Shown here one piece after another: positions 1 to 64,000 of a stretch of DNA of 64,000 nucleotides. The position numbers and the translations under genes were made by a program. The stretch spans positions 416,001-480,000 of the forward strand of contig CAWGXH010000003.1 in assembly GCA_963826525.1 (NCBI GenBank), written 5' to 3'. The first letter of the stretch is position 1. Each line of letters starts with the position of its first letter. The stretch comes from an uncultured Methanomicrobiaceae archaeon (GTDB lineage: Archaea; Halobacteriota; Methanomicrobia; Methanomicrobiales; Methanoculleaceae). The notes under the pieces are model-generated. The model had not been told where the DNA came from. It ran no database searches and was given only the letters and a program-made list of their open reading frames with translations.

Positions 1-3000
1 CTCGCTGTGCGGTTTACCGATCTCTCGACCGGAACTCCGACGGCATGGCTCTGGCAGTTTGGGGATGGGACGAACTCGACCCAGCAGAACCCTGAGAAGA
101 TCTTATACAGCACCCGGTACCTACACCGTCTCGCTGAATGCAACAAACGCACAGGGCAGCAGTTCCGTAATAAAAGATCAGTTCATCACGGTCACCGAGA
201 CGCCATCGCCGCCTGCTGCCGACTTCACAGGGACGCCCACGGCCGGCATCCGTCAACTTACGGTGCAGTTCACCGATCTCTCGACCGGAAACCCGACTGC
301 ATGGCTCTGGCAGTTTGGGGATGGAACAAATTCCACAGAACAGCACCCTCAAAAGACATATACCACAGTCGGCACCTACACCGTCTCGTTGAATGCAACA
401 AATGAAGACGGGAGCAGCACTCGAACAAAAGAGCATTTTATCAGTGTCATTGATGTCCCGGCACCGGGAAATTACACATTTACCACCCAATGGGGCTCAA
501 GGGGTTCAAATGACGGGCAGTTCGTCTATCCTGAAGGGCTGACCCTGGATGGCAGCGGTACGCTCTTTGTCGTCGATCAGGGCAATAATCGCATCCAGAG
601 GTTCGACAGGAATGGTACCTTTATGCAGAAGTGGGGGACGTCCGGCTCAGGAGAGGGAGAGTTTGACGTCCCGAGGGATATTGGTGCAGACGGGGAGGGG
701 AATCTCTATGTGACCGATACCTGGAATGCCCGCATACAGCAGTTTGACAGCACAGGTTCTTTCGTCTCAGAATGGGGATCATACGGCTCCGGTGACGGAC
801 AGTTCACGTATCTGTACGGCGTGGCGGTGGGCACGGCAGGAGATGTCTATGTGACCGATGCCGACCGGATCCAGAAGTTCAGCAGGAATGGAACGTTCAT
901 CACGAAATGGGGGACCTCCGGCACGGGTGATGGGCAGTTCAACTCGGTTATGGGTATCGCCGCTGATTCAGGCGGTAATGTATATGTGGTCGACTGGGGG
1001 AATAATCGGGTTCAGAAGTTTGATAGCACCGGTACATTTATCACAAAATGGGGAGCTCCGGGATCAGGAGACGGAGCGTTCTCCGGACCGAAGGGTATTG
1101 CGGTGGATGATGCGAACAATGTCTATGTAGCAGATGCCAAAAACCATCGCATCCAGATCTTTGCCGCAGACGGAACGTATCTGACCCAGATAGGAGCCTT
1201 TGGGACAGATGAAGGCCAGTTCGACGAGCCGTTTGATGTTCAGGTAGACAGTACCGGGAACGTCTATGTATCGGATGCAAGGAACCATAGGATACAGGTC
1301 TTCTCACCCACAATCGAAGGAATGCCGGTTGCCGGCTTTGCCGGCACCCCGACATCCGGTGAAACGCCGCTGACCGTCACATTCACCGATGAATCGACCG
1401 GGGATATCGCAGCATGGCACTGGACTTTCGGGGATGGAACAACATCAACTGAAAAGAACCCGACGAAGATATACACGATCCCGGGAACCTACACCGTCTC
1501 TCTCACCGTCACCACTGCAATCGGAAGCGATACCGAAGAAAAGAGTCGTTTCATCACCGCAACCCCGCCCCCTGAGAACTATACCTATGCCGGTGAGTGG
1601 GGATCGGTACGGGGACGGACGGCTTCTTGCCCCGACTGGAACTGCGATAGATAATGACGGTATGATCTATGTGATAGATTCGGGCAACAATCGCATCCAG
1701 AAATTCGATAGTAATGGCACTTTTATTACGTCATGGGACGGGCAGTTTGGAGCAGAGTGGGAAGAGGGATTTCTGCAAGGGGAGGCATATGGTATTGCAG
1801 TTGATGCCGATGGCTTCGTGTATGTCTCAGACGGTGGCCGTATCCAGAAGTTCACCAGCGAAGGATCCTTCGTAACAAAATGGGGATCGGCCGGTACCGG
1901 CGACGGGCAGTTCCAGGATGCAAAGGGTATTGCAATCGATGATTCCGGGAATGTCTATGTTGCAGATTTCATAGTTAACCGTATTCAGAAGTTCACCAGT
2001 AGCGGCACCTTCATCGGACAGTTCAGGTTCTCGCAGGGATCGGGTGACGGAGAGTTCGGATTAGGACCAAGCGGCATCGCGGTCGATGCCGACGGTGCCA
2101 TGTATATCACCGATCAGATCAATAACCGTGTCCAGAAGTTCGACGGCAACGGGGCATATATCACACAATGGGGCTCTTATGGCACCGGAATCGGGATGTT
2201 CAGAAGTCCGGAAGGCATTCAGGTCGACGATACCGGCACCGTGTACGTTGCCGATAGCATGAACAACCGCATCCAGACCTTCAGCAGCACCGGTACCTTC
2301 ATCACCGCATGGGGAAGCAGGGGTGCTGCTGACGGGAATTTTGATGGCCCCCATAGTATTGCCATTGACAGTAACGGCAGCATCTATGTAACAGACTTCT
2401 ATAATAACCGCGTTCAGAAGTTCAGCAGCGACAGCGCCTTCATCACCGCATGGGGCGGCGAACCGCCGGGCGATGGAGAGTTTTATCATCCGAACGGGAT
2501 GGCGGGGGACGGCGACGGTGCTGTGCTTGTGGCAGATACCAACAACCATCGCATCCAGAAGTTCGACAGAAACGGCACCGTTATCACCACGTTCGGTGAG
2601 CGTGGATCCCCGACCGCTCCGGGGGAGATCCCTGTAGATGAGGCTGATGGGAAATTTTTCATGCCGGAAGGTGTCACCATCGACAGAGATGGCTTCATCT
2701 ATGTAGCAGATACCGGCAATCATCGCATCCAGAAATTCGACACAAACGGAACGTTCATCAGAAAATGGGGCTCGTATGGAACGAGCGATGCGGCGTTTGA
2801 CAATCCGGAGAGCATTGCAGCAGACGCAGATGGATTCATCTATGTGGCAGATACCGGCAATAATCGCATTCAGAAGTTTGATAGGAACGGCACCTTCATC
2901 ACAAAATGGGGATCGGCCGGCATCAGTGACGGGAGGTTTGGAGAACCGCGCGGGATTGCGGTTGATCCTGCCGGTTATGTCTATGTTGCAGATTGCAACA

Positions 3001-4101
3001 ATATCCGCATCCAGAAGTTTGACAGTAACGGCACATTCGTCACCGGATGGGGTTCATCTGGCACCGGGGACGGGCAGTTTTATCGCCCGGAAAGAATCGC
3101 ATCGGACGGAACGGGCAATATCTATGTGACTGACCCGGGTAATTACCGTGTCCAGAAGTTCACCAGTAATGGTGTTTTCATCACCGCATGGGGAACCCGC
3201 GGCTCCGGCGACGGCGAGTTTGACGTACCGCAGGGTGTTGCAATCGATGCGGACGGTTTGGTTTTTGTGGTAGATGAATACAATAACAGAGTCCAGGTAT
3301 TTTCACCCTTCAACCTGATTCCCGCACCTGTTGCTTCCTTTACTGCGAATGTGACAGGCGGTTATGCCCCGCTCGGAGTCCGGTTCACCGATACCTCTAC
3401 CGGAGACCCGACTTCATGGAATTGGTCGTTCGGCGACGGTGGCACCTCGACCCTGCAGAACCCCGTGCACACCTACGCTCTTACCGGAAACTATACCGTG
3501 AGCCTGACAGTGAACAATGCCGACGGCGAGCGATACCCTGACCCGGGCCGGGTACATCACTGTCACCGCCGCTGCACCGCTCGTCACCGATCCCGCGGCG
3601 GCACCCGCAGTCATCCCGACCGACACCGACGGCTCTCCCGGAATGGGTGAGACCGCCGTGCTCTCCGTGGCGGTGGCGGGGCGGACGTCGCATCGGTGAC
3701 GGTGAATTTCTCGGCGCTCGGCGGGTCGACGGCTACTGTCGATGGCCGATGCCGGGAACGGCACCTGGACGGTGAGCACGACGGGTACCGTCCCATCGCC
3801 GTTTGCCGACGGTGCCTACCAGCCGGTGCTCCTCGCCGTGAACGCGACCGATACGGATGGTGCCAGCAACACGACCGTCTCGATCCCGCTCACGGTCGTG
3901 AAGAACGGGGACGCCAACGAGAACAACCGGGTCACGCTCTACGACGCCGTCTACATTGCCCGGCACACGCTCGAGATGGAAGGCTACCCGATGACCGAGA
4001 GCGTCGGAGCGGTCTCGGGCGGCGACGACCTGTCGCTCCACGATGCGATGTACCTCGCAAAGCACGTGCTTGCGATCCCCGGGTTTGAGCAGTTGCACTG
4101 A
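1..4101 (+). CDS. Large surface protein: PKD domains, NHL-repeat beta-propellers and a C-terminal dockerin-like domain; 5' end outside the window, several apparent indels
   Basis: PKD motifs ([26 protein letters not shown]) and many NHL repeats (GIAVDxxGxxYVADxxNxRIQKF) across ORFs 59-1654, 1389-3650 and 3742-4101. C-terminal [20 protein letters not shown]...[13 protein letters not shown]. Frame switches near 95, 1610, 3525, 3680 and 3740. Confidence 0.88.
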
Positions 4102-4108
4102 AGAAGAA

Positions 4109-4126
4109 TCTCCTTTTTTTACTTCT
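4109..4126 (+). terminator. Oligo-T archaeal terminator-like tract
   Basis: TCTCCTTTTTTTACTTCT directly after the stop at 4101. Confidence 0.45.
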
Positions 4127-4247
4127 CCTGCCGGAAGACGCACGTCAAAATTTTCAAACTGCCGCCAAACCTCGGGGCCGAGGTCGTGCGAGCACCCGAC
4201 GAAGGACGTCGTCAGGTTCATTACTCCCGCCGTCGCCTTGTGATCCC

Positions 4248-4916
4248 ATGACCACGGAACTGACCGAGGAGTGCCGGTGCGCCATCTGCGGCAAGGATTC
4301 CCTGCAGGGCATCATCGCATCGACGAGCGCATTCGGATCGCCCGATCTCGACTTCCGGCCGCCACCGATGGAGCGCGAGACCATCGACCACTGGGTTCAG
4401 GAATGCCCCCATTGCGGCTACTGTGCGCCCGAGATCGATCAGCCGATCGCAGGAGCCGGGGCGGTGATCGCATCCGAGGAGTACAGGATGATCCGGAACA
4501 GACGCGGCGACCTGCCCCTCCTCGGCCGGTTCCTCTGCGCCTCGTTCCTCTTCGAGCATGCCGACTGCCTGGTCGAGGCGGCTGCGACGGCGCTCTATGC
4601 CGCCTGGGCCGCCGACGATGCGGATGACGCGGAGGAGGAAGCCGTGCGGGCGCGGCAGCGGATGCTCACCCTGATCGACGAGCTCCATGCCCGGGGGGAG
4701 CAGTACGGCGACGACCCCGCCACCGAGGCACTGCTGATGGTCGACGTATCCCGGCGTTCCGGAGCGTTCGACCGGGCCAGGCAGGTGATCGCGGAGCTCG
4801 CAGGCGTCGAAGATCCGCTGTTCCAGGCACTGGTCGCGTTCCAGCGGGAGAAGGTCGAGGCCGGGGATATGCAGGGGTATACCGTCGAGCAGGCGATCTT
4901 CGATCCGACCGGGTGA
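4248..4916 (+). CDS. DUF2225-like zinc-ribbon/helical protein
   Basis: CAICG...DLDFRP...VQECPHCGYCA followed by a helical TPR-like region (AAWAADD). Confidence 0.7.
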   Translation: MTTELTEECRCAICGKDSLQGIIASTSAFGSPDLDFRPPPMERETIDHWVQECPHCGYCAPEIDQPIAGAGAVIASEEYRMIRNRRGDLPLLGRFLCASFLFEHADCLVEAAATALYAAWAADDADDAEEEAVRARQRMLTLIDELHARGEQYGDDPATEALLMVDVSRRSGAFDRARQVIAELAGVEDPLFQALVAFQREKVEAGDMQGYTVEQAIFDPTG

Positions 4917-4998
4917 TCGGGTCGTGATGAGGCGTCCACCTGGCGGCTTGCTACGCTAGATTCCTGGTTCGGAGGGTGTACTTCCTCTCCCGCCAGCG

Positions 4999-5183
4999 TG
5001 AAAAACCTGAATGAACACCCTGAAAATTCATGCTGAAAAACCTGAATAACACCCTGAAAATTCATGCTGAAAAACCTGAATAACACCCTGAAAATATGCT
5101 GAAAAACCTGAATGAACCCTGAATCATACCCCCCCAAAAGATCCGAAAAAAGGTATGCCATATGCTGAATATTTTCAGGTGTT
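4999..5183. repeat. Iteron-like AT-rich tandem repeat: four 25-35 bp units plus one inverted partial copy
   Basis: TGAAAAACCTGAAT(G)AACACCCTGAAAATTCATGC at 4999, 5034, 5068 and 5100 (partial). Inverted partial copy TGCTGAATATTTTCAGGTGTTC near 5163-5183. Confidence 0.85.
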
Positions 5184-5214
5184 CGGCAGGCACATAACAG
5201 GGTGAATACTCACC

Positions 5215-5861
5215 GTGAATAGGTACAGGTGGATACTCACCGTCTGGATCGACGACTCGGCCGAGCAGGATCGGGCGGTGCTCGAGCACCTCAAGCGGAC
5301 GGAGGCGAACCTGCCATCAGGGCAGGCCGATCCGGACGTGCTGGCCGCCCGTGCGCTCTGGTCGGTCGTCAAGCAGCACCGGATCTCTGTCCGGATCCCC
5401 TTCGCCCGGCGGATCCAGTTCTCGAACGCCGCGAACCGCCGCAACCCCGCGATGCTCTTCGACCTGATCAAGTGCCATGCGGCGCTGCGGTTCCTGCAGC
5501 GGGAGCCGCGAGAGGTGAACAGCGTGATCGCTATCGAGGCGACCCGGCAGGACTTCGACGCGGCCGCCCGGCTCTACGGCGCGATCACCCGGGAGGGCGG
5601 CGGGCAGGAGTCGAAGATGACCCGGAACGAGGCGGCGGCGCTCCAGACGATAGCCCGGATGGGCTGGGAGACCTTCACGGTCCGGATGCTGCAGCAGGTC
5701 ACCGAACTGTCGTACCACCGGACGCGGCGGATCTCGGCCGGTGCATGGTCTGCGATTCGGGGAAGGCGGCCTACCGCTCCCGCGAGGCACGGGCGAGTAT
5801 CTGCCAGGGATGTTATGCACGGCTCGTACGGGAGGGGAACGCGAAGGAGGGGGTGCGGTGA
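5215..5861 (+). pseudogene. C-terminal remnant of a mobile-element replication/helicase-like protein with a terminal zinc finger
   Basis: AAA+ lid-like segment (NRRNPAMLFDLIKCHAAL...ATRQDFDAAARLY) and an HTH-like segment. These join out of frame to GRCMVC...SICQGCYARLVRE (CxxC...CxxC). No N-terminus is present. Confidence 0.5.
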
Positions 5862-5979
5862 TACGTATATCATTGAGAAATTGCCAATGGAGATGTAATG
5901 GCAGCAGGGAGGGCGAGTCTCGCGGAGCGGTTTGCAGCGTCGGCACTCCTGGAAAGAGTGATTTTGCGGAGTATCGGGC

Positions 5980-6513
5980 ATGAACGCTGCTGATATCCTC
6001 CCTGATGACTATCCCGCCTTTCTCTCCGCTCTGAAGGTGCGGGTCCGTGAGGCTCAGGTCCGGGCTGCCCTCTCGGTGAATCGTGAGCTTATCCTGCTCT
6101 CCTGGCAGATCGGGCGGGAGATCGTACAGCGGTAGCAGGACGAGGGCTGGGGAGCGAAGGTGATCGACCGGCTCTCGGCCGACCTCCGGCGGGAGTTTCC
6201 GCATATGAAGGGTTTCTCTCCCCGGAATCTCAAGTACATGAGCGCATTCGCACGGGCATACCCGGACGAGGCAATTGTGCAGGAGGTGCTTGCACAAATT
6301 ACCTGGTTTCACAACTGCATGATCCTGGACAAACTACGTGACTGGGCAGTTCGGGAATGGTACATCCGCAAAACCATCGCAAACGGCTGGTCGCGGAACG
6401 TGCTCGTGCACCAGATCGAGAGCGCTCTCTATGAACGCGAAGGACGGGCGAACACCATGCCGGCAACCGGCATCGCCCGGTGCAAACGGTTAACACGATG
6501 CAGTTCAAATTGA
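5980..6513 (+). pseudogene. DUF1016/YhcG N-terminal domain with an in-frame TAG; nuclease domain missing
   Basis: ATG 5980 gives AQVRAALSVNRELILLSWQIGREIVQR*QDEGWGAKVIDRLSADLRREFPHMKGFSPRNLKYM. TAG at 6133-6135. Homology ends after LYEREG. Confidence 0.82.
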
Positions 6514-6700
6514 ATCTAAACACCGGGAACGGCAAAAATTGCCGGATCCGCATACTGTAACGTCATACTATTTTCCGTTCCCGGGAAAATACTCAGAAGG
6601 AGATCAAGGATAGAGAGAGGGAAGACGTGGCAGGCGAAAAGATCGGAATGCTCCGGCTCGCTTCAGAGCAGGCGCTCTTGAACGTCACGGGAGCAGCGAC

Positions 6701-8150
6701 ATGACCCCCATCCGCCTCTTCATCAGCAGCGTGCAGAAGGAGTTCGCCGACGAGCGGGCGGCGCTCCGCGACTACCTGCGGGGCGATGCACTGATGCGGC
6801 GGTTCTTCGAGGTCTTCCTCTTCGAGGACGTCCCGGCCGCCGACCGCCGGACGGACGACCTGTACCTCGACGAGGTCCGGCGCTGCGATATCTACGTCGG
6901 ACTATTCGGGAACGACTACGGTGCCGGGAACGCCGAGGGACTCTCGCCGACCGAACGGGAGTTTGACCTCGCCACCGCCGAAGGCAAGTACCGGCTCATC
7001 TACGTCAGGGGCACGGACGACGGCGCCCGCCACCCGAAGATGCGTGCCCTCATCGGCAGGGCGGAGGCGGGGCTGATCCGGAAGCGGTTTACCGCCCCGT
7101 CGGAGCTGGTCGCCGGACTCTATGCGGCACTCGTCGGGTACCTCGAGGAGAAGCAGCTGCATCCGCTCCGGCCCCTTCGATGCGGCCCCGTGCACGAAGG
7201 CGACGCCCGAACACCTTGACCCGGAGCGGATGGCGTGGTTCATCCGCACCGCCAGGAGAACCCGCCGGTTCCCCCTCGCCGAGGATGCCTCCCCCACCGA
7301 GCTGCTGGAGCACCTGAACCTGCTCGACGGCGGGCAAGTGACGAACGCGGCAGTCCTGCTCTTCGCAAAACAGCCGCAACGGTTCCTGCTCTCCTCCGAG
7401 ATCAAGTGCGCCCACTTCCACGGCACCGAGGTCGCCAAACCGATCCCGTCCTACCAGGTCTACAAGGGCACGGTCTTCGAGCTCGTCGACGCGGCGGTGG
7501 ACTTCGTCCTCAGCAAGATCGCCCTCTCGGTCGGCACCCGCGAGGCCGGGCCGCAGGCGCCGGTGCGCTACGAGATCCCGAAGGAGGTGGTGGCGGAGGC
7601 GATCGTCAACGCCGTCGCCCACCGCGACTACACGAGCAACGGCAGCGTGCAGGTGATGCTCTTTTCGGACCGTCTGGAGGTCTGGAACCCCGGCAGGCTC
7701 CCGCCGTCCCTGACGCTCGAGAAACTCCGGCAGGCCCACGGGTCGGTGCCGGGCAACCCGCTCCTCGCCGAGCCGATGTACCTGACCGGCTACATCGAGC
7801 GGATGGGCACGGGAACGCGGGATATGATCCGGCGCTGCACCGAGGCCGGCCTCCCGGAGCCGGAGTTTGGCGTCAGCGACGGGTTCCAGACGATCGTCCG
7901 CCGGGTTCAGGGTGGGGAAGAACCTTCGGTGAAAACTTCGGTGAAAACTTCGGTGAAAACTTCGGGGTTAATCCTGGACATGATCCGACGACAGCCAGAG
8001 ATCACCATACCAGAGATGGCCGAAGCACTGGGCAAGAGCACCCGCGCCATAGAGTTGCAACTGGCAAACCTCAAAAAATCCGGAAAGGTGCAACGCATCG
8101 GCCCGGCAAAGGGTGGCCGCTGGGAGATTACCGAAGGCGGAGCTGAGTAG
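6701..8150 (+). CDS. DUF4062 + HATPase_c_4 (RecG C-terminal-like) + wHTH protein; one indel near 7160
   Basis: N-terminal RLFISSVQKEFADER...CDIYVGLFG..YG...SPTEREF. C-terminal EAIVNAVAHRDY, NPG.LP, IERMGTG and a terminal wHTH. Confidence 0.85.
7924..7965 (+). repeat. 12-bp tandem repeat (CTTCGGTGAAAA x3.5) encoding an SVKT linker
   Basis: Read directly from the sequence. Confidence 0.9.
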
Positions 8151-8167
8151 CGTCGGAAAGCGCGAGA

Positions 8168-8345
8168 CTTAAAATATACGACAGTGTTGAGCGCTTGACC
8201 GGTTTATGCATAGGGACTGTCAGTTTTAGTGTTTTATCCGGCAGATGCTTCTGCAGGCGGATATGGCTGCCATGCGTGCGGACGACCAGTTCCTTTGAAG
8301 AGCGGTAACGATTGTGTCATACTCAAGAGCAGGTACCTTGCTCAT
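8168..8345 (-). pseudogene. hicA: HicA toxin copy 1, frameshifted and 3'-truncated
   Basis: MSKVPALEYDTIVTALQRN-(fs)-VVRTHGSHIRLQKHLPDKTLKLTVPMHKPVKRSTLSYIL, with the GSH motif. Confidence 0.75.
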
Positions 8346-8546
8346 ACAGTAATCTCAATCTGCTCGGCTGTTTCGCTCAAGACGAGATCATCCTCAACAG
8401 TTTCAAGATACAGGTCAATCGCTTCCCTGATATTTTCCAATGCTTCTTCCTTCGTGTCGCCTTCGCTGATACAACCGGGAAGGCCTGGTACAGAGATCGT
8501 ATAGCCTCCTTCCTCAGCGGGCTTCGAGCACTACACATAGCCTCAT
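8342..8546 (-). pseudogene. hicB: HicB antitoxin copy 1 (+1 indel)
   Basis: Close to copy 2 (LPGCISEGDTKEEALENIREAIDLYLE); 205 nt long. Confidence 0.75.
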
Positions 8547-8554
8547 ACACTAAC

Positions 8555-8600
8555 CTATCCAGCCCGGGCACTTATACGTAATTGCCATATCGGCGATGTC
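8555..8600 (-). promoter_or_regulatory. Repeated hicBA promoter motif, also at ~11170-11205, ~18322-18365 and ~26104-26140
   Basis: Shared plus-strand motif similar to TCAATCCGGGGAA-T-TATACGTAATTGCCATA. It reads as a TATA box (TATAAA/TATAAG) on the minus strand about 30 nt upstream of the hicB start. Confidence 0.6.
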
Positions 8601-8768
8601 TACATACCCTGGTACATTGGGTGGAGATTACCGACCCGGCACTAGTGCCCGTGAAACCTTCGGCAAAGGAGGGTCGGATTCCTAGAAGGGTTTGGGCATC
8701 AGGGCTGCATTGTCACCGCCGGTATTTCGGAGGGTATAAGTGTATGAATGTGATACCCAACACTACCT

Positions 8769-9053
8769 ATGCGTCCTCTCACCCTGATTCGGCAGAACCT
8801 CCGCACGATCAGGGAGCGATATGGCGTGGCCCGTATCGGTGTCTTCGGCTCTGTGGTGCGAAACGAAGACACCCCGGCGAGCGACATTGACGTGCTCGTC
8901 GAGTTCCGGGAAGGGGAGGAGACCTTTGACCACTTCATGGACCTCAAGTTCTATCTCGAAGATCTCCTGGGACGAAAGACGGATCTCGTCATTGCCGATA
9001 CATTAAAGCCCCGGATCCGGGATTCCGTCCTTCGTGAGGTCGTCTATGCCTAG
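8769..9053 (+). CDS. Minimal nucleotidyltransferase (MNT/MntA-type antitoxin)
   Basis: VFGSVVRNEDTPASDIDVLVEF; 94 aa; overlaps the HepT gene. Confidence 0.9.
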   Translation: MRPLTLIRQNLRTIRERYGVARIGVFGSVVRNEDTPASDIDVLVEFREGEETFDHFMDLKFYLEDLLGRKTDLVIADTLKPRIRDSVLREVVYA

Positions 9054-9390
9054 AGATACCCTGCTCTACCTCGAGGATATCAGAGACGCCATCGGTGCCA
9101 TCCGCTCGTATGTAGGGGATCGAGCGTTCGAGGATTTTGTCGACGATCCGATGTGCCTCGATGCCGTCGTGCTCAGGCTTATCACCATCGGAGAAGCAGT
9201 GAAGCATATCCCTGCCGAGATCTGTGCCCGCCATCCTGAGATTGCATGGCGAAAGATTGCCGGGCTGCGGGATATCAGTGTCCACTCCTATTACTCCGTC
9301 AAACCAACAATCCTCTGGGACGTCATCCAGACCAAACTCGAACCCCTGGAGGATGCGGTGGAGGCGATGATCCGGGAAGAGGCGGCATGA
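9046..9390 (+). CDS. DUF86/HepT-like HEPN ribonuclease toxin
   Basis: LYLEDI...IGEAVKHI...WRKIAGLRDISVHSY (R-x4-H motif); ATG at 9046. Confidence 0.9.
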   Translation: MPRDTLLYLEDIRDAIGAIRSYVGDRAFEDFVDDPMCLDAVVLRLITIGEAVKHIPAEICARHPEIAWRKIAGLRDISVHSYYSVKPTILWDVIQTKLEPLEDAVEAMIREEAA

Positions 9391-10496
9391 CGATGACGCC
9401 CTACGTGCCCGAATCCCTGCCGCCAGAGGGTATCGACTGGGAGCGGCACATCCCCCGGATTGCGGCGGCGAACCGTGCCCTTGCCCGGTACGACGGAGTT
9501 CTCCAGGCGATCCCGAACCCCGAGATCCTGCTCTCGCCGCTCCTGACGCAGGAGGCGGTGCTCTCCTCACGGATCGAGGGGACACAGGCGTCACTTGAGG
9601 ACGTGCTGCGGTTCGAGGCGAACCCGAGAGAGCGGATCAGCGATACGGCGCTCGCTGACATCCAGGAGATTATCAATTACCGGGAAGCGCTGCACAACGC
9701 GGTGGATGCACTCACAAACCGGCTGCTGGATGTTGCCCTGATCTGTGACCTGCACCGAGTCCTGCTGACCGGCAGCAGGGGCATGGACCGGGAGCCGGGG
9801 TGCATCCGGGAGATCCAGAATTTCATCGGGCGGGATGCGTATATCGAGCACGCGGTCTTCGTTCCTCCGGCGCCGGAAAGCGTTCCCGGGGCGCTCGAGG
9901 GCTGGGCGGCATACCTGCAGCGCGAGGAGAAGGACGTGCTCGTCCAGCTCTCCGTCTTAAAAGCGCAGTTCGAACTCATCCACCCGTTCTGCGACGGCAA
10001 CGGACGTATCGGACGGATGCTCGTCCCGCTGATCCTGTACGAGAAGGGATTGATAGGAAGCCCGATGTTCTACATCAGCGCCTACCTCGAGCGGCACCGG
10101 CCGGAATATTACGAACGCCTGCTCGGGGTCTCTCGCGACCGCGACTGGAACGGCTGGATCGCGTTCTTCCTCCGCGTCATTGAGGAGCAGGCGGAGGAGA
10201 ACGGCAAAAAGGCGAAGGCTATCCTCGGCCTCTACGACGAGATGAAGCAGACGGTGCCGGAGGTGACGCGGTCGCAGTACGCCATCGCTGCGATCGACGC
10301 GATCTTCCGAACGCCGATCTTCAGTTCGTCGGAGTTTTACGAGCAGACAGCGATGCCGAGGAGAGCGGCAGAGCGGATCCTTCAGCAGCTCCGGGAAGAG
10401 GATATCATTGCCGTTCTTGCAGAGGGTGGCGGACGGCGTCCCACGATGTACGTCTTTCCGCGCCTGATCGCCATCACCGAGGGGGACCGGCTATGA
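9387..10496 (+). CDS. Fic family protein (DUF4172-type N-terminus)
   Basis: EAVLSSRIEGTQASL and Fic motif HPFCDGNGRIGR; ATGA overlap with the HepT stop. Confidence 0.92.
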   Translation: MTMTPYVPESLPPEGIDWERHIPRIAAANRALARYDGVLQAIPNPEILLSPLLTQEAVLSSRIEGTQASLEDVLRFEANPRERISDTALADIQEIINYREALHNAVDALTNRLLDVALICDLHRVLLTGSRGMDREPGCIREIQNFIGRDAYIEHAVFVPPAPESVPGALEGWAAYLQREEKDVLVQLSVLKAQFELIHPFCDGNGRIGRMLVPLILYEKGLIGSPMFYISAYLERHRPEYYERLLGVSRDRDWNGWIAFFLRVIEEQAEENGKKAKAILGLYDEMKQTVPEVTRSQYAIAAIDAIFRTPIFSSSEFYEQTAMPRRAAERILQQLREEDIIAVLAEGGGRRPTMYVFPRLIAITEGDRL

Positions 10497-10523
10497 GCAC
10501 TTACAACTCTCTGTCTGAGAGGG

Positions 10524-10629
10524 TTTGTGCGACACCTGTGGTCTGCAACAGAATTTGTGCGACACAAACATGTGTGTCATGTCGCACAAAAGTTTTTGTG
10601 CGACACCGGTGAGGGACAACGCTCGGCGA
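10524..10629. repeat. Cluster of TTTGTGCGACAC sites (3 direct, 1 inverted); the last 34 bp recur at 14614-14647
   Basis: Direct sites at 10524, 10554 and 10595; inverted TGTCGCACAAA at 10580. TTGTGCGACACCGGTGAGGGASAACGCTCGGCGA is 33/34 identical at 10596 and 14614. Confidence 0.85.
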
Positions 10630-10740
10630 GCGACAGGCTTGACGTGAGAGGCCGCACCAACACCAACGCCGATGCCTGTCAGAAAGCCAAATCGGTACAC
10701 GTGCTTCCACACACACGAGGCCGGGTGAAAGGGTGACGAC

Positions 10741-10961
10741 CTAGAGCAGATCATGCAGGTCTTCGACGGTCATATCGGCCTGCTTTAAAATGTGCGACAG
10801 CGTTGAGCGCTTGACCGGTTTATGCATAGGGACGGTCGGTTTTAGTGTTTTATCCGGCAGATGCTTTTGCAGGCGGATATGGCTGCCACGCGTGCGGACG
10901 ACCGGTTCCTTTGAAGAGCGGTAACGATTGTGTCATACTCAAGAGCAGGTACCTTGCTCAT
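10741..10961 (-). pseudogene. hicA: HicA toxin copy 2, frameshifted after codon 19
   Basis: MSKVPALEYDTIVTALQRN-cg-VVRTRGSHIRLQKHLPDKTLKPTVPMHKPVKRSTLSHILKQADMTVEDLHDLL*; 221 nt. Confidence 0.82.
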
Positions 10962-11161
10962 ACAGTAATCTCAACCTGCTCGGCTGTTTCGCTCAGAACG
11001 AGATCATCCTCAACAGTTTCAAGATACAGGTCGATAGCTTCCCGGATATTTTCCAATGCTTCTTCCTTCGTGTCGCCTTCGCTAATACAGCCGGGAAGGC
11101 TTGGTACATAGGCCGTATAGCCTCCTTCCTCACTGGGCTTGAGCACTACACGCAGTCTCAT
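10958..11161 (-). CDS. hicB: HicB family antitoxin (short form), intact
   Basis: MRLRVVLKPSEEGGYTAYVPSLPGCISEGDTKEEALENIREAIDLYLE. Confidence 0.9.
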   Translation of the reverse strand: MRLRVVLKPSEEGGYTAYVPSLPGCISEGDTKEEALENIREAIDLYLETVEDDLVLSETAEQVEITV

Positions 11162-11634
11162 ACCCTACAGTATCAATCCGGGGAATTTATACGTAATTGC
11201 CGTACAACTCGAGATTCCGCGACGTTGATCGAATTCGTCAGATCTAGTTGAGGTCGGATGAGCGGTGGGACAATGGTAGTTCCAGCACCGGACCTCCTGG
11301 GTCAGGCGGATTGCCGTCAGCAATGGGGCTTCAGACCTCACGCCGGTTGGGTGTGATCGATGCACTCCGTGTTGAGGAGTGACCAGGAGATCAGCTCAAT
11401 TGTAAAGTCCTCTCTTTCGGACTGTTTCCGCTAATGCTCTCAAAGAGCATCTTAGTTGGAATCCCCTGACGTACTGTGTAAAGCGGGGTTTCCGTGCACA
11501 GGAAAGCGATCCAGCCACTTTCATTTGCGATTTCTGATCGAGGGATGTGCTCGGCCTTCCGGTTGGCTGTATCTCAGGTCTCCATAACCTATTTACCTGC
11601 CGGATGGCACTACCCCCACATAAGACCATTCTGG

Positions 11635-12878
11635 ATGGTGTGCATCCTTATCATCATCGTAGTCCTCTCCAGCGCCGGCTGTACGAGCCTGACCGCCCGG
11701 GACAACCAGAACGCGTCTGCCAACCAGACGATCGACGGCATCACAATTCCCACCGCGACCGGTTCGCCGACACCGGCGGAGGCACGACAGATCGCGGCGG
11801 CAGCGTACGTCTACGGCTACCCCCTCGTCTTCATGGATGTCTGGAAGGACCACCAGACTGCGGTGCCGTCGCCGGATCTGACGCGTGGTGTGGCACCCGT
11901 CAACCAGCTCGTGAGACTCTACTGGGTGCAACCGACAACCGGGGCGGCAAATTTGGCATGCGTACCCCGCAGAACGGTACCGGTGACCCTGCTGCAGCAG
12001 CATTCCTGGACAACGTCACCCTGACCCCGCTGAGCGCGTGGGGCACGAACTACACGCCGCCGGCCGCCGTGTCGGTGACTTCCAACGTGACTGTGGACCC
12101 CCTGGCTCCCGCCAGCGATGCCCAGATCGCGAATATGACCCCTGAGGAATTCTATGGCCGTATGGCTACCCTCATGGCGGCCAACCCCCCGCACACTGCG
12201 GACGAGCCCGTCGTGGATCAGATCGCACGGATCGGCATCGTCCCCGGCATGCCGTTTCCCTGGAGCGGCCTGAACGCCACGATGCAAAACGCGATCGCCC
12301 GGGGCTATCAGGACGGCATTGGAGCGGTCACTGCCGCGGCGGCCGACTGGCCCGGCGTTCCGGCGGTCAACGGCTGGCTGATACCGTATACCGCCGGAGC
12401 CTACGGGACCAACTACACGCTTCGTGCCGGCATGGCACGTGCGTCGCCACTCTACAACCTGCCAGAGGACGCGCTCTACCTGCAGTCAAACACCAATGCG
12501 ACGGGAGTCCCGTACTCCGGCACGGATACCTATGTGCTGCACTTTGCCGGCAACAGTACCCCGCCCGCCAACGCATTCTGGTCAATCACCCTCTACGACA
12601 GCGACGGCCGCCCCGTAGCCAACCCAATTAACCGGTATGAGATTTCACCGCGTATCGGGAACCTCACGTACAACCCGGACGGGTCGCTCGACATATACAT
12701 CCAGAACGCGTCTCCCGGTGCCGACAACGAGTCGAGCTGGCTTCCGGCTCCATCAGACGCATTTCAATTTGTGATGCGTCTGTACTGGCCGGAAGAAGCC
12801 GCGCTGAACGGCTCGTGGGTGCCGCCGGCAGTGCAGACGACAGGTTCCGCCACACCACCAACACATGTGACGGCGTAG
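11635..12878 (+). pseudogene. DUF1254/DUF1214 lipoprotein; DUF1254 part frameshifted and apparently deleted internally
   Basis: Lipobox LSSAGC and AYVYGYPLV, then a jump near 11930-11980. Downstream: YGTNYTLRA, PPANAFWSITLYD, DGSLDIYIQ, WLPAP, MRLYWP. Confidence 0.75.
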
Positions 12879-13002
12879 TCCGCGGCAGCCATCGACCGCG
12901 AGGCATAAACCCGCCCTTCCTTTTTTTCATTCAGCGAGGCCGGGTCAATCTCGGAAAAACGCGTCCCATCCCCTGAGTTTTTAATCCTCTCCCTTCACCG
13001 CC

Positions 13003-14455
13003 TCATACAATCTTCCCCGTCTTCCGGATGAACAGGGCTGCAATAAACATGCCGATGACTACCAGGATCATCGCCACGAACGCCCATTCCATCCCCTGGT
13101 TGACCGCTGCATCGCTGATCAGGCTTGACCACTGAGCCCGGTCGGGAGGGAGGGGCGATGATGTATCGGAAAGCAGCCCATGGACGAAACCAAGGATGAG
13201 GACGATCCCGATAATTGCCGTTCCCAGAGAGCTTCCCAGCCTGCCTGGTGGTGTTATAGATACCTGACGCATCGGTCTGGCGCTCGCTCCGGATCGAGGA
13301 GAGGGTGAGGTTGGTCACCTGGGAAAGGACGATGCCAAGCCCAATCCCAAACAGAAGGCTTCCGGGGACGATGTCATGGGCGGTGGTGGTGAGGGAAAAG
13401 ACATCCCTGAGGCCTGCCAGTCCTGCTCCGGTGAGGGCAATTCCACCGAGGAGAACGTATTTTGGTTCGAACCACGATGCGAGCCGGGCGCCGAGGATGG
13501 AGAACACGAAAATCGCAAGAGACATGGGCAGAATGGCGACGCCGGTTTCATACGCGCTTGCACCCGTGACAATCTCGTAGAACAAGGGGAAGATGAAGAG
13601 AAAACCGGCAGTAATCAGTTTCTGGCCCATGGCGACAACATTCCCGGCCAAAAAGGAACGTTCGGGAACGATAGTCACATCCACCAGGATACCTTTTGCC
13701 TTCTTGATCTGCCGCCTTTCCCAGAGGTAAAACCCGATAAGAAGGATAATCCCTCCGGTGATGAAGAAGGGAACGATCGCCCATTCTGCCGGCTCTTTGA
13801 TCATGAGGAGCCCAAAAACCAGGGCAATGAGGCCGAAACCCGAAAGGAGCGCTCCCCCAAGATCAAAACTCTTCCAGGATGCTGTCGGGCGGGTCTCCTT
13901 CAGCATACGATGGAGAGCAAAGATGATGAGAAGGATGACCAGCTCGAGGGCAAAGACCCACCGCCAGGTGTAGAAGGTGGTCAGATATCCGCCGAAAATA
14001 AGGCCGACAATACTGCCCACCGCGGCGATCCCGCCCCAGACACCGAAGGCAAATGCCCGTTCTTTCCCCTCGTAGGTCCCGGTAATGAACGTTACCGTCG
14101 CCGGGAGCATCAGCACCGTACCGATCCCTTCAAGTATCGACCAGCCTGCGAGGAACATGGCTGCGTTCTGGCTGATTCCAGCCGTGAAAGTCCCGACGCC
14201 ATAAATCGCAGCACCTGCCATGAACGTCCTCTTCCTCCCGATGAAGTCCTGGAGCTTTGCCCCGATCAACATGAAGGCAGCCTTCACCAGGGTATAGATG
14301 GTGATGATGGTCTGGATGCCTGAGGCATTGGTGTTCAGGTCATTCACAAGGGCGCTGATGGAGACTTCTATGGTGGTGGTGTCGATGACCAGGATGAATA
14401 CAACCAGGCCGACGATGAGGAGGACGTCCCAGTGAAAGGAACGGCGCTGTTCCAT
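13003..14455 (-). CDS. MFS transporter, DHA2/EmrB-QacA-like; indel near 13240
   Basis: About 14 TM segments; GAKLQDFIGRKR and WRWVF; ORF 13003-13272 supplies the true C-terminus. Confidence 0.85.
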
Positions 14456-14613
14456 AGATCAGAATGAATATGACGTTAAGATATGTATGTATCGGAATGA
14501 GGTTCGCGAGCTGCTCGTTCAGTCATTCACTTGCGTATATCGAAACCGCGATCTGATATCCACAAAGATGTTTGTGGATACTCTGTAGCCACAAACCGTA
14601 CCCCGGAGAGCGG

Positions 14614-14647
14614 TTGTGCGACACCGGTGAGGGAGAACGCTCGGCGA
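14614..14647 (+). repeat. Second copy of the 34-bp GTGCGACAC-containing repeat
   Basis: 33/34 identity to 10596-10629; preceded by the quasi-palindrome TTTGTGGATACTCTGTAGCCACAAA. Confidence 0.85.
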
Positions 14648-14963
14648 ACGGCAGGAACCAGAACAGCACTCCCATATAAAAAGCCGCGACGTGGGAGCGT
14701 TACGCCGCTGTCTCCTGCCCTGCGGAGGCGGTCTCCTCATCGGGCATAGCAGAGTCCCGCCCATGAGCGTTCCGGTCAGGAGTGCACTTTTTCACGCCGT
14801 TTTCACGACCCGCTCCGTCGTGTCCGGGCACTCCCGGGTACTCGTTACCCGGTATGGGGTTTTTCTGGGCTTTTGTTGAATCATATAGTTACCGCGTACG
14901 CTCCGTCCCCGCCGCCGAATCAGTTTCACAACTCTTTTCCGCCTCCGGATGAACCCTTACTCC

Positions 14964-16374
14964 ATGAACAGCAGGTATATGCTTCTTGTCGCAACACTCC
15001 TCATCGCGGCGATCCTTGCCGCCGGCTGCACGGGTACTTCAGGTCCGGTAACACCGGCAACTTCCGCGGCCGGCACTTCGTATATACCCCCCGCAACGAT
15101 CACGACCATTCCAGAACTTGTCAGGTTCGTTGCCGATGCCGCGGCATACGCGCGGGAAAACGGGAGAGAACAGGCGATTGCTGCGTTCAACGATCCGAAT
15201 GGGACGTTTGCCGTCGGCAATCTGCATATCTTCGCCGTCGGATACGACGGGATTGTTGTTGCCGATGCGGGAAAGCCCGAAATCCGGGGAACGAACCTTT
15301 CGAATATGACCGATTCCTTCGGGATACCCATCATCGAGGTCCTTGGAGAGACCGCACGGTTCGGCAGGGGGTATGTGAGTTATACCTACCCGAACCCGGC
15401 AAAGAATAACACGTTCGAGCCCCAGCTTGCGGTGGTCGAGAACGTGGACGGGACGTACTACGTCGGTGCCGGGTTCTTTGCCTCCGAAGGCGAGATTTAC
15501 CCGTCGGTTCAACTGAACACGTCCGGGGGGCAGCCCGATGTCGACGATCTTGTGGCCTACGTGAAGAGTGCCGTCGCGTACGCGAAAACGAACGGGAGGG
15601 AGTCAGCTCTTGCGGCCTTCAACGATCCGAAAGGGCAGTTCGTCCAGGGGGAGCTTGTCATGATGGCGTTCGACTGCAACGGTACGAACCTTGCAAGCCC
15701 GCCGTACTCACCCGAACTACCGAAATACCGCATCAACCTGATCAACTACTACGACCCCGACGGGGTCGCTACCATCCGCGGGATGCGGGACCTCGCGAGA
15801 GAGGGCGGCGGGTTCCTCTACACCGTCGCAAAGGTGATGGTGAACGGAACTGAGGTATACGTGCCGAAGATCGATTATGCCGAGCCCGTGGACGGGGACT
15901 GGTGGGTCTTCTCCGGGATCATCGTGCCGGAGTATGTCGGCGACGGCAATATGACCGGCATCCAGGTCCGGAACCACACCCGTGAGGAGCTCTATCGAGC
16001 TCGTGAACAGGGCAGTCGACTATGCACGGGCGAACGGGAAGAATACGACGCTCGCAGAGATCAACAATCCGGGCGGGCGGTTCGTGAACGGGGACCTTTT
16101 CGTCTGGGCGTCGTCGTCCGATGGAACGCTCCTTGCCGACCCGTTCTGGAAGTCCGGGATCGGGCAGAATCATATGAACTACACCGACCGGTACGGCATG
16201 GCGGTCACGAAGGTCGGGATCGAGGCGATGGAGAACGGCACCGGATTTTCACGTGCGCTGTTTCCAGACACCGCGGTGAACGGCACCGTGGATGTGCCCA
16301 AGTCTGATCTACATGAAGGCTGTGGATGATACCTGGTGGATCGGGAGCGGGGTGTACGGCATCGAGGTAAGGTA
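14964..16374 (+). CDS. Lipoprotein with three tandem Cache-type ligand-binding domains; indels near 15990 and 16300
   Basis: Lipobox LAAGC. Three repeats of A..YA..NG.E.A.A.FNDP.G.F..G.L..F...G with G.V.Y and VD..(Y/W).GSG. No TM or signalling domain. Confidence 0.8.
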
Positions 16375-16531
16375 AGGGAGCCTCCGGTCGTACAGAATGG
16401 CCCGATCACCATCCCTGATCTCCGGGCCGTAATCGTTTGACCCGGGTCCGGAAAGACTTCCTTCCCTTTTTCGGGAAGTTCCGGATGGATCGGGAAAAAG
16501 GAATCAGATTGTATTTCCGCCGGCATACTGG

Positions 16532-16828
16532 TCAGACCGGTCCTGCCGGGCTGCCCGCATCTGCAGGCACGGCCACGAGCGTCTCTATCTCCGTCCGGTC
16601 AGCCCGTTTTAAGGCCATATTCATGGCTGCTTTTTCATCCGGGGCTTCAAAGATGACCACGGTATCGTACCTTCCGAGCGCCCAGGAGATACTCTGGTAT
16701 CGAATCTGTCCTTTTGTGTCAGCCTCGATATCCTTCAGGTTCTGTTCAACAACTTCTTTGCTCAAGCTTGTTTTGCAGTTTGCCAGCGCAATGAAAAGGA
16801 TGACTCTCCTCGTTCCTGTACAGAGCAT
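16532..16828 (-). CDS. GYD domain protein (start uncertain)
   Basis: WALGRYDTVVIFEAPDEKAA...ETLVA. Confidence 0.65.
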   Translation of the reverse strand: MLCTGTRRVILFIALANCKTSLSKEVVEQNLKDIEADTKGQIRYQSISWALGRYDTVVIFEAPDEKAAMNMALKRADRTEIETLVAVPADAGSPAGPV

Positions 16829-16937
16829 TTGGTCGGAATCCCCTGACCGGTGTGCGAAGCAGGGATATCCTTGTGCAGGAAGGTAATTCAGCCGCTGTCG
16901 TTTTGCTAACTCTCATTGGGGGGTATGCTTGACCATA

Positions 16938-16973
16938 TTCCTAATCCTGTTTAGTACTAATCCAAATTAGGAA
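16938..16973. promoter_or_regulatory. 36-bp dyad-symmetric operator-like site
   Basis: TTCCTAAT-N5-TTAGTACTAA-N5-ATTAGGAA in intergenic DNA upstream of the GYD gene. Confidence 0.5.
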
Positions 16974-17527
16974 CAAGAGATTTGCTTCCGGGCACGGTCT
17001 CATGATGGCACGCTGCGCCACGGAACGACTGTATCTCCAGGTTCACTTCTCTTCCATGCCGCGGTCGTTGGCACGGTGTCGAGAAAGAAAGATGGGCAGG
17101 AGCGTGCAGTTACAGATGAGGGACAAAAGATACCTTTGAACACTCGGTTCAGCCCACCTTCCGCAGAAGACGATCAATCCCTGAAACTATTATCTACCCG
17201 ATCGCAAATGAGGGACGTCCTTCCTGGATCTGGCCTTGCCCTCAACGCCATACCTCTCGCTCAGGTCCGCTCGGCCAATCACCTTCTCTCCAGGCAGTAT
17301 TCTGCCTCATCCATACATATAGTGGGAGATCGGTGATGAAACTCAGAATGGTGTCGAGGATACCCTGAAAGAGCTATGCGGGGAAGTTGTCATTGCTCGT
17401 GAGATTGTGAGAACGGGGCTTGTTCACTCCGGAATTACTACCGGCAGACTATCCTCATCCCACAGCCCCTGCGAGACGAAAACCGGCATCCCTATCATCC
17501 CGCTCCCCGATCTCTGCCGTGAAGAGC

Positions 17528-17700
17528 ATGGACCTCGCCGAATACCGGAGGATCAATACCATCATGAGCGGGACAGCGCCGACGCGACCTACAAGTACCA
17601 CCCTCATCCGGGCGGTCATCGAGATCCGCCGGCAGTTCCCGCACCTCCGGGAGGATGACGGCGATGCGGTCTCGTTCCCGCTCGGGCTGCTCGTCGAGAT
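17528..17700 (+). pseudogene. N-terminal fragment of an HNH-endonuclease-type protein (copy 1)
   Basis: MDLAEYRRINTI..RDSADATYKY.LIRAVIEI...FPLGLLVE; duplicated with its upstream DNA at 18707-18868. Confidence 0.5.
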
Positions 17701-17890
17701 GCGGCAAAGAGCTCGACTTCATCTTGTCGATCCCTTACCGCCTCGAATCCGTGATTCCGTCTTTCGCGATGTCGCCTCTGTCGAGAGATGCCCTGTTCAT
17801 GCCGCGAGGATAGCAGAGACGCCATCGTTGCCGTCCGATCGTAGGGAAGGGATTGGACGATCGAGGATTGCCCGGCGAGGGAATGACGGC

Positions 17891-18111
17891 CTAGAGCAGA
17901 TCATGCAGATCTTCGACCGTCATCTCGGCCTGCTTTAAAATGTGCGACAGCGTTGAACGCTTGACCGGCTTATGCATAGGGACTGTCAGTTTCAGGAGTT
18001 TGTCCGGCAGATGCTTGTGCAGGTGGATGTGGCTGCCACGCGTGCGGATGACCGGTCCCGTTGAAGAGCGGTAACGATTTTGTCATAATCAAGAGCAGGA
18101 ACCTTGCTCAT
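17891..18111 (-). pseudogene. hicA: HicA toxin copy 3, with the same frameshift after codon 19
   Basis: MSKVPALDYDKIVTALQRD-cg-VIRTRGSHIHLHKHLPDKLLKLTVPMHKPVKRSTLSHILKQAEMTVEDLHDLL*; 221 nt. Confidence 0.82.
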
Positions 18112-18312
18112 ACGGCAATCTCAATCTGCTCGGCTGTTTCGCTAAAAGCGAGATCATCCTCGACGGTTTCAAGATACAGGTCAATCGCTTCCCTGATATT
18201 TTCCAGCGCTTCTTCCTTCGTGTCGCCCTCGCTGATACAGCCGGGAAGGCTTGGTACATAGACCGTATAGCCCCCTTTCTCACTGGGCTTGAGCACTACA
18301 CGCAAGTTGCAT
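18108..18312 (-). CDS. hicB: HicB antitoxin copy 3 (+1 indel near the start, or a TTG start at 18305)
   Basis: RVVLKPSEKGGYTVYVPSLPGCISEGDTKEEALENIREAIDLYLE. Confidence 0.8.
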
Positions 18313-18760
18313 ACCCTACAGTGTCAATCCGGGGAATGTATACTTAATTGGCATATCGGCGATGTCCGGGCACATGGATACATTGGCTGAGATTGCTGAC
18401 CCGGCACTGCCGTCTAGGAAATGCTTTGGTAACGGTGGGCGCCCACGTTCGCGTGGCCGAGGAGGATGTCGTCCACGGCACGGCCTCGCTCCGGATCCAC
18501 CGCTATATCGAGGATCGCCGGTGCGATCTCGTAGGTGTCGATATCGCCTACTCCGAACCCGGCGATGACGGTCAATTGCATATCTGGCACGCTCCATCCA
18601 GGAGATCGGCAGTGTATGGGATAACGTTTTGCTCTCCGGGCATCGCCGGCTCCTGCAATCCTCGGAGCAGATTGGGAGGGATGTATCTGATTGTGAAAGC
18701 CCTGCCGAACGAAAACCGGCATCCATATCATCCCACTCCCTGATCTCTTCCTGGAGCAGC

Positions 18761-18868
18761 ATGGATCTCGCCGAATACCGAAAGATCAATACCATCATCG
18801 AGCGGGATAGTGCCGACGCGGCCTACAAGTACGCCCTCCTCCGGGGCGTCATCGAGGTCTGCTGGCAG
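18761..18868 (+). pseudogene. N-terminal fragment of an HNH-endonuclease-type protein (copy 2)
   Basis: MDLAEYRKINTIIERDSADAAYKYALLRGVIEVC. Confidence 0.5.
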
Positions 18869-18890
18869 GTCGATCTTCGGAGTGGGCGGC

Positions 18891-18992
18891 ATGAGCACTC
18901 GGACATGTTCCTTCTGCAGTCCGTTCCCGGGAGGAGAAACGTCTCGAAGTCATCTGCTCTCGCTTTCGCCGACAGGTGTTCCATCCCGGAGA
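18891..18992 (+). pseudogene. Possible N-terminal fragment of a HIT family gene
   Basis: MSTRTCSFCSP...SALAFADR resembles the HIT CxFC / LA.A..D..P start. Confidence 0.3.
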
Positions 18993-19182
18993 GAACAGAA
19001 ATGCAGTGGGTATCGGGGTGCCGTAGCGGAGATGAGCCCCGCCCAAGGTGCCGGAACCTACTTATTCTATGCTGATATATCTTCAACAACTGATGAATGA
19101 GAATGAACATACGTTGAATAAAATTCAACATACGCGTGACCCGGAGCAACGGTTGCCGGAAGAAGATACCCCGGGATCCGGG

Positions 19183-19764
19183 ATGGAAAAGGTTACCCTG
19201 ACCGGAACCGTTCGCCAATGGGATTTCCTGAGCCGGTATGGATCTCTGTTCCGGAGATCGTCGCTGGTACTCCTCGTCGTGCTTGGAAGACAGCACTGGC
19301 TGAAATTTCACGTGCGGGAGATTTCACGGATGGTCGACTACGACGTCTCCCTCGTCAGTAAAAACCTCAAAGATCTGGAGGCGATGGGGCTGGTCACCCA
19401 CGAGGATGTGGGGAACTTGGTCTTCTACCAGGCGAAGATCGAGAGTGTCCTTCTGCGGCAGATGAAGATCTGCTTTACACTCCTCGAGATCCAGGATCTT
19501 GTCCGGGAGCTGCAGGACGTAACGACGAGCGCTATCCTGTACGGCAGTTGCGCGAGAGGAGAGGATACCGTGAGCAGCGATATCGACCTGTACATCGAGA
19601 CTCTCGAAAAAGAGCCTGTCTGGAAACTCCTGCAGAAATACCAGAAGGTCCTGTCGCGGGAACTTTCTCCGATCATCAATACCCCGGACGAAACGTACCG
19701 GTTGAGGGCGGAGGATCGCTCGCTGTACAACAACATCCAGCAGGGGATTGTCCTTACGGAGTGA
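19183..19764 (+). CDS. wHTH + nucleotidyltransferase (MNT) antitoxin; start uncertain
   Basis: FHVREISRMV...VSKNLKDLEAMGLV wHTH; LYGSCARGEDTVSSDIDLYI. Confidence 0.85.
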   Translation: MEKVTLTGTVRQWDFLSRYGSLFRRSSLVLLVVLGRQHWLKFHVREISRMVDYDVSLVSKNLKDLEAMGLVTHEDVGNLVFYQAKIESVLLRQMKICFTLLEIQDLVRELQDVTTSAILYGSCARGEDTVSSDIDLYIETLEKEPVWKLLQKYQKVLSRELSPIINTPDETYRLRAEDRSLYNNIQQGIVLTE

Positions 19765-19767
19765 GCT

Positions 19768-20223
19768 ATGTCATACAAATTCAGGGACTGCGAAAATCGG
19801 CAGAAAGTGATCAGGCGACCCGTGGGCAGGGATATGGTCGAAAAGGAGATAGCCGAGGCGAAGAAAGACCTCGATTCGGCAAAGAAGTCCTTTCTCGAAT
19901 CGGACTACAAGTGGACAATCGTCAAGGCATACTATTCTCTGTTCCACGCGTGCAAATCGTTGTTGTTCAGCGCCGGGTACGTTGAGAAAAGCCATGACTG
20001 CCTGATCGTCGCCGTCGAGGAACTCTTCACCGACCGAGGTATTCTGCCCCACTCAATTGTTTCGAATACCAGAAGGGCAAAGATAGCCCGGGAGTCCGCA
20101 GATTACGGCATGACCTACGGTGAATCTTCTGCGAAGGGAACCGTGCAGGATGCGGAAGCGGTCTTCCGGGTGGTCTCTGCATATCTGGCGGGACAGGGTT
20201 TCGGCGTTCCCTCCCCTGATTGA
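19768..20223 (+). CDS. HEPN domain protein
   Basis: AYYSLFHACKSLL...KSH.CLI...RESADYG; adjacent to the MNT gene. Confidence 0.85.
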   Translation: MSYKFRDCENRQKVIRRPVGRDMVEKEIAEAKKDLDSAKKSFLESDYKWTIVKAYYSLFHACKSLLFSAGYVEKSHDCLIVAVEELFTDRGILPHSIVSNTRRAKIARESADYGMTYGESSAKGTVQDAEAVFRVVSAYLAGQGFGVPSPD

Positions 20224-20322
20224 GGGGCACGAAGGCGTCGAAGCTCGAGGTCCTGAACCTGCTCGCCCGGATCATCCGCACGGGCGCTATCGTCGTCGTC
20301 CAGGAGGTCCGAGGCATGACCG
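20224..20322 (+). pseudogene. Short fragment of an endonuclease/exonuclease/phosphatase (DNase I-like) gene
   Basis: GTKASKLEVLNLLARIIR...IVVVQEVR. Confidence 0.45.
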
Positions 20323-20352
20323 GCGCCGGCGGTCGCTACCGAGATCATGGGC

Positions 20353-20651
20353 GATGGGCGGCGAGGCCGTCCGCGACGCTGGGCACGAGACCTACTCGTG
20401 CCGGCTCACCCGCCACGACCCGTCCGGCGAGATCACTTCCGTCACGTTCGGCCGGGACGCGGTCAGGATCACGAGCTACCAGGACGATGCTATCCGGACC
20501 ACGGTCGAGACCTGGGCGGACGGTATGCCGGCGCTCGGGTGAGAAACTATGTATGTTCAGCGGAACGCTATAGGATCACGAGATTATTAGGATGATGTTA
20601 TTCGCACCACGGTCGAGACATGGGCGGACGGCATGCCGGCGCTCGGGTGAG
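20353..20651 (+). pseudogene. 3' fragment of a hypothetical gene ending ...RITSYQDDAIRTTVETWADGMPALG*, with its last ~80 bp duplicated
   Basis: 20465-20543 is repeated with mismatches at 20572-20651; a related WADG...G* tail occurs at 24618-24649. Confidence 0.55.
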
Positions 20652-20670
20652 GAGGGACACCCCCTCTCTT

Positions 20671-20950
20671 TCCGTCCTGAAAGAGGGGTAATTTTGGGGT
20701 ATTTTCCGTTTTTGAGGCCGGTTTCAGAGGTCGGATTTTAGCGGGATCGATCGCCGGAGCATATCGCCCGGATTCCTGAAATATGACAGAATCATTGAGA
20801 TATAATGGCCGTATGAGCGGCAGTAATTTTGAGGGGATGGATACTATGCCTCGCCTCGAGATCGGCCGTCTGTGGGCTTCTGTGTGGGTCGGTTTTTCGG
20901 CGAATTCGGCCCGGATTGCAGGTATTTAAGCGTTGCTGAACCGAAACGGA
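20671..20950. mobile_element. 280-bp dispersed non-coding element, copy A (MITE-like or element end)
   Basis: Starts TCCGTCCTGAA and ends AACCGAAACGGA (TCCGT/ACGGA inverted termini). Preceded by a GAGGG-N-CCCTC hairpin. Shares internal blocks with copies at 24667 and 63730. Confidence 0.7.
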
Positions 20951-21009
20951 GGCCTCCGGGTTCCCGATCTGGTTGTTCGCTGCGAAGTACACCTCCAGCT
21001 CGCTCTCCG

Positions 21010-21110
21010 GGACACGTTGCTGGCCTCTTCGACGCACGCTTCCGCCCCGACGAGTGTAACATCAGCGTGAACATCGGCGAGGCTACTGGGCAGAGGTGAT
21101 ACACCTGCAG
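21010..21110 (+). pseudogene. HIT family hydrolase fragment (C-terminal part)
   Basis: LFDARFRPDECNISVNIGEATGQ resembles PDGYNIGVNxGxAAGQ; the HxHxH motif is lost. Confidence 0.5.
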
Positions 21111-21244
21111 AGGACATGAGGAACTGCAACGGATGATTTCGGAGAGGAGGGTATTGGTGGATCTTCTCTGTGAGAGGTTATAAGAGAGAACTGCGCATGT
21201 GGACGGGAATATAAAATCGTTTTGCTAAATTCTCTTGATCTGTG

Positions 21245-21455
21245 CAAAGCTTCCGGGTAAACCCCTCCATCTGGCGGCAAGGCATCAGGAGAAAGATGTG
21301 GATGCAGGCCATCCACGTGATGAACGGTTCCGGATACTGATACGGGCGGTCACGCCTCCCGGCATTCATCTGCGAAAGGAGTTTGTCCCACTGGCTGATG
21401 TAGTCAAGCGAGAGGGAGAACTCACCCCGCCGAACCAGCCGCTCATTATATACTC
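21245..21455 (-). mobile_element. IS5-family transposase N-terminal fragment
   Basis: YNERLVRRGEF.L.LD....W...L..MN.G...RPYQYPE.FI...MP.RQMEGF.RKL; no DDE domain. Confidence 0.75.
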
Positions 21456-21674
21456 CAGTCGCGAGTGTCATGGTACGGCCGTCCCCAGCGTTCTTTCTTC
21501 GCCATGAAAGACCGGCAGGGGCGACCGGCATCTTCTCTTTTGCGGTCGGGCGACCAGAATTATTCAACACGGCAATGAGCGCTATAACCTTCGTTCCTCG
21601 GCTTGATCTCTCCGGAGATAAGCGATCGTGGTCAGGGTGATGAGGTAGCCATGCTATTACTGTCTGGCATCATG

Positions 21675-23242
21675 CTATTCCCCATGAACTATGTCACTCT
21701 TTTCTCTTTTCTGAGAATTTCGTTACCCTTTTCAGTCAGGCGGTATTTCTGCGTCGGACTTTTTGGTGAATCCGGCTGTGTCATCTCAACAAGCCCTGCC
21801 TGAATTGCCGGCTTTAGGTAATCATACAGAAATGTGGGGCGGTGGCTGAGATCCAGGCATTGCATGGCATCTTTTCCTCCAAGAGGTTTTGTGTTCAGGC
21901 AGACCAGAAGGCGTCTTACTTGTTCGGTTACTTGTTCGGTTACTTGTTCGGTTACTTGTTCGGTTACTTGTTCGGTTACTTGTTCGGTTACTTGTTCGGT
22001 TACTTGTTCGGTTACTTGTTCGGTTATTGTTCGTCATTACTTGTTCGGTTACTTGTTCGCCAATATCCTCTGCGACTTCGTCCCCGTCGGGATATTCTCC
22101 TCCAAAAAAACTGTAAAACGAACTTTCATCCCAATTTCTTCGATCACAGGCTCAGGTAAGTTCTGCTTCTCTGCTTCGTCAAGAATCCGGCGAAACCCGC
22201 TGCCCCACTGTTCGATAAGCCCGAGCTCCCGAAACACACGGGCGATCACACGGTTGCGAATCTTGGATACACCCTGCCTGACGTCCTCAATGGTCATGCC
22301 TGGAAGCAAAATGCCAGGGTTTTCTATCTCTACCCGGTCATCATAGATGGCAACCCGCAGAGGTGCACCGATCTGGGAATAATCTGCATGCACTATGGCA
22401 TTGATAACCGCTTCACGCACAATGATCATGGGAATGCTCCAGACATCGCGACGGCGGATTTCGGATAAGTCTGCCCCTCTCATTGCATGCTTTTTTATAA
22501 ACTCAATGACACGCTCGACGGCGATAGGCAGGTGCTCATGAATCTCGGTGTGATCAAAGATGACATTCTTTGTCTGTACCTGCAAAACGCCCGCATTGAA
22601 TCCAGGCATCCGGGAAGTGTTCCTCACGGTCTCTTCCGAAGAGTAGCACCCCGCCGATGGTCGGAACCAACTTTCCCTGCACCGGTGTGAGCAGTCTCAG
22701 CGTGAGCAGCCCCTTTTCGTTTAACTCCCGCTGTCCTTCAAACAGTGCTCGTGCGGCCGTAAGGTCTAGCGCATCTGCAGTCAGCTCAGGCAGTGGCAAC
22801 TCATCAAAGGCCGTTCCTGTAACACTGCGTTCCAGCTCCGCGGTAAGTTGCCTATCGGCTTTCCTGTTCGTTGAACCAAGGCGGACATACACGCCATCTG
22901 CAGAACCTTCTTTCTTTATCCAGTGGGGGCGCGAACTGCTGGGGTACACCTCCACCCCCAGCAGGGCCTTATCTTCAATTGCAATCAGTTCAACATTGGG
23001 CACAAGCCGTGGCTCGATACTGTCAGCAATAAGATTACACAGCCGCTCTTCTTCATCCAGCGGGTTTTCAACTCCCAAAACTTCCCTTGAACCGTCTTCC
23101 ACTCCGATGAAAGCTGTCCGCCGGCTGTGTTGGCAAATGCAACCAGTGTTTTCAGGATATTCCTGGGAGATGAAAGGTCTCGTTTGAACTCCAGCGTTTT
23201 GCCTTCGGGCATTGAAATCAGCTGGGCGATGGGGAGACTCAT
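21675..23242 (-). CDS. AlbA_2 (Schlafen-like) + HATPase_c_4 + EQVT-repeat linker + Fic-C-type wHTH protein; several indels
   Basis: EGKTLEFKR...KTLVAFANTAGG; REAVINAIVHADYS; IEQWGSG; C-terminal YLKPAIQAGLVEMTQPDSPKSPTQKYRLT to the stop at 21675; RBS AGGAGGAGG. Confidence 0.8.
21916..22059. repeat. 12-bp tandem repeat TTACTTGTTCGG (9 perfect, 1 degenerate 13-nt unit, 2 more)
   Basis: Read directly; encodes (EQVT)n on the minus strand. Confidence 0.95.
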
Positions 23243-24361
23243 TGAGCCTCCTCCTGGATAGCCTTGCCGGGTTGAGGGTACTTCACCTAGAGAACGAGAA
23301 CTTGCTGTTCCAATTCTTTCACGATATGGATGAAGAGAAACCGGCTTGCTGTCTGCGTTGCTATCTTCATACTTCGCACGACAGCAAGCACCCCTATAAT
23401 TTTCCGAATGAACTGAGTTCCCAGCAGTTGCTGCTGTACCAAATGCAATTCCCGTGACCACACTACCCCTATGGATCATACATTCGATCATCGTTCTATC
23501 AAGCCAATTGATCTGTTCTCTCATCGTCTCGTATGAAGAAATGAACATCCGACTCCACATGGGTAGTGCCTCAATTCTCTGTAGTTTGGTTAAGCCCTGT
23601 ATCCTTGCCAGATCATTCCTTCTCCATTGTCAAATACCTTCTGCCGGAAATTCCACTCCCTGATGATACCCCATCAAACAGGAACCTGTCAGCATAAAGA
23701 GTGATTTCTCGTTGGGAATGCCTCTACTACCGTGGTTCTCCGTATCAACTTCATGTTGCCCTTTTCCATCAGGTTCATTGTTCAAATTCGTCTCCAACGC
23801 CTTTCTACGGAGTTTCCCGAAGTAACCCGGATGAACATTTGATGAAAAGAGCAGGTGAAGGAAGTGAAGTGCCGTGTTGCACAAATCCGCCGGAGGGTAA
23901 TTTCCCACTATTACTGTCGTGCATTCGTTCAGGTCACCATGATAATTAGCGTGTTATTGCGTTTTTTTTCGTCATGACTCAGCGCAGTATCTGCTCCTGG
24001 AAATTAGGCCTCACACCTCCTCAGAAAATCCTTTTCACGATGGAGAAGGGTCATTCGATCTGCTATCTCATCCCAGCTGGTTACCAGCGGCAGTACCCTG
24101 ATATCCTCCACATCTGATTCGTTCTCTGATGCATTCGACACGATAGGCCGACCCGGTCGACTGGTCGAGGTATCGGCCTGTGTCTTGATACTGGAAAGGC
24201 TATTCCGTTTTTCGGATAGTGAGGAGAGCGTTTTGGTCGTATGCACGGCCTGCTCCTCACCGCGGTGTTGCGGGGCGAGGGCTGCCCACCGGCGCCGGTC
24301 TCTCACGATGGAGATCTGCGGTCAGGGGAGGAAAATGGATGTGAAATGTCCTGGACAGGAT

Positions 24362-24615
24362 CACCGCCACGTGATCTTCGCACCACCCCTCGCCTGGATG
24401 CGCCGGAATCGGTACTTCGGGTAGCCTCATCATCGCGTAATGTGACCGATGCCCGGGTGGAAGCATGAGTTCTCCAGCCACGTTGGGCGAGAGGCATCCA
24501 CCGCAATCTGCACGAATCCCGCCCGGCAGGTCCCAAGATCGAAGGCCGGGGCTGCAAGATCGAGGTACGCCATGGTGATTATCGAATCGATGAACGCGGA
24601 GGGCTCGTCCCAATG
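24362..24615 (-). pseudogene. Nitroreductase-family C-terminal fragment
   Basis: DSIITMAYLDLAAPAFDLGTCRAGFVQ...GYPKYRFRRI..R..AKITW with stops; cut off where the WADG tail and 280-bp element begin. Confidence 0.55.
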
Positions 24616-24666
24616 GGCCTGGGCGGACGGGGTACTTACCCCGGGGTGAGGGGAAACCACCCTCCT

Positions 24667-24946
24667 TCCGTCCTGAACGAAGTGCAAATCGCCGCCCTTT
24701 TTCGATTCTAACGAAGTTTCCCGATCCCGGATCCCGCCGCGAAAATTAACCGGAGCATATCGCCCCGATTCCCGAAAATCGGCAGTATCGCAGACCTATA
24801 CCGGCGATATGAGCGGGGGTAATTTTCAGAGGGTGGATACCCTGCCTCGCCTCGAGATCGGCCGCCTGTGGGCTTCTGTGAGGGTCGAAATTCCTCCGGA
24901 TTCGCCCCGGATTGTGGGCATTTAAGCATTGCTTAACCGAAACGGA
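24667..24946. mobile_element. 280-bp dispersed element, copy B
   Basis: TCCGTCCTGAA...AACCGAAACGGA, exactly 280 bp, with the same hairpin and WADG tail upstream. Confidence 0.7.
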
Positions 24947-25167
24947 AAGGAAGATTGGCCTCTACAGAACTTCTGGTGATGTAGAGTGAGAATGACGAGC
25001 CTCTTCTGGCAGCGAATGAGCACCTCATACAAGGTACGAGACGAAAGAATGAGAAATCCGCCCTCCTGTTCACGCCGGGCAGATATGCCCCTACCACATT
25101 CTCCAAAAGAAAACACATAATTTTGGTCGCCGCGAAGGTCCTCCTGACATCTCTGCGAGGATTATGC

Positions 25168-25791
25168 ATGGAGAAAATGAAAAATATTTCAGAATGGCTC
25201 TATTCCTACTGGCCTTGCGCCCTTCCGTTTCTGGCAGCGTATTCGCTCATGTTCATCTTTCTCTTTGTATATCCTCTCACGCTGCCGGTTTTTCTCATCT
25301 GGCTTTGCATTCCGGTCTATTTTATCCATGAGTTTGAGGAATACATATATCCCGGCGGTTTTGATGATTATACCAACCGTCTCTTGCAGAGACATTCGGG
25401 GCTCGATGACAACGAGTGCGTGCTGACGCCGAGAGCAGCCTACTGGATAAACGTAGGCATCATCTGGTTCTTGTTTCCCTCATCGGCAGTGCTCTCCACG
25501 CTCTATGATCCTGGTTTCGGGGTCTGGGTAGCCTGGCTGACCGTGGTAAACGGCGTTCTCCATATTTTCCGGGCAGTACAGTCTCGAGAGTATAACCCCG
25601 GCCTTGCAGCGAGCATCGTTTTAAATCTCCCGGTCGGTATCGCAGCAGTTATTGTGCTTGCAGGAGTAGTGCCCCTCTGGATCGTTCTTCTGTCACTGCT
25701 TTTCGCAGTGTTCCTGATGGCTGTCATGATCGTCTATTTTGTGGCAAGGATCAGGCATTTGGAGAAGATTGGCAATGGGGATCTGCCATGA
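25168..25791 (+). CDS. HXXEE domain membrane protein
   Basis: YFIHEFEEYIYPGGF, WINV, N..LH, YNPGL; about 6 TM segments. Confidence 0.85.
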   Translation: MEKMKNISEWLYSYWPCALPFLAAYSLMFIFLFVYPLTLPVFLIWLCIPVYFIHEFEEYIYPGGFDDYTNRLLQRHSGLDDNECVLTPRAAYWINVGIIWFLFPSSAVLSTLYDPGFGVWVAWLTVVNGVLHIFRAVQSREYNPGLAASIVLNLPVGIAAVIVLAGVVPLWIVLLSLLFAVFLMAVMIVYFVARIRHLEKIGNGDLP

Positions 25792-26074
25792 TACCCGGAA
25801 TGAAGTCCTATTAACATATTTTCGGACCCGGAACAGATCATTCATTATCACATCACGGCCATTCACACGTTGACGCATGGGGTTTCCGGCCTCTTCTGAT
25901 TGCGGGTGTTGCATAAATATTGAAAACCGTTGCTGCTCCCTCAAATTGCCTATTCAAGACCTGTGAACCCAGATTGGGAGAACCCGTAAAGAACCTATAA
26001 CTATGCTTCTTTTGGACATTGAGATGCTATACTGCTGTTTTCACTACCCTCAGGTAGGTATTATGCAACACAGC

Positions 26075-26140
26075 AGCACTACACATAGTCTCATATCCTC
26101 AACCATCAATCCCGGGAAAGTATACGTAATTGTCATACAA
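26075..26140 (-). pseudogene. Fourth hicB remnant: promoter plus the first ~7 codons
   Basis: AGCACTACACATAGTCTCAT...TCAATCCCGGGAAAGTATACGTAATTG matches the 5' region of copy 1. Confidence 0.65.
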
Positions 26141-26187
26141 CGCGACGTCCCACAACGGTATTGATGCCGCTCGATGACCGCGACGCC

Positions 26188-27357
26188 TCACCTCCGGCGA
26201 AGGATCGCCCCCATCCCGAGCATGGCAACCACTCCTATAATCCCGAACCCGGGCGCCTCCCTCGCTCCCGCAGCAGCTGCCGCGGCCGTTGTCGCCGGCA
26301 CGACCTCGAGCTCGATCGTCGTGTTCGTCTGCTCTACGAGCGCCCCGGTCGTATTGTATCCACTCACGGAGAGCAGCCATGTCCCCGCCGGCATCGCTGT
26401 GGTGTCTGCAAATGCGTGCCCGAACTCATAATTGGCGTATCCCATAAACCCGCCGTCGAACTCCCGGACGAGGCAGCCGGAGAAGGTGAATGTTCCGAGC
26501 GTTCCGTTCTCGTACACGTAGGTGAGGATCTGATCGTCGGGGGTGAAGCGGTAGGCACTGCCGGCGCTCGTCAGCGTGGTTGCAATCGGCCGGGTCACCC
26601 CGTAGAACGTCAGATTCTCCCCCTGCGTGATCCGAACGCAGAGCGGCGTCGTATCGACGATCATTCGGCTATCGGCGGCGACCGGTACTGAAAGAGTTGT
26701 CCCGGACGGGTTCGCTTGTGATCTCGACGCGGGTGAACACGATCCGGGTTTCGTCGGGATACGGCACGAGACTGCCGCTCACCGACACCGCTTCGCCGGT
26801 TGCCCGGTCAACCCACACCAGCGACGGCGGCACCTCCGTCGGCACTGCCCCCGATCAGGTATCCGCCGGAGGGGTCAGGCACGATCGTCCGGATCGCCGT
26901 CCAGCGAAGAAGCACCTTCTCCCACTGCACCGTGCCGTTCGCATCGAGGCAGAGAAATGTCCCGGAACTGCCGGTGACGGCAAGTCCGCCGACCGGTGCC
27001 GGAGCGGCACTGCCGACGGCCATATCCGGGATCGATAGTGTCCGTTTCCGACAAGCGAGCCGTTCGCATCAGCATCGCCAGAAAGGACGGGGTATACTGA
27101 AATTTCCGCCCACCGGTATCGTCTGCCCGGTGACGGCGTAGCTCGTTCGGCATCGGGGTTACCGACACGGAATCGTATCGCGCCCAAGGAGAGACGGGTC
27201 TGCCGCGCGACGGTTCCGTTCGGTCGAGTTTGATCACTGAGGCGTCGCGGGAGAATGCGTCCGGGAGATCGATCCCGGGCGAGGACGACCCGAAGAGGCA
27301 CCCGGAGACCAGGACGACTCCGACGAGCAGCCCGATGGCCGGCAAAGCGTATCGCAT
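26188..27357 (-). CDS. Surface protein with a C-terminal PGF-CTERM sorting signal; frameshifted, apparently with an N-terminal lipobox
   Basis: APGFGIIGVVAMLGMGAILRRR*; MRYALPAIGLLVGVVLVSGC at 27357. Joining the two across indels is inferred. Confidence 0.6.
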
Positions 27358-27383
27358 ATACGTCTGCTTTCTTCCGGCCATCG

Positions 27384-27736
27384 AATAACCTTCTCCTTTT
27401 TCTCTCGCCCGGAAGCAGCCGTCGGCGGATATGGCGCGGAGTGACCCAGGGTTCTTCTTCCACATCGGCGAAAAAATAAAGATGGATTTCGGTAACCGAT
27501 CCGTTTGCATCGAAGCTCATATCGAACATCGCAGGCCTCGCCGTTCGGTTGTCAAACGGGATCTCGCTCGCCATGACTTCCCGGATCTCAAGGATCGGGG
27601 GATTGTATTGCTCCGTCGGCAGGAGCGGCACGGTATCGTAATCGACGGTCTCGTAGCCGGGCGGGACGTAGAGGGCACGCCCGAACGCGAATGCCACCGC
27701 GATGATGACGCCGACCGCACACCGCCGGGTCTTCAT
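27384..27736 (-). CDS. Exported hypothetical protein (3' end uncertain)
   Basis: N-terminal hydrophobic segment MKTRRCAVGVIIAVAFAFG; overlaps the upstream stop. Confidence 0.35.
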
Positions 27737-29332
27737 GCGGCCGTGCTCCCGGCGATGAGATAACCTCCGCCTCCGGTGCCGATACCGCGAATCGTGTGCA
27801 GGTCGGTATCGAGCGCCCGCTCCTGCCGCCGGACCTCGATGCCCGCGATATCGCGGAGAACAAGCGTGATGCCCGCTTCATCGGTAACGACCGAGAGATA
27901 ACCGCCGGACGACGGGATCACGATCCCGCCGTCGTCCTCGACCGCATGGAACTCCGTCACGTCGCCTTTCTCGTCCAGGGTAAATGCGTAGCCCTGATGC
28001 GCCGATGCGACGCTGCCCCAGAGGTTTTTCGGGAATGTTGTCGATCGGTAGAGCACGCTGAACCGTCCCGGCGCCGTCTCCCGGGCACCCAGGAGTTCGT
28101 CTGTTCCTTCGCTCCCGAAATCCCGTTTCCAGAGGACGGTGCCGTTCCCGTCGAGAAGGATAGCCTGCAGGTACGTTTCGAAATGGTCTCCGACAAAGAC
28201 GTTTCTTCCCTCCGAGAAGACGAGCATGCCCCCTTTCGAGGTCGGGTAGATCGGATGATATCCGATACTGCCCGCGGCGTTGACGAGGGCTGCCAGAGCC
28301 GGATGCCGCCGTCGCTGTTGCAGGTAACCTGATCTTCCCGTGCCGCGACGTATCGATGGCCGGAAAGAGCGACCAGGGAGACGGATGTCATTCCCCGGCT
28401 CTCGTTGACAAGAGACCGTCTCAGCGCGTCTCTCCCCCGGCATCGGTGCGGATGATCTCGGGGGTCTCCGTTGCCATCAGAAACCCGTTGCCGGGCACTG
28501 GTATGAGCGCCGTCGGCCGGCCGTATCCTGTTTTGACAGCCGTTCGGCCACTGACGTTCCCGTGTTCATCGTATTCGAGGACGTGCACCGTGTTCTCCTC
28601 CTGACCGTATTCCGTGACCGCAAGAGCATAGCCGTCCCGGTATTCGGCCAGTGCGTCGGGCTGACGTAGGCATCGAGATAATCCGTGTCTCCCACTGGAT
28701 ATCGCCTGCAGCGGAGACCTTGAGGATCCGGACATCCGTCTGGACTGCGGGCGATCCGCCGGAGTAGGGTGCGGGGGGGATGACGCCTGCGGCGATTCCG
28801 GCCATCGCCAGGAGCGGCGGGACGGCGATGATCAGGGCGGCGACTGCCGCAACCGGGAGAAGGTTCTTATGGCCCCCCGTTTGCTCCCTCTCGAGGAAGA
28901 GGCGACCAGCCCTCCGACTGCGGCCACCAGCATCGCGCCGCCGACGAGCAGAAGAACCTGGAGCCACGTCATGAGGAGCGATTGAACGAGGTATACGGGG
29001 TTTTGTACGAACAGCAGGCTGCGGGCGACGATCATGGCAGTGAGACCGGTCAGGGCGGCAGCGAGTGTCCCGGTGCGCCGCAGAGGTGTATCGACGAAGT
29101 ACGCGGTGACGAATCCTGCGACGAAGAGAACCAGCAGGAAGGAGACAGATTCATGCGTGACCCCGATTCCCAGCAGACTCTGGTTGTAAGCGGACAGGCC
29201 GCTCCAACCGCGTGAGAGCGCCTCAACAACCCCGAGGAGGGTTATCCCTGCGAGGAGGCCGATACCTGCCGCAACACCGACGATGCGGGGGGCGGGCATC
29301 CCCCCGTTCGCCGTCTTCTCCATCCCCGCCAT
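27733..29332 (-). CDS. Membrane-anchored protein with multi-TM N-terminus and beta-propeller-like extracellular region; multiple indels
   Basis: ORFs 28832-29332, 28566-28967, 28421-28735 and 27733-28443 are collinear, with repeated D..G...W and GGY motifs. Confidence 0.5.
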
Positions 29333-30804
29333 AGCAGGAACTGGGACGCGAGATTATATACGGTTTCTGTGCCGATCGTCTCGCCGATCTGCTGCAGCCG
29401 GCCGGGAACGGCTGCGGCAAAAACGCAAAGGTCAAGGTATCCCGCTCTCGTCGTCGGGCTCCCTTCCACTGGCCGGCGAAGCAGGAGGCGGATCTCCCGG
29501 ACAACCCTCTCCCCTTCCGGGGTATCCTCGATGAGGTAAAGGACCGAACCTGTTAGCAGGATACCGATACCGAGCAGGATGATCGGCGGTGCGAGGGTAA
29601 AGAGCATCGCCACGCAGGATGCAGCGCCCAGCAGCGGGAAGAGTATCCCGAGCGGAATGGCAAAATAGCTCTTCTCCGGAGGAACCAGCGCCTCATGCCT
29701 CACCAGAATGAGGGCGCTTATGTTCACGAGCGCCATGGTGACGAGGATCGTAACGTTGGTGAGTTCTACGATGAAGGAGAGATTCCCGATCAGAATGAGG
29801 ATGAGCACAAGGCCGGCTCCGAGCAGGATGGAATTGATCGGCTGGTCGTTACGGATCCGGGCAAATCGTCCCGGGATCTGCTTTTCGCTCGCCATCTCCA
29901 GGATGATTCTGGAGGCTCCGATGATATTGGCATTCGCGGACGAGAGCGTCGAGAAGAGCGCTCCCAGCGCGACGATAATCCCGCCGATGGTTCCGAAGAG
30001 GACAACCGATGCGTCAAAAACACTCTCGCTCCCGTACGAGGGGAGCCGTGCCGCGAGCAGTGCAACGACGACCCCCGTATATATCAGTGCCACGATGCCG
30101 ATGGAAGCAAGAGTGGCACGTGGCACACTCTTCGAGGACTCCTTCACCTCTCCGCCCATCATGGCCACGACCTGAAACCCGATGTAGGCGAAAAAGACCA
30201 ACGTCACCCCCTGCAGCATCCCGCTTATACCTCCCGGGAAGAGCGGCTCGAAATCGGAGATGCGAATATGGACGAGCCCGACCAGTATCAGGGCAACGAG
30301 GATTGCCACTTTCGAGGCGACAAGGGCTACTTCGATCTTCCCCGCCTCCGCGATCCCCCTGAGGTTGAGCGCCGTGAGCAGCACAAGGGCGGCGATGGCG
30401 CCGTATCGCGGGTCGAAATTCGTTCCAATCAGCAAATTCGCATAGATCCCGAATCCGAGGAGAACGAAGGCAGTGGCGATGGTGACGCTGATATACATCG
30501 CCCACCCCGCAAGAAATCCCGGGTAGGATCCGAGGATACGCCGGGCGTAGAGGTAGCCGCCCCCATCCTCGGGATAAATGCTGGCGAGCGCTGCATAGGA
30601 GAGGCCCGAGAAGACAACGATGAGACCGCAGAGGAGGTAGGAGAACACCGCCGAGGGGCCGGCGATATGTACGATGAGGCCGCTCAGCACGAAAACCCCG
30701 GCGCCCACCATATTCCCTACCGCAAACGCGATAGCAGCGTAGATACTCAATCCTTTAGTCCTCGTTGCTCCGTTCTGCATTGTATTCCCATTCCGGCAGA
30801 TCAT
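29242..30804 (-). CDS. APC family amino acid/polyamine permease (true stop probably near 29450)
   Basis: GNMVGAGVFVLSG, GGGYLY, FFAYIGFQ..A..GGEVK; about 12 TM segments. Confidence 0.88.
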   Translation of the reverse strand: MICRNGNTMQNGATRTKGLSIYAAIAFAVGNMVGAGVFVLSGLIVHIAGPSAVFSYLLCGLIVVFSGLSYAALASIYPEDGGGYLYARRILGSYPGFLAGWAMYISVTIATAFVLLGFGIYANLLIGTNFDPRYGAIAALVLLTALNLRGIAEAGKIEVALVASKVAILVALILVGLVHIRISDFEPLFPGGISGMLQGVTLVFFAYIGFQVVAMMGGEVKESSKSVPRATLASIGIVALIYTGVVVALLAARLPSYGSESVFDASVVLFGTIGGIIVALGALFSTLSSANANIIGASRIILEMASEKQIPGRFARIRNDQPINSILLGAGLVLILILIGNLSFIVELTNVTILVTMALVNISALILVRHEALVPPEKSYFAIPLGILFPLLGAASCVAMLFTLAPPIILLGIGILLTGSVLYLIEDTPEGERVVREIRLLLRRPVEGSPTTRAGYLDLCVFAAAVPGRLQQIGETIGTETVYNLASQFLLWRGWRRRRTGGCPPPASSVLRQVSASSQG

Positions 30805-30880
30805 ACAAAAAAGTTACTGACCCCGCCCGTACCGGCATTCTGTCTTTTCGAACTAAATCGGGAAAGATAGAGTCGCTTGG

Positions 30881-32795
30881 TTAAGGGTTCTGCGAGAGTG
30901 CTGTTCCCCTCTGTTCGGCACGGGCGGCACCACCGCCGCCATGCCCCGCGGCCTCTGCGGCGGCAGTATGATGCGGCCTGACCGTGCCGACGTATCCTAT
31001 GTGAGCAAACGAAACGGCAACGTTCATGATCCCGATATGCGAAAGCGACTGTGGAAAATTACCCGCGTGAATCCCGGTCAGCGGTTCGAGTTCTTCGGCG
31101 TAGAGGCCGAGCGAACTCGCGCGTGCAAGGAGGCTCCGAAACATCTTGTGCGCTTCTTTCTCACGTCCGGCACGTATCAGCGCGTTGATGAGCCAGGTCG
31201 TGCAGGCGACGAAAGATGCCTCCTTCCCGGTCACGCCTTCGGGAGCGCCGACATAGCGATAGCAGAGGCCGTCGACGACGAGATGCTTGAGCGTGGCGTC
31301 TATCGTCGAGAGCATCCGCGGGTCGTTCCCCTCGATGAAATTGATGGTGGAGAGACGCAGGTTCGCGGCATCGAGGTGTTCATCTTCATACGACTGTTTG
31401 AATGCGCCCAATGCATCGCTCCACCCCTTTTCCAATACCTCCTCACGGATCAGGTCGCGTTCCCGGCGCCAACCGCCGACGTCACCCGGGAACTGCATAC
31501 CTTCCGCAATCTCGATCCCGCAGGTGAGGGCGAACCACAGCATGGCTTTGCTGTAGACGAAATGCCGCACGCCGCCCCGGACCTCCCAGAGCCCGCTATC
31601 CCGATCATGCCAGTGAACGGTCACCCAATCGAGCATCTCCCTCACCGTCTCCCAGATCGGTGTCGGATCGGTACTTCCCGATCCGCCAGGCGAAGTGAAT
31701 GGCCCCCATGACTTCTCCGTAGACGTCGAGCTGTTCCTGGACCGCTGCTCCGTTTCCGACTCTCACCGGCCGGGAGTCGCGATACCCCCTGAAATTGTCG
31801 AGTATCTCTTCGGTAGTTCTGCTCTCCGGGACGATGGGATACAGGATCGAGATACCCGTTCCTTTCAATGTGGCCGTACGCACAAGCCAGTCGAAGAACG
31901 GCTGTTCGTCGTCGAGGTAGCCGGCAAGGAGCAGTGCATACAGCGTGAACGATGCATCGCGAATCCAGGTGAAGCGGTAATCCCAGTTCCGCTCACCACC
32001 GAAGGTTTCGGGGAGCGATGTCGTCGGTGCCGCAACGATGGCGCCGGACGGCGCGTAGGTCATCAACTGGAGGGTGAGAGCGCTGCGGATCACGATATCG
32101 CGATACGGCCCCTGGTAGGTGCATCTGCCGCTCCATTTCTGCCAGTAATCGGTCGTCGCTTTCAGGGCGTCTTCCGGAGCAAGCTGCGGCAGGGCAGCAT
32201 CGTCCTCTGTTGCGAGCGTGAATGCTGCCTTTTCACCGGCATGCAGCACGAACCGACAGGTCAGCGCCCCGTTCGAGGCATCCGCCTCCCATGCCGCCGG
32301 CCCGGCGATCGTATAGGTCGCGAACGTCGCCTGGTTCCCGTGGGATGTAAATGCCGGGAGTGTGCGGGCGTAGTTCGGACGGGGCAGACAACGGCAGACG
32401 ATCCCTATCTTCCCGTCGGTGCATTCCGCGAGGCGTACGATCCTGCCGGGGGCCGGAAGCCTGCGGAGCCGTGCAACGCTCTCGATGTCCATGAAGTCCC
32501 GCAGGACTACGGTTCCGGCAGTGCACCGGAATGTCGTTTCAAGGATGTTTGTTGCTGTACGGTACCGGTGCGAACTCTCGAACGGGTCTTCCGGCTGTAT
32601 GCTCCAGTAGCCGCCACGATCCGGATCGAGAATACGGGCAAAGAGCGACGGCGAGTCGAACCGATGGAAGCAGAGCCAGTCGATTGACCCCCTGCTGCTG
32701 ACGAGCGCCGCGGTATGACCGTTCCCGATCACGCCGTAGTCTTCGATTGGTCGGTACCCGTCATCCTCCGGGATCCGGTCGGGCATATCAATCAC
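30881..32795 (-). CDS. Glycoside hydrolase family 15 (trehalase/glucoamylase-like); indel near 31670
   Basis: IEDYGVIGN, SIDWLC..RFDSPS, AAPTTSLPE..GG.RNWDYRFTWIRD, QLDVYGE, GLWEVRG, GLYAEE, GNFPQSLSH. Confidence 0.92.
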
Positions 32796-34230
32796 GTCGC
32801 TCCGGTGCGCCCTTCAGTTCACGGGGGTGTCTGCCGGCTCTGAAGTGTTCTTCGATCTCTTCGAGCGTGAGCCCTTTCGTCTCCGGCACCAGTCTTAAGA
32901 CGAAGATCCATGCAAAGATACCCACGAGTGCGTAGAGCCAGAAGACACCTGCCCGTCCCAGCGCTCCGACCAGTGTCAGGAACGTCAGGGTGATGAGAAA
33001 GTTCGCAGCCCAGTTGGCGATGGTTGCGACGCTCATGGCACGGCCCCGTACATTGAGCGGGTAAATCTCGGAGATCAGCAGCCAGAACACCGGTCCGAGG
33101 CCGATGGCAAATGAGACGACGTATGCCATCAGGCCGATCGCGGTTATCAGCCCGAGGAGAGTACTCCCCTGAACGGTTCCGCCGAAAGCGAACCCCGCCC
33201 CGAGCAGGGCGAGGCTCGCGACCATGCCGCCGATGCCCACGAGGAGAAGTGGACGGCGCCCGGCCCGGTCCACGAGCACGATGGCGGCAACGGTCCCGAG
33301 GACGTTCACGACACCGACGCCTGCAGTCGCTGCGATCGAGGCACCGGCCGAGTGCAGTCCGGCAAACTGGAAGATGGTCGGGGCGTAATAGATGACGGTA
33401 TTGATACCGGTGAACTGCTGCAGGACGGCCAGGCCGAGACCGACGATCAGGGGCATTCTCATCGACGATGCCAGCAGGTCCGACCAGCTCCCGGCTTTCT
33501 GTACCTTGACCGCTCGCTCGATCTCGTCAAGCTCGTTCGATACGTCCCGGGTTCCGCGGATCTTCCGGAGAACGCCGGTTGCCCGATCGGAGTGATTATG
33601 GGAGACGAGCCACCGGGGACTGCCCGGGAGCAGGAACATCCCGACGAGGAGGACGGTGGCCGGCACTGCACCGAATGCAAACATGGCGCGCCAGTCGCCG
33701 CTTGCGGAGAAGAGGTAATCGACTCCGTACGAGACGAGGATCCCGATGGTGATGAAGAGCTGGTTGAGCGAGACCATGCCGCCGCGGAGCGCCGGAGGCG
33801 CAAGCTCCGATATGTAGAGAGGAACGACGAACGATGCGACACCGATGGCCATGCCTATCAGCACGCGGCCGACGAGGAAGATGGGCAGGCCCCCGGCAAT
33901 GACGACGATCGCCGTGCCTGCGAGGAACACGGCCGATGCAGCGATGATCGAGGGGCGCCGCCCAATCCTGTCGGCAAGGAGACCCCCGGCTATCGCACCC
34001 AGAATTGCGCCGACGAGCACCGAGCTGGTCGCGATCTCTTCCAGGGTCGGCGAGAGGCCGAAGTCCCCGGTGATGAAGAGGATCGCTCCCGAAATGACCC
34101 CTGTGTCGTACCCGAAGAGGATCCCGCCGATGGCCGCTATTGCAACGGCAATGTAGATGAACGGCGTGAGACCGGATCTCTTCGGCTCTCCGCCCTGTGC
34201 TTTCATGCTCCACCTTCTCCTTGATTTCAA
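32788..34230 (-). CDS. Sugar porter family MFS transporter (GalP/XylE-like)
   Basis: GGILFGYDTGVISGA, DRIGRR, YISELAP...RG, QQFTGINTVIYYAP, PETKG. Confidence 0.95.
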   Translation of the reverse strand: MKSRRRWSMKAQGGEPKRSGLTPFIYIAVAIAAIGGILFGYDTGVISGAILFITGDFGLSPTLEEIATSSVLVGAILGAIAGGLLADRIGRRPSIIAASAVFLAGTAIVVIAGGLPIFLVGRVLIGMAIGVASFVVPLYISELAPPALRGGMVSLNQLFITIGILVSYGVDYLFSASGDWRAMFAFGAVPATVLLVGMFLLPGSPRWLVSHNHSDRATGVLRKIRGTRDVSNELDEIERAVKVQKAGSWSDLLASSMRMPLIVGLGLAVLQQFTGINTVIYYAPTIFQFAGLHSAGASIAATAGVGVVNVLGTVAAIVLVDRAGRRPLLLVGIGGMVASLALLGAGFAFGGTVQGSTLLGLITAIGLMAYVVSFAIGLGPVFWLLISEIYPLNVRGRAMSVATIANWAANFLITLTFLTLVGALGRAGVFWLYALVGIFAWIFVLRLVPETKGLTLEEIEEHFRAGRHPRELKGAPERRD

Positions 34231-34424
34231 GCGGCCCTGTTCCGAAAGGCTCCCTCACCGTCAGGCAGGACCGATACAATCACACGGCAAACACACCATT
34301 GCCCCTCAGAATATGCATCGTGCGATCTACTGTCTCTCATCAGGTGACTGGTGCTGTGTCCGTGGAGACATAAAGATAGTGGTGCGCCGGACTTTGCATC
34401 TCATAAGTACCTATTTTTCAAGAC

Positions 34425-34516
34425 TTTAGGGGCACCCCATACTTTCGGTGCAAGAATTGTGCTTTAGGTGCAGAGCTCGTTGTTTAGGTGCAGAATTGGC
34501 TTTAGGTGCAAAGCCG
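34425..34516 (+). repeat. Five TTTAGGTGCA-type sites at 18-20 bp spacing
   Basis: Sites at 34425, 34443, 34463, 34483 and 34501; the last 33 bp recur at 36006-36040. Confidence 0.85.
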
Positions 34517-34660
34517 AACCGTGCTTTCATTTCTCATTAAAAATATCTGGGCTTCCCCTTTCTCATCGCCCTGTAAGGTGGTTGCAACCATGTCGGATGT
34601 TGAAAGGTTCGGCCTATTCTACGAAGGATTGTCTACGCCTCGATAAACACCCGGTAACCC

Positions 34661-35247
34661 CTATGTCAGCGGCGTGACCTGTATCTGTTTCGAAAGGTTG
34701 TAGGCGGTCGAAAGATCGCTCTCATTATACACGAGCACCCTTCCCTCGACGAGTAATCTATTGTCCGAAGCGGCCAATTGCGTCAGTCCCGTTGGTACAG
34801 TCCCCTTCCAACCCGGTCCGGTGATGAGATAGGAACCCGCCTGGGTGCCGGTGGTGCGTTGGCCGACATAGAAGGGGTCACCCCAGGGGTCGACGAACTC
34901 TACACTATAGTATCGTCCATCCATGTCCGGCACGTGCAAGACCTGCGGCCCTTTGCTCAAATCGAGCACGCCGATAGTGTAGAGCACGTCGTGGTTTGCG
35001 CCTGCCACGTTGTTGTGGGTGGATGGGGAAGCGAGAGTTGTCAAGGTGTAAAGCGTATTGACAGGGATGCCGGTGGAATTCGGCGTTGCTCCGAAGCCGT
35101 TATCGATAATCGAGTTTTCCCATGTGGTGTAAATGATATGGGGATAATAGTAGATGTAGAGGGGGGTGCCTATTGCCAGGTACCGATGAGCACTGTCACG
35201 GCGAACAGGCGTCGATTCTTGTGTTTATTACTTTTACTATCCGGCAT
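34661..35247 (-). CDS. DUF1254 domain protein; indel near 35170
   Basis: N.DVLY..G.LDLSKGPQVLHVPDMDGRYYS...DPW...G.R..G...G.YLITGPGWKG. Confidence 0.8.
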
Positions 35248-35861
35248 CAGCGCACCTCCACGACCGGCGGCACCTGGTACGTACCATTCAGGATCGCCTG
35301 GCCGGGCAGGTAGGCGCGAAGCCACAGTCTGAAGTTGCCGGAGGGTGCCGGCAGCCAGTTTGACTCGTTGCCGGATGGAGGTGCGTTTTGTATGGTGATG
35401 TCAACGGACCCGTCAGTGTTCGGCACAAGGTCCGAATATGTACCGACGTTATAGCGGTTTATCGAATTGTTCACCATATGATTGGTTAAGTCGGTCATTG
35501 TCAGCGACCAGAAGGCATCGCTGGGAGGGAGCCCTCCGGCCGGGAAGTGCAACAAATAGTTATGTGTTCCGTTCAGCCTGGCTCCCGTGCTGTCCACGGT
35601 TGTCGTCCAGTACACCGCCTCCTCCGCCACGTTGGCGCCGGGAAGGACCTGGGAGAACGCTGCCCGTGAGAGTATGTTGCCGTCCCATTTCCCGTAATCC
35701 AAGGTGGTGCTCCAGCCATTGAGCGTGATTTCCATGGTGTGTGCCTCAATGTAAATGAGCGTGCCTCCAAGGCCGAATGATGCCAGCACCGCCCCCACGA
35801 TAATTCCGAGCACTATCACGCCGATGATTTTTATTTTACTCATTGACTCCGCCACCGTCAT
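35247..35861 (-). CDS. DUF1214 domain protein
   Basis: N..EEAVY...DSTGARLNG...Y.LHF....PP..AFWSLT, DGSVDITIQ, NWLPAP, LRAYLP. Confidence 0.88.
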   Translation of the reverse strand: MTVAESMSKIKIIGVIVLGIIVGAVLASFGLGGTLIYIEAHTMEITLNGWSTTLDYGKWDGNILSRAAFSQVLPGANVAEEAVYWTTTVDSTGARLNGTHNYLLHFPAGGLPPSDAFWSLTMTDLTNHMVNNSINRYNVGTYSDLVPNTDGSVDITIQNAPPSGNESNWLPAPSGNFRLWLRAYLPGQAILNGTYQVPPVVEVR

Positions 35862-35968
35862 ATATTCGGTCGCTGTTATAACGGGATTTGTATTACATAA
35901 ACTTGAGGATACTATTTATCCCCCTAATATCGTGGATCTCATTTGAACCGAGCTTCTGTCAAAGTGAC

Positions 35969-36040
35969 TTTATGTGCAAAGCCCAAAAGGCAGTATATCA
36001 AGACGTTAGGTGCAGAATTGGGACTTTAGGTGCAAAGCCG
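35969..36040 (+). repeat. Three TTTA(G/T)GTGCA-type sites; direct repeat of 34484-34516
   Basis: TTAGGTGCAGAATTGG(GA)CTTTAGGTGCAAAGCCG. Confidence 0.85.
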
Positions 36041-36226
36041 GTGCGCCGTACTCCGCAGATTGCCTGCTCGAAGCAGCTGCAGTGAGGAGCCCGTGGCTGG
36101 AAAGGCCCTCGTGCCCCGCCGACCGGGAGACCATCATTCCCGTCTCTGCCCGACTTCCGTAGCAGGGCCGTGCAGGGCGATTGTGCGGGAATCAGGGAAA
36201 TATATTTATGCCACCATAGAAATGAC

Positions 36227-36415
36227 GTGGACTTTCATCGTCTCTCCGGACAGCGGTGGCGTATTCTCGGCGTGGGTAGTCTCGGCATCCTCGTCATTCT
36301 TGCTGCTATGGCGAACCCGCTCATCGCACTTATATCGCTGATGATTCTGGTGACCGTCGGCGTACTGCTGATCACGCTTACGGTGATCAGGATGCTTTCA
36401 GCATCCCGGCAGTAA
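36227..36415 (+). CDS. 62-aa two-TM membrane protein, paralogue of 37694-37882
   Basis: GTG start MDFHRLSGQRWRILGVGSLGILVILAA; upstream promoter shared with the paralogue. Confidence 0.6.
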   Translation: MDFHRLSGQRWRILGVGSLGILVILAAMANPLIALISLMILVTVGVLLITLTVIRMLSASRQ

Positions 36416-36471
36416 AACCAGCGAAGGGGTATCGTCAAAAAATGTGGCGGTGAGGGGATCCGGGTATGCCT

Positions 36472-37413
36472 TCACGCTCCCGCTGTGACGACGAAGGTTC
36501 CGGTCATGATGGTCGGGTGGACGTCGCACCGGAAGAAGTAGTTGCCGGGCGTACTCGGTGCGGTGAAGGTGTACTTGATCGTGGCCGGGCCGGTGATGAT
36601 CTGCCCCGTGAAGATGGCGTTCTGGGCGGCGGGGGTATCGTAGACCGCAAAGTTGTGCGGAATGCCCGAATCCTCGTTGTCGAAGTCCACCGTCACGTTT
36701 GCCCCCGCGGGCACCGTGATCGTGCTCGTGTTAAACGCGATGTTCTTTGCGATCAGCCCGACGGTCACGCTCAGACCCCTGCTCGTCATGTTCTGCGTCT
36801 GGTTCTGCGCCTGTCCGGTTACGTTGACGCCCGGTGGGATCAGCACTGCATCGATGGTGTGAACGATCCCGTTGCTTGCGTTGGTATCGGCCTGGACGAC
36901 CGTTGCATTGTCGATCATGAGCGTGCCGTTCTGCACGGTCACGGTCAGGTTCTGCCCGGAAAGCGTCTGCAGCATGGTCATATTGGTCATATTCTGCGTG
37001 GCGTTCGAGGTCGCGTTGGACCCGGTCATGTTCATGAGATCTGCGGTCGTGTACGTGCCCTGAACCACGTGGAACCTGAGGATCTCGCTCAGCATGGTCG
37101 TGTTGTTCAGGAGCCGGCTCACGGTCTGGTTGCCGAGATCGTCGAATGCCTGATTGTCGGGCGCGAAGACCGTGTACGGTCCCGTGCCGTTCAGTTCTTC
37201 GGTCAGGTTTGCCGCCCGAATCGCCGTTGCCAGAGTGGATAGATTCCCATTCTGCTCGATGACGCCGACGACCGTTATGTTGGGGGTCATATTCCCGGTC
37301 TGGTTCGCGGGACTCATCGTGGTATTCTGCTCCCCGACCGGCATCCCTATAACGGCAGCAGGGATCGCCAGCAGGAGCAGGGTGCACATGCTCATCCATA
37401 CGATATATTTCAT
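36472..37413 (-). CDS. Exported fasciclin (FAS1) + type-1 copper cupredoxin fusion
   Basis: Signal peptide; FAS1 motifs GPYTVFAPDNQAF and NGIVHTIDAVLIP; copper ligands PHNF...CDVHPTIM. Confidence 0.9.
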   Translation of the reverse strand: MKYIVWMSMCTLLLLAIPAAVIGMPVGEQNTTMSPANQTGNMTPNITVVGVIEQNGNLSTLATAIRAANLTEELNGTGPYTVFAPDNQAFDDLGNQTVSRLLNNTTMLSEILRFHVVQGTYTTADLMNMTGSNATSNATQNMTNMTMLQTLSGQNLTVTVQNGTLMIDNATVVQADTNASNGIVHTIDAVLIPPGVNVTGQAQNQTQNMTSRGLSVTVGLIAKNIAFNTSTITVPAGANVTVDFDNEDSGIPHNFAVYDTPAAQNAIFTGQIITGPATIKYTFTAPSTPGNYFFRCDVHPTIMTGTFVVTAGA

Positions 37414-37693
37414 AGACTTCCCTCCATGGGTGACCTGAGGGATTTTTGCAATAATATATAAATGTGATTATAATTCTCCGGCGCCGGGATAATCCGGCCG
37501 GGGAGCGCCTCGCACAATTGCGAAAGGAGGTATCCGGTAGGTGAAACTCGATTTTTCCCCGCAGAGGTGGAGGGCCCGGCGTGGTTCCCGGTGGATACCG
37601 GCTGCCTGTCGGAGGTCTTCAGGGAACGCAGCCCTGCTCCCATAACGCCTGTGCGGGAGTGAGGGAATATATTTAACCAGCCATAGGAATGCT

Positions 37694-37882
37694 ATGGATC
37701 TTTTTCACCTCGCCGGACGGCGATGGCGGCTCCTCGGGGCGGGAGTTCTGGGCATCTTCGTCGTTCTTGCCGCGATTGCATATCCGGGGATTGCACTCGG
37801 TTTATGTATTACCCTGGTTGGCCTTGCGACCGTGCTGGTGTCGCTTGCCATGACCGGAGTGCTGGAGAAGTCCCGGGAGTGA
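37694..37882 (+). CDS. 62-aa two-TM membrane protein
   Basis: MDLFHLAGRRWRLLGAGVLGIFVVLAA; TATA-like ATATATTTAA upstream. Confidence 0.6.
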   Translation: MDLFHLAGRRWRLLGAGVLGIFVVLAAIAYPGIALGLCITLVGLATVLVSLAMTGVLEKSRE

Positions 37883-38002
37883 AGGCTCCCCTACGCATTG
37901 ACTGCACGGGCGATCCTGCGGTGTCCTGCGGTGCGGTAAACCGCTCCTCATCCGAATGTCTCTCCTGCGTGGGAAGGGGGGGTGAGTCCGGGTGCCGGCC
38001 GG

Positions 38003-39634
38003 TTATACCGATGCTTCATCGGTGGGCTGGTAGGAGGTGTGCTTGAAGACGTACCAGATCAGCAGCCAGTTAAAGCCGATGATGATCCCCCAGACTGCAA
38101 GAATCTGCGGCATGGGTATGGGTGTGGGGAACGCCGTGCCGCCCGGCACCGGGATGAGCTCGTAGACCATCCAGGGAGACCGGGCTGATTCCCGTACAAA
38201 TCCCATCACCAGCACGATGGCCATCCCCAGGATGCCTGCGGTGAACGCCGCCGTGATCGACCCCCGGCTCAGGTAACCCCACTGCCCTTCTTTCGCCTCG
38301 CTGGTCAGTACGATCGTATCCAGCATGAGTATCGCGGCACCGATCGCCGCCATCACCCACAGGGCGACATATTTTGCCTCCATGGACCCTATCGGGTTGA
38401 TCCATGCTCCCGGTTCGGTGGAGTAGACCGAACCGAGCCACGCCGGCTGGATAAGGACGAAGGCGGCCACGAGAACGATCGCAAAGAACCCCCAGAACAT
38501 GGTTCGCAGGGTACGGTTTTCCGGCCGGGAGAGGAGCTGATCCCGCCTGCTGATGAAATAGGCAATGATGGTCAGAACGAGGCCGGAGAACAGCCCGACC
38601 ATAAAGAGCATCTCCCAGGCACGGGGGCCGTGCATGATCATAGCGAATGCACCGGGCGAGTTTTGCATGATGCTGGTCATGTACTGCTGCCCGAGGACGG
38701 GCTGCATGATCAGCCCCACCAGACCCCATAAGAGGCCGTAGGCCGCCACCCAGTCCCATTGCTTCTTCGAAGCGAAATCGTCTCTTCCCCGGTAGTGCAT
38801 CATCGCCATGGTTGCCGTCAGGAAACCGACAAACGATACTGCAGCAGCGAGCCGGTGAAACGTCAGCTGCCATAAGGTCGGGTTGTACCATGCCAGCAGC
38901 AGGTCGCCCGCTGCGATTGGAAACAGACCGGTGGTCGTATAGTCGATTGAGGGGATGTTCGGGGTCAGCATGCCGGAACCCATCATGGTGATGGCAATCA
39001 TCTGGAGGAAGGTGGCGACGGCAAAGGCGACGCCGACGAACAGATGCCATCCGGTGCTGATCCTGTCCCACCCGAACCACAAGATAAACATCAGCGTGAT
39101 GATCAGGCCGTAGAAGAGGAGATACGCGAAGAACGGCCACCACCATAGTTTGAATGCATTCATCGCGAATGTGGGAAAGAGCGCGATGAAGTACAGAATG
39201 GCTGCCGCTCCGAAGGTGCCGACCGCAGAGACGGTGATGATATTGAGGAGCGTGAGGGACCTCGCCAGGTTTTTGTAGCGCATCTTCTTATGCCGGTGGT
39301 AGAAGACGATCGTCGCCAGAATGATCCAGGACCCTCCTACGGCCAGATTCGCCAGGACGGTATGCGTCAGCAGGACGGCGGCTATGATGATCGAACGGCC
39401 GGAACCTCCCATATCGACCTCCTGGATCGGCAGGTTCGCCGGCTGCTCGACGGTTACCCCGGCAATCTGGTCCTGGAGCAGTTCGGTCGACGAGATAAGA
39501 CCGCCCTGCAGGGGTACGAATACCGTGGTCAGAATGATGAGGTAGACGACGACTGCGATAATGATCCCCCAGATGATCCTCAACCGAGGATTCTTTTCGA
39601 CATCGGTTCGCCCCGATTCTGCATTTCCCTCCAT
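38003..39634 (-). CDS. Cytochrome bd subunit I (CydA)-like membrane protein, degenerate paralogue (A')
   Basis: THTVLANL (H19-like), FHRL (H186-like), GSMEAK (M393-like), RESARSPW (ExGRxPW-like). Lacks the E99/E107 equivalents and the Q-loop KLAAxE. RBS GGAGGA before ATG 39634. Confidence 0.82.
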   Translation of the reverse strand: MEGNAESGRTDVEKNPRLRIIWGIIIAVVVYLIILTTVFVPLQGGLISSTELLQDQIAGVTVEQPANLPIQEVDMGGSGRSIIIAAVLLTHTVLANLAVGGSWIILATIVFYHRHKKMRYKNLARSLTLLNIITVSAVGTFGAAAILYFIALFPTFAMNAFKLWWWPFFAYLLFYGLIITLMFILWFGWDRISTGWHLFVGVAFAVATFLQMIAITMMGSGMLTPNIPSIDYTTTGLFPIAAGDLLLAWYNPTLWQLTFHRLAAAVSFVGFLTATMAMMHYRGRDDFASKKQWDWVAAYGLLWGLVGLIMQPVLGQQYMTSIMQNSPGAFAMIMHGPRAWEMLFMVGLFSGLVLTIIAYFISRRDQLLSRPENRTLRTMFWGFFAIVLVAAFVLIQPAWLGSVYSTEPGAWINPIGSMEAKYVALWVMAAIGAAILMLDTIVLTSEAKEGQWGYLSRGSITAAFTAGILGMAIVLVMGFVRESARSPWMVYELIPVPGGTAFPTPIPMPQILAVWGIIIGFNWLLIWYVFKHTSYQPTDEASV

Positions 39635-39835
39635 ACAACATCCTCCGTCAGGCATCCGGTATCCTGAATGTACTTCCCTGTATGTACCCCGTCCGGGGCC
39701 GGAATTCAGACATCTGCACACCTCTTCTCCCCTGTATTCGAGTCTCCGGCGCCTGAACGGATCGAAACGATCGGTCTCGGCCGGAAACGTGCGGGAGGTC
39801 CGGCAGAGTATCCACGGCGAGAGAGGGCAGGGAGA

Positions 39836-40050
39836 TCACACGCTGGTGTGCCCGTTCGAACGTGCGGAATACGCTCCTTCCACCGGACTGCAGTCTTCTT
39901 CGGTTCCGTCTTCATGGTCATGACCTCGATCAGAGTTGCGGGACAGCGGATCACGGTCAGGCCGAGCGCCCAGAACAGGTAGATCACCAGAATCATATAG
40001 CCGATGATCGCTCCCCACACGACGTAGAATCGGACTCTTCGTTCAGGCAT
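39836..40050 (-). CDS. Small single-TM protein between the CydA-like genes (3' end uncertain)
   Basis: MPERRVRFYVVWGAIIGYMILVIYLFWALGLT with an upstream GGTGA RBS. Confidence 0.5.
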
Positions 40051-40131
40051 CCGTCATCACCGCCGTATCTCCGTGCATATTCATCTCTCCTTGCTTTCTC
40101 TCCATACCCGGAGAGGGAGAAGTGCTCTGCA

Positions 40132-41785
40132 TCAGAGTTCCTCCTTCGTCTCCGGATGCTCTGCGGTCACCTTTGTTGTGAACCAGAATATTGCCCAGAT
40201 CAGGACAAGGATCACCCCCCAGATGACGAAGATCTGCGGCATCGGCACCGGCGTCGGGAATTGCTGCCCTCCGGGCACGGGCACGATATTATAGAACAGC
40301 CACGGCGATCTGCCCGACTCCCGCACGTAGCCCATCACGATGATGATCCACGAACCGAGCACCCCGGCCACCGCTCCCGCCCACCGCGACGAATGGGTTA
40401 TGGAGCCCCATTCGGACTCCAGCCGCCGGCCAAGGATGAGGGCATCGATCCCCAGCATGACCAGGCCAACGCCGATCAGGATGATCAGAGCGATAAATTT
40501 CCAGTACATGAAGCCGAGCGGGTTGATGATCGCGCTGACGTCATACTTGCTCGTCACGCCTCCAAGCCATGCGGGGTTGACGAGGAAGAAGCCGACGGCT
40601 GCGATGACGACGACGAACGCCCGGAAGAGTTGTCGTATTCTGCGATTCTCGGGTCGTCTCAGCACCCGATCCCGCCGCTCAATGTAGTAGACAAGCACAA
40701 AGAGGAGGAGGAATGTGAGCAGGGCGAGCATCATCAGCATCTCCCATGCCCGGGGTCCGTGTCATGATCATGCTGAACGCCTGCGGCTGTTTGGTGAAGA
40801 TGGTGAACATGTACCAGAGGCCGAACACAGGCTGGAAGACCAGTCCGAGCAGTCCCCAGAGGATGCCATACGACCCTGCCCAATCCCAGAACCGTTTCGA
40901 AGACGAATTTTTCTGGTCGTAGAAATGGAGCATGGCAAAGAACGCGATCATGAACCCGAAGAACGAGGCGGCGGCAGCCACGCGATGGAACTGGAGCGGC
41001 CATATGGTCGCGTTGAACCACCAGTTCATGTAATTTGCAAACGGCATGCAGAAGAAGCAGCTCGTCTCGTTGAGCCAGTTGATGCTGGTCGCCCCTGCGG
41101 CAGGCGTCAGCATCCCGGCGGCGATGGTGTCGATCAGTGTCGTCTGCAGAAAAACGTCGAGCGGGTAGAATACGGCGAGGACCATCGTCCATGCCGGTTT
41201 TATCTTGCCCCAGCTGAACCAGAGGGTGTAGAGGAAGAATATCTCGGCTCCGAAGGTGATCGCCTCTATGAAGAGCGGCCACCAGTAGATGTGGAACGCG
41301 TTGACGGCGAATGTCGGGAAGAGCGAGATGAAGAAGGTCATCCCCCCGATGGCGTAGGTTGCACCCGCAGAGAAGAGGATGACGTTGAAGAGCAGGAGAG
41401 ACCGTCCGAGGTGCAGGTACCGGGTCTGGCTGCTGAGGAACCACAGGGCGATCGTGGCGAGGATCACCCAACCCCCTCCCAGGTGCAGGTTGGCGAAGAC
41501 GACGTGGGAGAGCATGACGAAGGCGATGAAGATCGACCTCCCCGAACTTCCGAGATCCGTCAGTTGAATCGGCACCTGTTCCTCGTATGCCGGGTTCGCG
41601 GCCGCCAACTCGGTTGAAAAGATCGATGTCGAAGAGGTGAGCCCTCCCTGTTGAGGTACGATGTAGACGATGAGAATGATAAGGAAGATTGCCAATGCAG
41701 CGAGAAGTCCGTAGATCTTTCTCATATCGCCCCTCGGCTCAGCATCCGGGGGGGATTGCCCTGTATCCGTATACCCGTTGGACAT
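40132..41785 (-). CDS. Cytochrome bd subunit I (CydA)-like membrane protein, candidate catalytic paralogue; +1 indel near 40760
   Basis: SHVVFANL, PLFIEAITFGAEIFF (E99/E107-like), FHRV, GFMYWK, RESGRSPW; collinear with the paralogue at 38003. Confidence 0.85.
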
Positions 41786-42042
41786 GCTCCTCGGCGGCAG
41801 TCTACAGAGTTATGTCATAAAAACCTTTCTTCCGATCGTGCCGGGAACCTGTGCTTCTGCCGGACGGCCGGGTATTGTGGGAGAGAGATGCCGATGGGTT
41901 CATTCTGTACACGCACCGCTCTGCCTATGCCGTTCCGGTGCGTGGAACTCGTCTATCCGGGTGCCGCATGCCCCGGGCGGAACGGTGATTGAGTGGAAAA
42001 GAGAGGGTTACGGTTTCCCCTCAGCGATGTTCGTTTCGTCCA

Positions 42043-43774
42043 TCAGGCCGTCGTCGAAGTGTTACCTCCGGGAAGGCCGAATGCGACGACGTATCCGCCA
42101 GGATTCTGGGTCTGTATGCCACCTGCGGGTACCAGGAGCACTCCGTTGCCGATGGACGGCCCGCCGACGGAGGCCTGCGAACCGAGCTGGAACCGCCAGA
42201 GTTCGTTCCCGGTATCCGCATCAAGGGCGAAGATGGAACCCGTAGCCCACTTCGGAGACCAGGTCGGGCCGCCGAAGGCGCTGTACTCGTAGGGTGTGCC
42301 GACCGTCGATACGTTGCCGCTGAAGACCACACCGTTCGTCACGAGAGGCGAGCACCAGGTGGGGGTGTAGGTGTCGTACTGCCACTTGATGTTGCCGGTC
42401 GCGGCATCGAGCGCCACCACGGACCCGTTGCCGATGCCGTTCGGCATCGCATCGAATGCCGGTTTCGCACTGCCTCCGGGGCTGGGCAGCGTGGAGAAGA
42501 TCATGCCCTGGTTGCTCACGGCGGCGTAGACGGTGCCGTTGTCGTCAGCCGCAGTGTAGGCCTCGATGCCGTCACCCGGTCCCGGCCAGGTCACCGGACT
42601 GCCGTTCTGCGTCGGCGTAGAATTGTCGTTCATCGTAATGGCGAGGTTCTTCCACCAGACGATCTCGCCGGTGTCCGGATTCATCGCCGCGATGTCTCCA
42701 TGTTTATCGTGGCCGATGACGTACTTGGTCGTGCCGTTCGAGGTGTTGACGGTGACCAGGTTCGTGCCCCAGGCGGTATCCCAGTCGTGGGTGTCGGGCG
42801 TCTGCACCGGGAAGATCGTGCCGTTCGCCACGAAGGGCGTCGCCCAGAGGATCGAGCCGTTGGTGCAGTCCACTGCAATCACGTTGCTGGTGTAGTTGTT
42901 GGCGCCCGGTCGGGTTTCTGCGTTAAAGTCCGGTGCTGCGTTGCCGACCGGCAGGTAGACGACGCCTTTCTCCTCGTCCACCGCTCCTCCTGACCAGGTG
43001 GTTGCCCCGCCATTCATGGTCGTGTTATTGCCCGTGACCCACGCCCCGACAGCGGTCTCGGTCTGCCAGAGCATGGAGCCGTTCTCCTTGCTGACGCCGG
43101 TCACCGTTCCCCTTGCCGGGAACCCGAACGGCGGATCATCGCCGAGAGCGGATCCCGCGATGATGACGTCGTTGCAGATGAGCGGGGGTGCGGAGATTCT
43201 CCAGGCGCTGCCGTTCTGGAGATTCGGAGACTCCCATACCCTCTCACCGGTCTCGGCGTTCAGCGCCACGATCGTTCCGTTCGCAATGGTGGGCACATAG
43301 AGGGTGCCGTTCTCGTAGGTCATCCCGTGAGCGGTCGAGACCCGCGGAAGACTGGCTCCGGCAACGAGCGTGACGTTCGTGTCGTAGAACCACTTCACCG
43401 TACCGGTGTTGAGGTCGAAAGCGATCACCTGGGCTCCGTTGTTCTCGACATACCCGGTATCGCCGACGATCAACGGCGGCGCTTCTACGGTATACTCGGT
43501 GTTCAGGATCCACTTCACCTGCAGCTGATCGACGTTATCTCTTCCGATCGCTGTCTGCGGGCTATACCGCGACATAGCATTGTCATAATTGGTCATCGGC
43601 CAGTCTTCGGGCGTCACCGTATAGGCGCTGCCCGCACTGCTGGTCGCATTGGTCGTTACGCTGGTGGTCTGGTTCATGTGGTTGGGTCTGATTCTCCTGG
43701 GCACACGCGCCGATCGGGAGCAGAACCGCCATCACCAGGGCAACGATCAATACGCCTTTCCAAATATCTTTCAT
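42043..43774 (-). CDS. Exported PQQ-dependent dehydrogenase-like beta-propeller protein 1; indel near 43680
   Basis: Signal MKDIWKGVLIVALVMAVLLPIGACA; DWPMTN...RYSP..IG..NV.QL; GGATTW; GNAAPDF; RPGANNYT; DTHDWD; repeated ALDA.TG...W. Confidence 0.88.
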
Positions 43775-44140
43775 GTGTGCATCTCCTGGCCCAGGGATGC
43801 GCGAATCGCTTGTCGTGTCCGGCGTGCCGAATGTACCTGGGTCTCGTGTAATAGGGTGTAATGTGATCGTACCGCTCCATCCGCAGGGTCAAGCCCTTTC
43901 CTGCACAACGGAATATCTAGATTTCTCTGTATGGAAGATAGCGCGAAATTATCTGATCAATTGCATAAAAATCGGGTGTCCTGGCATTCCGGTAAACGAC
44001 GAAATTTCCGGAGATTATTCAAAAGCATCCCTTCTCGACCGGCTTCGTTGTGACCCCCGGTCAGCGGTGAATCGCCGGTTTCCCTGCACATCAGGCGGGG
44101 CGGGTCACTGTGCAGGACGGTTGAAAAAGAAAAATTCGAG

Positions 44141-45193
44141 TTACGAATACCCGGGGGAATTCGGGGGGACGACGTACCAGAGGCCGCCGAACTGGTTCAG
44201 CCCCTGGCCTGAGGTCTGGCCCGGCGACGTATCCGCGGCATAGTAATACAGGGGCATTCCTTTGTATGCGGTCTGCTTCGACCCGTCACTCCTGGTAAAC
44301 GAGGTGAAGTCGGAGGCTTTCAGGTCGGACGGGACAGATATCGACGAGGCATAGAAGACCGGCCACACCCCGGTACATCCTCCGCTGCAGGAACTCTTAT
44401 CCCTGGAGTCGGTCGTGAAATTGTACAGCGTCCTTCCTTTCCCATCGACCAGGAATGTTCCCAGCTGGCTGGTCGAGCTGGTCTTCACGGTATACGACGT
44501 GGATGAAGACGTCCCCGTCGGGGTCGGGGTAGCCGTTGTGGCTGTGGTTGTTGCCGTCGCGGTCGGAGTGGGTGCGGCAGTCGTCGCCGTGGTGTTCGCT
44601 GCGGTCGTGGCCGTCGTGGTCGGGGTAGTTGTTGTTGCCGTAGTATTCGTTGCAGCCGGGGTAGCCGTGGTTACGTTTGCTGCTGTCGTGGTCGGGGTGG
44701 TCGTCGCCGTGGTCGCCGTGGTTGTGGGTGTAGCAGTTGCGGTTGCGGTGGCCGTCGTCGCCGCCGACTGCACGAAGACCTCAACCGAATCGGCGACGGA
44801 GGGGTTCAAGGGTGTGTTATCGTTATTGACCAGTTGGACTGCGAATACGTGGGTGCCCGGCTGGACATTCTCCCAGGTGTATGAGGTATCCGCCGTGGGG
44901 GGAGCGGTCCCTTCTCTCGTGATGGCAGGGCTGCCCGGCTCGATCGGGATCGAAGAGACGTCCATGTAATACAGAAGGTGCCCCTCGCCCGGGACGTTCG
45001 CCTGCCCGGTCTTGTTCACCAGCGTGATCTGGCCGACATCGACGGTCACCTGGACGCTGCCGGTAGGGATCTGCGCTCCGCTCTGAGGCGAGGTGATCGT
45101 CACCATCGGCTGTGCCGTCGATACACAGGCGGCGAGGATGGTGGCAATCGCCAGAATGAGAAAAGACAGGGCTATTACATGAAACCGGTTCAT
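44141..45193 (-). CDS. Lipoprotein: DUF4399-like Ig domain, Thr-rich stalk and COG4315 (Yx(FWY)xxD / Lipoprotein_15) domain
   Basis: Lipobox LAAC; GEGHLLYYMD; GRTLYNFTTD...C..GC...WP, R.DG..Q.AY.G.PLYYYAAD. Confidence 0.82.
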   Translation of the reverse strand: MNRFHVIALSFLILAIATILAACVSTAQPMVTITSPQSGAQIPTGSVQVTVDVGQITLVNKTGQANVPGEGHLLYYMDVSSIPIEPGSPAITREGTAPPTADTSYTWENVQPGTHVFAVQLVNNDNTPLNPSVADSVEVFVQSAATTATATATATPTTTATTATTTPTTTAANVTTATPAATNTTATTTTPTTTATTAANTTATTAAPTPTATATTTATTATPTPTGTSSSTSYTVKTSSTSQLGTFLVDGKGRTLYNFTTDSRDKSSCSGGCTGVWPVFYASSISVPSDLKASDFTSFTRSDGSKQTAYKGMPLYYYAADTSPGQTSGQGLNQFGGLWYVVPPNSPGYS

Positions 45194-45231
45194 GAGCGGA
45201 TAGTCCCGGAGATCTGATACAAAAATGTTTC

Positions 45232-46909
45232 TCACGGCGAAGCCCGGCACCCTGCCATGGTAACGGCGTACCCCTGGCCTGGAAGGGATCGTTCTCCGGC
45301 GTCCCCTGCAACGACCTGGGTCTTCCCGTCTCTGCCGGTAACGGGAGGTTTTCACCCCCGATCCGGAGCGCAATGATCGAAGGAGTGCCGTTCGAACCGA
45401 ATCCTCCTCCGGCGGGCCAGATTATGGTATCGTTGACGACGGCAGGCCATGCAGTGATGCGGTCCGGCGCAGTATAATTCCAGACGGCCTCGCCGGTCGT
45501 GCGGTTCAACGCGTATAAATTCCCGTCAAAGGTACCGGTAAAGACCAGATCGTTGACGACCGTGGCTCCTCCGACATCGACGGTGGGAAAGGTGCGTTCC
45601 CAGACGATCTTGCCGGTGTCGACCTCAATCGCAACCAGACTTCCATTGCCTTCCTGATAGGGTGGGATGTAGGGGGTTACGTTCCCTGCGAAGTACGCAT
45701 CGGACGACCAGTTCACGTAGAGGTTGTTGTATGCGGCAAACACGACCCCGTCGCTGTACGCCATGGGGGTTTCAACACCGCCCAGCGTACCCGGATAGAC
45801 CGTTGTGCGTCCGGGGGGAAGGGCTGCCAGCTGGTCGTTCTGATGCCTGCCGACGACTGTTTCCCAGAGGATGAAGCCGTTCGTCCGGTTAAATGCGTAG
45901 ACCCGCCCCATTTTGCCCGCCCCGATCACAATGTCCTGATCGAGGCCGCTGATGTTTGCGGAGGTCAGTATCGGGGGAATCTGGAAATCATAGTCGAAGA
46001 GGCCGTGCGGGACGACTTGCGTGTACCAGAATCATGCTGCCGGTCGAGTGGTTCAGAGCGAGAAGGCAGTTCGTATAGAGATTCGGGCCCGGCCGGCTCG
46101 CCCCGTTCGGGTAATCCTCGGTGCCGACGAAGGGTGCGGGGTTCCCGGTACCCAGAACATGATGCCGGTAGCCGGATCGATGGACGGGGTATACCAGCAT
46201 CCGCCGCCGCTATTGATCTCAGGGTGCCCCCAGAGATCGGGCGAGTCCACGGTGCTGATGTTCCAGACAACCTCCCCGGTCTCCTGATCCAGGGCGGTGA
46301 TCATCCCGATGCCGCCGGGGGCATAATCTATGTCCCCGATACCCGGTACGGTCGATGCGTACACCAGGCCGTCATAGACGGCGGGCTGAATATCGATCCC
46401 CGTGGTCGCCACGTTCGAGAGCCTCGTAGACCAGATCTCCGAACCGGTGGTGGCGTTCACGGCAGTCATCGTATACACGCCTCCGGCAAAGAATACCTTT
46501 CCCCATCCGACGGCAGGACCGTTTGGCCCGAGCACAAGTTCGGACGTGGGTTCAGAGCGCCATCGCACTGCACCGGTCCGCAGGTCGATAGCAGAGACGT
46601 TGGCTCTTCCGTCCTGGAAATAGACCGTATCACCCATGATAATAGGATTGCTCTGGGCGCCGCCGAACGGATTGGTGCCCGTGATGTTCCGCGACCAGGC
46701 GAGCTTGAGATCCGTGACCGTTGTGGAGTTGATGGGAGAATGCATGGTAGCCCGGGTATTGTTGTAATCAAAGTTCGGCAGCGGCCAATCATTGGCGTAC
46801 GTGACCACCTCCGGAGGAATGGCCGGGTTTGCGGGCTCCGCAGCAAGCGCCGGAGAGGCAATGAGCCAGAGGCTCAGGATAACCACGCAAAAAGCGATCT
46901 TCCGATGCA
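45232..46909 (-). CDS. Exported PQQ-dehydrogenase-like beta-propeller protein 2; several indels, 3' end approximate
   Basis: Signal MHRKIAFCVVILSLWLIASPALA; DWPLPN; GGGCW; GTGNPAPF; RPGPNLYTN; PHGLFDYDFQ; GAGKMG. Confidence 0.82.
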
Positions 46910-47249
46910 TAATGGGGACAGCATCCGAAACCGGATAGATAAGCATTCCCCCTGCTCCCCGGACGGTGTGCCGGGTACTCACCGAGGTCATCCCGAAATT
47001 CCCGTGCCGGGAGGGGGCACCTCCTCCCGGACTCACGCATCCTGCTGCAATAGTCGGCAGTGCGGCGGAGAGAAGCACGACAGAGAGGAGAATCCTTCAG
47101 TGTGCCGCAGATTCGGTAGGTTCCGTCGTATGTTTCGCCAGGGCGGGCTGTCCGCGGATCGTCGGCCGGTCATTGATGCGAGGCAGAGTCCTGTCGTCGG
47201 GAAGGCTCGACATCCTGATTGCGGAAAAAAAAGACGGGATCTGTCCGGG

Positions 47250-48032
47250 AACCCTGCATGCCGAGCCTGCCCGGTCACGATCCCGGCGTCACCGTGGGCG
47301 TGACGATATACGTGACGTTCCCGGGCCCCACCGATCACCTCTCCCGTCACGGTCGCGAGCGGGGTAATGGTCGGCAGCGGCGTAATCGTTCCGAGAGTGA
47401 GTATGGGGCCGGAGGCCGTTGTCGGCGGTACGGTTGCTCCCGGTCCCACGGCAATCAGCTCCGCAATACCCACTGCGGGCGGATCGAGCGGGGTAGTATT
47501 CGTCAGGACCAACTGTGCGGAGAAGTTGTGAATACCAGGTGTCAGATTATGCCAGGTATACGTGACATTCGTTGAGATTGCCGTAGAACCCGTCGCACCT
47601 TCGGGGAGGACGTCCGCCTTCGTATCCAGGGCGGTCTGCGGTGCGGCGTCGAGGTAGTAGACGATACGTCCCTGATCGTACGTGCTTGAGATGTTTTCAT
47701 ACGTCGATGTCAGGCTAAAGTTCTCCACGAGGACCTCAATGGTCACATCCGTCGAGGGGACTGCACTATCATACTGCGGCGATAGTATCGTGATCTTCGG
47801 GTTGCCGCTGCCTGGTACTACTCCCGGCGTCATGCCCGCTGCAGGCCCTGCAGGCTGCGTGGTCTCTGCCGGCGCCGTCGTGGTTACGTTTGCTGCTGCC
47901 GTGGTCGCGGGAGGTGTGGGTGTCGCGGTTGGGGTGACGGTGCCGTGGCGTTTCCTGATGGGCTCGTGCATCCCGCTCCGAGACAGAAGGCCCCGAGAAT
48001 GAATATGATTGCCAATATCCCGGCTTTTTTAT
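47250..48032 (-). CDS. Lipoprotein with Thr/Pro-rich stalk and DUF4399-like domain, paralogous to the N-terminus of the 44141 gene; ends approximate
   Basis: KKAGILAIIFILGAFCLGAGC; PKITILSPQ...GRIVYYLD...YTWHNLTPGIHNFSAQLV. Confidence 0.6.
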
Positions 48033-48287
48033 ACCTGGTGGCGAATGATGCCCTCGTGCCATATATGCTTTCCCGTCATCTACGGTCGACCGCCCCGTGA
48101 ATCGATCCGCACAACCGTGCTGTCGGCACTCCTCCGCAATTCAGGTGCGGATGGTTTCACGAGAACGAAAGAGATCTCGACTTTCGGATGACCGGGCACT
48201 CTCCGAAGGGTATACCGGTGCCGGCCGAATACGATCGGCGGATCAAAAGAAGGTCGGGGTGGTTCCCCCGTCCCCGGCGACCCTGGC

Positions 48288-48738
48288 TCAGGTTACGATG
48301 AACTGTCCGGTCATGATTCCCGGGTGGACGTCGCACCGGAAGAAGTAGGTGCCGGGCTGGCTGGGTGCGGTGAAGGTGTAGGTCGTGGTTGCAGGACCGG
48401 TGATGATCTCGCCTTTGAAGATGGCGTTCTGGGCGGCAGAAGTGTCGTAGACCGCGAAGTTGTGCTGGATGCCGGAGTCCTCGTTGGTGAAGTCCACCGT
48501 CACGTTTGCCCCTGCGGGTACCGTGATCGTGCTCGTGTTATATGCGATGTCCTTTGCGATCAGCCCGATGGTCACGCTCTGCCCGCCTCCGGTGGCTGTT
48601 GTGGTGGTCGGGGTTGTGGTGGTCGGGGTTGCCGTTGTCGGCGTGGTCTGGTTTCCTCCGGAGGAGGAAGTTACAGCCGGCGATCAGGACGACTGCCACA
48701 ACCGCGAGGAGTATCATAATTCGATATGGTGACGCCAT
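48288..48738 (-). CDS. Lipoprotein cupredoxin (plastocyanin/halocyanin-like type-1 copper); indel near 48660
   Basis: Lipobox LIAGC; QHNF...CDVHPGIM; nearly identical to the cupredoxin domain at 36480-36770. Confidence 0.85.
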
Positions 48739-48976
48739 GGGCGAAGACGGGACGTTGTGCATAATAAATGTTGCGCCTACCCGTGACGGATGCTCATGGC
48801 GCTTGAGGATAAAGGTCTCCGGGAAAAGTGTGCCGTGCGTCGGACACTTCCTCCTCGTGCCGGTTCGTTCGTTTCCTGCGGCCTCGCCGGATCGCCGGCT
48901 TCTGCCGGCACCAGGTGAGCGGGTCGACCGGTTTTCCGATCGGTGCCGGTTGAGGGCAGGAGTTAAATACAAGCCG

Positions 48977-49354
48977 ATGGCAATGGCGACCATGGCACGG
49001 TTAACCTCACTGGAGGGTCTGAGTACGGAAGCGAAGATCGGTAAGGTCGTGGTGCTGATCTCGATCATCCTGAGCATTATCGCGATCATTCTCATCCTCT
49101 TCATCGGGACATTTGCTCTCGACATGCTGCGTGCTATCCCCGGCATATGGGTGACCGGGATCTTTATCGTGGCGCTGATAAAGGTGATCGCGGTCGCACT
49201 CGGGGTCCTCTCACTGCAGATGACGACCGAGAATAGGTGGAAGCGGGCAGGAGTCTACGCCCTCATCGCCAGTGTCGTGCCGCCGCTCGACCTGCTCATG
49301 CTGCTCGGCGGAATCTTCTTCCTCACCAGCCCCGAAGCCCGTTCTCAATCCTGA
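48977..49354 (+). CDS. Hypothetical membrane protein
   Basis: 3-4 hydrophobic segments; TATA-like TTAAATA upstream. Confidence 0.55.
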   Translation: MAMATMARLTSLEGLSTEAKIGKVVVLISIILSIIAIILILFIGTFALDMLRAIPGIWVTGIFIVALIKVIAVALGVLSLQMTTENRWKRAGVYALIASVVPPLDLLMLLGGIFFLTSPEARSQS

Positions 49355-49468
49355 CCGGATGCAGGCATGGCGGGAGCAGGGATCCGGTCATGCGGGCCGC
49401 CGGCCGGATCTTTTTCTTTCCTGATGGACGGATGACGCGGTGAAAGGCGGGAAAACCCGCAGTCCCGG

Positions 49469-51917
49469 TCACCTGGCCCACCGGATCTCGCCGTGATCGA
49501 TGAGTTTGTAGACGCGAACTTTCACCCAGTCCATGATCACGAGCTCCTCGACGATGGAGTACAGCCAGACGATCCCGGCCAGGTACCAGCCGATCGGCGT
49601 GACCCCGATACCGACGGCGACGATGACGGTTGCAATGGCCTTGGTGATGATGGCCGACCAGAGCAGAGCCGAACCCGGCCTGATCGACCAGAACGGCCCT
49701 CTGGTGCGGGAGACGAAGATCGTGAGGTGCCCCGCCACCGCCAGCTTCAGGAAGATGAGCGACTGGACGACCGCAAGGCTCAGCCCCAGCGTTACGTAGG
49801 CCAGATAGAAGAGAATAATCGTGGCGATGACACCCACGAATCCGATGAGTGTCGCAAGGGTGATGATCTCCCGCATCTTCCACTGTTCCGGAGACTGTGA
49901 GTAGAGGACGTTATCGTAGGCGATGGTCATGATCGGGAGGTCGTTTAAGAGCGACAGGAGCACGATCAGCAGTGCGGTGATCGGGAAGACGTTGAAGATG
50001 ATGATGATGGACGTGACGAAGAAGAGCACGCGGATGGTCTCGGCGATACGGTAGATCACGTAATGCACCATGCGCTGGAAGATTCTCCGGCTCTCCTTGA
50101 TCGCCTCGATGATCACCGAGAGCCCCGGTTTCGTGATCACGATCGATGCCGCCGATTTCGCCGCATCGGTGGCACCGGCGACCGCGATGCCGACATCGGC
50201 CTTCTTGAGGGCGGGTGCGTCGTTCACGCCGTCGCCGGTCATGCCGACGATGTGCCCCCGGGACTGGAGGAGGGAGACGATACGGTACCTATGTTCGGGG
50301 AAGACCTCGGCGAAGCCGTCCGCCTTCTCCACGATCTCCCCCGCCTCGGTGTCGTGCTCGTTCAGGAAAGCGTCGGCGGTGGTGATATTCGTCTTTAAGT
50401 TCACCTCTTTTGCGATCTCTTTTGCGATCGCCACGTGATCCCCGGTGACCATCTTGATCTCGAGCCCCATCTCCTCCGCCGTCTTGATGGTCTCCGCCGA
50501 ATCGGTCACGGGGCGGATCGTAGAGCCCGAGCACCCCGACGTACGTCCAGGTATCCCCGTCGCCGCTCCGTGCGACGCCGAGCATCCGGTATCCTTTTTT
50601 CGCAAAGGTATTCGAGAGATCGTCGATCTTCCCGCCGATCTCCTCGTTCCCGCCCGTCAGTTTCTGGATCACCTGGGGAGCGCCCTTCGCCACCTTAAAC
50701 TCGTTGCCCTCGCCGTCCCGCACCGTCGCCTCCGTGCGTTTGACCACGGGATCGAAGGGCTTGAACGCGGCAACGGTGTAGGAGCCGAGTTTCCCTTTGA
50801 GGCCCTGCCCCTGTTTCGAGTCGATGATCGCGACATCGATGGGGTCCTGATCCTCTTCCCTCGATGCGAGCAGGGCATCGAGCAGCACATCGTCCTTCCC
50901 GGCATCGCCGAACGGCACGATCTCGGAGAGGGTGAGTTTGTTCTCCGTTATCGTTCCCGTCTTGTCGGAACAGAGGATATCGACGCCGGCCATCTCCTCG
51001 ATGGCAACCAGTTTGCTGACGATCGCATTGTACTTCGTGAGCGCCACCGCTCCGACGGCCATGGTGATCGACAGGACGGCCGGCATGGCGGCAGGAATCG
51101 CCGCCACGATCAGGACGAGTGCGAACTGGAGCGTAGAGAGAATGCTCTCCTGCCGGATGATTGCGACGAGAAACGTGATTGCGACCAGGCCGATTGCGAG
51201 GACGATCAGGTAATCCCCGATCTTCAGGACGGCTTTCTGGAAGTGGCTGACCGTTGCCGCCTCTTCGGCAAGTTCGGCGGTCTTCCCAAAGAATGTCTTC
51301 AGTCCCGTCGTCACCACGACACCGGTCATTTCGCCCTGTTTTGCGATGGAGCCGGAGTAGGCGACATCCGATGCGTGTTTCTCGACCGGCAGCGACTCCC
51401 CGGTCAGTGCGGATTCATCTGCCGAGAGGTAGTCTCCTTCCACGAGCTTGATATCGGCGGGAATGATGTCCCCCATCCGCACCCGGACGATATCGCCGGG
51501 GACGAGCTCCCGTGCAGTGACCTCCTGCCATTTCCCGTCCCGCAATACCCGTGCTTTCACTGCAAGCCGTTTTTTAAGCATTGCAATGGCGTTTCCCGCC
51601 TGGCGGCCCTGCCAGAAACCGACGACTGCGTTGATGAGGAGCAGCGCCAGGATGAACGCGAAATCCTCCCACTTCTGGGTGACTGCGGAGATTATTACCG
51701 CAGCCTCGATCATATAGGGGATGGGGCCTCTGAAATACTGTAAAAACTCAAGAATCGGATTTCTTTTCGTTTCCGCGAGCTCGTTGTATCCGTACTGCTG
51801 AATCCTGTTCTGCGCCTCCGATGCGGAAAGACCTTTCCGGCTGGTAGACAGGGCCTGATATACGTCATCCACGGACGCTGATTTGGCATCGTCCGTGCTG
51901 ATCTCGTCCTTCCCCAT
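49469..51917 (-). CDS. Plasma-membrane proton-efflux P-type ATPase (P3A); indel near 50515
   Basis: LTGESLP, IPAAMPAVL, DILCSDKTGT, KGAP, DPPR, GDGVNDAPALKKA, NDLPIMTIAYD. Confidence 0.93.
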
Positions 51918-52014
51918 GAACCTCCCCCCTGCCCTCTTACTGCCGGGAGTATATTAAATGCTGGTGCCGCCGGAAGAACCTGCGATGCTCCCTCTCTGCC
52001 GGGCGTATCCGGCA

Positions 52015-53788
52015 GCTCGAGCAGATACGCTTCCGAGGCGTATCTGCGCATCATCACGTGGCTGTTGAAGTAGTACGCAATCAAACCGACGGCGTTCTTC
52101 ATACGGTGCGTCCACTCGTCCTCCATGCTATAGTAGAGGGGCAGAATGACGTACTCGAGTTTGTTGTAGAGATCCCGGAGCTCCTGCGCTCTCCGCTGCT
52201 CTTCGGTGACCGGTTCATCGGGTCCCGGGCCAATCGCCCAGCCGGTGACGCCTTCGACGCATCCCTCGACCCACCAGCCGTCCAGGACACTGAAGTTCAT
52301 GACGCCGTTAAACGCTGCCTTCATCCCGCTGGTCCCGGACGCCTCCATGGGGGGGAGCGGAGTATTCAGCCAGACGTCCACGCCGGACGTGAGTTTTCCT
52401 GCCAGGTCCATGGAGTAGTTCTCCAGATAGACCACCTCGATCTCGCCCTTCAGCCGATCGCGGAATGCATAGATGTCCTTGATGAGCTGCTTGCCGCCCT
52501 CGTCATGCGGGTGCGCCTTTCCGGAAAAGAGCAGTCTGGATCGGCCATTTTCGGTTGATCTCCTTCAGCCGTTCGAGGTCGGAGAAGATCAGGGTTGCCC
52601 GTTTGTACCCGGTGGCCCTGCGTGCAAACCCGATCGTCATGGCCTTTGGATCCAGGTTCACTCCGGTCGATCCGCGAACGTCGTCGATGAGTGCCTCTTT
52701 TGCCTTTACATGGGCATCCCAGATCTCCTCGTTCGGGATCTTCCCGACCCGCACGAGCAGTTCGGGTTCGTTCGCCCACCCGCGAATGTATCGGTCGAAC
52801 AGTTTTCGAAACTCGGGACTGGTCCAGGTGAACGGGTGGACGCCGTTGGTAATCTCGCGAATGTGGTATCCGTGAAAGAGCTTCTGGGAGTACTCCTGGT
52901 GGGCTTTGGCGACGCCGTTGTGGTATTTGCTCATGTTCAGCGCGAGAAGGGTCAGGTTCAGCCGGTCCTCGCCTCCGTACTTCTTCAGGGTGTCGATGGG
53001 GAAGTCGAGCGCTTTTCCGACATCGTCGTACGAAAAGGTATCCATTGCAGCGGCAACGGGCGTATGGGTCGTAAACACACACATATCGCCTGCCGTATCG
53101 GCATCATAGCCGTTCATCGTCATGAGCTCGAGGGTGAGAAGGCTGGAGTGCCCCTCGTTCATGTGGTATCGTTCTACCCTGAAGTTCAGGGCTTTCAGCA
53201 TCCTGACGCCGCCGATACCCAGCACGATCTCCTGCCTGAGCCGATAAGCACTGTCGCTGCCGTAGAGGTAACTCGTAATCTGCCGATCGTCCGGCGCATT
53301 CTCCTCCAGATCCGTATCGAGGAGGATGACCGGGAACCAGGCCGCCCACCGGGCTTTCATGGTCATGGAACCAGGCACGGATACGGACGTCCCGGCCATC
53401 GATGCGTACGGTGACCGTCCGAGGGCAGGAGCCGCATGTACTGAGCGGGGTCCCATTCGTCCGGAAGTTCCTGCTGCACCCCGTCCCCGGTTATCTTCTG
53501 CCTCAGGTATCCTTTTCTGCTGACCAGCGTGACCGCGACGAGCGGAATGCGGAGATCCGCACTGGATCTGACCGCATCTCCGGCGAGAACTCCCAGTCCT
53601 CCGCTGTACGTCGGAATGTCGCTCTGTAATCCGATCTCCATCGAAAAGTATGCGATGCGCGAACCTTCCAGAAAACGGCGCCTGTGAATCTCACTGTCGA
53701 AGTAGTAGGTCTTCCCCCAGGCATCCGCCTTGTACTGTGCCGTTTCGGTGTCGACCGGGCTTCCGGATATGGGATCTTTTACAATCAT
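52015..53788 (-). CDS. glgP: Alpha-glucan (glycogen) phosphorylase with an N-terminal YHS-like domain; several indels
   Basis: [10 protein letters not shown]...[55 protein letters not shown]; N-terminal KDPISG...GKTYYFDSE. Confidence 0.9.
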
Positions 53789-54397
53789 GGCGTATTCGCC
53801 CCCCCTCGGGTGTGACCACTCCGGCATATGTCGCCGGACTATCCATGCTGCAAAAGCCCTTGTCAAGAGCGTCCGCATCACGCCGGCCATGGCTGGATGG
53901 GGCTGTATACCCGATCGACTGGATGTCTCATAGATCGGGGTATATACAGGTATCGCTCTCCGGCAGTAGGTGACGACCCCGGACAATTCCGGCCGCCCGG
54001 ATGATCCGTGCAGCATGCCCCTGTCGATACAACAGTGCCCGCCGGGCTCCCCTCTTTTACCCCTTATCTCACCGTATACCGGCACTTCCACATTCAAAAC
54101 CCGCAGACCGGCGTATCGGTACTCAAGACGGAGCGGTTCGCGGCATGTCATCCCTGTGCACCGGGCCGTTTGAAACCCGGGAAACGGGATTCGGCACTGT
54201 TCCCGATGAAGATCCGATGCCGTGCCTGAGGATACTGCACAGTTCATACGTGATCAGTCTGCAAAAGAGCGGCCGGAATCTATTAAAGGTCTGTTGCCGA
54301 TATGCCGATGGCGTGGCCATCCGGATGCCCGAAGATGCATGCGGTCGGACGGGTTTTGGTTTGAGCACATTGTCCGTGATTGGGGGCGAAGTCACGT

Positions 54398-55633
54398 ATG
54401 GATGCAATACCCGACATAGGGATACAAGACTATGAAAAATACATCGGGGCCGGAGCGGTCAGACGTATTCTGGATAAAGCACGGCAGCTTCGGGACCTCC
54501 ACATCGTTAACATCAATTCGACCTATTACGGGGGAGGCGTCTCCCAGTTTCTCTCATCGACGACACTTCTGATGAATAGCCTGGGTATCAGGACCGGGTG
54601 GCGGGTGGTTCACGGCTCCCCGGACTTCTTCAGCGTCACCAAGAAGTTCCACAATGCTCTCCAGGGGGCGGCCATCAACCTCACCGACAGGAAGATGCAA
54701 CTCTATGAGCAGGTCGTGTACCAGAACGCACTGCGCAATCACCTCGACCATGATATCGTCTTCGTGCACGATCCGCAGCCCCTTCCCCTGATCCAGCATT
54801 ACCGGAAGGACGACCCCTGGATATGGCGATGCCATATCGACCTGACCCGGCCGAACAAGAAGGTCTGGGACTACCTCCTCCGGTTTATCCGCCGGTACGA
54901 TGCCGTTATTCTGAGCAGCAGGGATTACCGGCAGGAGCTGAACGTTCCGCAGGTTTTCTTCATGCCGAGCATCGATCCCTTCACCATTACCAATAGGGAG
55001 CTGACCGAGGAGGAGATCGACGAGCGCCTGGAACACTATCATATTCCCACCGATCTTCCGCTCGTCGTGCAGATATCCCGCTTCGACCGCTGGAAAGACC
55101 CGGTAGGCGTCATCAAGGCGTTCAAGATCGCCAGGAAGAAGGTGGCGTGTACGCTCGTGCTGCTGGGCAATGTGGCGACGGACGATCCCGAAGGTCAGGC
55201 CGTGTATCGTTCGCTCCTGAAGAACCGGGAAGAGCGCATCATCATTATCAGCCGCCAGGATAGCGCGCTCGTCAACGCCCTGCAGCGTCGGGCGGCGGTT
55301 GTTCTGCAGAAATCCATCCGCGAGGGATTCGGCCTCACCGTGGCCGAGGCGATGTGGAAGGGCACGCCGGTCATCGGCGGGAACGTGGGGGGCATCCGCT
55401 ACCAGATTCGCGACGGTGTGAATGGATTCCTGGTATCGTCCGTGGAGGAGGCGGCCGACCGGATCGTGCAGGTGATCACCGATCCGGACCTCAGGAACCG
55501 GCTGGGACGGGAGGCGCATGAATCGGTGCGCCGGAACTTCCTGCTCACACGCTCCATAGAACAGGATCTCGACCTTATCGGTGCAATAAAACCTGAGTTC
55601 CGGCTCTCCGATGCGGTGAAAAAGTACGAGTGA
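54398..55633 (+). CDS. treT: Trehalose glycosyltransferring synthase TreT-like (GT4)
   Basis: INSTYYGGGV, TKKFHNALQG, HDPQP, SRFDRWKDP, EGFGLTVAEAMWKG. Confidence 0.85.
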   Translation: MDAIPDIGIQDYEKYIGAGAVRRILDKARQLRDLHIVNINSTYYGGGVSQFLSSTTLLMNSLGIRTGWRVVHGSPDFFSVTKKFHNALQGAAINLTDRKMQLYEQVVYQNALRNHLDHDIVFVHDPQPLPLIQHYRKDDPWIWRCHIDLTRPNKKVWDYLLRFIRRYDAVILSSRDYRQELNVPQVFFMPSIDPFTITNRELTEEEIDERLEHYHIPTDLPLVVQISRFDRWKDPVGVIKAFKIARKKVACTLVLLGNVATDDPEGQAVYRSLLKNREERIIIISRQDSALVNALQRRAAVVLQKSIREGFGLTVAEAMWKGTPVIGGNVGGIRYQIRDGVNGFLVSSVEEAADRIVQVITDPDLRNRLGREAHESVRRNFLLTRSIEQDLDLIGAIKPEFRLSDAVKKYE

Positions 55634-55655
55634 TGGCGGCGTTCATGACCCACCA

Positions 55656-56624
55656 TCATTCCGAGAGGAGCGAGAACAGTCTCCTGACGTCGGCATCGAG
55701 CGGCCTTTTCTTCTGCCAGGTCTCGTCGAACGGCGTATAGGCGATCTCCCCTTTCACCTCTCCCACCATACAGCCGCTCCGGCCCTCGAGGAGCGCGGTA
55801 ACGGCTGCTACGCCCAGGACACTTCCGAGCACGCGGTCACGCACGGTGGGCGGCCCTCCCCGCTGGAGATGCCCGAGAACAACGACACGGGACTCGTAGT
55901 TCAGGAATTTCCGAACCTCGTCGGCGATCCGGAAACTCTTCCCCGGGTTTTTCCCCTCCGCCACCACCACGATGGCGCTTTTCTTGCCGATTTTAAAACC
56001 CTCTTTGAGCCGGTCGCTCAGTTCGGCACTGGAGATCGGCTCCTCGGGGATGACCAGCTCTTCGGCACCCCCGGCGATGCCGCTCTCCAGCGCAAGGAAC
56101 CCGGTATGGTGCCCCATCACCTCCACGAAGAAGAGGCGTTCGTGCGACCGTGCCGTGTCGCGGATCCGGTCGATCGCGTTGAGGGCGCAGTTCGCGGCGG
56201 TGTCAAAGCCGATGCTGGAGTCGGTTCCGTACACATCGTTATCGATGCTTCCGGGTACCCCTACGAGTGTCGTTCCCCACTCGGCAGCCAGCAGGCTTGC
56301 CCCGTGGAACGTCCCTTCGCCGCCGATGAGGATCAAACCGTCCAGGCCCGCCTGCCCGATAACCTCCGCAGCTCGTGCTCGCCCCTCCCGGGTCATGAAC
56401 TCCGGGCTTCGGGACGTCTCGAGGATGGTGCCGCCGAGATGAATGGTGTTCCGGATGGCCGTCCGGTCGAGCGGCACGATATCCCCCTCGATAAGCCCGG
56501 CATACCCCCGGCGTATTCCGACGATCTCCAGTCCGTGTGCCAGTGCGGCGCGTACCGCAGCACGGATGCAGGCGTTCATGCCCGGGGCGTCACCGCCGCT
56601 TGTTAAGATTCCGATTCGCTTCAT
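55656..56624 (-). CDS. pfkA: ATP-dependent 6-phosphofructokinase (bacterial PfkA family)
   Basis: TSGGDAPGMN, GGTIL, GGEGT, PGSIDND, EVMG, GHLQRGG. Confidence 0.93.
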   Translation of the reverse strand: MKRIGILTSGGDAPGMNACIRAAVRAALAHGLEIVGIRRGYAGLIEGDIVPLDRTAIRNTIHLGGTILETSRSPEFMTREGRARAAEVIGQAGLDGLILIGGEGTFHGASLLAAEWGTTLVGVPGSIDNDVYGTDSSIGFDTAANCALNAIDRIRDTARSHERLFFVEVMGHHTGFLALESGIAGGAEELVIPEEPISSAELSDRLKEGFKIGKKSAIVVVAEGKNPGKSFRIADEVRKFLNYESRVVVLGHLQRGGPPTVRDRVLGSVLGVAAVTALLEGRSGCMVGEVKGEIAYTPFDETWQKKRPLDADVRRLFSLLSE

Positions 56625-56783
56625 GTCTCATCCGGTGCCGGGTATGCGATAGCCTATGTAAATAAAGGCGCCTCATCACAGGCGCCGAAGGGAGGGGACA
56701 CGGGTATCCGGGTTTGGGCTGCTCATGACCCCGGCCGGATGACAACCGACGGCTGCCCTCTCTCCATGCGGAGGTGAACTTCG

Positions 56784-57545
56784 ATGGCAGTGCTGATTAT
56801 GCTACGACATGGCGAAAGCCTCTGGAATCGGAAGGGTACGTTCACGGGCTGGACCGACGTGGATCTCTCGGAGGACGGTATCCGGGAAGCCCACCGTGCT
56901 GCGGAGCTCCTGCGGGAAGGCGGATATACGTTTGATAGTGCCTACACCTCCGTGCTCAAGCGTGCCATCAGGACGCTCTGGATCGTCATGGACGACATGG
57001 ACCTCATGTACGTCCCCGTGCACCGGTCGTGGCGGCTGAACGAGAAGAGCTACGGCGCATTGCAGGGCCTCGACAAGCACGAGACCGCCCAAAAGTACGG
57101 TGCGGAGCAGGTGCACCTCTGGCGGCGCGGTTTTGACGTCCGTCCGCCGCCGCTCGCCCCGGATGATCCGCGGCATCCCGGGTTCGATCCCCGCTATGCG
57201 GATCTGACACCCGACGAGCTGCCGGCGACCGAGTCGCTGCACGATACGCTCAACCGGACACTCCCGTACTGGCACGAACGGATAGCGGCATGCCTGCGGG
57301 ACGGGAAGACCCCCCTTATCGCGGCGCACGGGAACAGTCTCCGTGCGCTGGTCAAATATCTCGACGACGTCCCGGACGAAGCGATAGCAGATCTCAACAT
57401 TCCCACGGGCTACCCGCTGATCTACGAACTGGACGAGGATCTGCATGCCGTCCGCCATTACTACCTCGGGAACCCGGATGAGATTGCACGGGCCACGCAG
57501 GCGGTGGCACAGCAGGCCACGCCGGGGACTCCCCCGCGGGGATGA
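56784..57545 (+). CDS. gpmA: 2,3-bisphosphoglycerate-dependent phosphoglycerate mutase
   Basis: LRHGES.WN...[35 protein letters not shown]. Confidence 0.95.
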
Positions 57546-58909
57546 GGCACATGGGAACGATCTTCAAGGCATACGATATCCGGGGAGCATATCCGGACGA
57601 GCTTGATGAGGATACGGCCCGCCGGATCGGTGCCGGTTTCGCCCGGCTCCTGCAGGCGGAGACGATCGTCGTCGGGCGGGACATGCGGCTCTCCTCGCCG
57701 TCGCTTGCCGAGGCCTTCATCGAGGGAGCGCTCTCTGCCGGAGCGTCGGTGACCGATGTCGGGATGGTGAGCACGCCGCTCCTCTACCATGCCATCATCG
57801 ACGGCTGGTTCGACGGAGGTGCCATGGTGACGGCATCGCATCTGCCCGGTCGGATGAACGGGTTCAAACTCTGCCGCGAGAACGCGATCCCGCTCAGCGG
57901 TGATGCAGGATTGCCCGCACTGGAGCGTCTGGTCGGGGAATCGCCACCGGTTCCGCCACGGCCGATAACCGGCAAATATCGACGGCTCTCTGTGATGGAA
58001 GGCTATATCGAGATGCTCTTTTCGTTCGTCAGGCCGGGGCGGCCGCTCAACGTCATCGTCGACGCCGGCAGCGGCATGGCCGGACCGGAAGTCCCCCGCC
58101 TTGCTGCAAAGGTTCCGGGATGGACGTTTTCCTTCAGGGATGTGGAGCCCGACGGCAGGTTCCCCGACCATATCGCAAATCCCCTGGTCGCCTCGACGAC
58201 CCGTGAACTGCAGGCCGAGGTCGTCCGGGAGCAGGCCGATATCGGCGTCGCATTCGACGGGGACGCCGACCGGTGCGGGTTCATCGACGAAGAGGGGAGT
58301 CGCGTTCCGGAAGACCTGGTGACGGCGCTCATCGCCGAGGTCTTTCTGCAGCGCCATCCCGGGGGGACGATCCTCTACGACCTCAGGTCGAGCCGCGTCG
58401 TCCCGGAGACGATCGAAAGGCTCGGCGGGAAGGCCGTGCGATGCAGGGTGGGGCATGCGTTTATCAAGGCGCAGATGCGCGAGGAAGAGGCTTTGTTCGC
58501 GGGAGAGCTCTCCGGGCACTACTATTACCGCGATACCGGCTACACCGACAACGCCGTGATGACGATGATCCAGATGTTAAATCTCCTCTCCCTGAAACAG
58601 GAGCCCCTCTCCCGCCTTATCGCGCCGCTGAAGAAGTACGCTTCAACCGGCGAGATCAACATTCGGGTGAAGGACAAAGACGCCGTGCTCGCCGCTCTCG
58701 CGGATCGCTGCAGCGATGCGAAGATTGACCGGCTCGACGGCCTGACGGTCGAGTATCCGTCGTGGTGGTTCAACATCCGCCCCTCTCACACCGAGCCCGT
58801 TCTCCGGCTCAACCTGGAGGCACGGGACAGGGAAGCCATGGAGACGAAGAAACAGGACGTCCTGGCAATCGTGTCGAAGACCGACCCGGCTATGCGCATC
58901 GCGGAGTAA
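57542..58909 (+). CDS. Phosphomannomutase/phosphoglucomutase
   Basis: [34 protein letters not shown]. Confidence 0.93.
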
Positions 58910-59112
58910 CGGTGCCGCCGGGTGCCTCCACGCGAACCCACAAAGCAGTCGAGCTCCGGGACGGGGAGAGCGGGTAGCGAAGTACAACCGGCTGCTGCAG
59001 TCTTCGCCGGAAGAGAAGCATCCACCGCGAACGGCTCCGCTGTTCTGCGGATCGGGGCAAAGGTTATACGCCTGGGTGGCGTAAGCACCGCGTCCGACAA
59101 GGGGGAATTGCC

Positions 59113-60126
59113 ATGAAAAAAGTTGCGATTAATGGATTCGGGCGTATCGGGCGGATGATTCTCTCCAATTACCTGATCGACCCGCCGGGCAACATCGAGA
59201 TTGTTGCGGTCAACGATCCGAAACCGCCGGATGTACTCGCCTACCTGGTGAAGTACGACTCGGTGCACGGAAGAGCGCCTTTCACGGTCGAAGCGGGGTC
59301 GGATCACCTTCGGCTCGGGTCGCGAAAAGTGGCCGTACTCGGCGAGAGGGATCCTGCCGCCCTTCCGTGGAACGATCTCGGTGTCGATCTGGTGCTCGAA
59401 TGCACCGGGCGGTTCACCGACAGGAACGACGCTGCAAAGCATCTGGATGCCGGGGCGTCCCGGGTCATCATCAGCGCACCGTCGCACAATCCCGATCTGA
59501 CGGTCGTGCTGGGTGTCAACGAACAGGACTACGATCCCGCCCGGCATACCGTCGTATCGAACGCGTCCTGCACGACCAACGCCCTGGCGCCGGCAGCGAA
59601 GGTGCTCAACGATGCCTTCGGCGTCGACCACCTGATGGCGACGGCGATTCATGCCTATACCGCCACCCAGGCGCTGGTCGATAAGGCCGCCCCGAAAGTG
59701 CGCCGCGGACGCGCTGCGGCGGTCTCGCTGATCCCGACGACGACCGGCGCCGCCATTGCCACCACCCGCGTTCTGCCGGAACTCACCGGCAAGATGGATG
59801 CGATCGCGGTGCGGGCACCCATCCCGGACGGGTCTATCATCGATATCGTTGCCCAGCTGAAGCGGAATGTGACGGCGGATGAGGTGAATGCGGCCATGAA
59901 AGCGGCTGCCGAGGGGCACATGCAGGGTTTTCTCGCGTATACGGAGGAATACCTGGTTTCGGCGGATATCATCGGCGATCCCCATTCCGGTGTGGTCGAC
60001 GGACGGTCCACCAGCGTCGTCGACGGGCGGATGGCCCGGGTCATGGTCTGGTACGACAACGAGTTCGGGTATGCCCGGCGCATGGTCGACCTCGCCTCGT
60101 ACATGGCGTCCCGGGAGGAGGGATGA
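59113..60126 (+). CDS. gap: Type I (bacterial-type) glyceraldehyde-3-phosphate dehydrogenase
   Basis: INGFGRIGR, SNASCTTN, HAYTATQ, IPTTTGAA, WYDNEFGY. Confidence 0.93.
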   Translation: MKKVAINGFGRIGRMILSNYLIDPPGNIEIVAVNDPKPPDVLAYLVKYDSVHGRAPFTVEAGSDHLRLGSRKVAVLGERDPAALPWNDLGVDLVLECTGRFTDRNDAAKHLDAGASRVIISAPSHNPDLTVVLGVNEQDYDPARHTVVSNASCTTNALAPAAKVLNDAFGVDHLMATAIHAYTATQALVDKAAPKVRRGRAAAVSLIPTTTGAAIATTRVLPELTGKMDAIAVRAPIPDGSIIDIVAQLKRNVTADEVNAAMKAAAEGHMQGFLAYTEEYLVSADIIGDPHSGVVDGRSTSVVDGRMARVMVWYDNEFGYARRMVDLASYMASREEG

Positions 60127-60170
60127 CGTCAGCGGCCGCACGATCGGATCGCTGATACGGGGGAGATACC

Positions 60171-61242
60171 ATGGTAAAACTGGTATTTTTCGATCTGGAC
60201 GAGCAGGAGCAGTCCGTCATCCGGGATGCGTTCGCAGGCGAGAGCGGATACGAGGTTGCCGTGCACGGCGAACCGCTCACGACCCGAAGCGCACCGCTTG
60301 CCCGGGATGCAGACGGGATCGGGGTATTCGTTCAGTCGCATATCACCCGTGAGATCCTGGATGCGCTACCGAACCTCCGGATGATCGCCGCTATGTCCAC
60401 CGGCTTTGACAACATCGACCTGGAAGCCTGCAGGACGCGCAACATCGCCGTCTGCAATGTGCCGTCGTACGGCGACAACACCGTGGCGGAGTATGCGTTC
60501 GGGCTTATGCTGGCTCTCACCCGGAAGCTTCGGCCGACGTTCCGGCGGGTCGATCAGGGGGAGTTCAGCCGTGAGGGGCTGCGGGGAATGGATCTGAAGG
60601 GAAAGACCCTCGGCCTGATCGGGACCGGCCATATCGGGTCGCACCTTGCACGCCTTGCGTGGGCGGCCGGAATGACGGTGATCGCCTACGACCCGCATCC
60701 GAAACCTGATCTCGCCCGAGCAGTACGGGGTGACCTTCCTGAGCCTCGAGGATGTCCTCAGGCAGTCGGACGTCGTCAGCCTGCACGTCCCGTACACGAA
60801 ATCCACGCACCACCTGATCGATGCCGAGCGGCTTGCGCTGTTCAAGCATACTGCATTTCTCATCAACACCTCGCGGGGAAGAGTGGTGGACACGAAGGCC
60901 GTCTCCGATGCCCTGCGGGACGGGCGCCTCGGCGGGGTAGCACTCGATACCTTCGAAGGGGAGCAGGTCTGGATCGAAGAAGAATTCTTGAAAAGAGATG
61001 ATGTCGCCGCGATCGTGCTGCGGGAGGCGATGGAGAGTTTCTCCATCCTGCACTCCGATCGCGCGATACTCACGCCGCACAACGCCTACAACACGGCGGA
61101 GGCCCTGGGGCGGATACTGACTACCAGTGCCGACAATATCAGGGCGTTTTTGCCGGCGACCCGCAGAATGTGGTTGCCGAAACATACCATACGCCGGCGG
61201 CGCGAGCTGCACCGGCGGCACGATAGGGGGAGTACACCATGA
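60171..61242 (+). CDS. D-2-hydroxyacid dehydrogenase (D-lactate dehydrogenase-like); indels near 60720 and the 3' end
   Basis: STGFDNIDL, NVPSYG..TVAE, GTGHIG, SLHVP, INTSRG, LDTFEGE, TPHNAYNT. Confidence 0.88.
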
Positions 61243-63690
61243 AACAGGATGCAAAGTATATCCGCTGGTTCGAGGATATCCGAAACGAAGATGTTCCTCT
61301 GGTCGGCGGGAAAAATGCCTCACTCGGTGAGATGTACAGTGAACTGACCGCAAAAGGCGTGAAGATCCCGGGCGGCTTCGCCATTACCGCCGACGGCTAC
61401 TGGCACGTGCTGAAGGCCGGGGGAATCCTCGACGAGATGAAGTCCGCCATGGAAGGGCTGGACCGGAACAGTGTCGCCGATCTCGCGACCCGGGGGAAAC
61501 GTGCACGCGACCTCATCCTCGGGGCAGGCATCCCGGACGATCTCTGGGCCGAGGTGAAGGCCGCATACGATATGCTCTGCGACGAGTACGGCGCGGATAC
61601 CGATGTCGCGGTCAGGAACTCCGCGACGGCCGAAGACCTGCCTACGGCATCGTTCGCCGGCCAGCAGGAGACCTTCCTGAATATCCGCGGGTATCAGGCA
61701 CTCCGGGAAGCAGTGAGCAAATGCCTTGCCTCCCTCTTCACCGACCGGGCGATCGCCTACCGGGTGGACAACCACTTCGACCAGTTCAAGGTCGCCCTCT
61801 CGGTCGGGATCATGAAGATGGTGCGCTCGGACTTATCTTCGAGCGGGGTCATCTTCACGCTCGACACCGACACCGGATTCCGCGATGTGGTGCTCGTCAC
61901 CGGGTCGTACGGGCTCGGTGAGAATATCGTCCAGGGCGCCGTCAACCCGGATGAGTTCTACGTCTTCAAACCGACCTTCCGGAAAGGCTTTCGGGCGCTT
62001 GTCCGGAAGAACCTCGGCGATAAAAAGATGAAACTGATCTACGGCCACGGCGGGGCAAAAGAGGTGACCCGGAATGTCGAGGTGCCGGAGGCCGATCGGA
62101 AGAAGTTCTGTATCACGGACGACGACGTGCTGACGCTCGCCGGATACGCGCTCACCATCGAGGATCATTACTCGCAGAAAGCCGGCAAACCGGTGCCGAT
62201 GGATATCGAATGGGCTAAAGACGGCGAAACCGGGGAGTTGTTTATTGTACAGGCCCGCCCCGAGACGGTGCAGTCACAGAAGACCGGGGATACCCTCGAG
62301 ACGTACCGTATCGACAAGCGAGGAACGGTTCTGGTGACGGGGAAGAGCATCGGCGATAAGATCGCTGCAGGGAAGGCTCGCGTCATCACCGATGTCTCGA
62401 GGCTCTCGACCTTCAAACCGGGCGAGATCCTGATCTCCGACACCACGACACCGGACTGGGAGCCCGTGATGAAGACGGCCGCCGCCCTCGTGACCAATCG
62501 CGGGGGAAGAACCTCCCATGCCGCCATCGTCAGCCGCGAACTCGGCATCCCTGCCGTCGTCGGCACGGATGATGCAACCGAGAAGATCCCGACGGGCACC
62601 GACGTGACGGTCAGCTGCGCCGAGGGCGAGGAGGGCTTTGTCTACGGCGGGATCCTGAAGTTCCATGTCGAAAAGACCAGCCTGAAGGACCTCAAACGGC
62701 CGAGGACCGAGATGATGATGAACCTCGGGAACCCGGACGAGGCGTTCGGGCTTGCGATGATCCCAAGCGACGGTATCGGGCTTGCCAGGATGGAGTTCAT
62801 CATTGCAAGCTCTATCAAAGTCCATCCGATGGCGCTCATTCACCCGGAAAAGGTTCAGGATGACGATGTCCGGCAGGCGATTGCGGATCTTACCTTCGGG
62901 TATGAGGATAAAAGCGAATATTTTGTCGAAAAACTCGCGCAGGGAGCCGGGACCATCGCAGCGGCGTTCTACCCGAACCCCGTCGTCGTCCGGATGAGCG
63001 ACTTCAAGACCAACGAATACGCGAACCTGCTCGGCGGGAAGGTACTTCGAGCCGGAGGAAGCCAACCCGATGCTCGGTTTCCGCGGCGCGGTCCGGTACT
63101 ACGACGAGCGCTACCGGGAGGGCTTTGCGCTCGAGTGCCGGGCGATGAAACGTGTCCGGGACGAGATGGGCCTTACGAACCTGATCGTCATGATTCCCTT
63201 CTGCCGCCGGGTCGAGGAGGCGAAGAAGGTCATCGGGGAACTCGAGAAGAACGGTCTTCGGCGCGGCGAGAACGGCCTTCAGATCTACCAGATGTGCGAA
63301 ATTCCGAATAATGTCGTACTGATCGACGAGTTCAGCGAATTCTTCGACGGATTTTCGATCGGGTCGAACGACCTGACCCAGCTCACGCTCGGCGTCGACC
63401 GTGATTCCGCGATTATTGTGCAGGAGTTCGACGAGCGCGATCCGGGTGTCGAGAAGATGGTTGCCATGGCCGTTGAAGGGTGCCGGCGAAACCACCGGCA
63501 CAGCGGGCTCTGCGGTCAGGCGCCGAGCGACTTCCCGGAGTTCGCCGACTTCCTGGTCGAGCAGGGCATCAACTCCATATCGGTCAACCCTGACGCCCTG
63601 CTGAAGATCACGCTCCGGGTGGTGGAGATGGAGGAGAAGATGAAAGCGGAAGAGGAGGAGAAGAAGAAGGTCGCAGCGGCACCCCGGTAG
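61239..63690 (+). CDS. ppsA: Phosphoenolpyruvate synthase (pyruvate, water dikinase); indel near 63045
   Basis: VGGKNASLGEM, AEDLPTASFAGQQET, DIEWAKDG, GGRTSHAAIVSRELG, NPMLGFRG, FSIGSNDLTQ, GLCGQAPS. Confidence 0.95.
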
Positions 63691-63729
63691 ATACCGTTCG
63701 GGGAACGGGGGAGGGGAACACGCCCTCTC

Positions 63730-64000
63730 TCCGTCCTGAATTAAGGCTAGATTAACGTTATTTTCCGATTTTACGAAGGTTTCAGAGGGCCGGATTCCGG
63801 CTCTGGAATTAAACGGAGGATTTCGCTCAGATTCCTGAAAAACGGCAGAATCATAGGGGTATATCGCCCATATGAGCAGCGGTAATTTTCGGACGATGTT
63901 TCGTATGGCTCGCCCCGAGATCTGCCGTCTACGGGCTTCTGTGAGGGTCGAAATCGGCAGGATTTTTCGGTTCCGGAATTTGGGAGGGATTGCTGAACCG
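63730..64000. mobile_element. 280-bp dispersed element, copy C (runs off the window)
   Basis: GAGGG-AACACG-CCCTC hairpin, then TCCGTCCTGAA...TATGAGC...GTAATTTT...CGAGATC...GGGCTTCTGTGAGGGTCG...TTGCTGAACCG. Confidence 0.7.

Follow-up and report, generated by a model that had tools for sequence, protein, structure and literature searches.

A tandem pair of CydA-like proteins linked to cupredoxins and PQQ-type propellers in a methanogen genome, a candidate quinone-independent bd-type oxidase

Oxidases of the bd type deliver electrons to their haems from the outer face of the membrane and take up protons from the inside, and are not known to have a route to a cytoplasmic acceptor. Periplasmic quinoprotein chains include the quinohaemoprotein alcohol dehydrogenases, which combine PQQ and cytochrome c domains, methanol dehydrogenase, which passes electrons to cytochrome cL, and methylamine dehydrogenase, which passes them to amicyanin. 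To our knowledge, the lineage of the host described here is regarded as lacking quinones, unlike the setting of the CydAB quinol oxidase. Members of the bd superfamily without the quinol-binding Q-loop were described in a preprint by Murali, Gennis and Hemp (10.1101/2021.01.16.426971) as the OR-C, OR-N and archaeal CydAA' families, and the words 'cupredoxin' and 'PQQ' are absent from its main text. In Methanosarcina barkeri, the available part of one study (PMC6315138) reports higher expression of cupredoxin and PQQ-domain surface proteins during direct interspecies electron transfer, and its authors, too, question whether PQQ serves as the cofactor.

The gene run and its host

The window, which is the whole stretch of 64,000 nt that was analysed, belongs to an mcrA-bearing Methanomicrobiales MAG, which confirmed the methanogen-like host suggested by a first-pass annotation made from the sequence alone, and showed that the cluster does not stem from an aerobic lineage. 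Its genes encode a tandem pair of divergent CydA homologues, together with two proteins each of the cupredoxin, PQQ-type beta-propeller and beta-sandwich lipoprotein types (Table 1). Nine minus-strand elements had been listed originally, eight of which were recovered in the order and on the strand given, and the outer coordinates were borne out by the stop codon of the fasciclin-cupredoxin gene (36472, minus strand) and the first Met codon of the cupredoxin lipoprotein gene (48738, minus strand). The ninth element, a small transmembrane ORF in the spacer between the CydA-like genes, was not supported, as it had neither a Pfam match nor a tblastn match in any of the 55 related loci; it resembles nothing but the last CydA helix, and that only weakly (E 0.016 and 0.026), and it is probably not a gene. 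The intergenic gaps are 250–600 nt long, with a spacer of 497 nt between 'a' and 'b', and the run is thus not a tight operon.

Table 1. Features of the island, with positions in the window (Pfam cut-off for PF01654, 26.2 bits)
Feature	Position	Strand	Evidence
Fasciclin-cupredoxin fusion, secreted	36472–37413	-	Pfam Fasciclin 117.7 bits, Cupredoxin_1 38.5 bits
CydA-like subunit 'b', intact, 543 aa	38003–39634	-	PF01654 52.3 bits
Small ORF in a-b spacer, probably not a gene	39706–40050	-	No Pfam match
CydA-like subunit 'a', split into two ORFs	40132–41785	-	PF01654 41.5 and 21.3 bits
PQQ-type beta-propeller 1, lipoprotein precursor	42043–43774	-	PF01011 161.2 bits
Beta-sandwich lipoprotein with two Lipoprotein_15 (PF03640) repeats	44141–45193	-	PF03640 99.6 bits
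PQQ-type beta-propeller 2, three frames	45250–46910 (3' end approximate)	-	PQQ_2 61.1 and 50 bits, PF01011 53.8 bits
Second 'stalked' beta-sandwich lipoprotein, frameshifted	47033–48100	-	Alignment to 44141–45193 and relatives; no Pfam match
Cupredoxin lipoprotein	48288–48738	-	Cupredoxin_1 43.3 bits, Copper-bind 32.2 bits (domain 48288–48575)
Island relative to same-genus genome: DUF1254/DUF1214 gene and whole cluster	34224–49428	.	

The cluster is located within an island of ~15 kb that is absent at this site from the same-genus genome G001. The flanks of the island match G001 on both sides (29471–34223 with G001:C5:914776–919526, 84%, and 49429–52014 with G001:C5:921926–924510, 92%), and in G001 only 2.1 kb lies between the matched flanks, a stretch which corresponds to window positions 56770–58922. 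No CydA-like match was found in G001 or G002.

The CydA-like pair and its haem supply

Both CydA-like proteins have the bd subunit-I fold with both histidine haem ligands. The AlphaFold model of 'b' (pLDDT 85, pTM 0.88) shows 12 long helices, and its ten best Foldseek matches in the PDB were all subunit I of bd oxidases, with target-normalised TM-scores of 0.49–0.63. The equivalents of His19 and His186 are kept in all 58 family sequences, whereas the equivalents of Glu99 and Glu107 are Glu in 46/58 and 43/58 sequences, respectively, window 'a' being included in both counts, and these proton-channel glutamates have an E-x6-E spacing. Subunit 'a' keeps both glutamates, and in 'b' these positions are Tyr and Ile. 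A C-terminal motif aligns with the 'GRQPW' region of bd oxidases. The assignment of the Met393 equivalent is uncertain in the alignment. Two extra helices are present at the position of the Q-loop, and no Q-loop aligns in either the sequence alignment or the AlphaFold model, in line with the first-pass remark that some members of the bd superfamily lack the quinol site.

Subunit 'a' is placed next to the a-type clade of tandem pairs, and the closest sequences beyond the family (P0132 and P0177) consist of CydA with C-terminal cytochrome c domains. Together with the missing quinol site, these domains lead us to expect a protein donor at the outer face. CydB (PF02322) gave no match in the whole genome, with the control positive in 9/14 genomes, and a C..CH motif was absent from all minus-strand frames of 36472–49200, so that the absence of both CydB and a CxxCH protein, as noted in the first pass, stands.

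The genes for haem synthesis by the ahb route, which had been suggested as a point to check, are present in the genome, with AhbA at 141.6 bits (cut-off 140) and AhbB at 171.3 bits (cut-off 125), and adjoin AhbC- and AhbD-like radical-SAM genes on contig C4. A closed relative has ahbD-like, ahbA, ahbB, ahbC-like, cupredoxin, CydA-a and CydA-b genes in one co-oriented run, which also holds GSDH, fasciclin, Usp-PCP_red and ABC genes. Among 150 genomes sampled in the order, AhbB was detected in 7/8 of those with CydA-like genes versus 44/142 of those without.

Cupredoxins, propellers and their linkage

A lipobox or signal peptide is present in the cupredoxin, both propellers and both beta-sandwich proteins. 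The signal peptide with lipobox of the cupredoxin lipoprotein starts at 48738, and is followed in another frame by a Thr/Pro-rich linker and a type-1 copper domain, of which the His/Cys/His/Met copper ligands are invariant in 15/15 aligned family members. The cupredoxin domain of the fasciclin-cupredoxin fusion (36485–36777) is an 85% direct repeat of 48292–48584. The beta-sandwich lipoprotein with PF03640 matches consists of a lipobox leader, an Ig-like beta-sandwich (AlphaFold pLDDT 93, with structural matches to generic FnIII/Ig folds only), a Thr-rich linker and the two repeats, while its counterpart has a lipobox leader near 48050 in another frame, a Thr/Pro-rich stretch, an Ig-like beta-sandwich and an out-of-frame C-terminus.

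The best solved relatives of propeller 1 are quinoprotein alcohol and methanol dehydrogenases, and propeller 2 has a Sec-type signal peptide starting at 46910. The vicinal Cys-Cys pair and the Asn metal ligand found in PQQ dehydrogenases are missing from both propellers. The best genome score for pqqB was 39.5 bits (cut-off 245), and pqqC had no match in the genome, but its control was also without a match anywhere. The first-pass observation that pqq genes are missing is consistent with these searches, and together with the missing residues this weakens the role of PQQ dehydrogenase assigned to the propellers. The proposed step from a PQQ-like protein to a cupredoxin gained support from a 654-aa ORF in the same genome, in which a PQQ propeller is fused to a cupredoxin.

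Conservation of the linkage, a point raised in the first pass, was borne out in a survey of 55 related loci, in 48 of which the upstream sequence extends for 700 nt or more. A cupredoxin gene was located within 10 kb in 23/55 loci; in 16 it immediately precedes the CydA-like gene on the same strand, and the records of these 16 loci carry the labels Methanoculleus, Methanotrichaceae, Methanosarcinales, Methanoregulaceae and Thermoplasmatales. Genes for PQQ-type propellers were found in 14/55 loci (PQQ1 and PQQ2 counted together), and GSDH genes in 11/55.

A proposed oxidase and its relation to known systems

We propose that the product of the island is a bd-type oxidase that is independent of quinones and fed by cupredoxins, a reading to which we give an even chance, and its purpose would most likely be to reduce traces of O2 without quinones or cytochrome c. 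The membrane core would be formed by the two paralogous 12-helix CydA-like proteins, probably paired as a heterodimer like CydA and CydB, with the quinol-binding loop replaced by the two extra membrane helices. Blue-copper (type-1) lipoproteins, with copper presumably bound at the conserved ligands, would pass electrons in from the outer face, standing in for the cytochrome c domains of the nearest bd relatives. The cupredoxins would probably be reduced by the surface-anchored PQQ-type beta-propeller proteins, by way of whatever cofactor these may hold and substrate they may oxidise, and in relatives GSDH-type proteins would probably share this role. At a buried site presumably occupied by two haems, O2 would be reduced with protons from the cytoplasm, with NO or another oxidant as possible alternatives, and haem b would be supplied through the ahbABCD-like genes on C4, which in related genomes are located in the same run as the oxidase genes. 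If this is true, a strict anaerobe could remove oxygen in this way and perhaps also build up some membrane potential.

The most conserved neighbour of the CydA family is a cytoplasmic Usp-Usp-PCP_red protein, found in 40/55 loci and directly downstream in 30; it had been missed in the first pass because its gene is on another contig in this genome, as are the ahb genes. In non-methanogen loci Usp-PCP_red is present in 15/17 and a cupredoxin in 1/17, which means that in many lineages the core enzyme functions without cupredoxins. The cupredoxin family is also seven times commoner in the order than the CydA-like genes (57 versus 8 of the 150 genomes), so that these cupredoxins must have other partners too, the partner being a different one for most of them, and paralogous PQQ/beta-sandwich/cupredoxin modules without CydA are located on C4 and C3. 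These data favour a role of the CydA-like protein with cytoplasmic or other partners, such as Usp-PCP_red, an ABC-2 transporter or, in other phyla, a conserved 230-aa soluble protein, with the cupredoxin, PQQ-like, fasciclin and Lipoprotein_15 genes being unrelated surface proteins in a shared envelope-gene neighbourhood. We consider this unlikely, since a co-oriented cupredoxin is directly upstream in 16 loci from several lineages, all eight CydA-like-bearing genomes carry this cupredoxin family, and the outer-face cytochrome c of the nearest relatives and the missing quinol site lead to an expected donor on the outer face. The chain could alternatively be run as an extracellular electron-entry route that feeds methanogenesis, as in direct interspecies electron transfer, which is the reverse direction also considered in the first pass. 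This is very improbable, as electrons on bd haems are not known to reach any cytoplasmic acceptor, and the retained proton-channel glutamates of 'a' point to a proton-consuming reduction at the haem site. The higher expression of the M. barkeri surface proteins would fit such a route, but the potentials given in the available part of the same study (150–680 mV for cupredoxins and ~90–100 mV for PQQ-protein; PMC6315138) are too positive for the carriers of methanogenesis. There is also a slim chance that the cupredoxin-fed architecture is correct but serves an acceptor other than O2, such as NO, H2O2 or another oxidant, or that the protein acts as an electron sink or a haem-based sensor. By its lineage the host is strictly anaerobic, and according to the available parts of the preprint there is no known activity for any member of the Q-loop-less families, although its authors take all of these as O2 reductases (10.1101/2021.01.16.426971), and the di-haem O2-site and proton-channel residues are those of O2-reducing bd enzymes.

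As assembled, at least five cluster genes are frameshifted: CydA-a, with one extra base near 40762 and no homopolymer there; propeller 1, with its leader (from 43774) and mature part in different frames; propeller 2, which changes frame near 46120 and again near 46035; the second beta-sandwich lipoprotein; and the cupredoxin lipoprotein, with a shift near 48675. The number of interrupted genes, the break in 'a' outside homopolymers and uncovered by independent reads, and the partner genes elsewhere (Usp-PCP_red and ahb), which are partly split too, could indicate that the island in this genome is a decaying relic with real frame shifts and pseudogenes. We regard this as improbable, since flanking housekeeping genes (P-type ATPase, phosphorylase, DUF1254/1214 and AlbA_2) are split in like manner, the stretch with the ATPase exceeds its counterpart in G001 by 1 nt, and read-through of 'a' retains all key residues. 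In addition, comparison with independent contigs showed only two indel differences, each of them a disagreement between assembly and reads. In one case, 7 nt at 43678 are missing from a public short-read contig, which restores a single 574-aa PQQ1 lipoprotein ORF. As the frame is thus mended by the sole independent contig that covers a break, the frame shifts are more likely due to assembly error, and the cluster genes are probably intact in vivo; the frame shift near 40762 may be real.

The description as a candidate new system was overstated, since Q-loop-less bd families with non-quinol donors and a/b pairs have already been described. The cluster belongs with these families, and we found no description of it in methanogens in the literature. 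Compared with CydAB (E. coli 6RKO/6RX4, Geobacillus 5DOQ), the CydA-like proteins share the subunit-I fold, the His19/His186 equivalents, the Glu99/Glu107 equivalents (in 'a') and the C-terminal 'GRQPW'-like motif, at an identity of 12–16% to the solved chains. Both would have a two-subunit core made from proteins of one fold, but here the second subunit is a CydA paralogue, and the Q-loop is missing; two extra helices are found there instead, and a further helix at the N-terminus brings the total to 12. The quinoprotein chains likewise have a secreted 8-bladed propeller linked to a small one-electron carrier domain (fused in one paralogue here), with a terminal oxidase downstream, whereas here the fused carrier is a cupredoxin instead of a cytochrome c, the propeller is without the Cys-Cys pair and Asn ligand, pqq genes were not found in the genome, and the host is an anaerobic archaeon.

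With the families described in the available parts of the superfamily preprint (10.1101/2021.01.16.426971), the window pair shares the missing quinol site, the a/b paralogue pairs with E99/E107 in 'a' and not in 'b', the invariable His19, the shortened glutamate spacing and operons with alternative electron donors. The C-terminal cytochrome c of OR-C recurs in the nearest outside relatives of the window family, but the pair itself is not OR-C, since it has no CxxCH. By their description, OR-N proteins are set apart by 10 or 14 helices, versus 12 predicted here, and by very few archaeal members, versus methanogen hosts here; the candidate donors in the island are blue-copper proteins and PQQ-type propellers. 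Finally, M. barkeri is also a methanogen without pqq genes that has surface or lipoprotein cupredoxins and PQQ-domain proteins, but in the available part of that study (PMC6315138) these genes are scattered and without a link to bd-type or ahb genes, whereas the linkage described here is physical and recurrent.

Gene order, assembly and genomic context of the cluster

The gene list and end coordinates of the first-pass annotation proved correct for the run from the cupredoxin lipoprotein to the fasciclin-cupredoxin fusion (see table), which contains two PQQ-type beta-propellers (PQQ1 and PQQ2) and a tandem pair of divergent CydA homologues, here called CydA-like 'a' and 'b' (also CydA-a and CydA-b). 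The sole element left without support was the small transmembrane ORF in the spacer between the CydA-like genes: it matches no Pfam family, it has a counterpart in 0/55 related loci, and its only likeness is a marginal one to the last CydA helix, so that its reading as a CydX-like subunit was rejected. The absences noted from the sequence also held, as the C..CH motif of a CxxCH protein was not found in any minus-strand frame of the cluster, and the CydB family PF02322 gave 0 matches in the 87.6%-complete genome (control positive in 9/14 genomes). For PQQ synthesis, pqqB stayed below threshold (39.5 vs 245 bits) and pqqC gave 0 matches, a weak blank since its control also gave matches in 0/14 control genomes; uptake of external PQQ is possible.

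Features of the cluster, its flanks and associated loci. Plain coordinates are those of the window; G000 is the genome that holds the window, C4 one of its contigs, and L0xx are numbered related loci or stretches of G000.
Feature	Location	Strand	Remark
Cupredoxin lipoprotein	48738-48288	minus	first in transcription order
Beta-sandwich 'stalked' lipoprotein	about 48100-47033	minus	second
PQQ-type propeller 2	46910 to about 45250	minus	third
Beta-sandwich/Lipoprotein_15 lipoprotein	45193-44141	minus	fourth
PQQ-type propeller 1	43774-42043	minus	fifth
CydA-like 'a'	41785-40132	minus	sixth
Spacer	between CydA-like 'a' and 'b'	minus	497 nt, with 114-codon ORF
CydA-like 'b'	39634-38003	minus	after spacer
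Fasciclin-cupredoxin fusion	37413-36472	minus	last in transcription order
P-type ATPase	49469-51917		split
Glycogen-phosphorylase-like gene	51710-54247		three pieces
DUF1254/DUF1214	34661-35861		split
AlbA_2/HATPase_c_4 gene	22049-23560		split
ahb cluster	G000:C4:1589212-1594769 (L069:5212-10769)
Usp-PCP_red in window genome	G000:C4:1607419-1608637
PQQ propeller + beta-sandwich domain + C-terminal cupredoxin	G000:C4:1501938-1504621 (L071:3932-6621)	minus
~230-aa soluble protein, examples	L047:11662-12348 and L043:11584-12297

The source MAG (3.06 Mb in 16 contigs, with 5.3% contamination), in which the window occupies C3:416001-480000, carries mcrA on C4, the 1.86-Mb contig that also bears the ahb cluster. 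Window stretches 29471-34223 and 49429-52014 match contig C5 of the same-genus genome G001 at 84% and 92% identity, respectively, and lie just 2.1 kb apart there, with these 2.1 kb corresponding to window 56770-58922. Since the flanks are separated by only 2.1 kb in G001, the ~15 kb between 34.2 and 49.4 kb is an insertion relative to that genome. Contamination was rejected on the flank synteny with the same-genus genome (84-93% identity), and the contig is the methanogen's own, not that of an aerobic lineage, the case which the first-pass annotation had named as counting against its proposal. CydA-like genes were not found in either same-genus genome, and occur in 2/40 sampled relatives and in 8/150 sampled genomes of the order; the cluster is accessory in its host. 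No Rfam families were found in the window and no tRNA was found, nor was an integrase or terminal repeat seen to mark the island ends, and the only long repeat consists of the two cupredoxin domains, an 85% direct repeat which brackets the cluster. Copies of a ~36-nt repeat with TTAGGTGCA-like units (family D5) flank the DUF1254/DUF1214 gene at the left island end (34441-34496 and 36003-36038), and a nucleotidyltransferase/HEPN pair (toxin-antitoxin-like module) and a DDE transposase fragment are located upstream of the region, at 19048-20223 and 21178-21570.

At least five genes of the cluster are broken as assembled: CydA-a has one surplus base near 40762, the reading of PQQ2 is spread over three frames, and the lipoprotein leaders of PQQ1, the cupredoxin lipoprotein and the second beta-sandwich protein are out of frame with the mature parts. 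Flanking housekeeping genes are similarly split between frames. The same splitting affects Usp-PCP_red and one of the ahbD-like genes on C4, and the ATPase stretch measures 2586 nt in the window vs 2585 nt in G001. An independent check used small shares of two public DNA runs from one study, labelled soil metagenome, which gave short, low-depth contigs identical to parts of the window apart from two indel differences, a lack of 7 nt at 43678 and of 1 nt at 46973; without the 7 nt at 43678, the leader and the PQQ1 propeller form a single 574-aa ORF. The assembly appears indel-prone throughout, and because flanking and C4 genes are split too, the ATPase has one additional nucleotide and the 7-nt omission restores an ORF, we conclude that most breaks are assembly errors. 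Real decay may account for part of them, as the CydA-a break, like those near 46035, 46120 and 48675, lies outside the coverage of the independent contigs.

The CydA-like pair, copper proteins and propellers

The two CydA-like proteins are the sole matches in the genome to PF01654 (cut-off 26.2 bits), with 52.3 bits for 'b' and 41.5 bits for the N-terminal part of 'a', while the C-terminal part of 'a' by itself scores 21.3 bits. With 52 aligned sequences as input, AlphaFold gave a model of 'b' (pLDDT 85, pTM 0.88) that has 12 long helices, the same number as given by hydropathy. In a Foldseek search of this model against the PDB, ranks 1-10 were all bd subunit I (probability 1.00, 12-16% identity), with CydB chains ranking after these ten. 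There was no alignment to the structures 5DOQ_A and 6RKO_A between the equivalents of TM6 and TM7, where the Q-loop would lie, and in the model this place is taken by two membrane helices, with one extra helix at the N-terminus.

Residues were mapped by alignment to the same two structures, which covers helices 1-5 and the C-terminal region, and were counted in the 58 of 60 extracted family sequences that reach 500 aa, the two shorter ones being dropped. In E. coli numbering, His19 and His186 are the haem-ligand histidines and Met393 is the axial ligand of haem b558. The equivalents of His19 and His186 are invariant (58/58). The column aligned with Met393 is not Met, and an invariant Met nine residues upstream, at the outer start of the same helix (M423 of 'b'), may substitute as b558 ligand. 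The equivalents of the proton-channel residues Glu99 and Glu107, numbered like His19 after the main text of the Murali et al. preprint (10.1101/2021.01.16.426971), are Glu in 46/58 and 43/58 sequences, with the spacing E-x6-E; 'a' of the window has both glutamates in this spacing, and in 'b' they are replaced by Tyr and Ile.

Most related loci have a single, glutamate-bearing gene, and the family tree indicates that the b-type arose at least twice, in Methanoculleus-type pairs and in Methanotrichaceae. Two CydA-like genes were scored by script in 16/55 loci, three of which represent one gene split between frames, leaving 13 of 55 loci with true tandem pairs. Locus L024, from a record labelled Methanoculleus sp. 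UBA303, combines a cupredoxin and ahb-like genes with a lone b-type CydA lacking the glutamates (9617-11643), itself split between frames; an a-type gene was not seen, which may reflect misassembly or real loss. Searching 1.84 billion representative proteins with the family profile gave only three full-length representatives above 600 bits, below which scores fall to about 235 bits, and two of the four lower-scoring relatives scanned (P0132 and P0177) are CydA proteins with C-terminal cytochrome c domains.

Both window cupredoxin domains match PF13473 (43.3 and 38.5 bits), and the type-1 copper ligands H38, C81, H84 and M88 (His-Cys-His-Met) are invariant in 15/15 aligned domains of a family with 75% identity per column. 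This family is present in 57/150 Methanomicrobiales genomes, including all eight with CydA-like genes, and therefore most such cupredoxins serve something else. One genus accounts for 25 of the 57, with the family in 25/27 of its sampled genomes. The cupredoxins of this family often lie within open frames of 600-1200 aa.

PQQ1 matches PF01011 with 161.2 bits, and the best PDB matches of the propeller profile are quinoprotein dehydrogenases (E 6.7e-27); judged by these profile matches, the propellers are genuinely homologous to quinoprotein alcohol/methanol dehydrogenases. The functional residues of PQQ dehydrogenases include the vicinal Cys-Cys, the Glu and Asn metal ligands and the catalytic Asp in the 'WD' motif. 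Among 10 family members of the propellers, D-W-D is kept at 90% or more. The vicinal Cys-Cys is lacking, an invariant Asp with an insertion stands in for the metal-ligand Glu, and the Asn is not kept. The dehydrogenase model TIGR03075, run on the C4 paralogue, stayed under its curated cut-off (152.9 vs 480 bits), the next match of this paralogue being NCBIfam 'acido-empty-quinoprotein' (126.2 bits). Also on C4, a single 654-aa ORF fuses a propeller (PF01011, 117.7 bits) and a cupredoxin (Cupredoxin_1, 42.8 bits), with the first propeller blades encoded by another ORF upstream; this fusion is the strongest evidence for propeller and cupredoxin working together. A cupredoxin match and the beta-sandwich domain are no more than about 60 nt apart, on one strand, in several relatives.

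The beta-sandwich domain has a generic Ig/FnIII fold according to its AlphaFold model and Foldseek. We rejected its assignment as DUF4399 or as a copper chaperone, since the Pfam match (E 0.0069) was below cut-off and CopC appeared only at Foldseek rank 43. A metal site is suggested by the His-rich motif that the domain carries in relatives (alignment A6), made up of G-E-G-H-x-H-Y-Y-x-D, a further invariant His downstream and N-N-D-H-T-P; in both window copies the motif is degenerate and partly lost.

Conserved neighbours and haem supply

The 55 related loci comprise CydA-like homologues with their flanks, in which neighbours were counted by tblastn with the window proteins and three proteins of a relative (G015). 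The labels on the records are Methanoculleus, Methanoregulaceae, Methanospirillum, Methanolinea, Methanotrichaceae, Methanosarcinales, Methanomassiliicoccales, Thermoplasmatales, Thor-, Prometh- and Borrarchaea, Anaerolineales, Atribacterota, Sphaerochaeta and a bin labelled Christensenella. Because many contigs are short, the neighbour counts are lower bounds. A Usp-Usp-PCP_red protein occurs in at least 40/55 loci, directly downstream of the CydA-like gene in 30, and a cupredoxin in at least 23/55 (22/38 methanogen-labelled loci, 1/17 others). In 16 loci the cupredoxin gene immediately precedes the CydA-like gene in the same orientation; the upstream flank spans 700 nt or more in 48 loci. 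Less frequent neighbours are a beta-sandwich or Lipoprotein_15 protein (at least 15/55), a PQQ-type propeller (at least 14/55), GSDH (at least 11/55), an Ahb-like radical SAM protein (at least 10/55) and fasciclin (at least 8/55). Of all neighbours of the CydA family, the ~400-aa Usp-Usp-PCP_red protein is the most conserved; an ABC-2 transporter gene often comes next, and the domain architecture of Usp-Usp-PCP_red is widespread in bacteria (ESM Atlas). Its role may lie in haem handling or in regulation. A soluble ~230-aa protein without Pfam family lies between CydA-like and Usp-PCP_red in 16/55 loci, mostly of Asgard archaea, Anaerolineales and unclassified archaea and also of Sphaerochaeta and Methanomassiliicoccales; it is absent from the window's genome.

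The full arrangement is found as a single co-oriented run in the closed genome G130, of the same family, in the order beta-sandwich-cupredoxin, ahbD-like, ahbA, ahbB, ahbC-like, cupredoxin, CydA-a, CydA-b, GSDH, fasciclin, Usp-PCP_red and ABC ATPase. The window's genome splits such a set, with oxidase, cupredoxins and propellers on the island, and ahb genes, another PQQ1-type gene, Lipoprotein_15 genes, Usp-PCP_red and an ABC transporter at 1589-1609 kb of C4.

A search of the genome for haem-synthesis (ahb) genes, as proposed in the first-pass annotation, identified AhbA (141.6 bits, cut-off 140) and AhbB (171.3 bits, cut-off 125) on C4. For AhbC (332 vs 650 bits) and AhbD (298.5 vs 500 bits) there were best matches under the cut-off only, and the NirJ1 and NirJ2 models score these AhbC-/AhbD-like radical-SAM proteins similarly. 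The cluster contains, next to AhbA, AhbB and the AhbC/NirJ1-like gene, a 505-aa AhbD-like protein with an N-terminal extension of ~135 aa, and a second NirJ2/AhbD-like gene split in two. AhbB is present in 51/150 genomes of the order (7/8 with CydA-like genes, 44/142 without) vs 8/150 for CydA-like, and haem synthesis is therefore more widespread than the oxidase and not restricted to its carriers, while in several genomes ahb genes physically adjoin the oxidase genes. The literature disagrees on haem synthesis in this group, as PMC8351635 (Tables 2 and 3) gives 0/32 Methanomicrobiales for both AhbABCD and cytochrome bd, whereas PMC9478090 gives haem-pathway markers in 32/41 archaeal lineages and HdrDE in some Methanomicrobiales.

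Predicted electron path and relation to known bd families

The cluster joins a bd subunit-I pair, which has the residues of the di-haem site and the proton channel and lacks both a quinol site and CydB, to secreted type-1 copper proteins and propellers, with recurrent linkage among these and with ahb. The first-pass annotation had proposed a chain from substrate via a PQQ dehydrogenase and cupredoxin to a haem-containing CydA/CydA' dimer and O2 or NO, or its reverse. The forward direction has, in our estimate, about even chances: the propeller would hand electrons to the cupredoxin, which would deliver them to the haem at the outer face of CydA-a/b; from there they would reach the di-haem site, where O2 would be reduced with cytoplasmic protons. 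We favour it because the glutamates are kept, the nearest relatives bear cytochrome c and a quinol site is lacking. In the main rival, which we regard as rather improbable, the oxidase works with Usp-PCP_red, the commoner neighbour, and other donors, and the surface proteins are bystanders. The reverse, with the chain as a route of extracellular electron entry, is unlikely, because the potentials quoted in PMC6315138 are too positive. In addition, bd enzymes are not known to have a cytoplasmic electron exit.

The forward scheme belongs to a wider reading, doubtful when all its steps are taken together, in which methanogens classed as free of cytochromes and quinones, as Methanomicrobiales are, would run an energy-conserving micro-aerobic chain at the outer cell surface. 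The chain would begin with an external substrate, oxidised by secreted propeller dehydrogenases of PQQ-like or GSDH-like type; electrons would move through blue-copper lipoproteins to a haem-containing CydA-a/CydA-b oxidase, whose reduction of O2 with cytoplasmic protons would generate a membrane potential with neither quinone nor cytochrome c. Such a module would be self-sufficient, since its own ahb haem-synthesis genes travel with it, and would have spread to records labelled Methanoculleus, Methanoregulaceae, Methanotrichaceae and Methanomassiliicoccales, among others. If the oxidase works as predicted, strict anaerobes would have gained an oxidase that needs no quinone, with a bearing on methanogen survival and methane emission in oxygen-exposed soils, digesters and sediments, and blue-copper proteins would join the electron donors of the bd superfamily. 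The recurrent grouping of genes for a bd-type haem protein, for haem synthesis and for blue-copper proteins in several methanogen orders, with its predicted function, is of considerable interest to methanogen physiology. The idea is directly testable, as homologues are present in cultured Methanoculleus according to the source names (e.g. P0066).

Source annotations name the CydA-like proteins 'cytochrome ubiquinol oxidase subunit I', which is misleading, because the protein lacks a quinol site and the lineage is regarded as quinone-free. No description of this neighbourhood in methanogens was found in the literature searched, which covered few subscription journals; the supplementary tables of the Murali et al. 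preprint (cydA subfamilies by genome) may already list these genes, which bears on novelty. Quinol-oxidising CydAB (qOR) enzymes have a Q-loop with quinol site and a CydB partner, in contrast to the CydA pair of the cluster and to the window's genome with its 0 matches to PF02322. The main text of the preprint describes two Q-loop-less families, OR-C and OR-N, with a/b pairs, His19 kept and 'alternative electron donors', with very few archaeal members of OR-N, and mentions neither cupredoxin nor PQQ. By that description, OR-C has haem c motifs in subunit I, whereas the cluster's CydA proteins lack C..CH in any minus-strand frame, and OR-N has 10 (N3-N5) or 14 (N1, N2) helices, whereas 12 are predicted for CydA-like 'b'. 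The likeness to OR-N and OR-C lies in the missing quinol site, the a/b paralogues, the glutamates in 'a' only and the shortened glutamate spacing, and the family, compared with the main-text description, has the general OR-type features.
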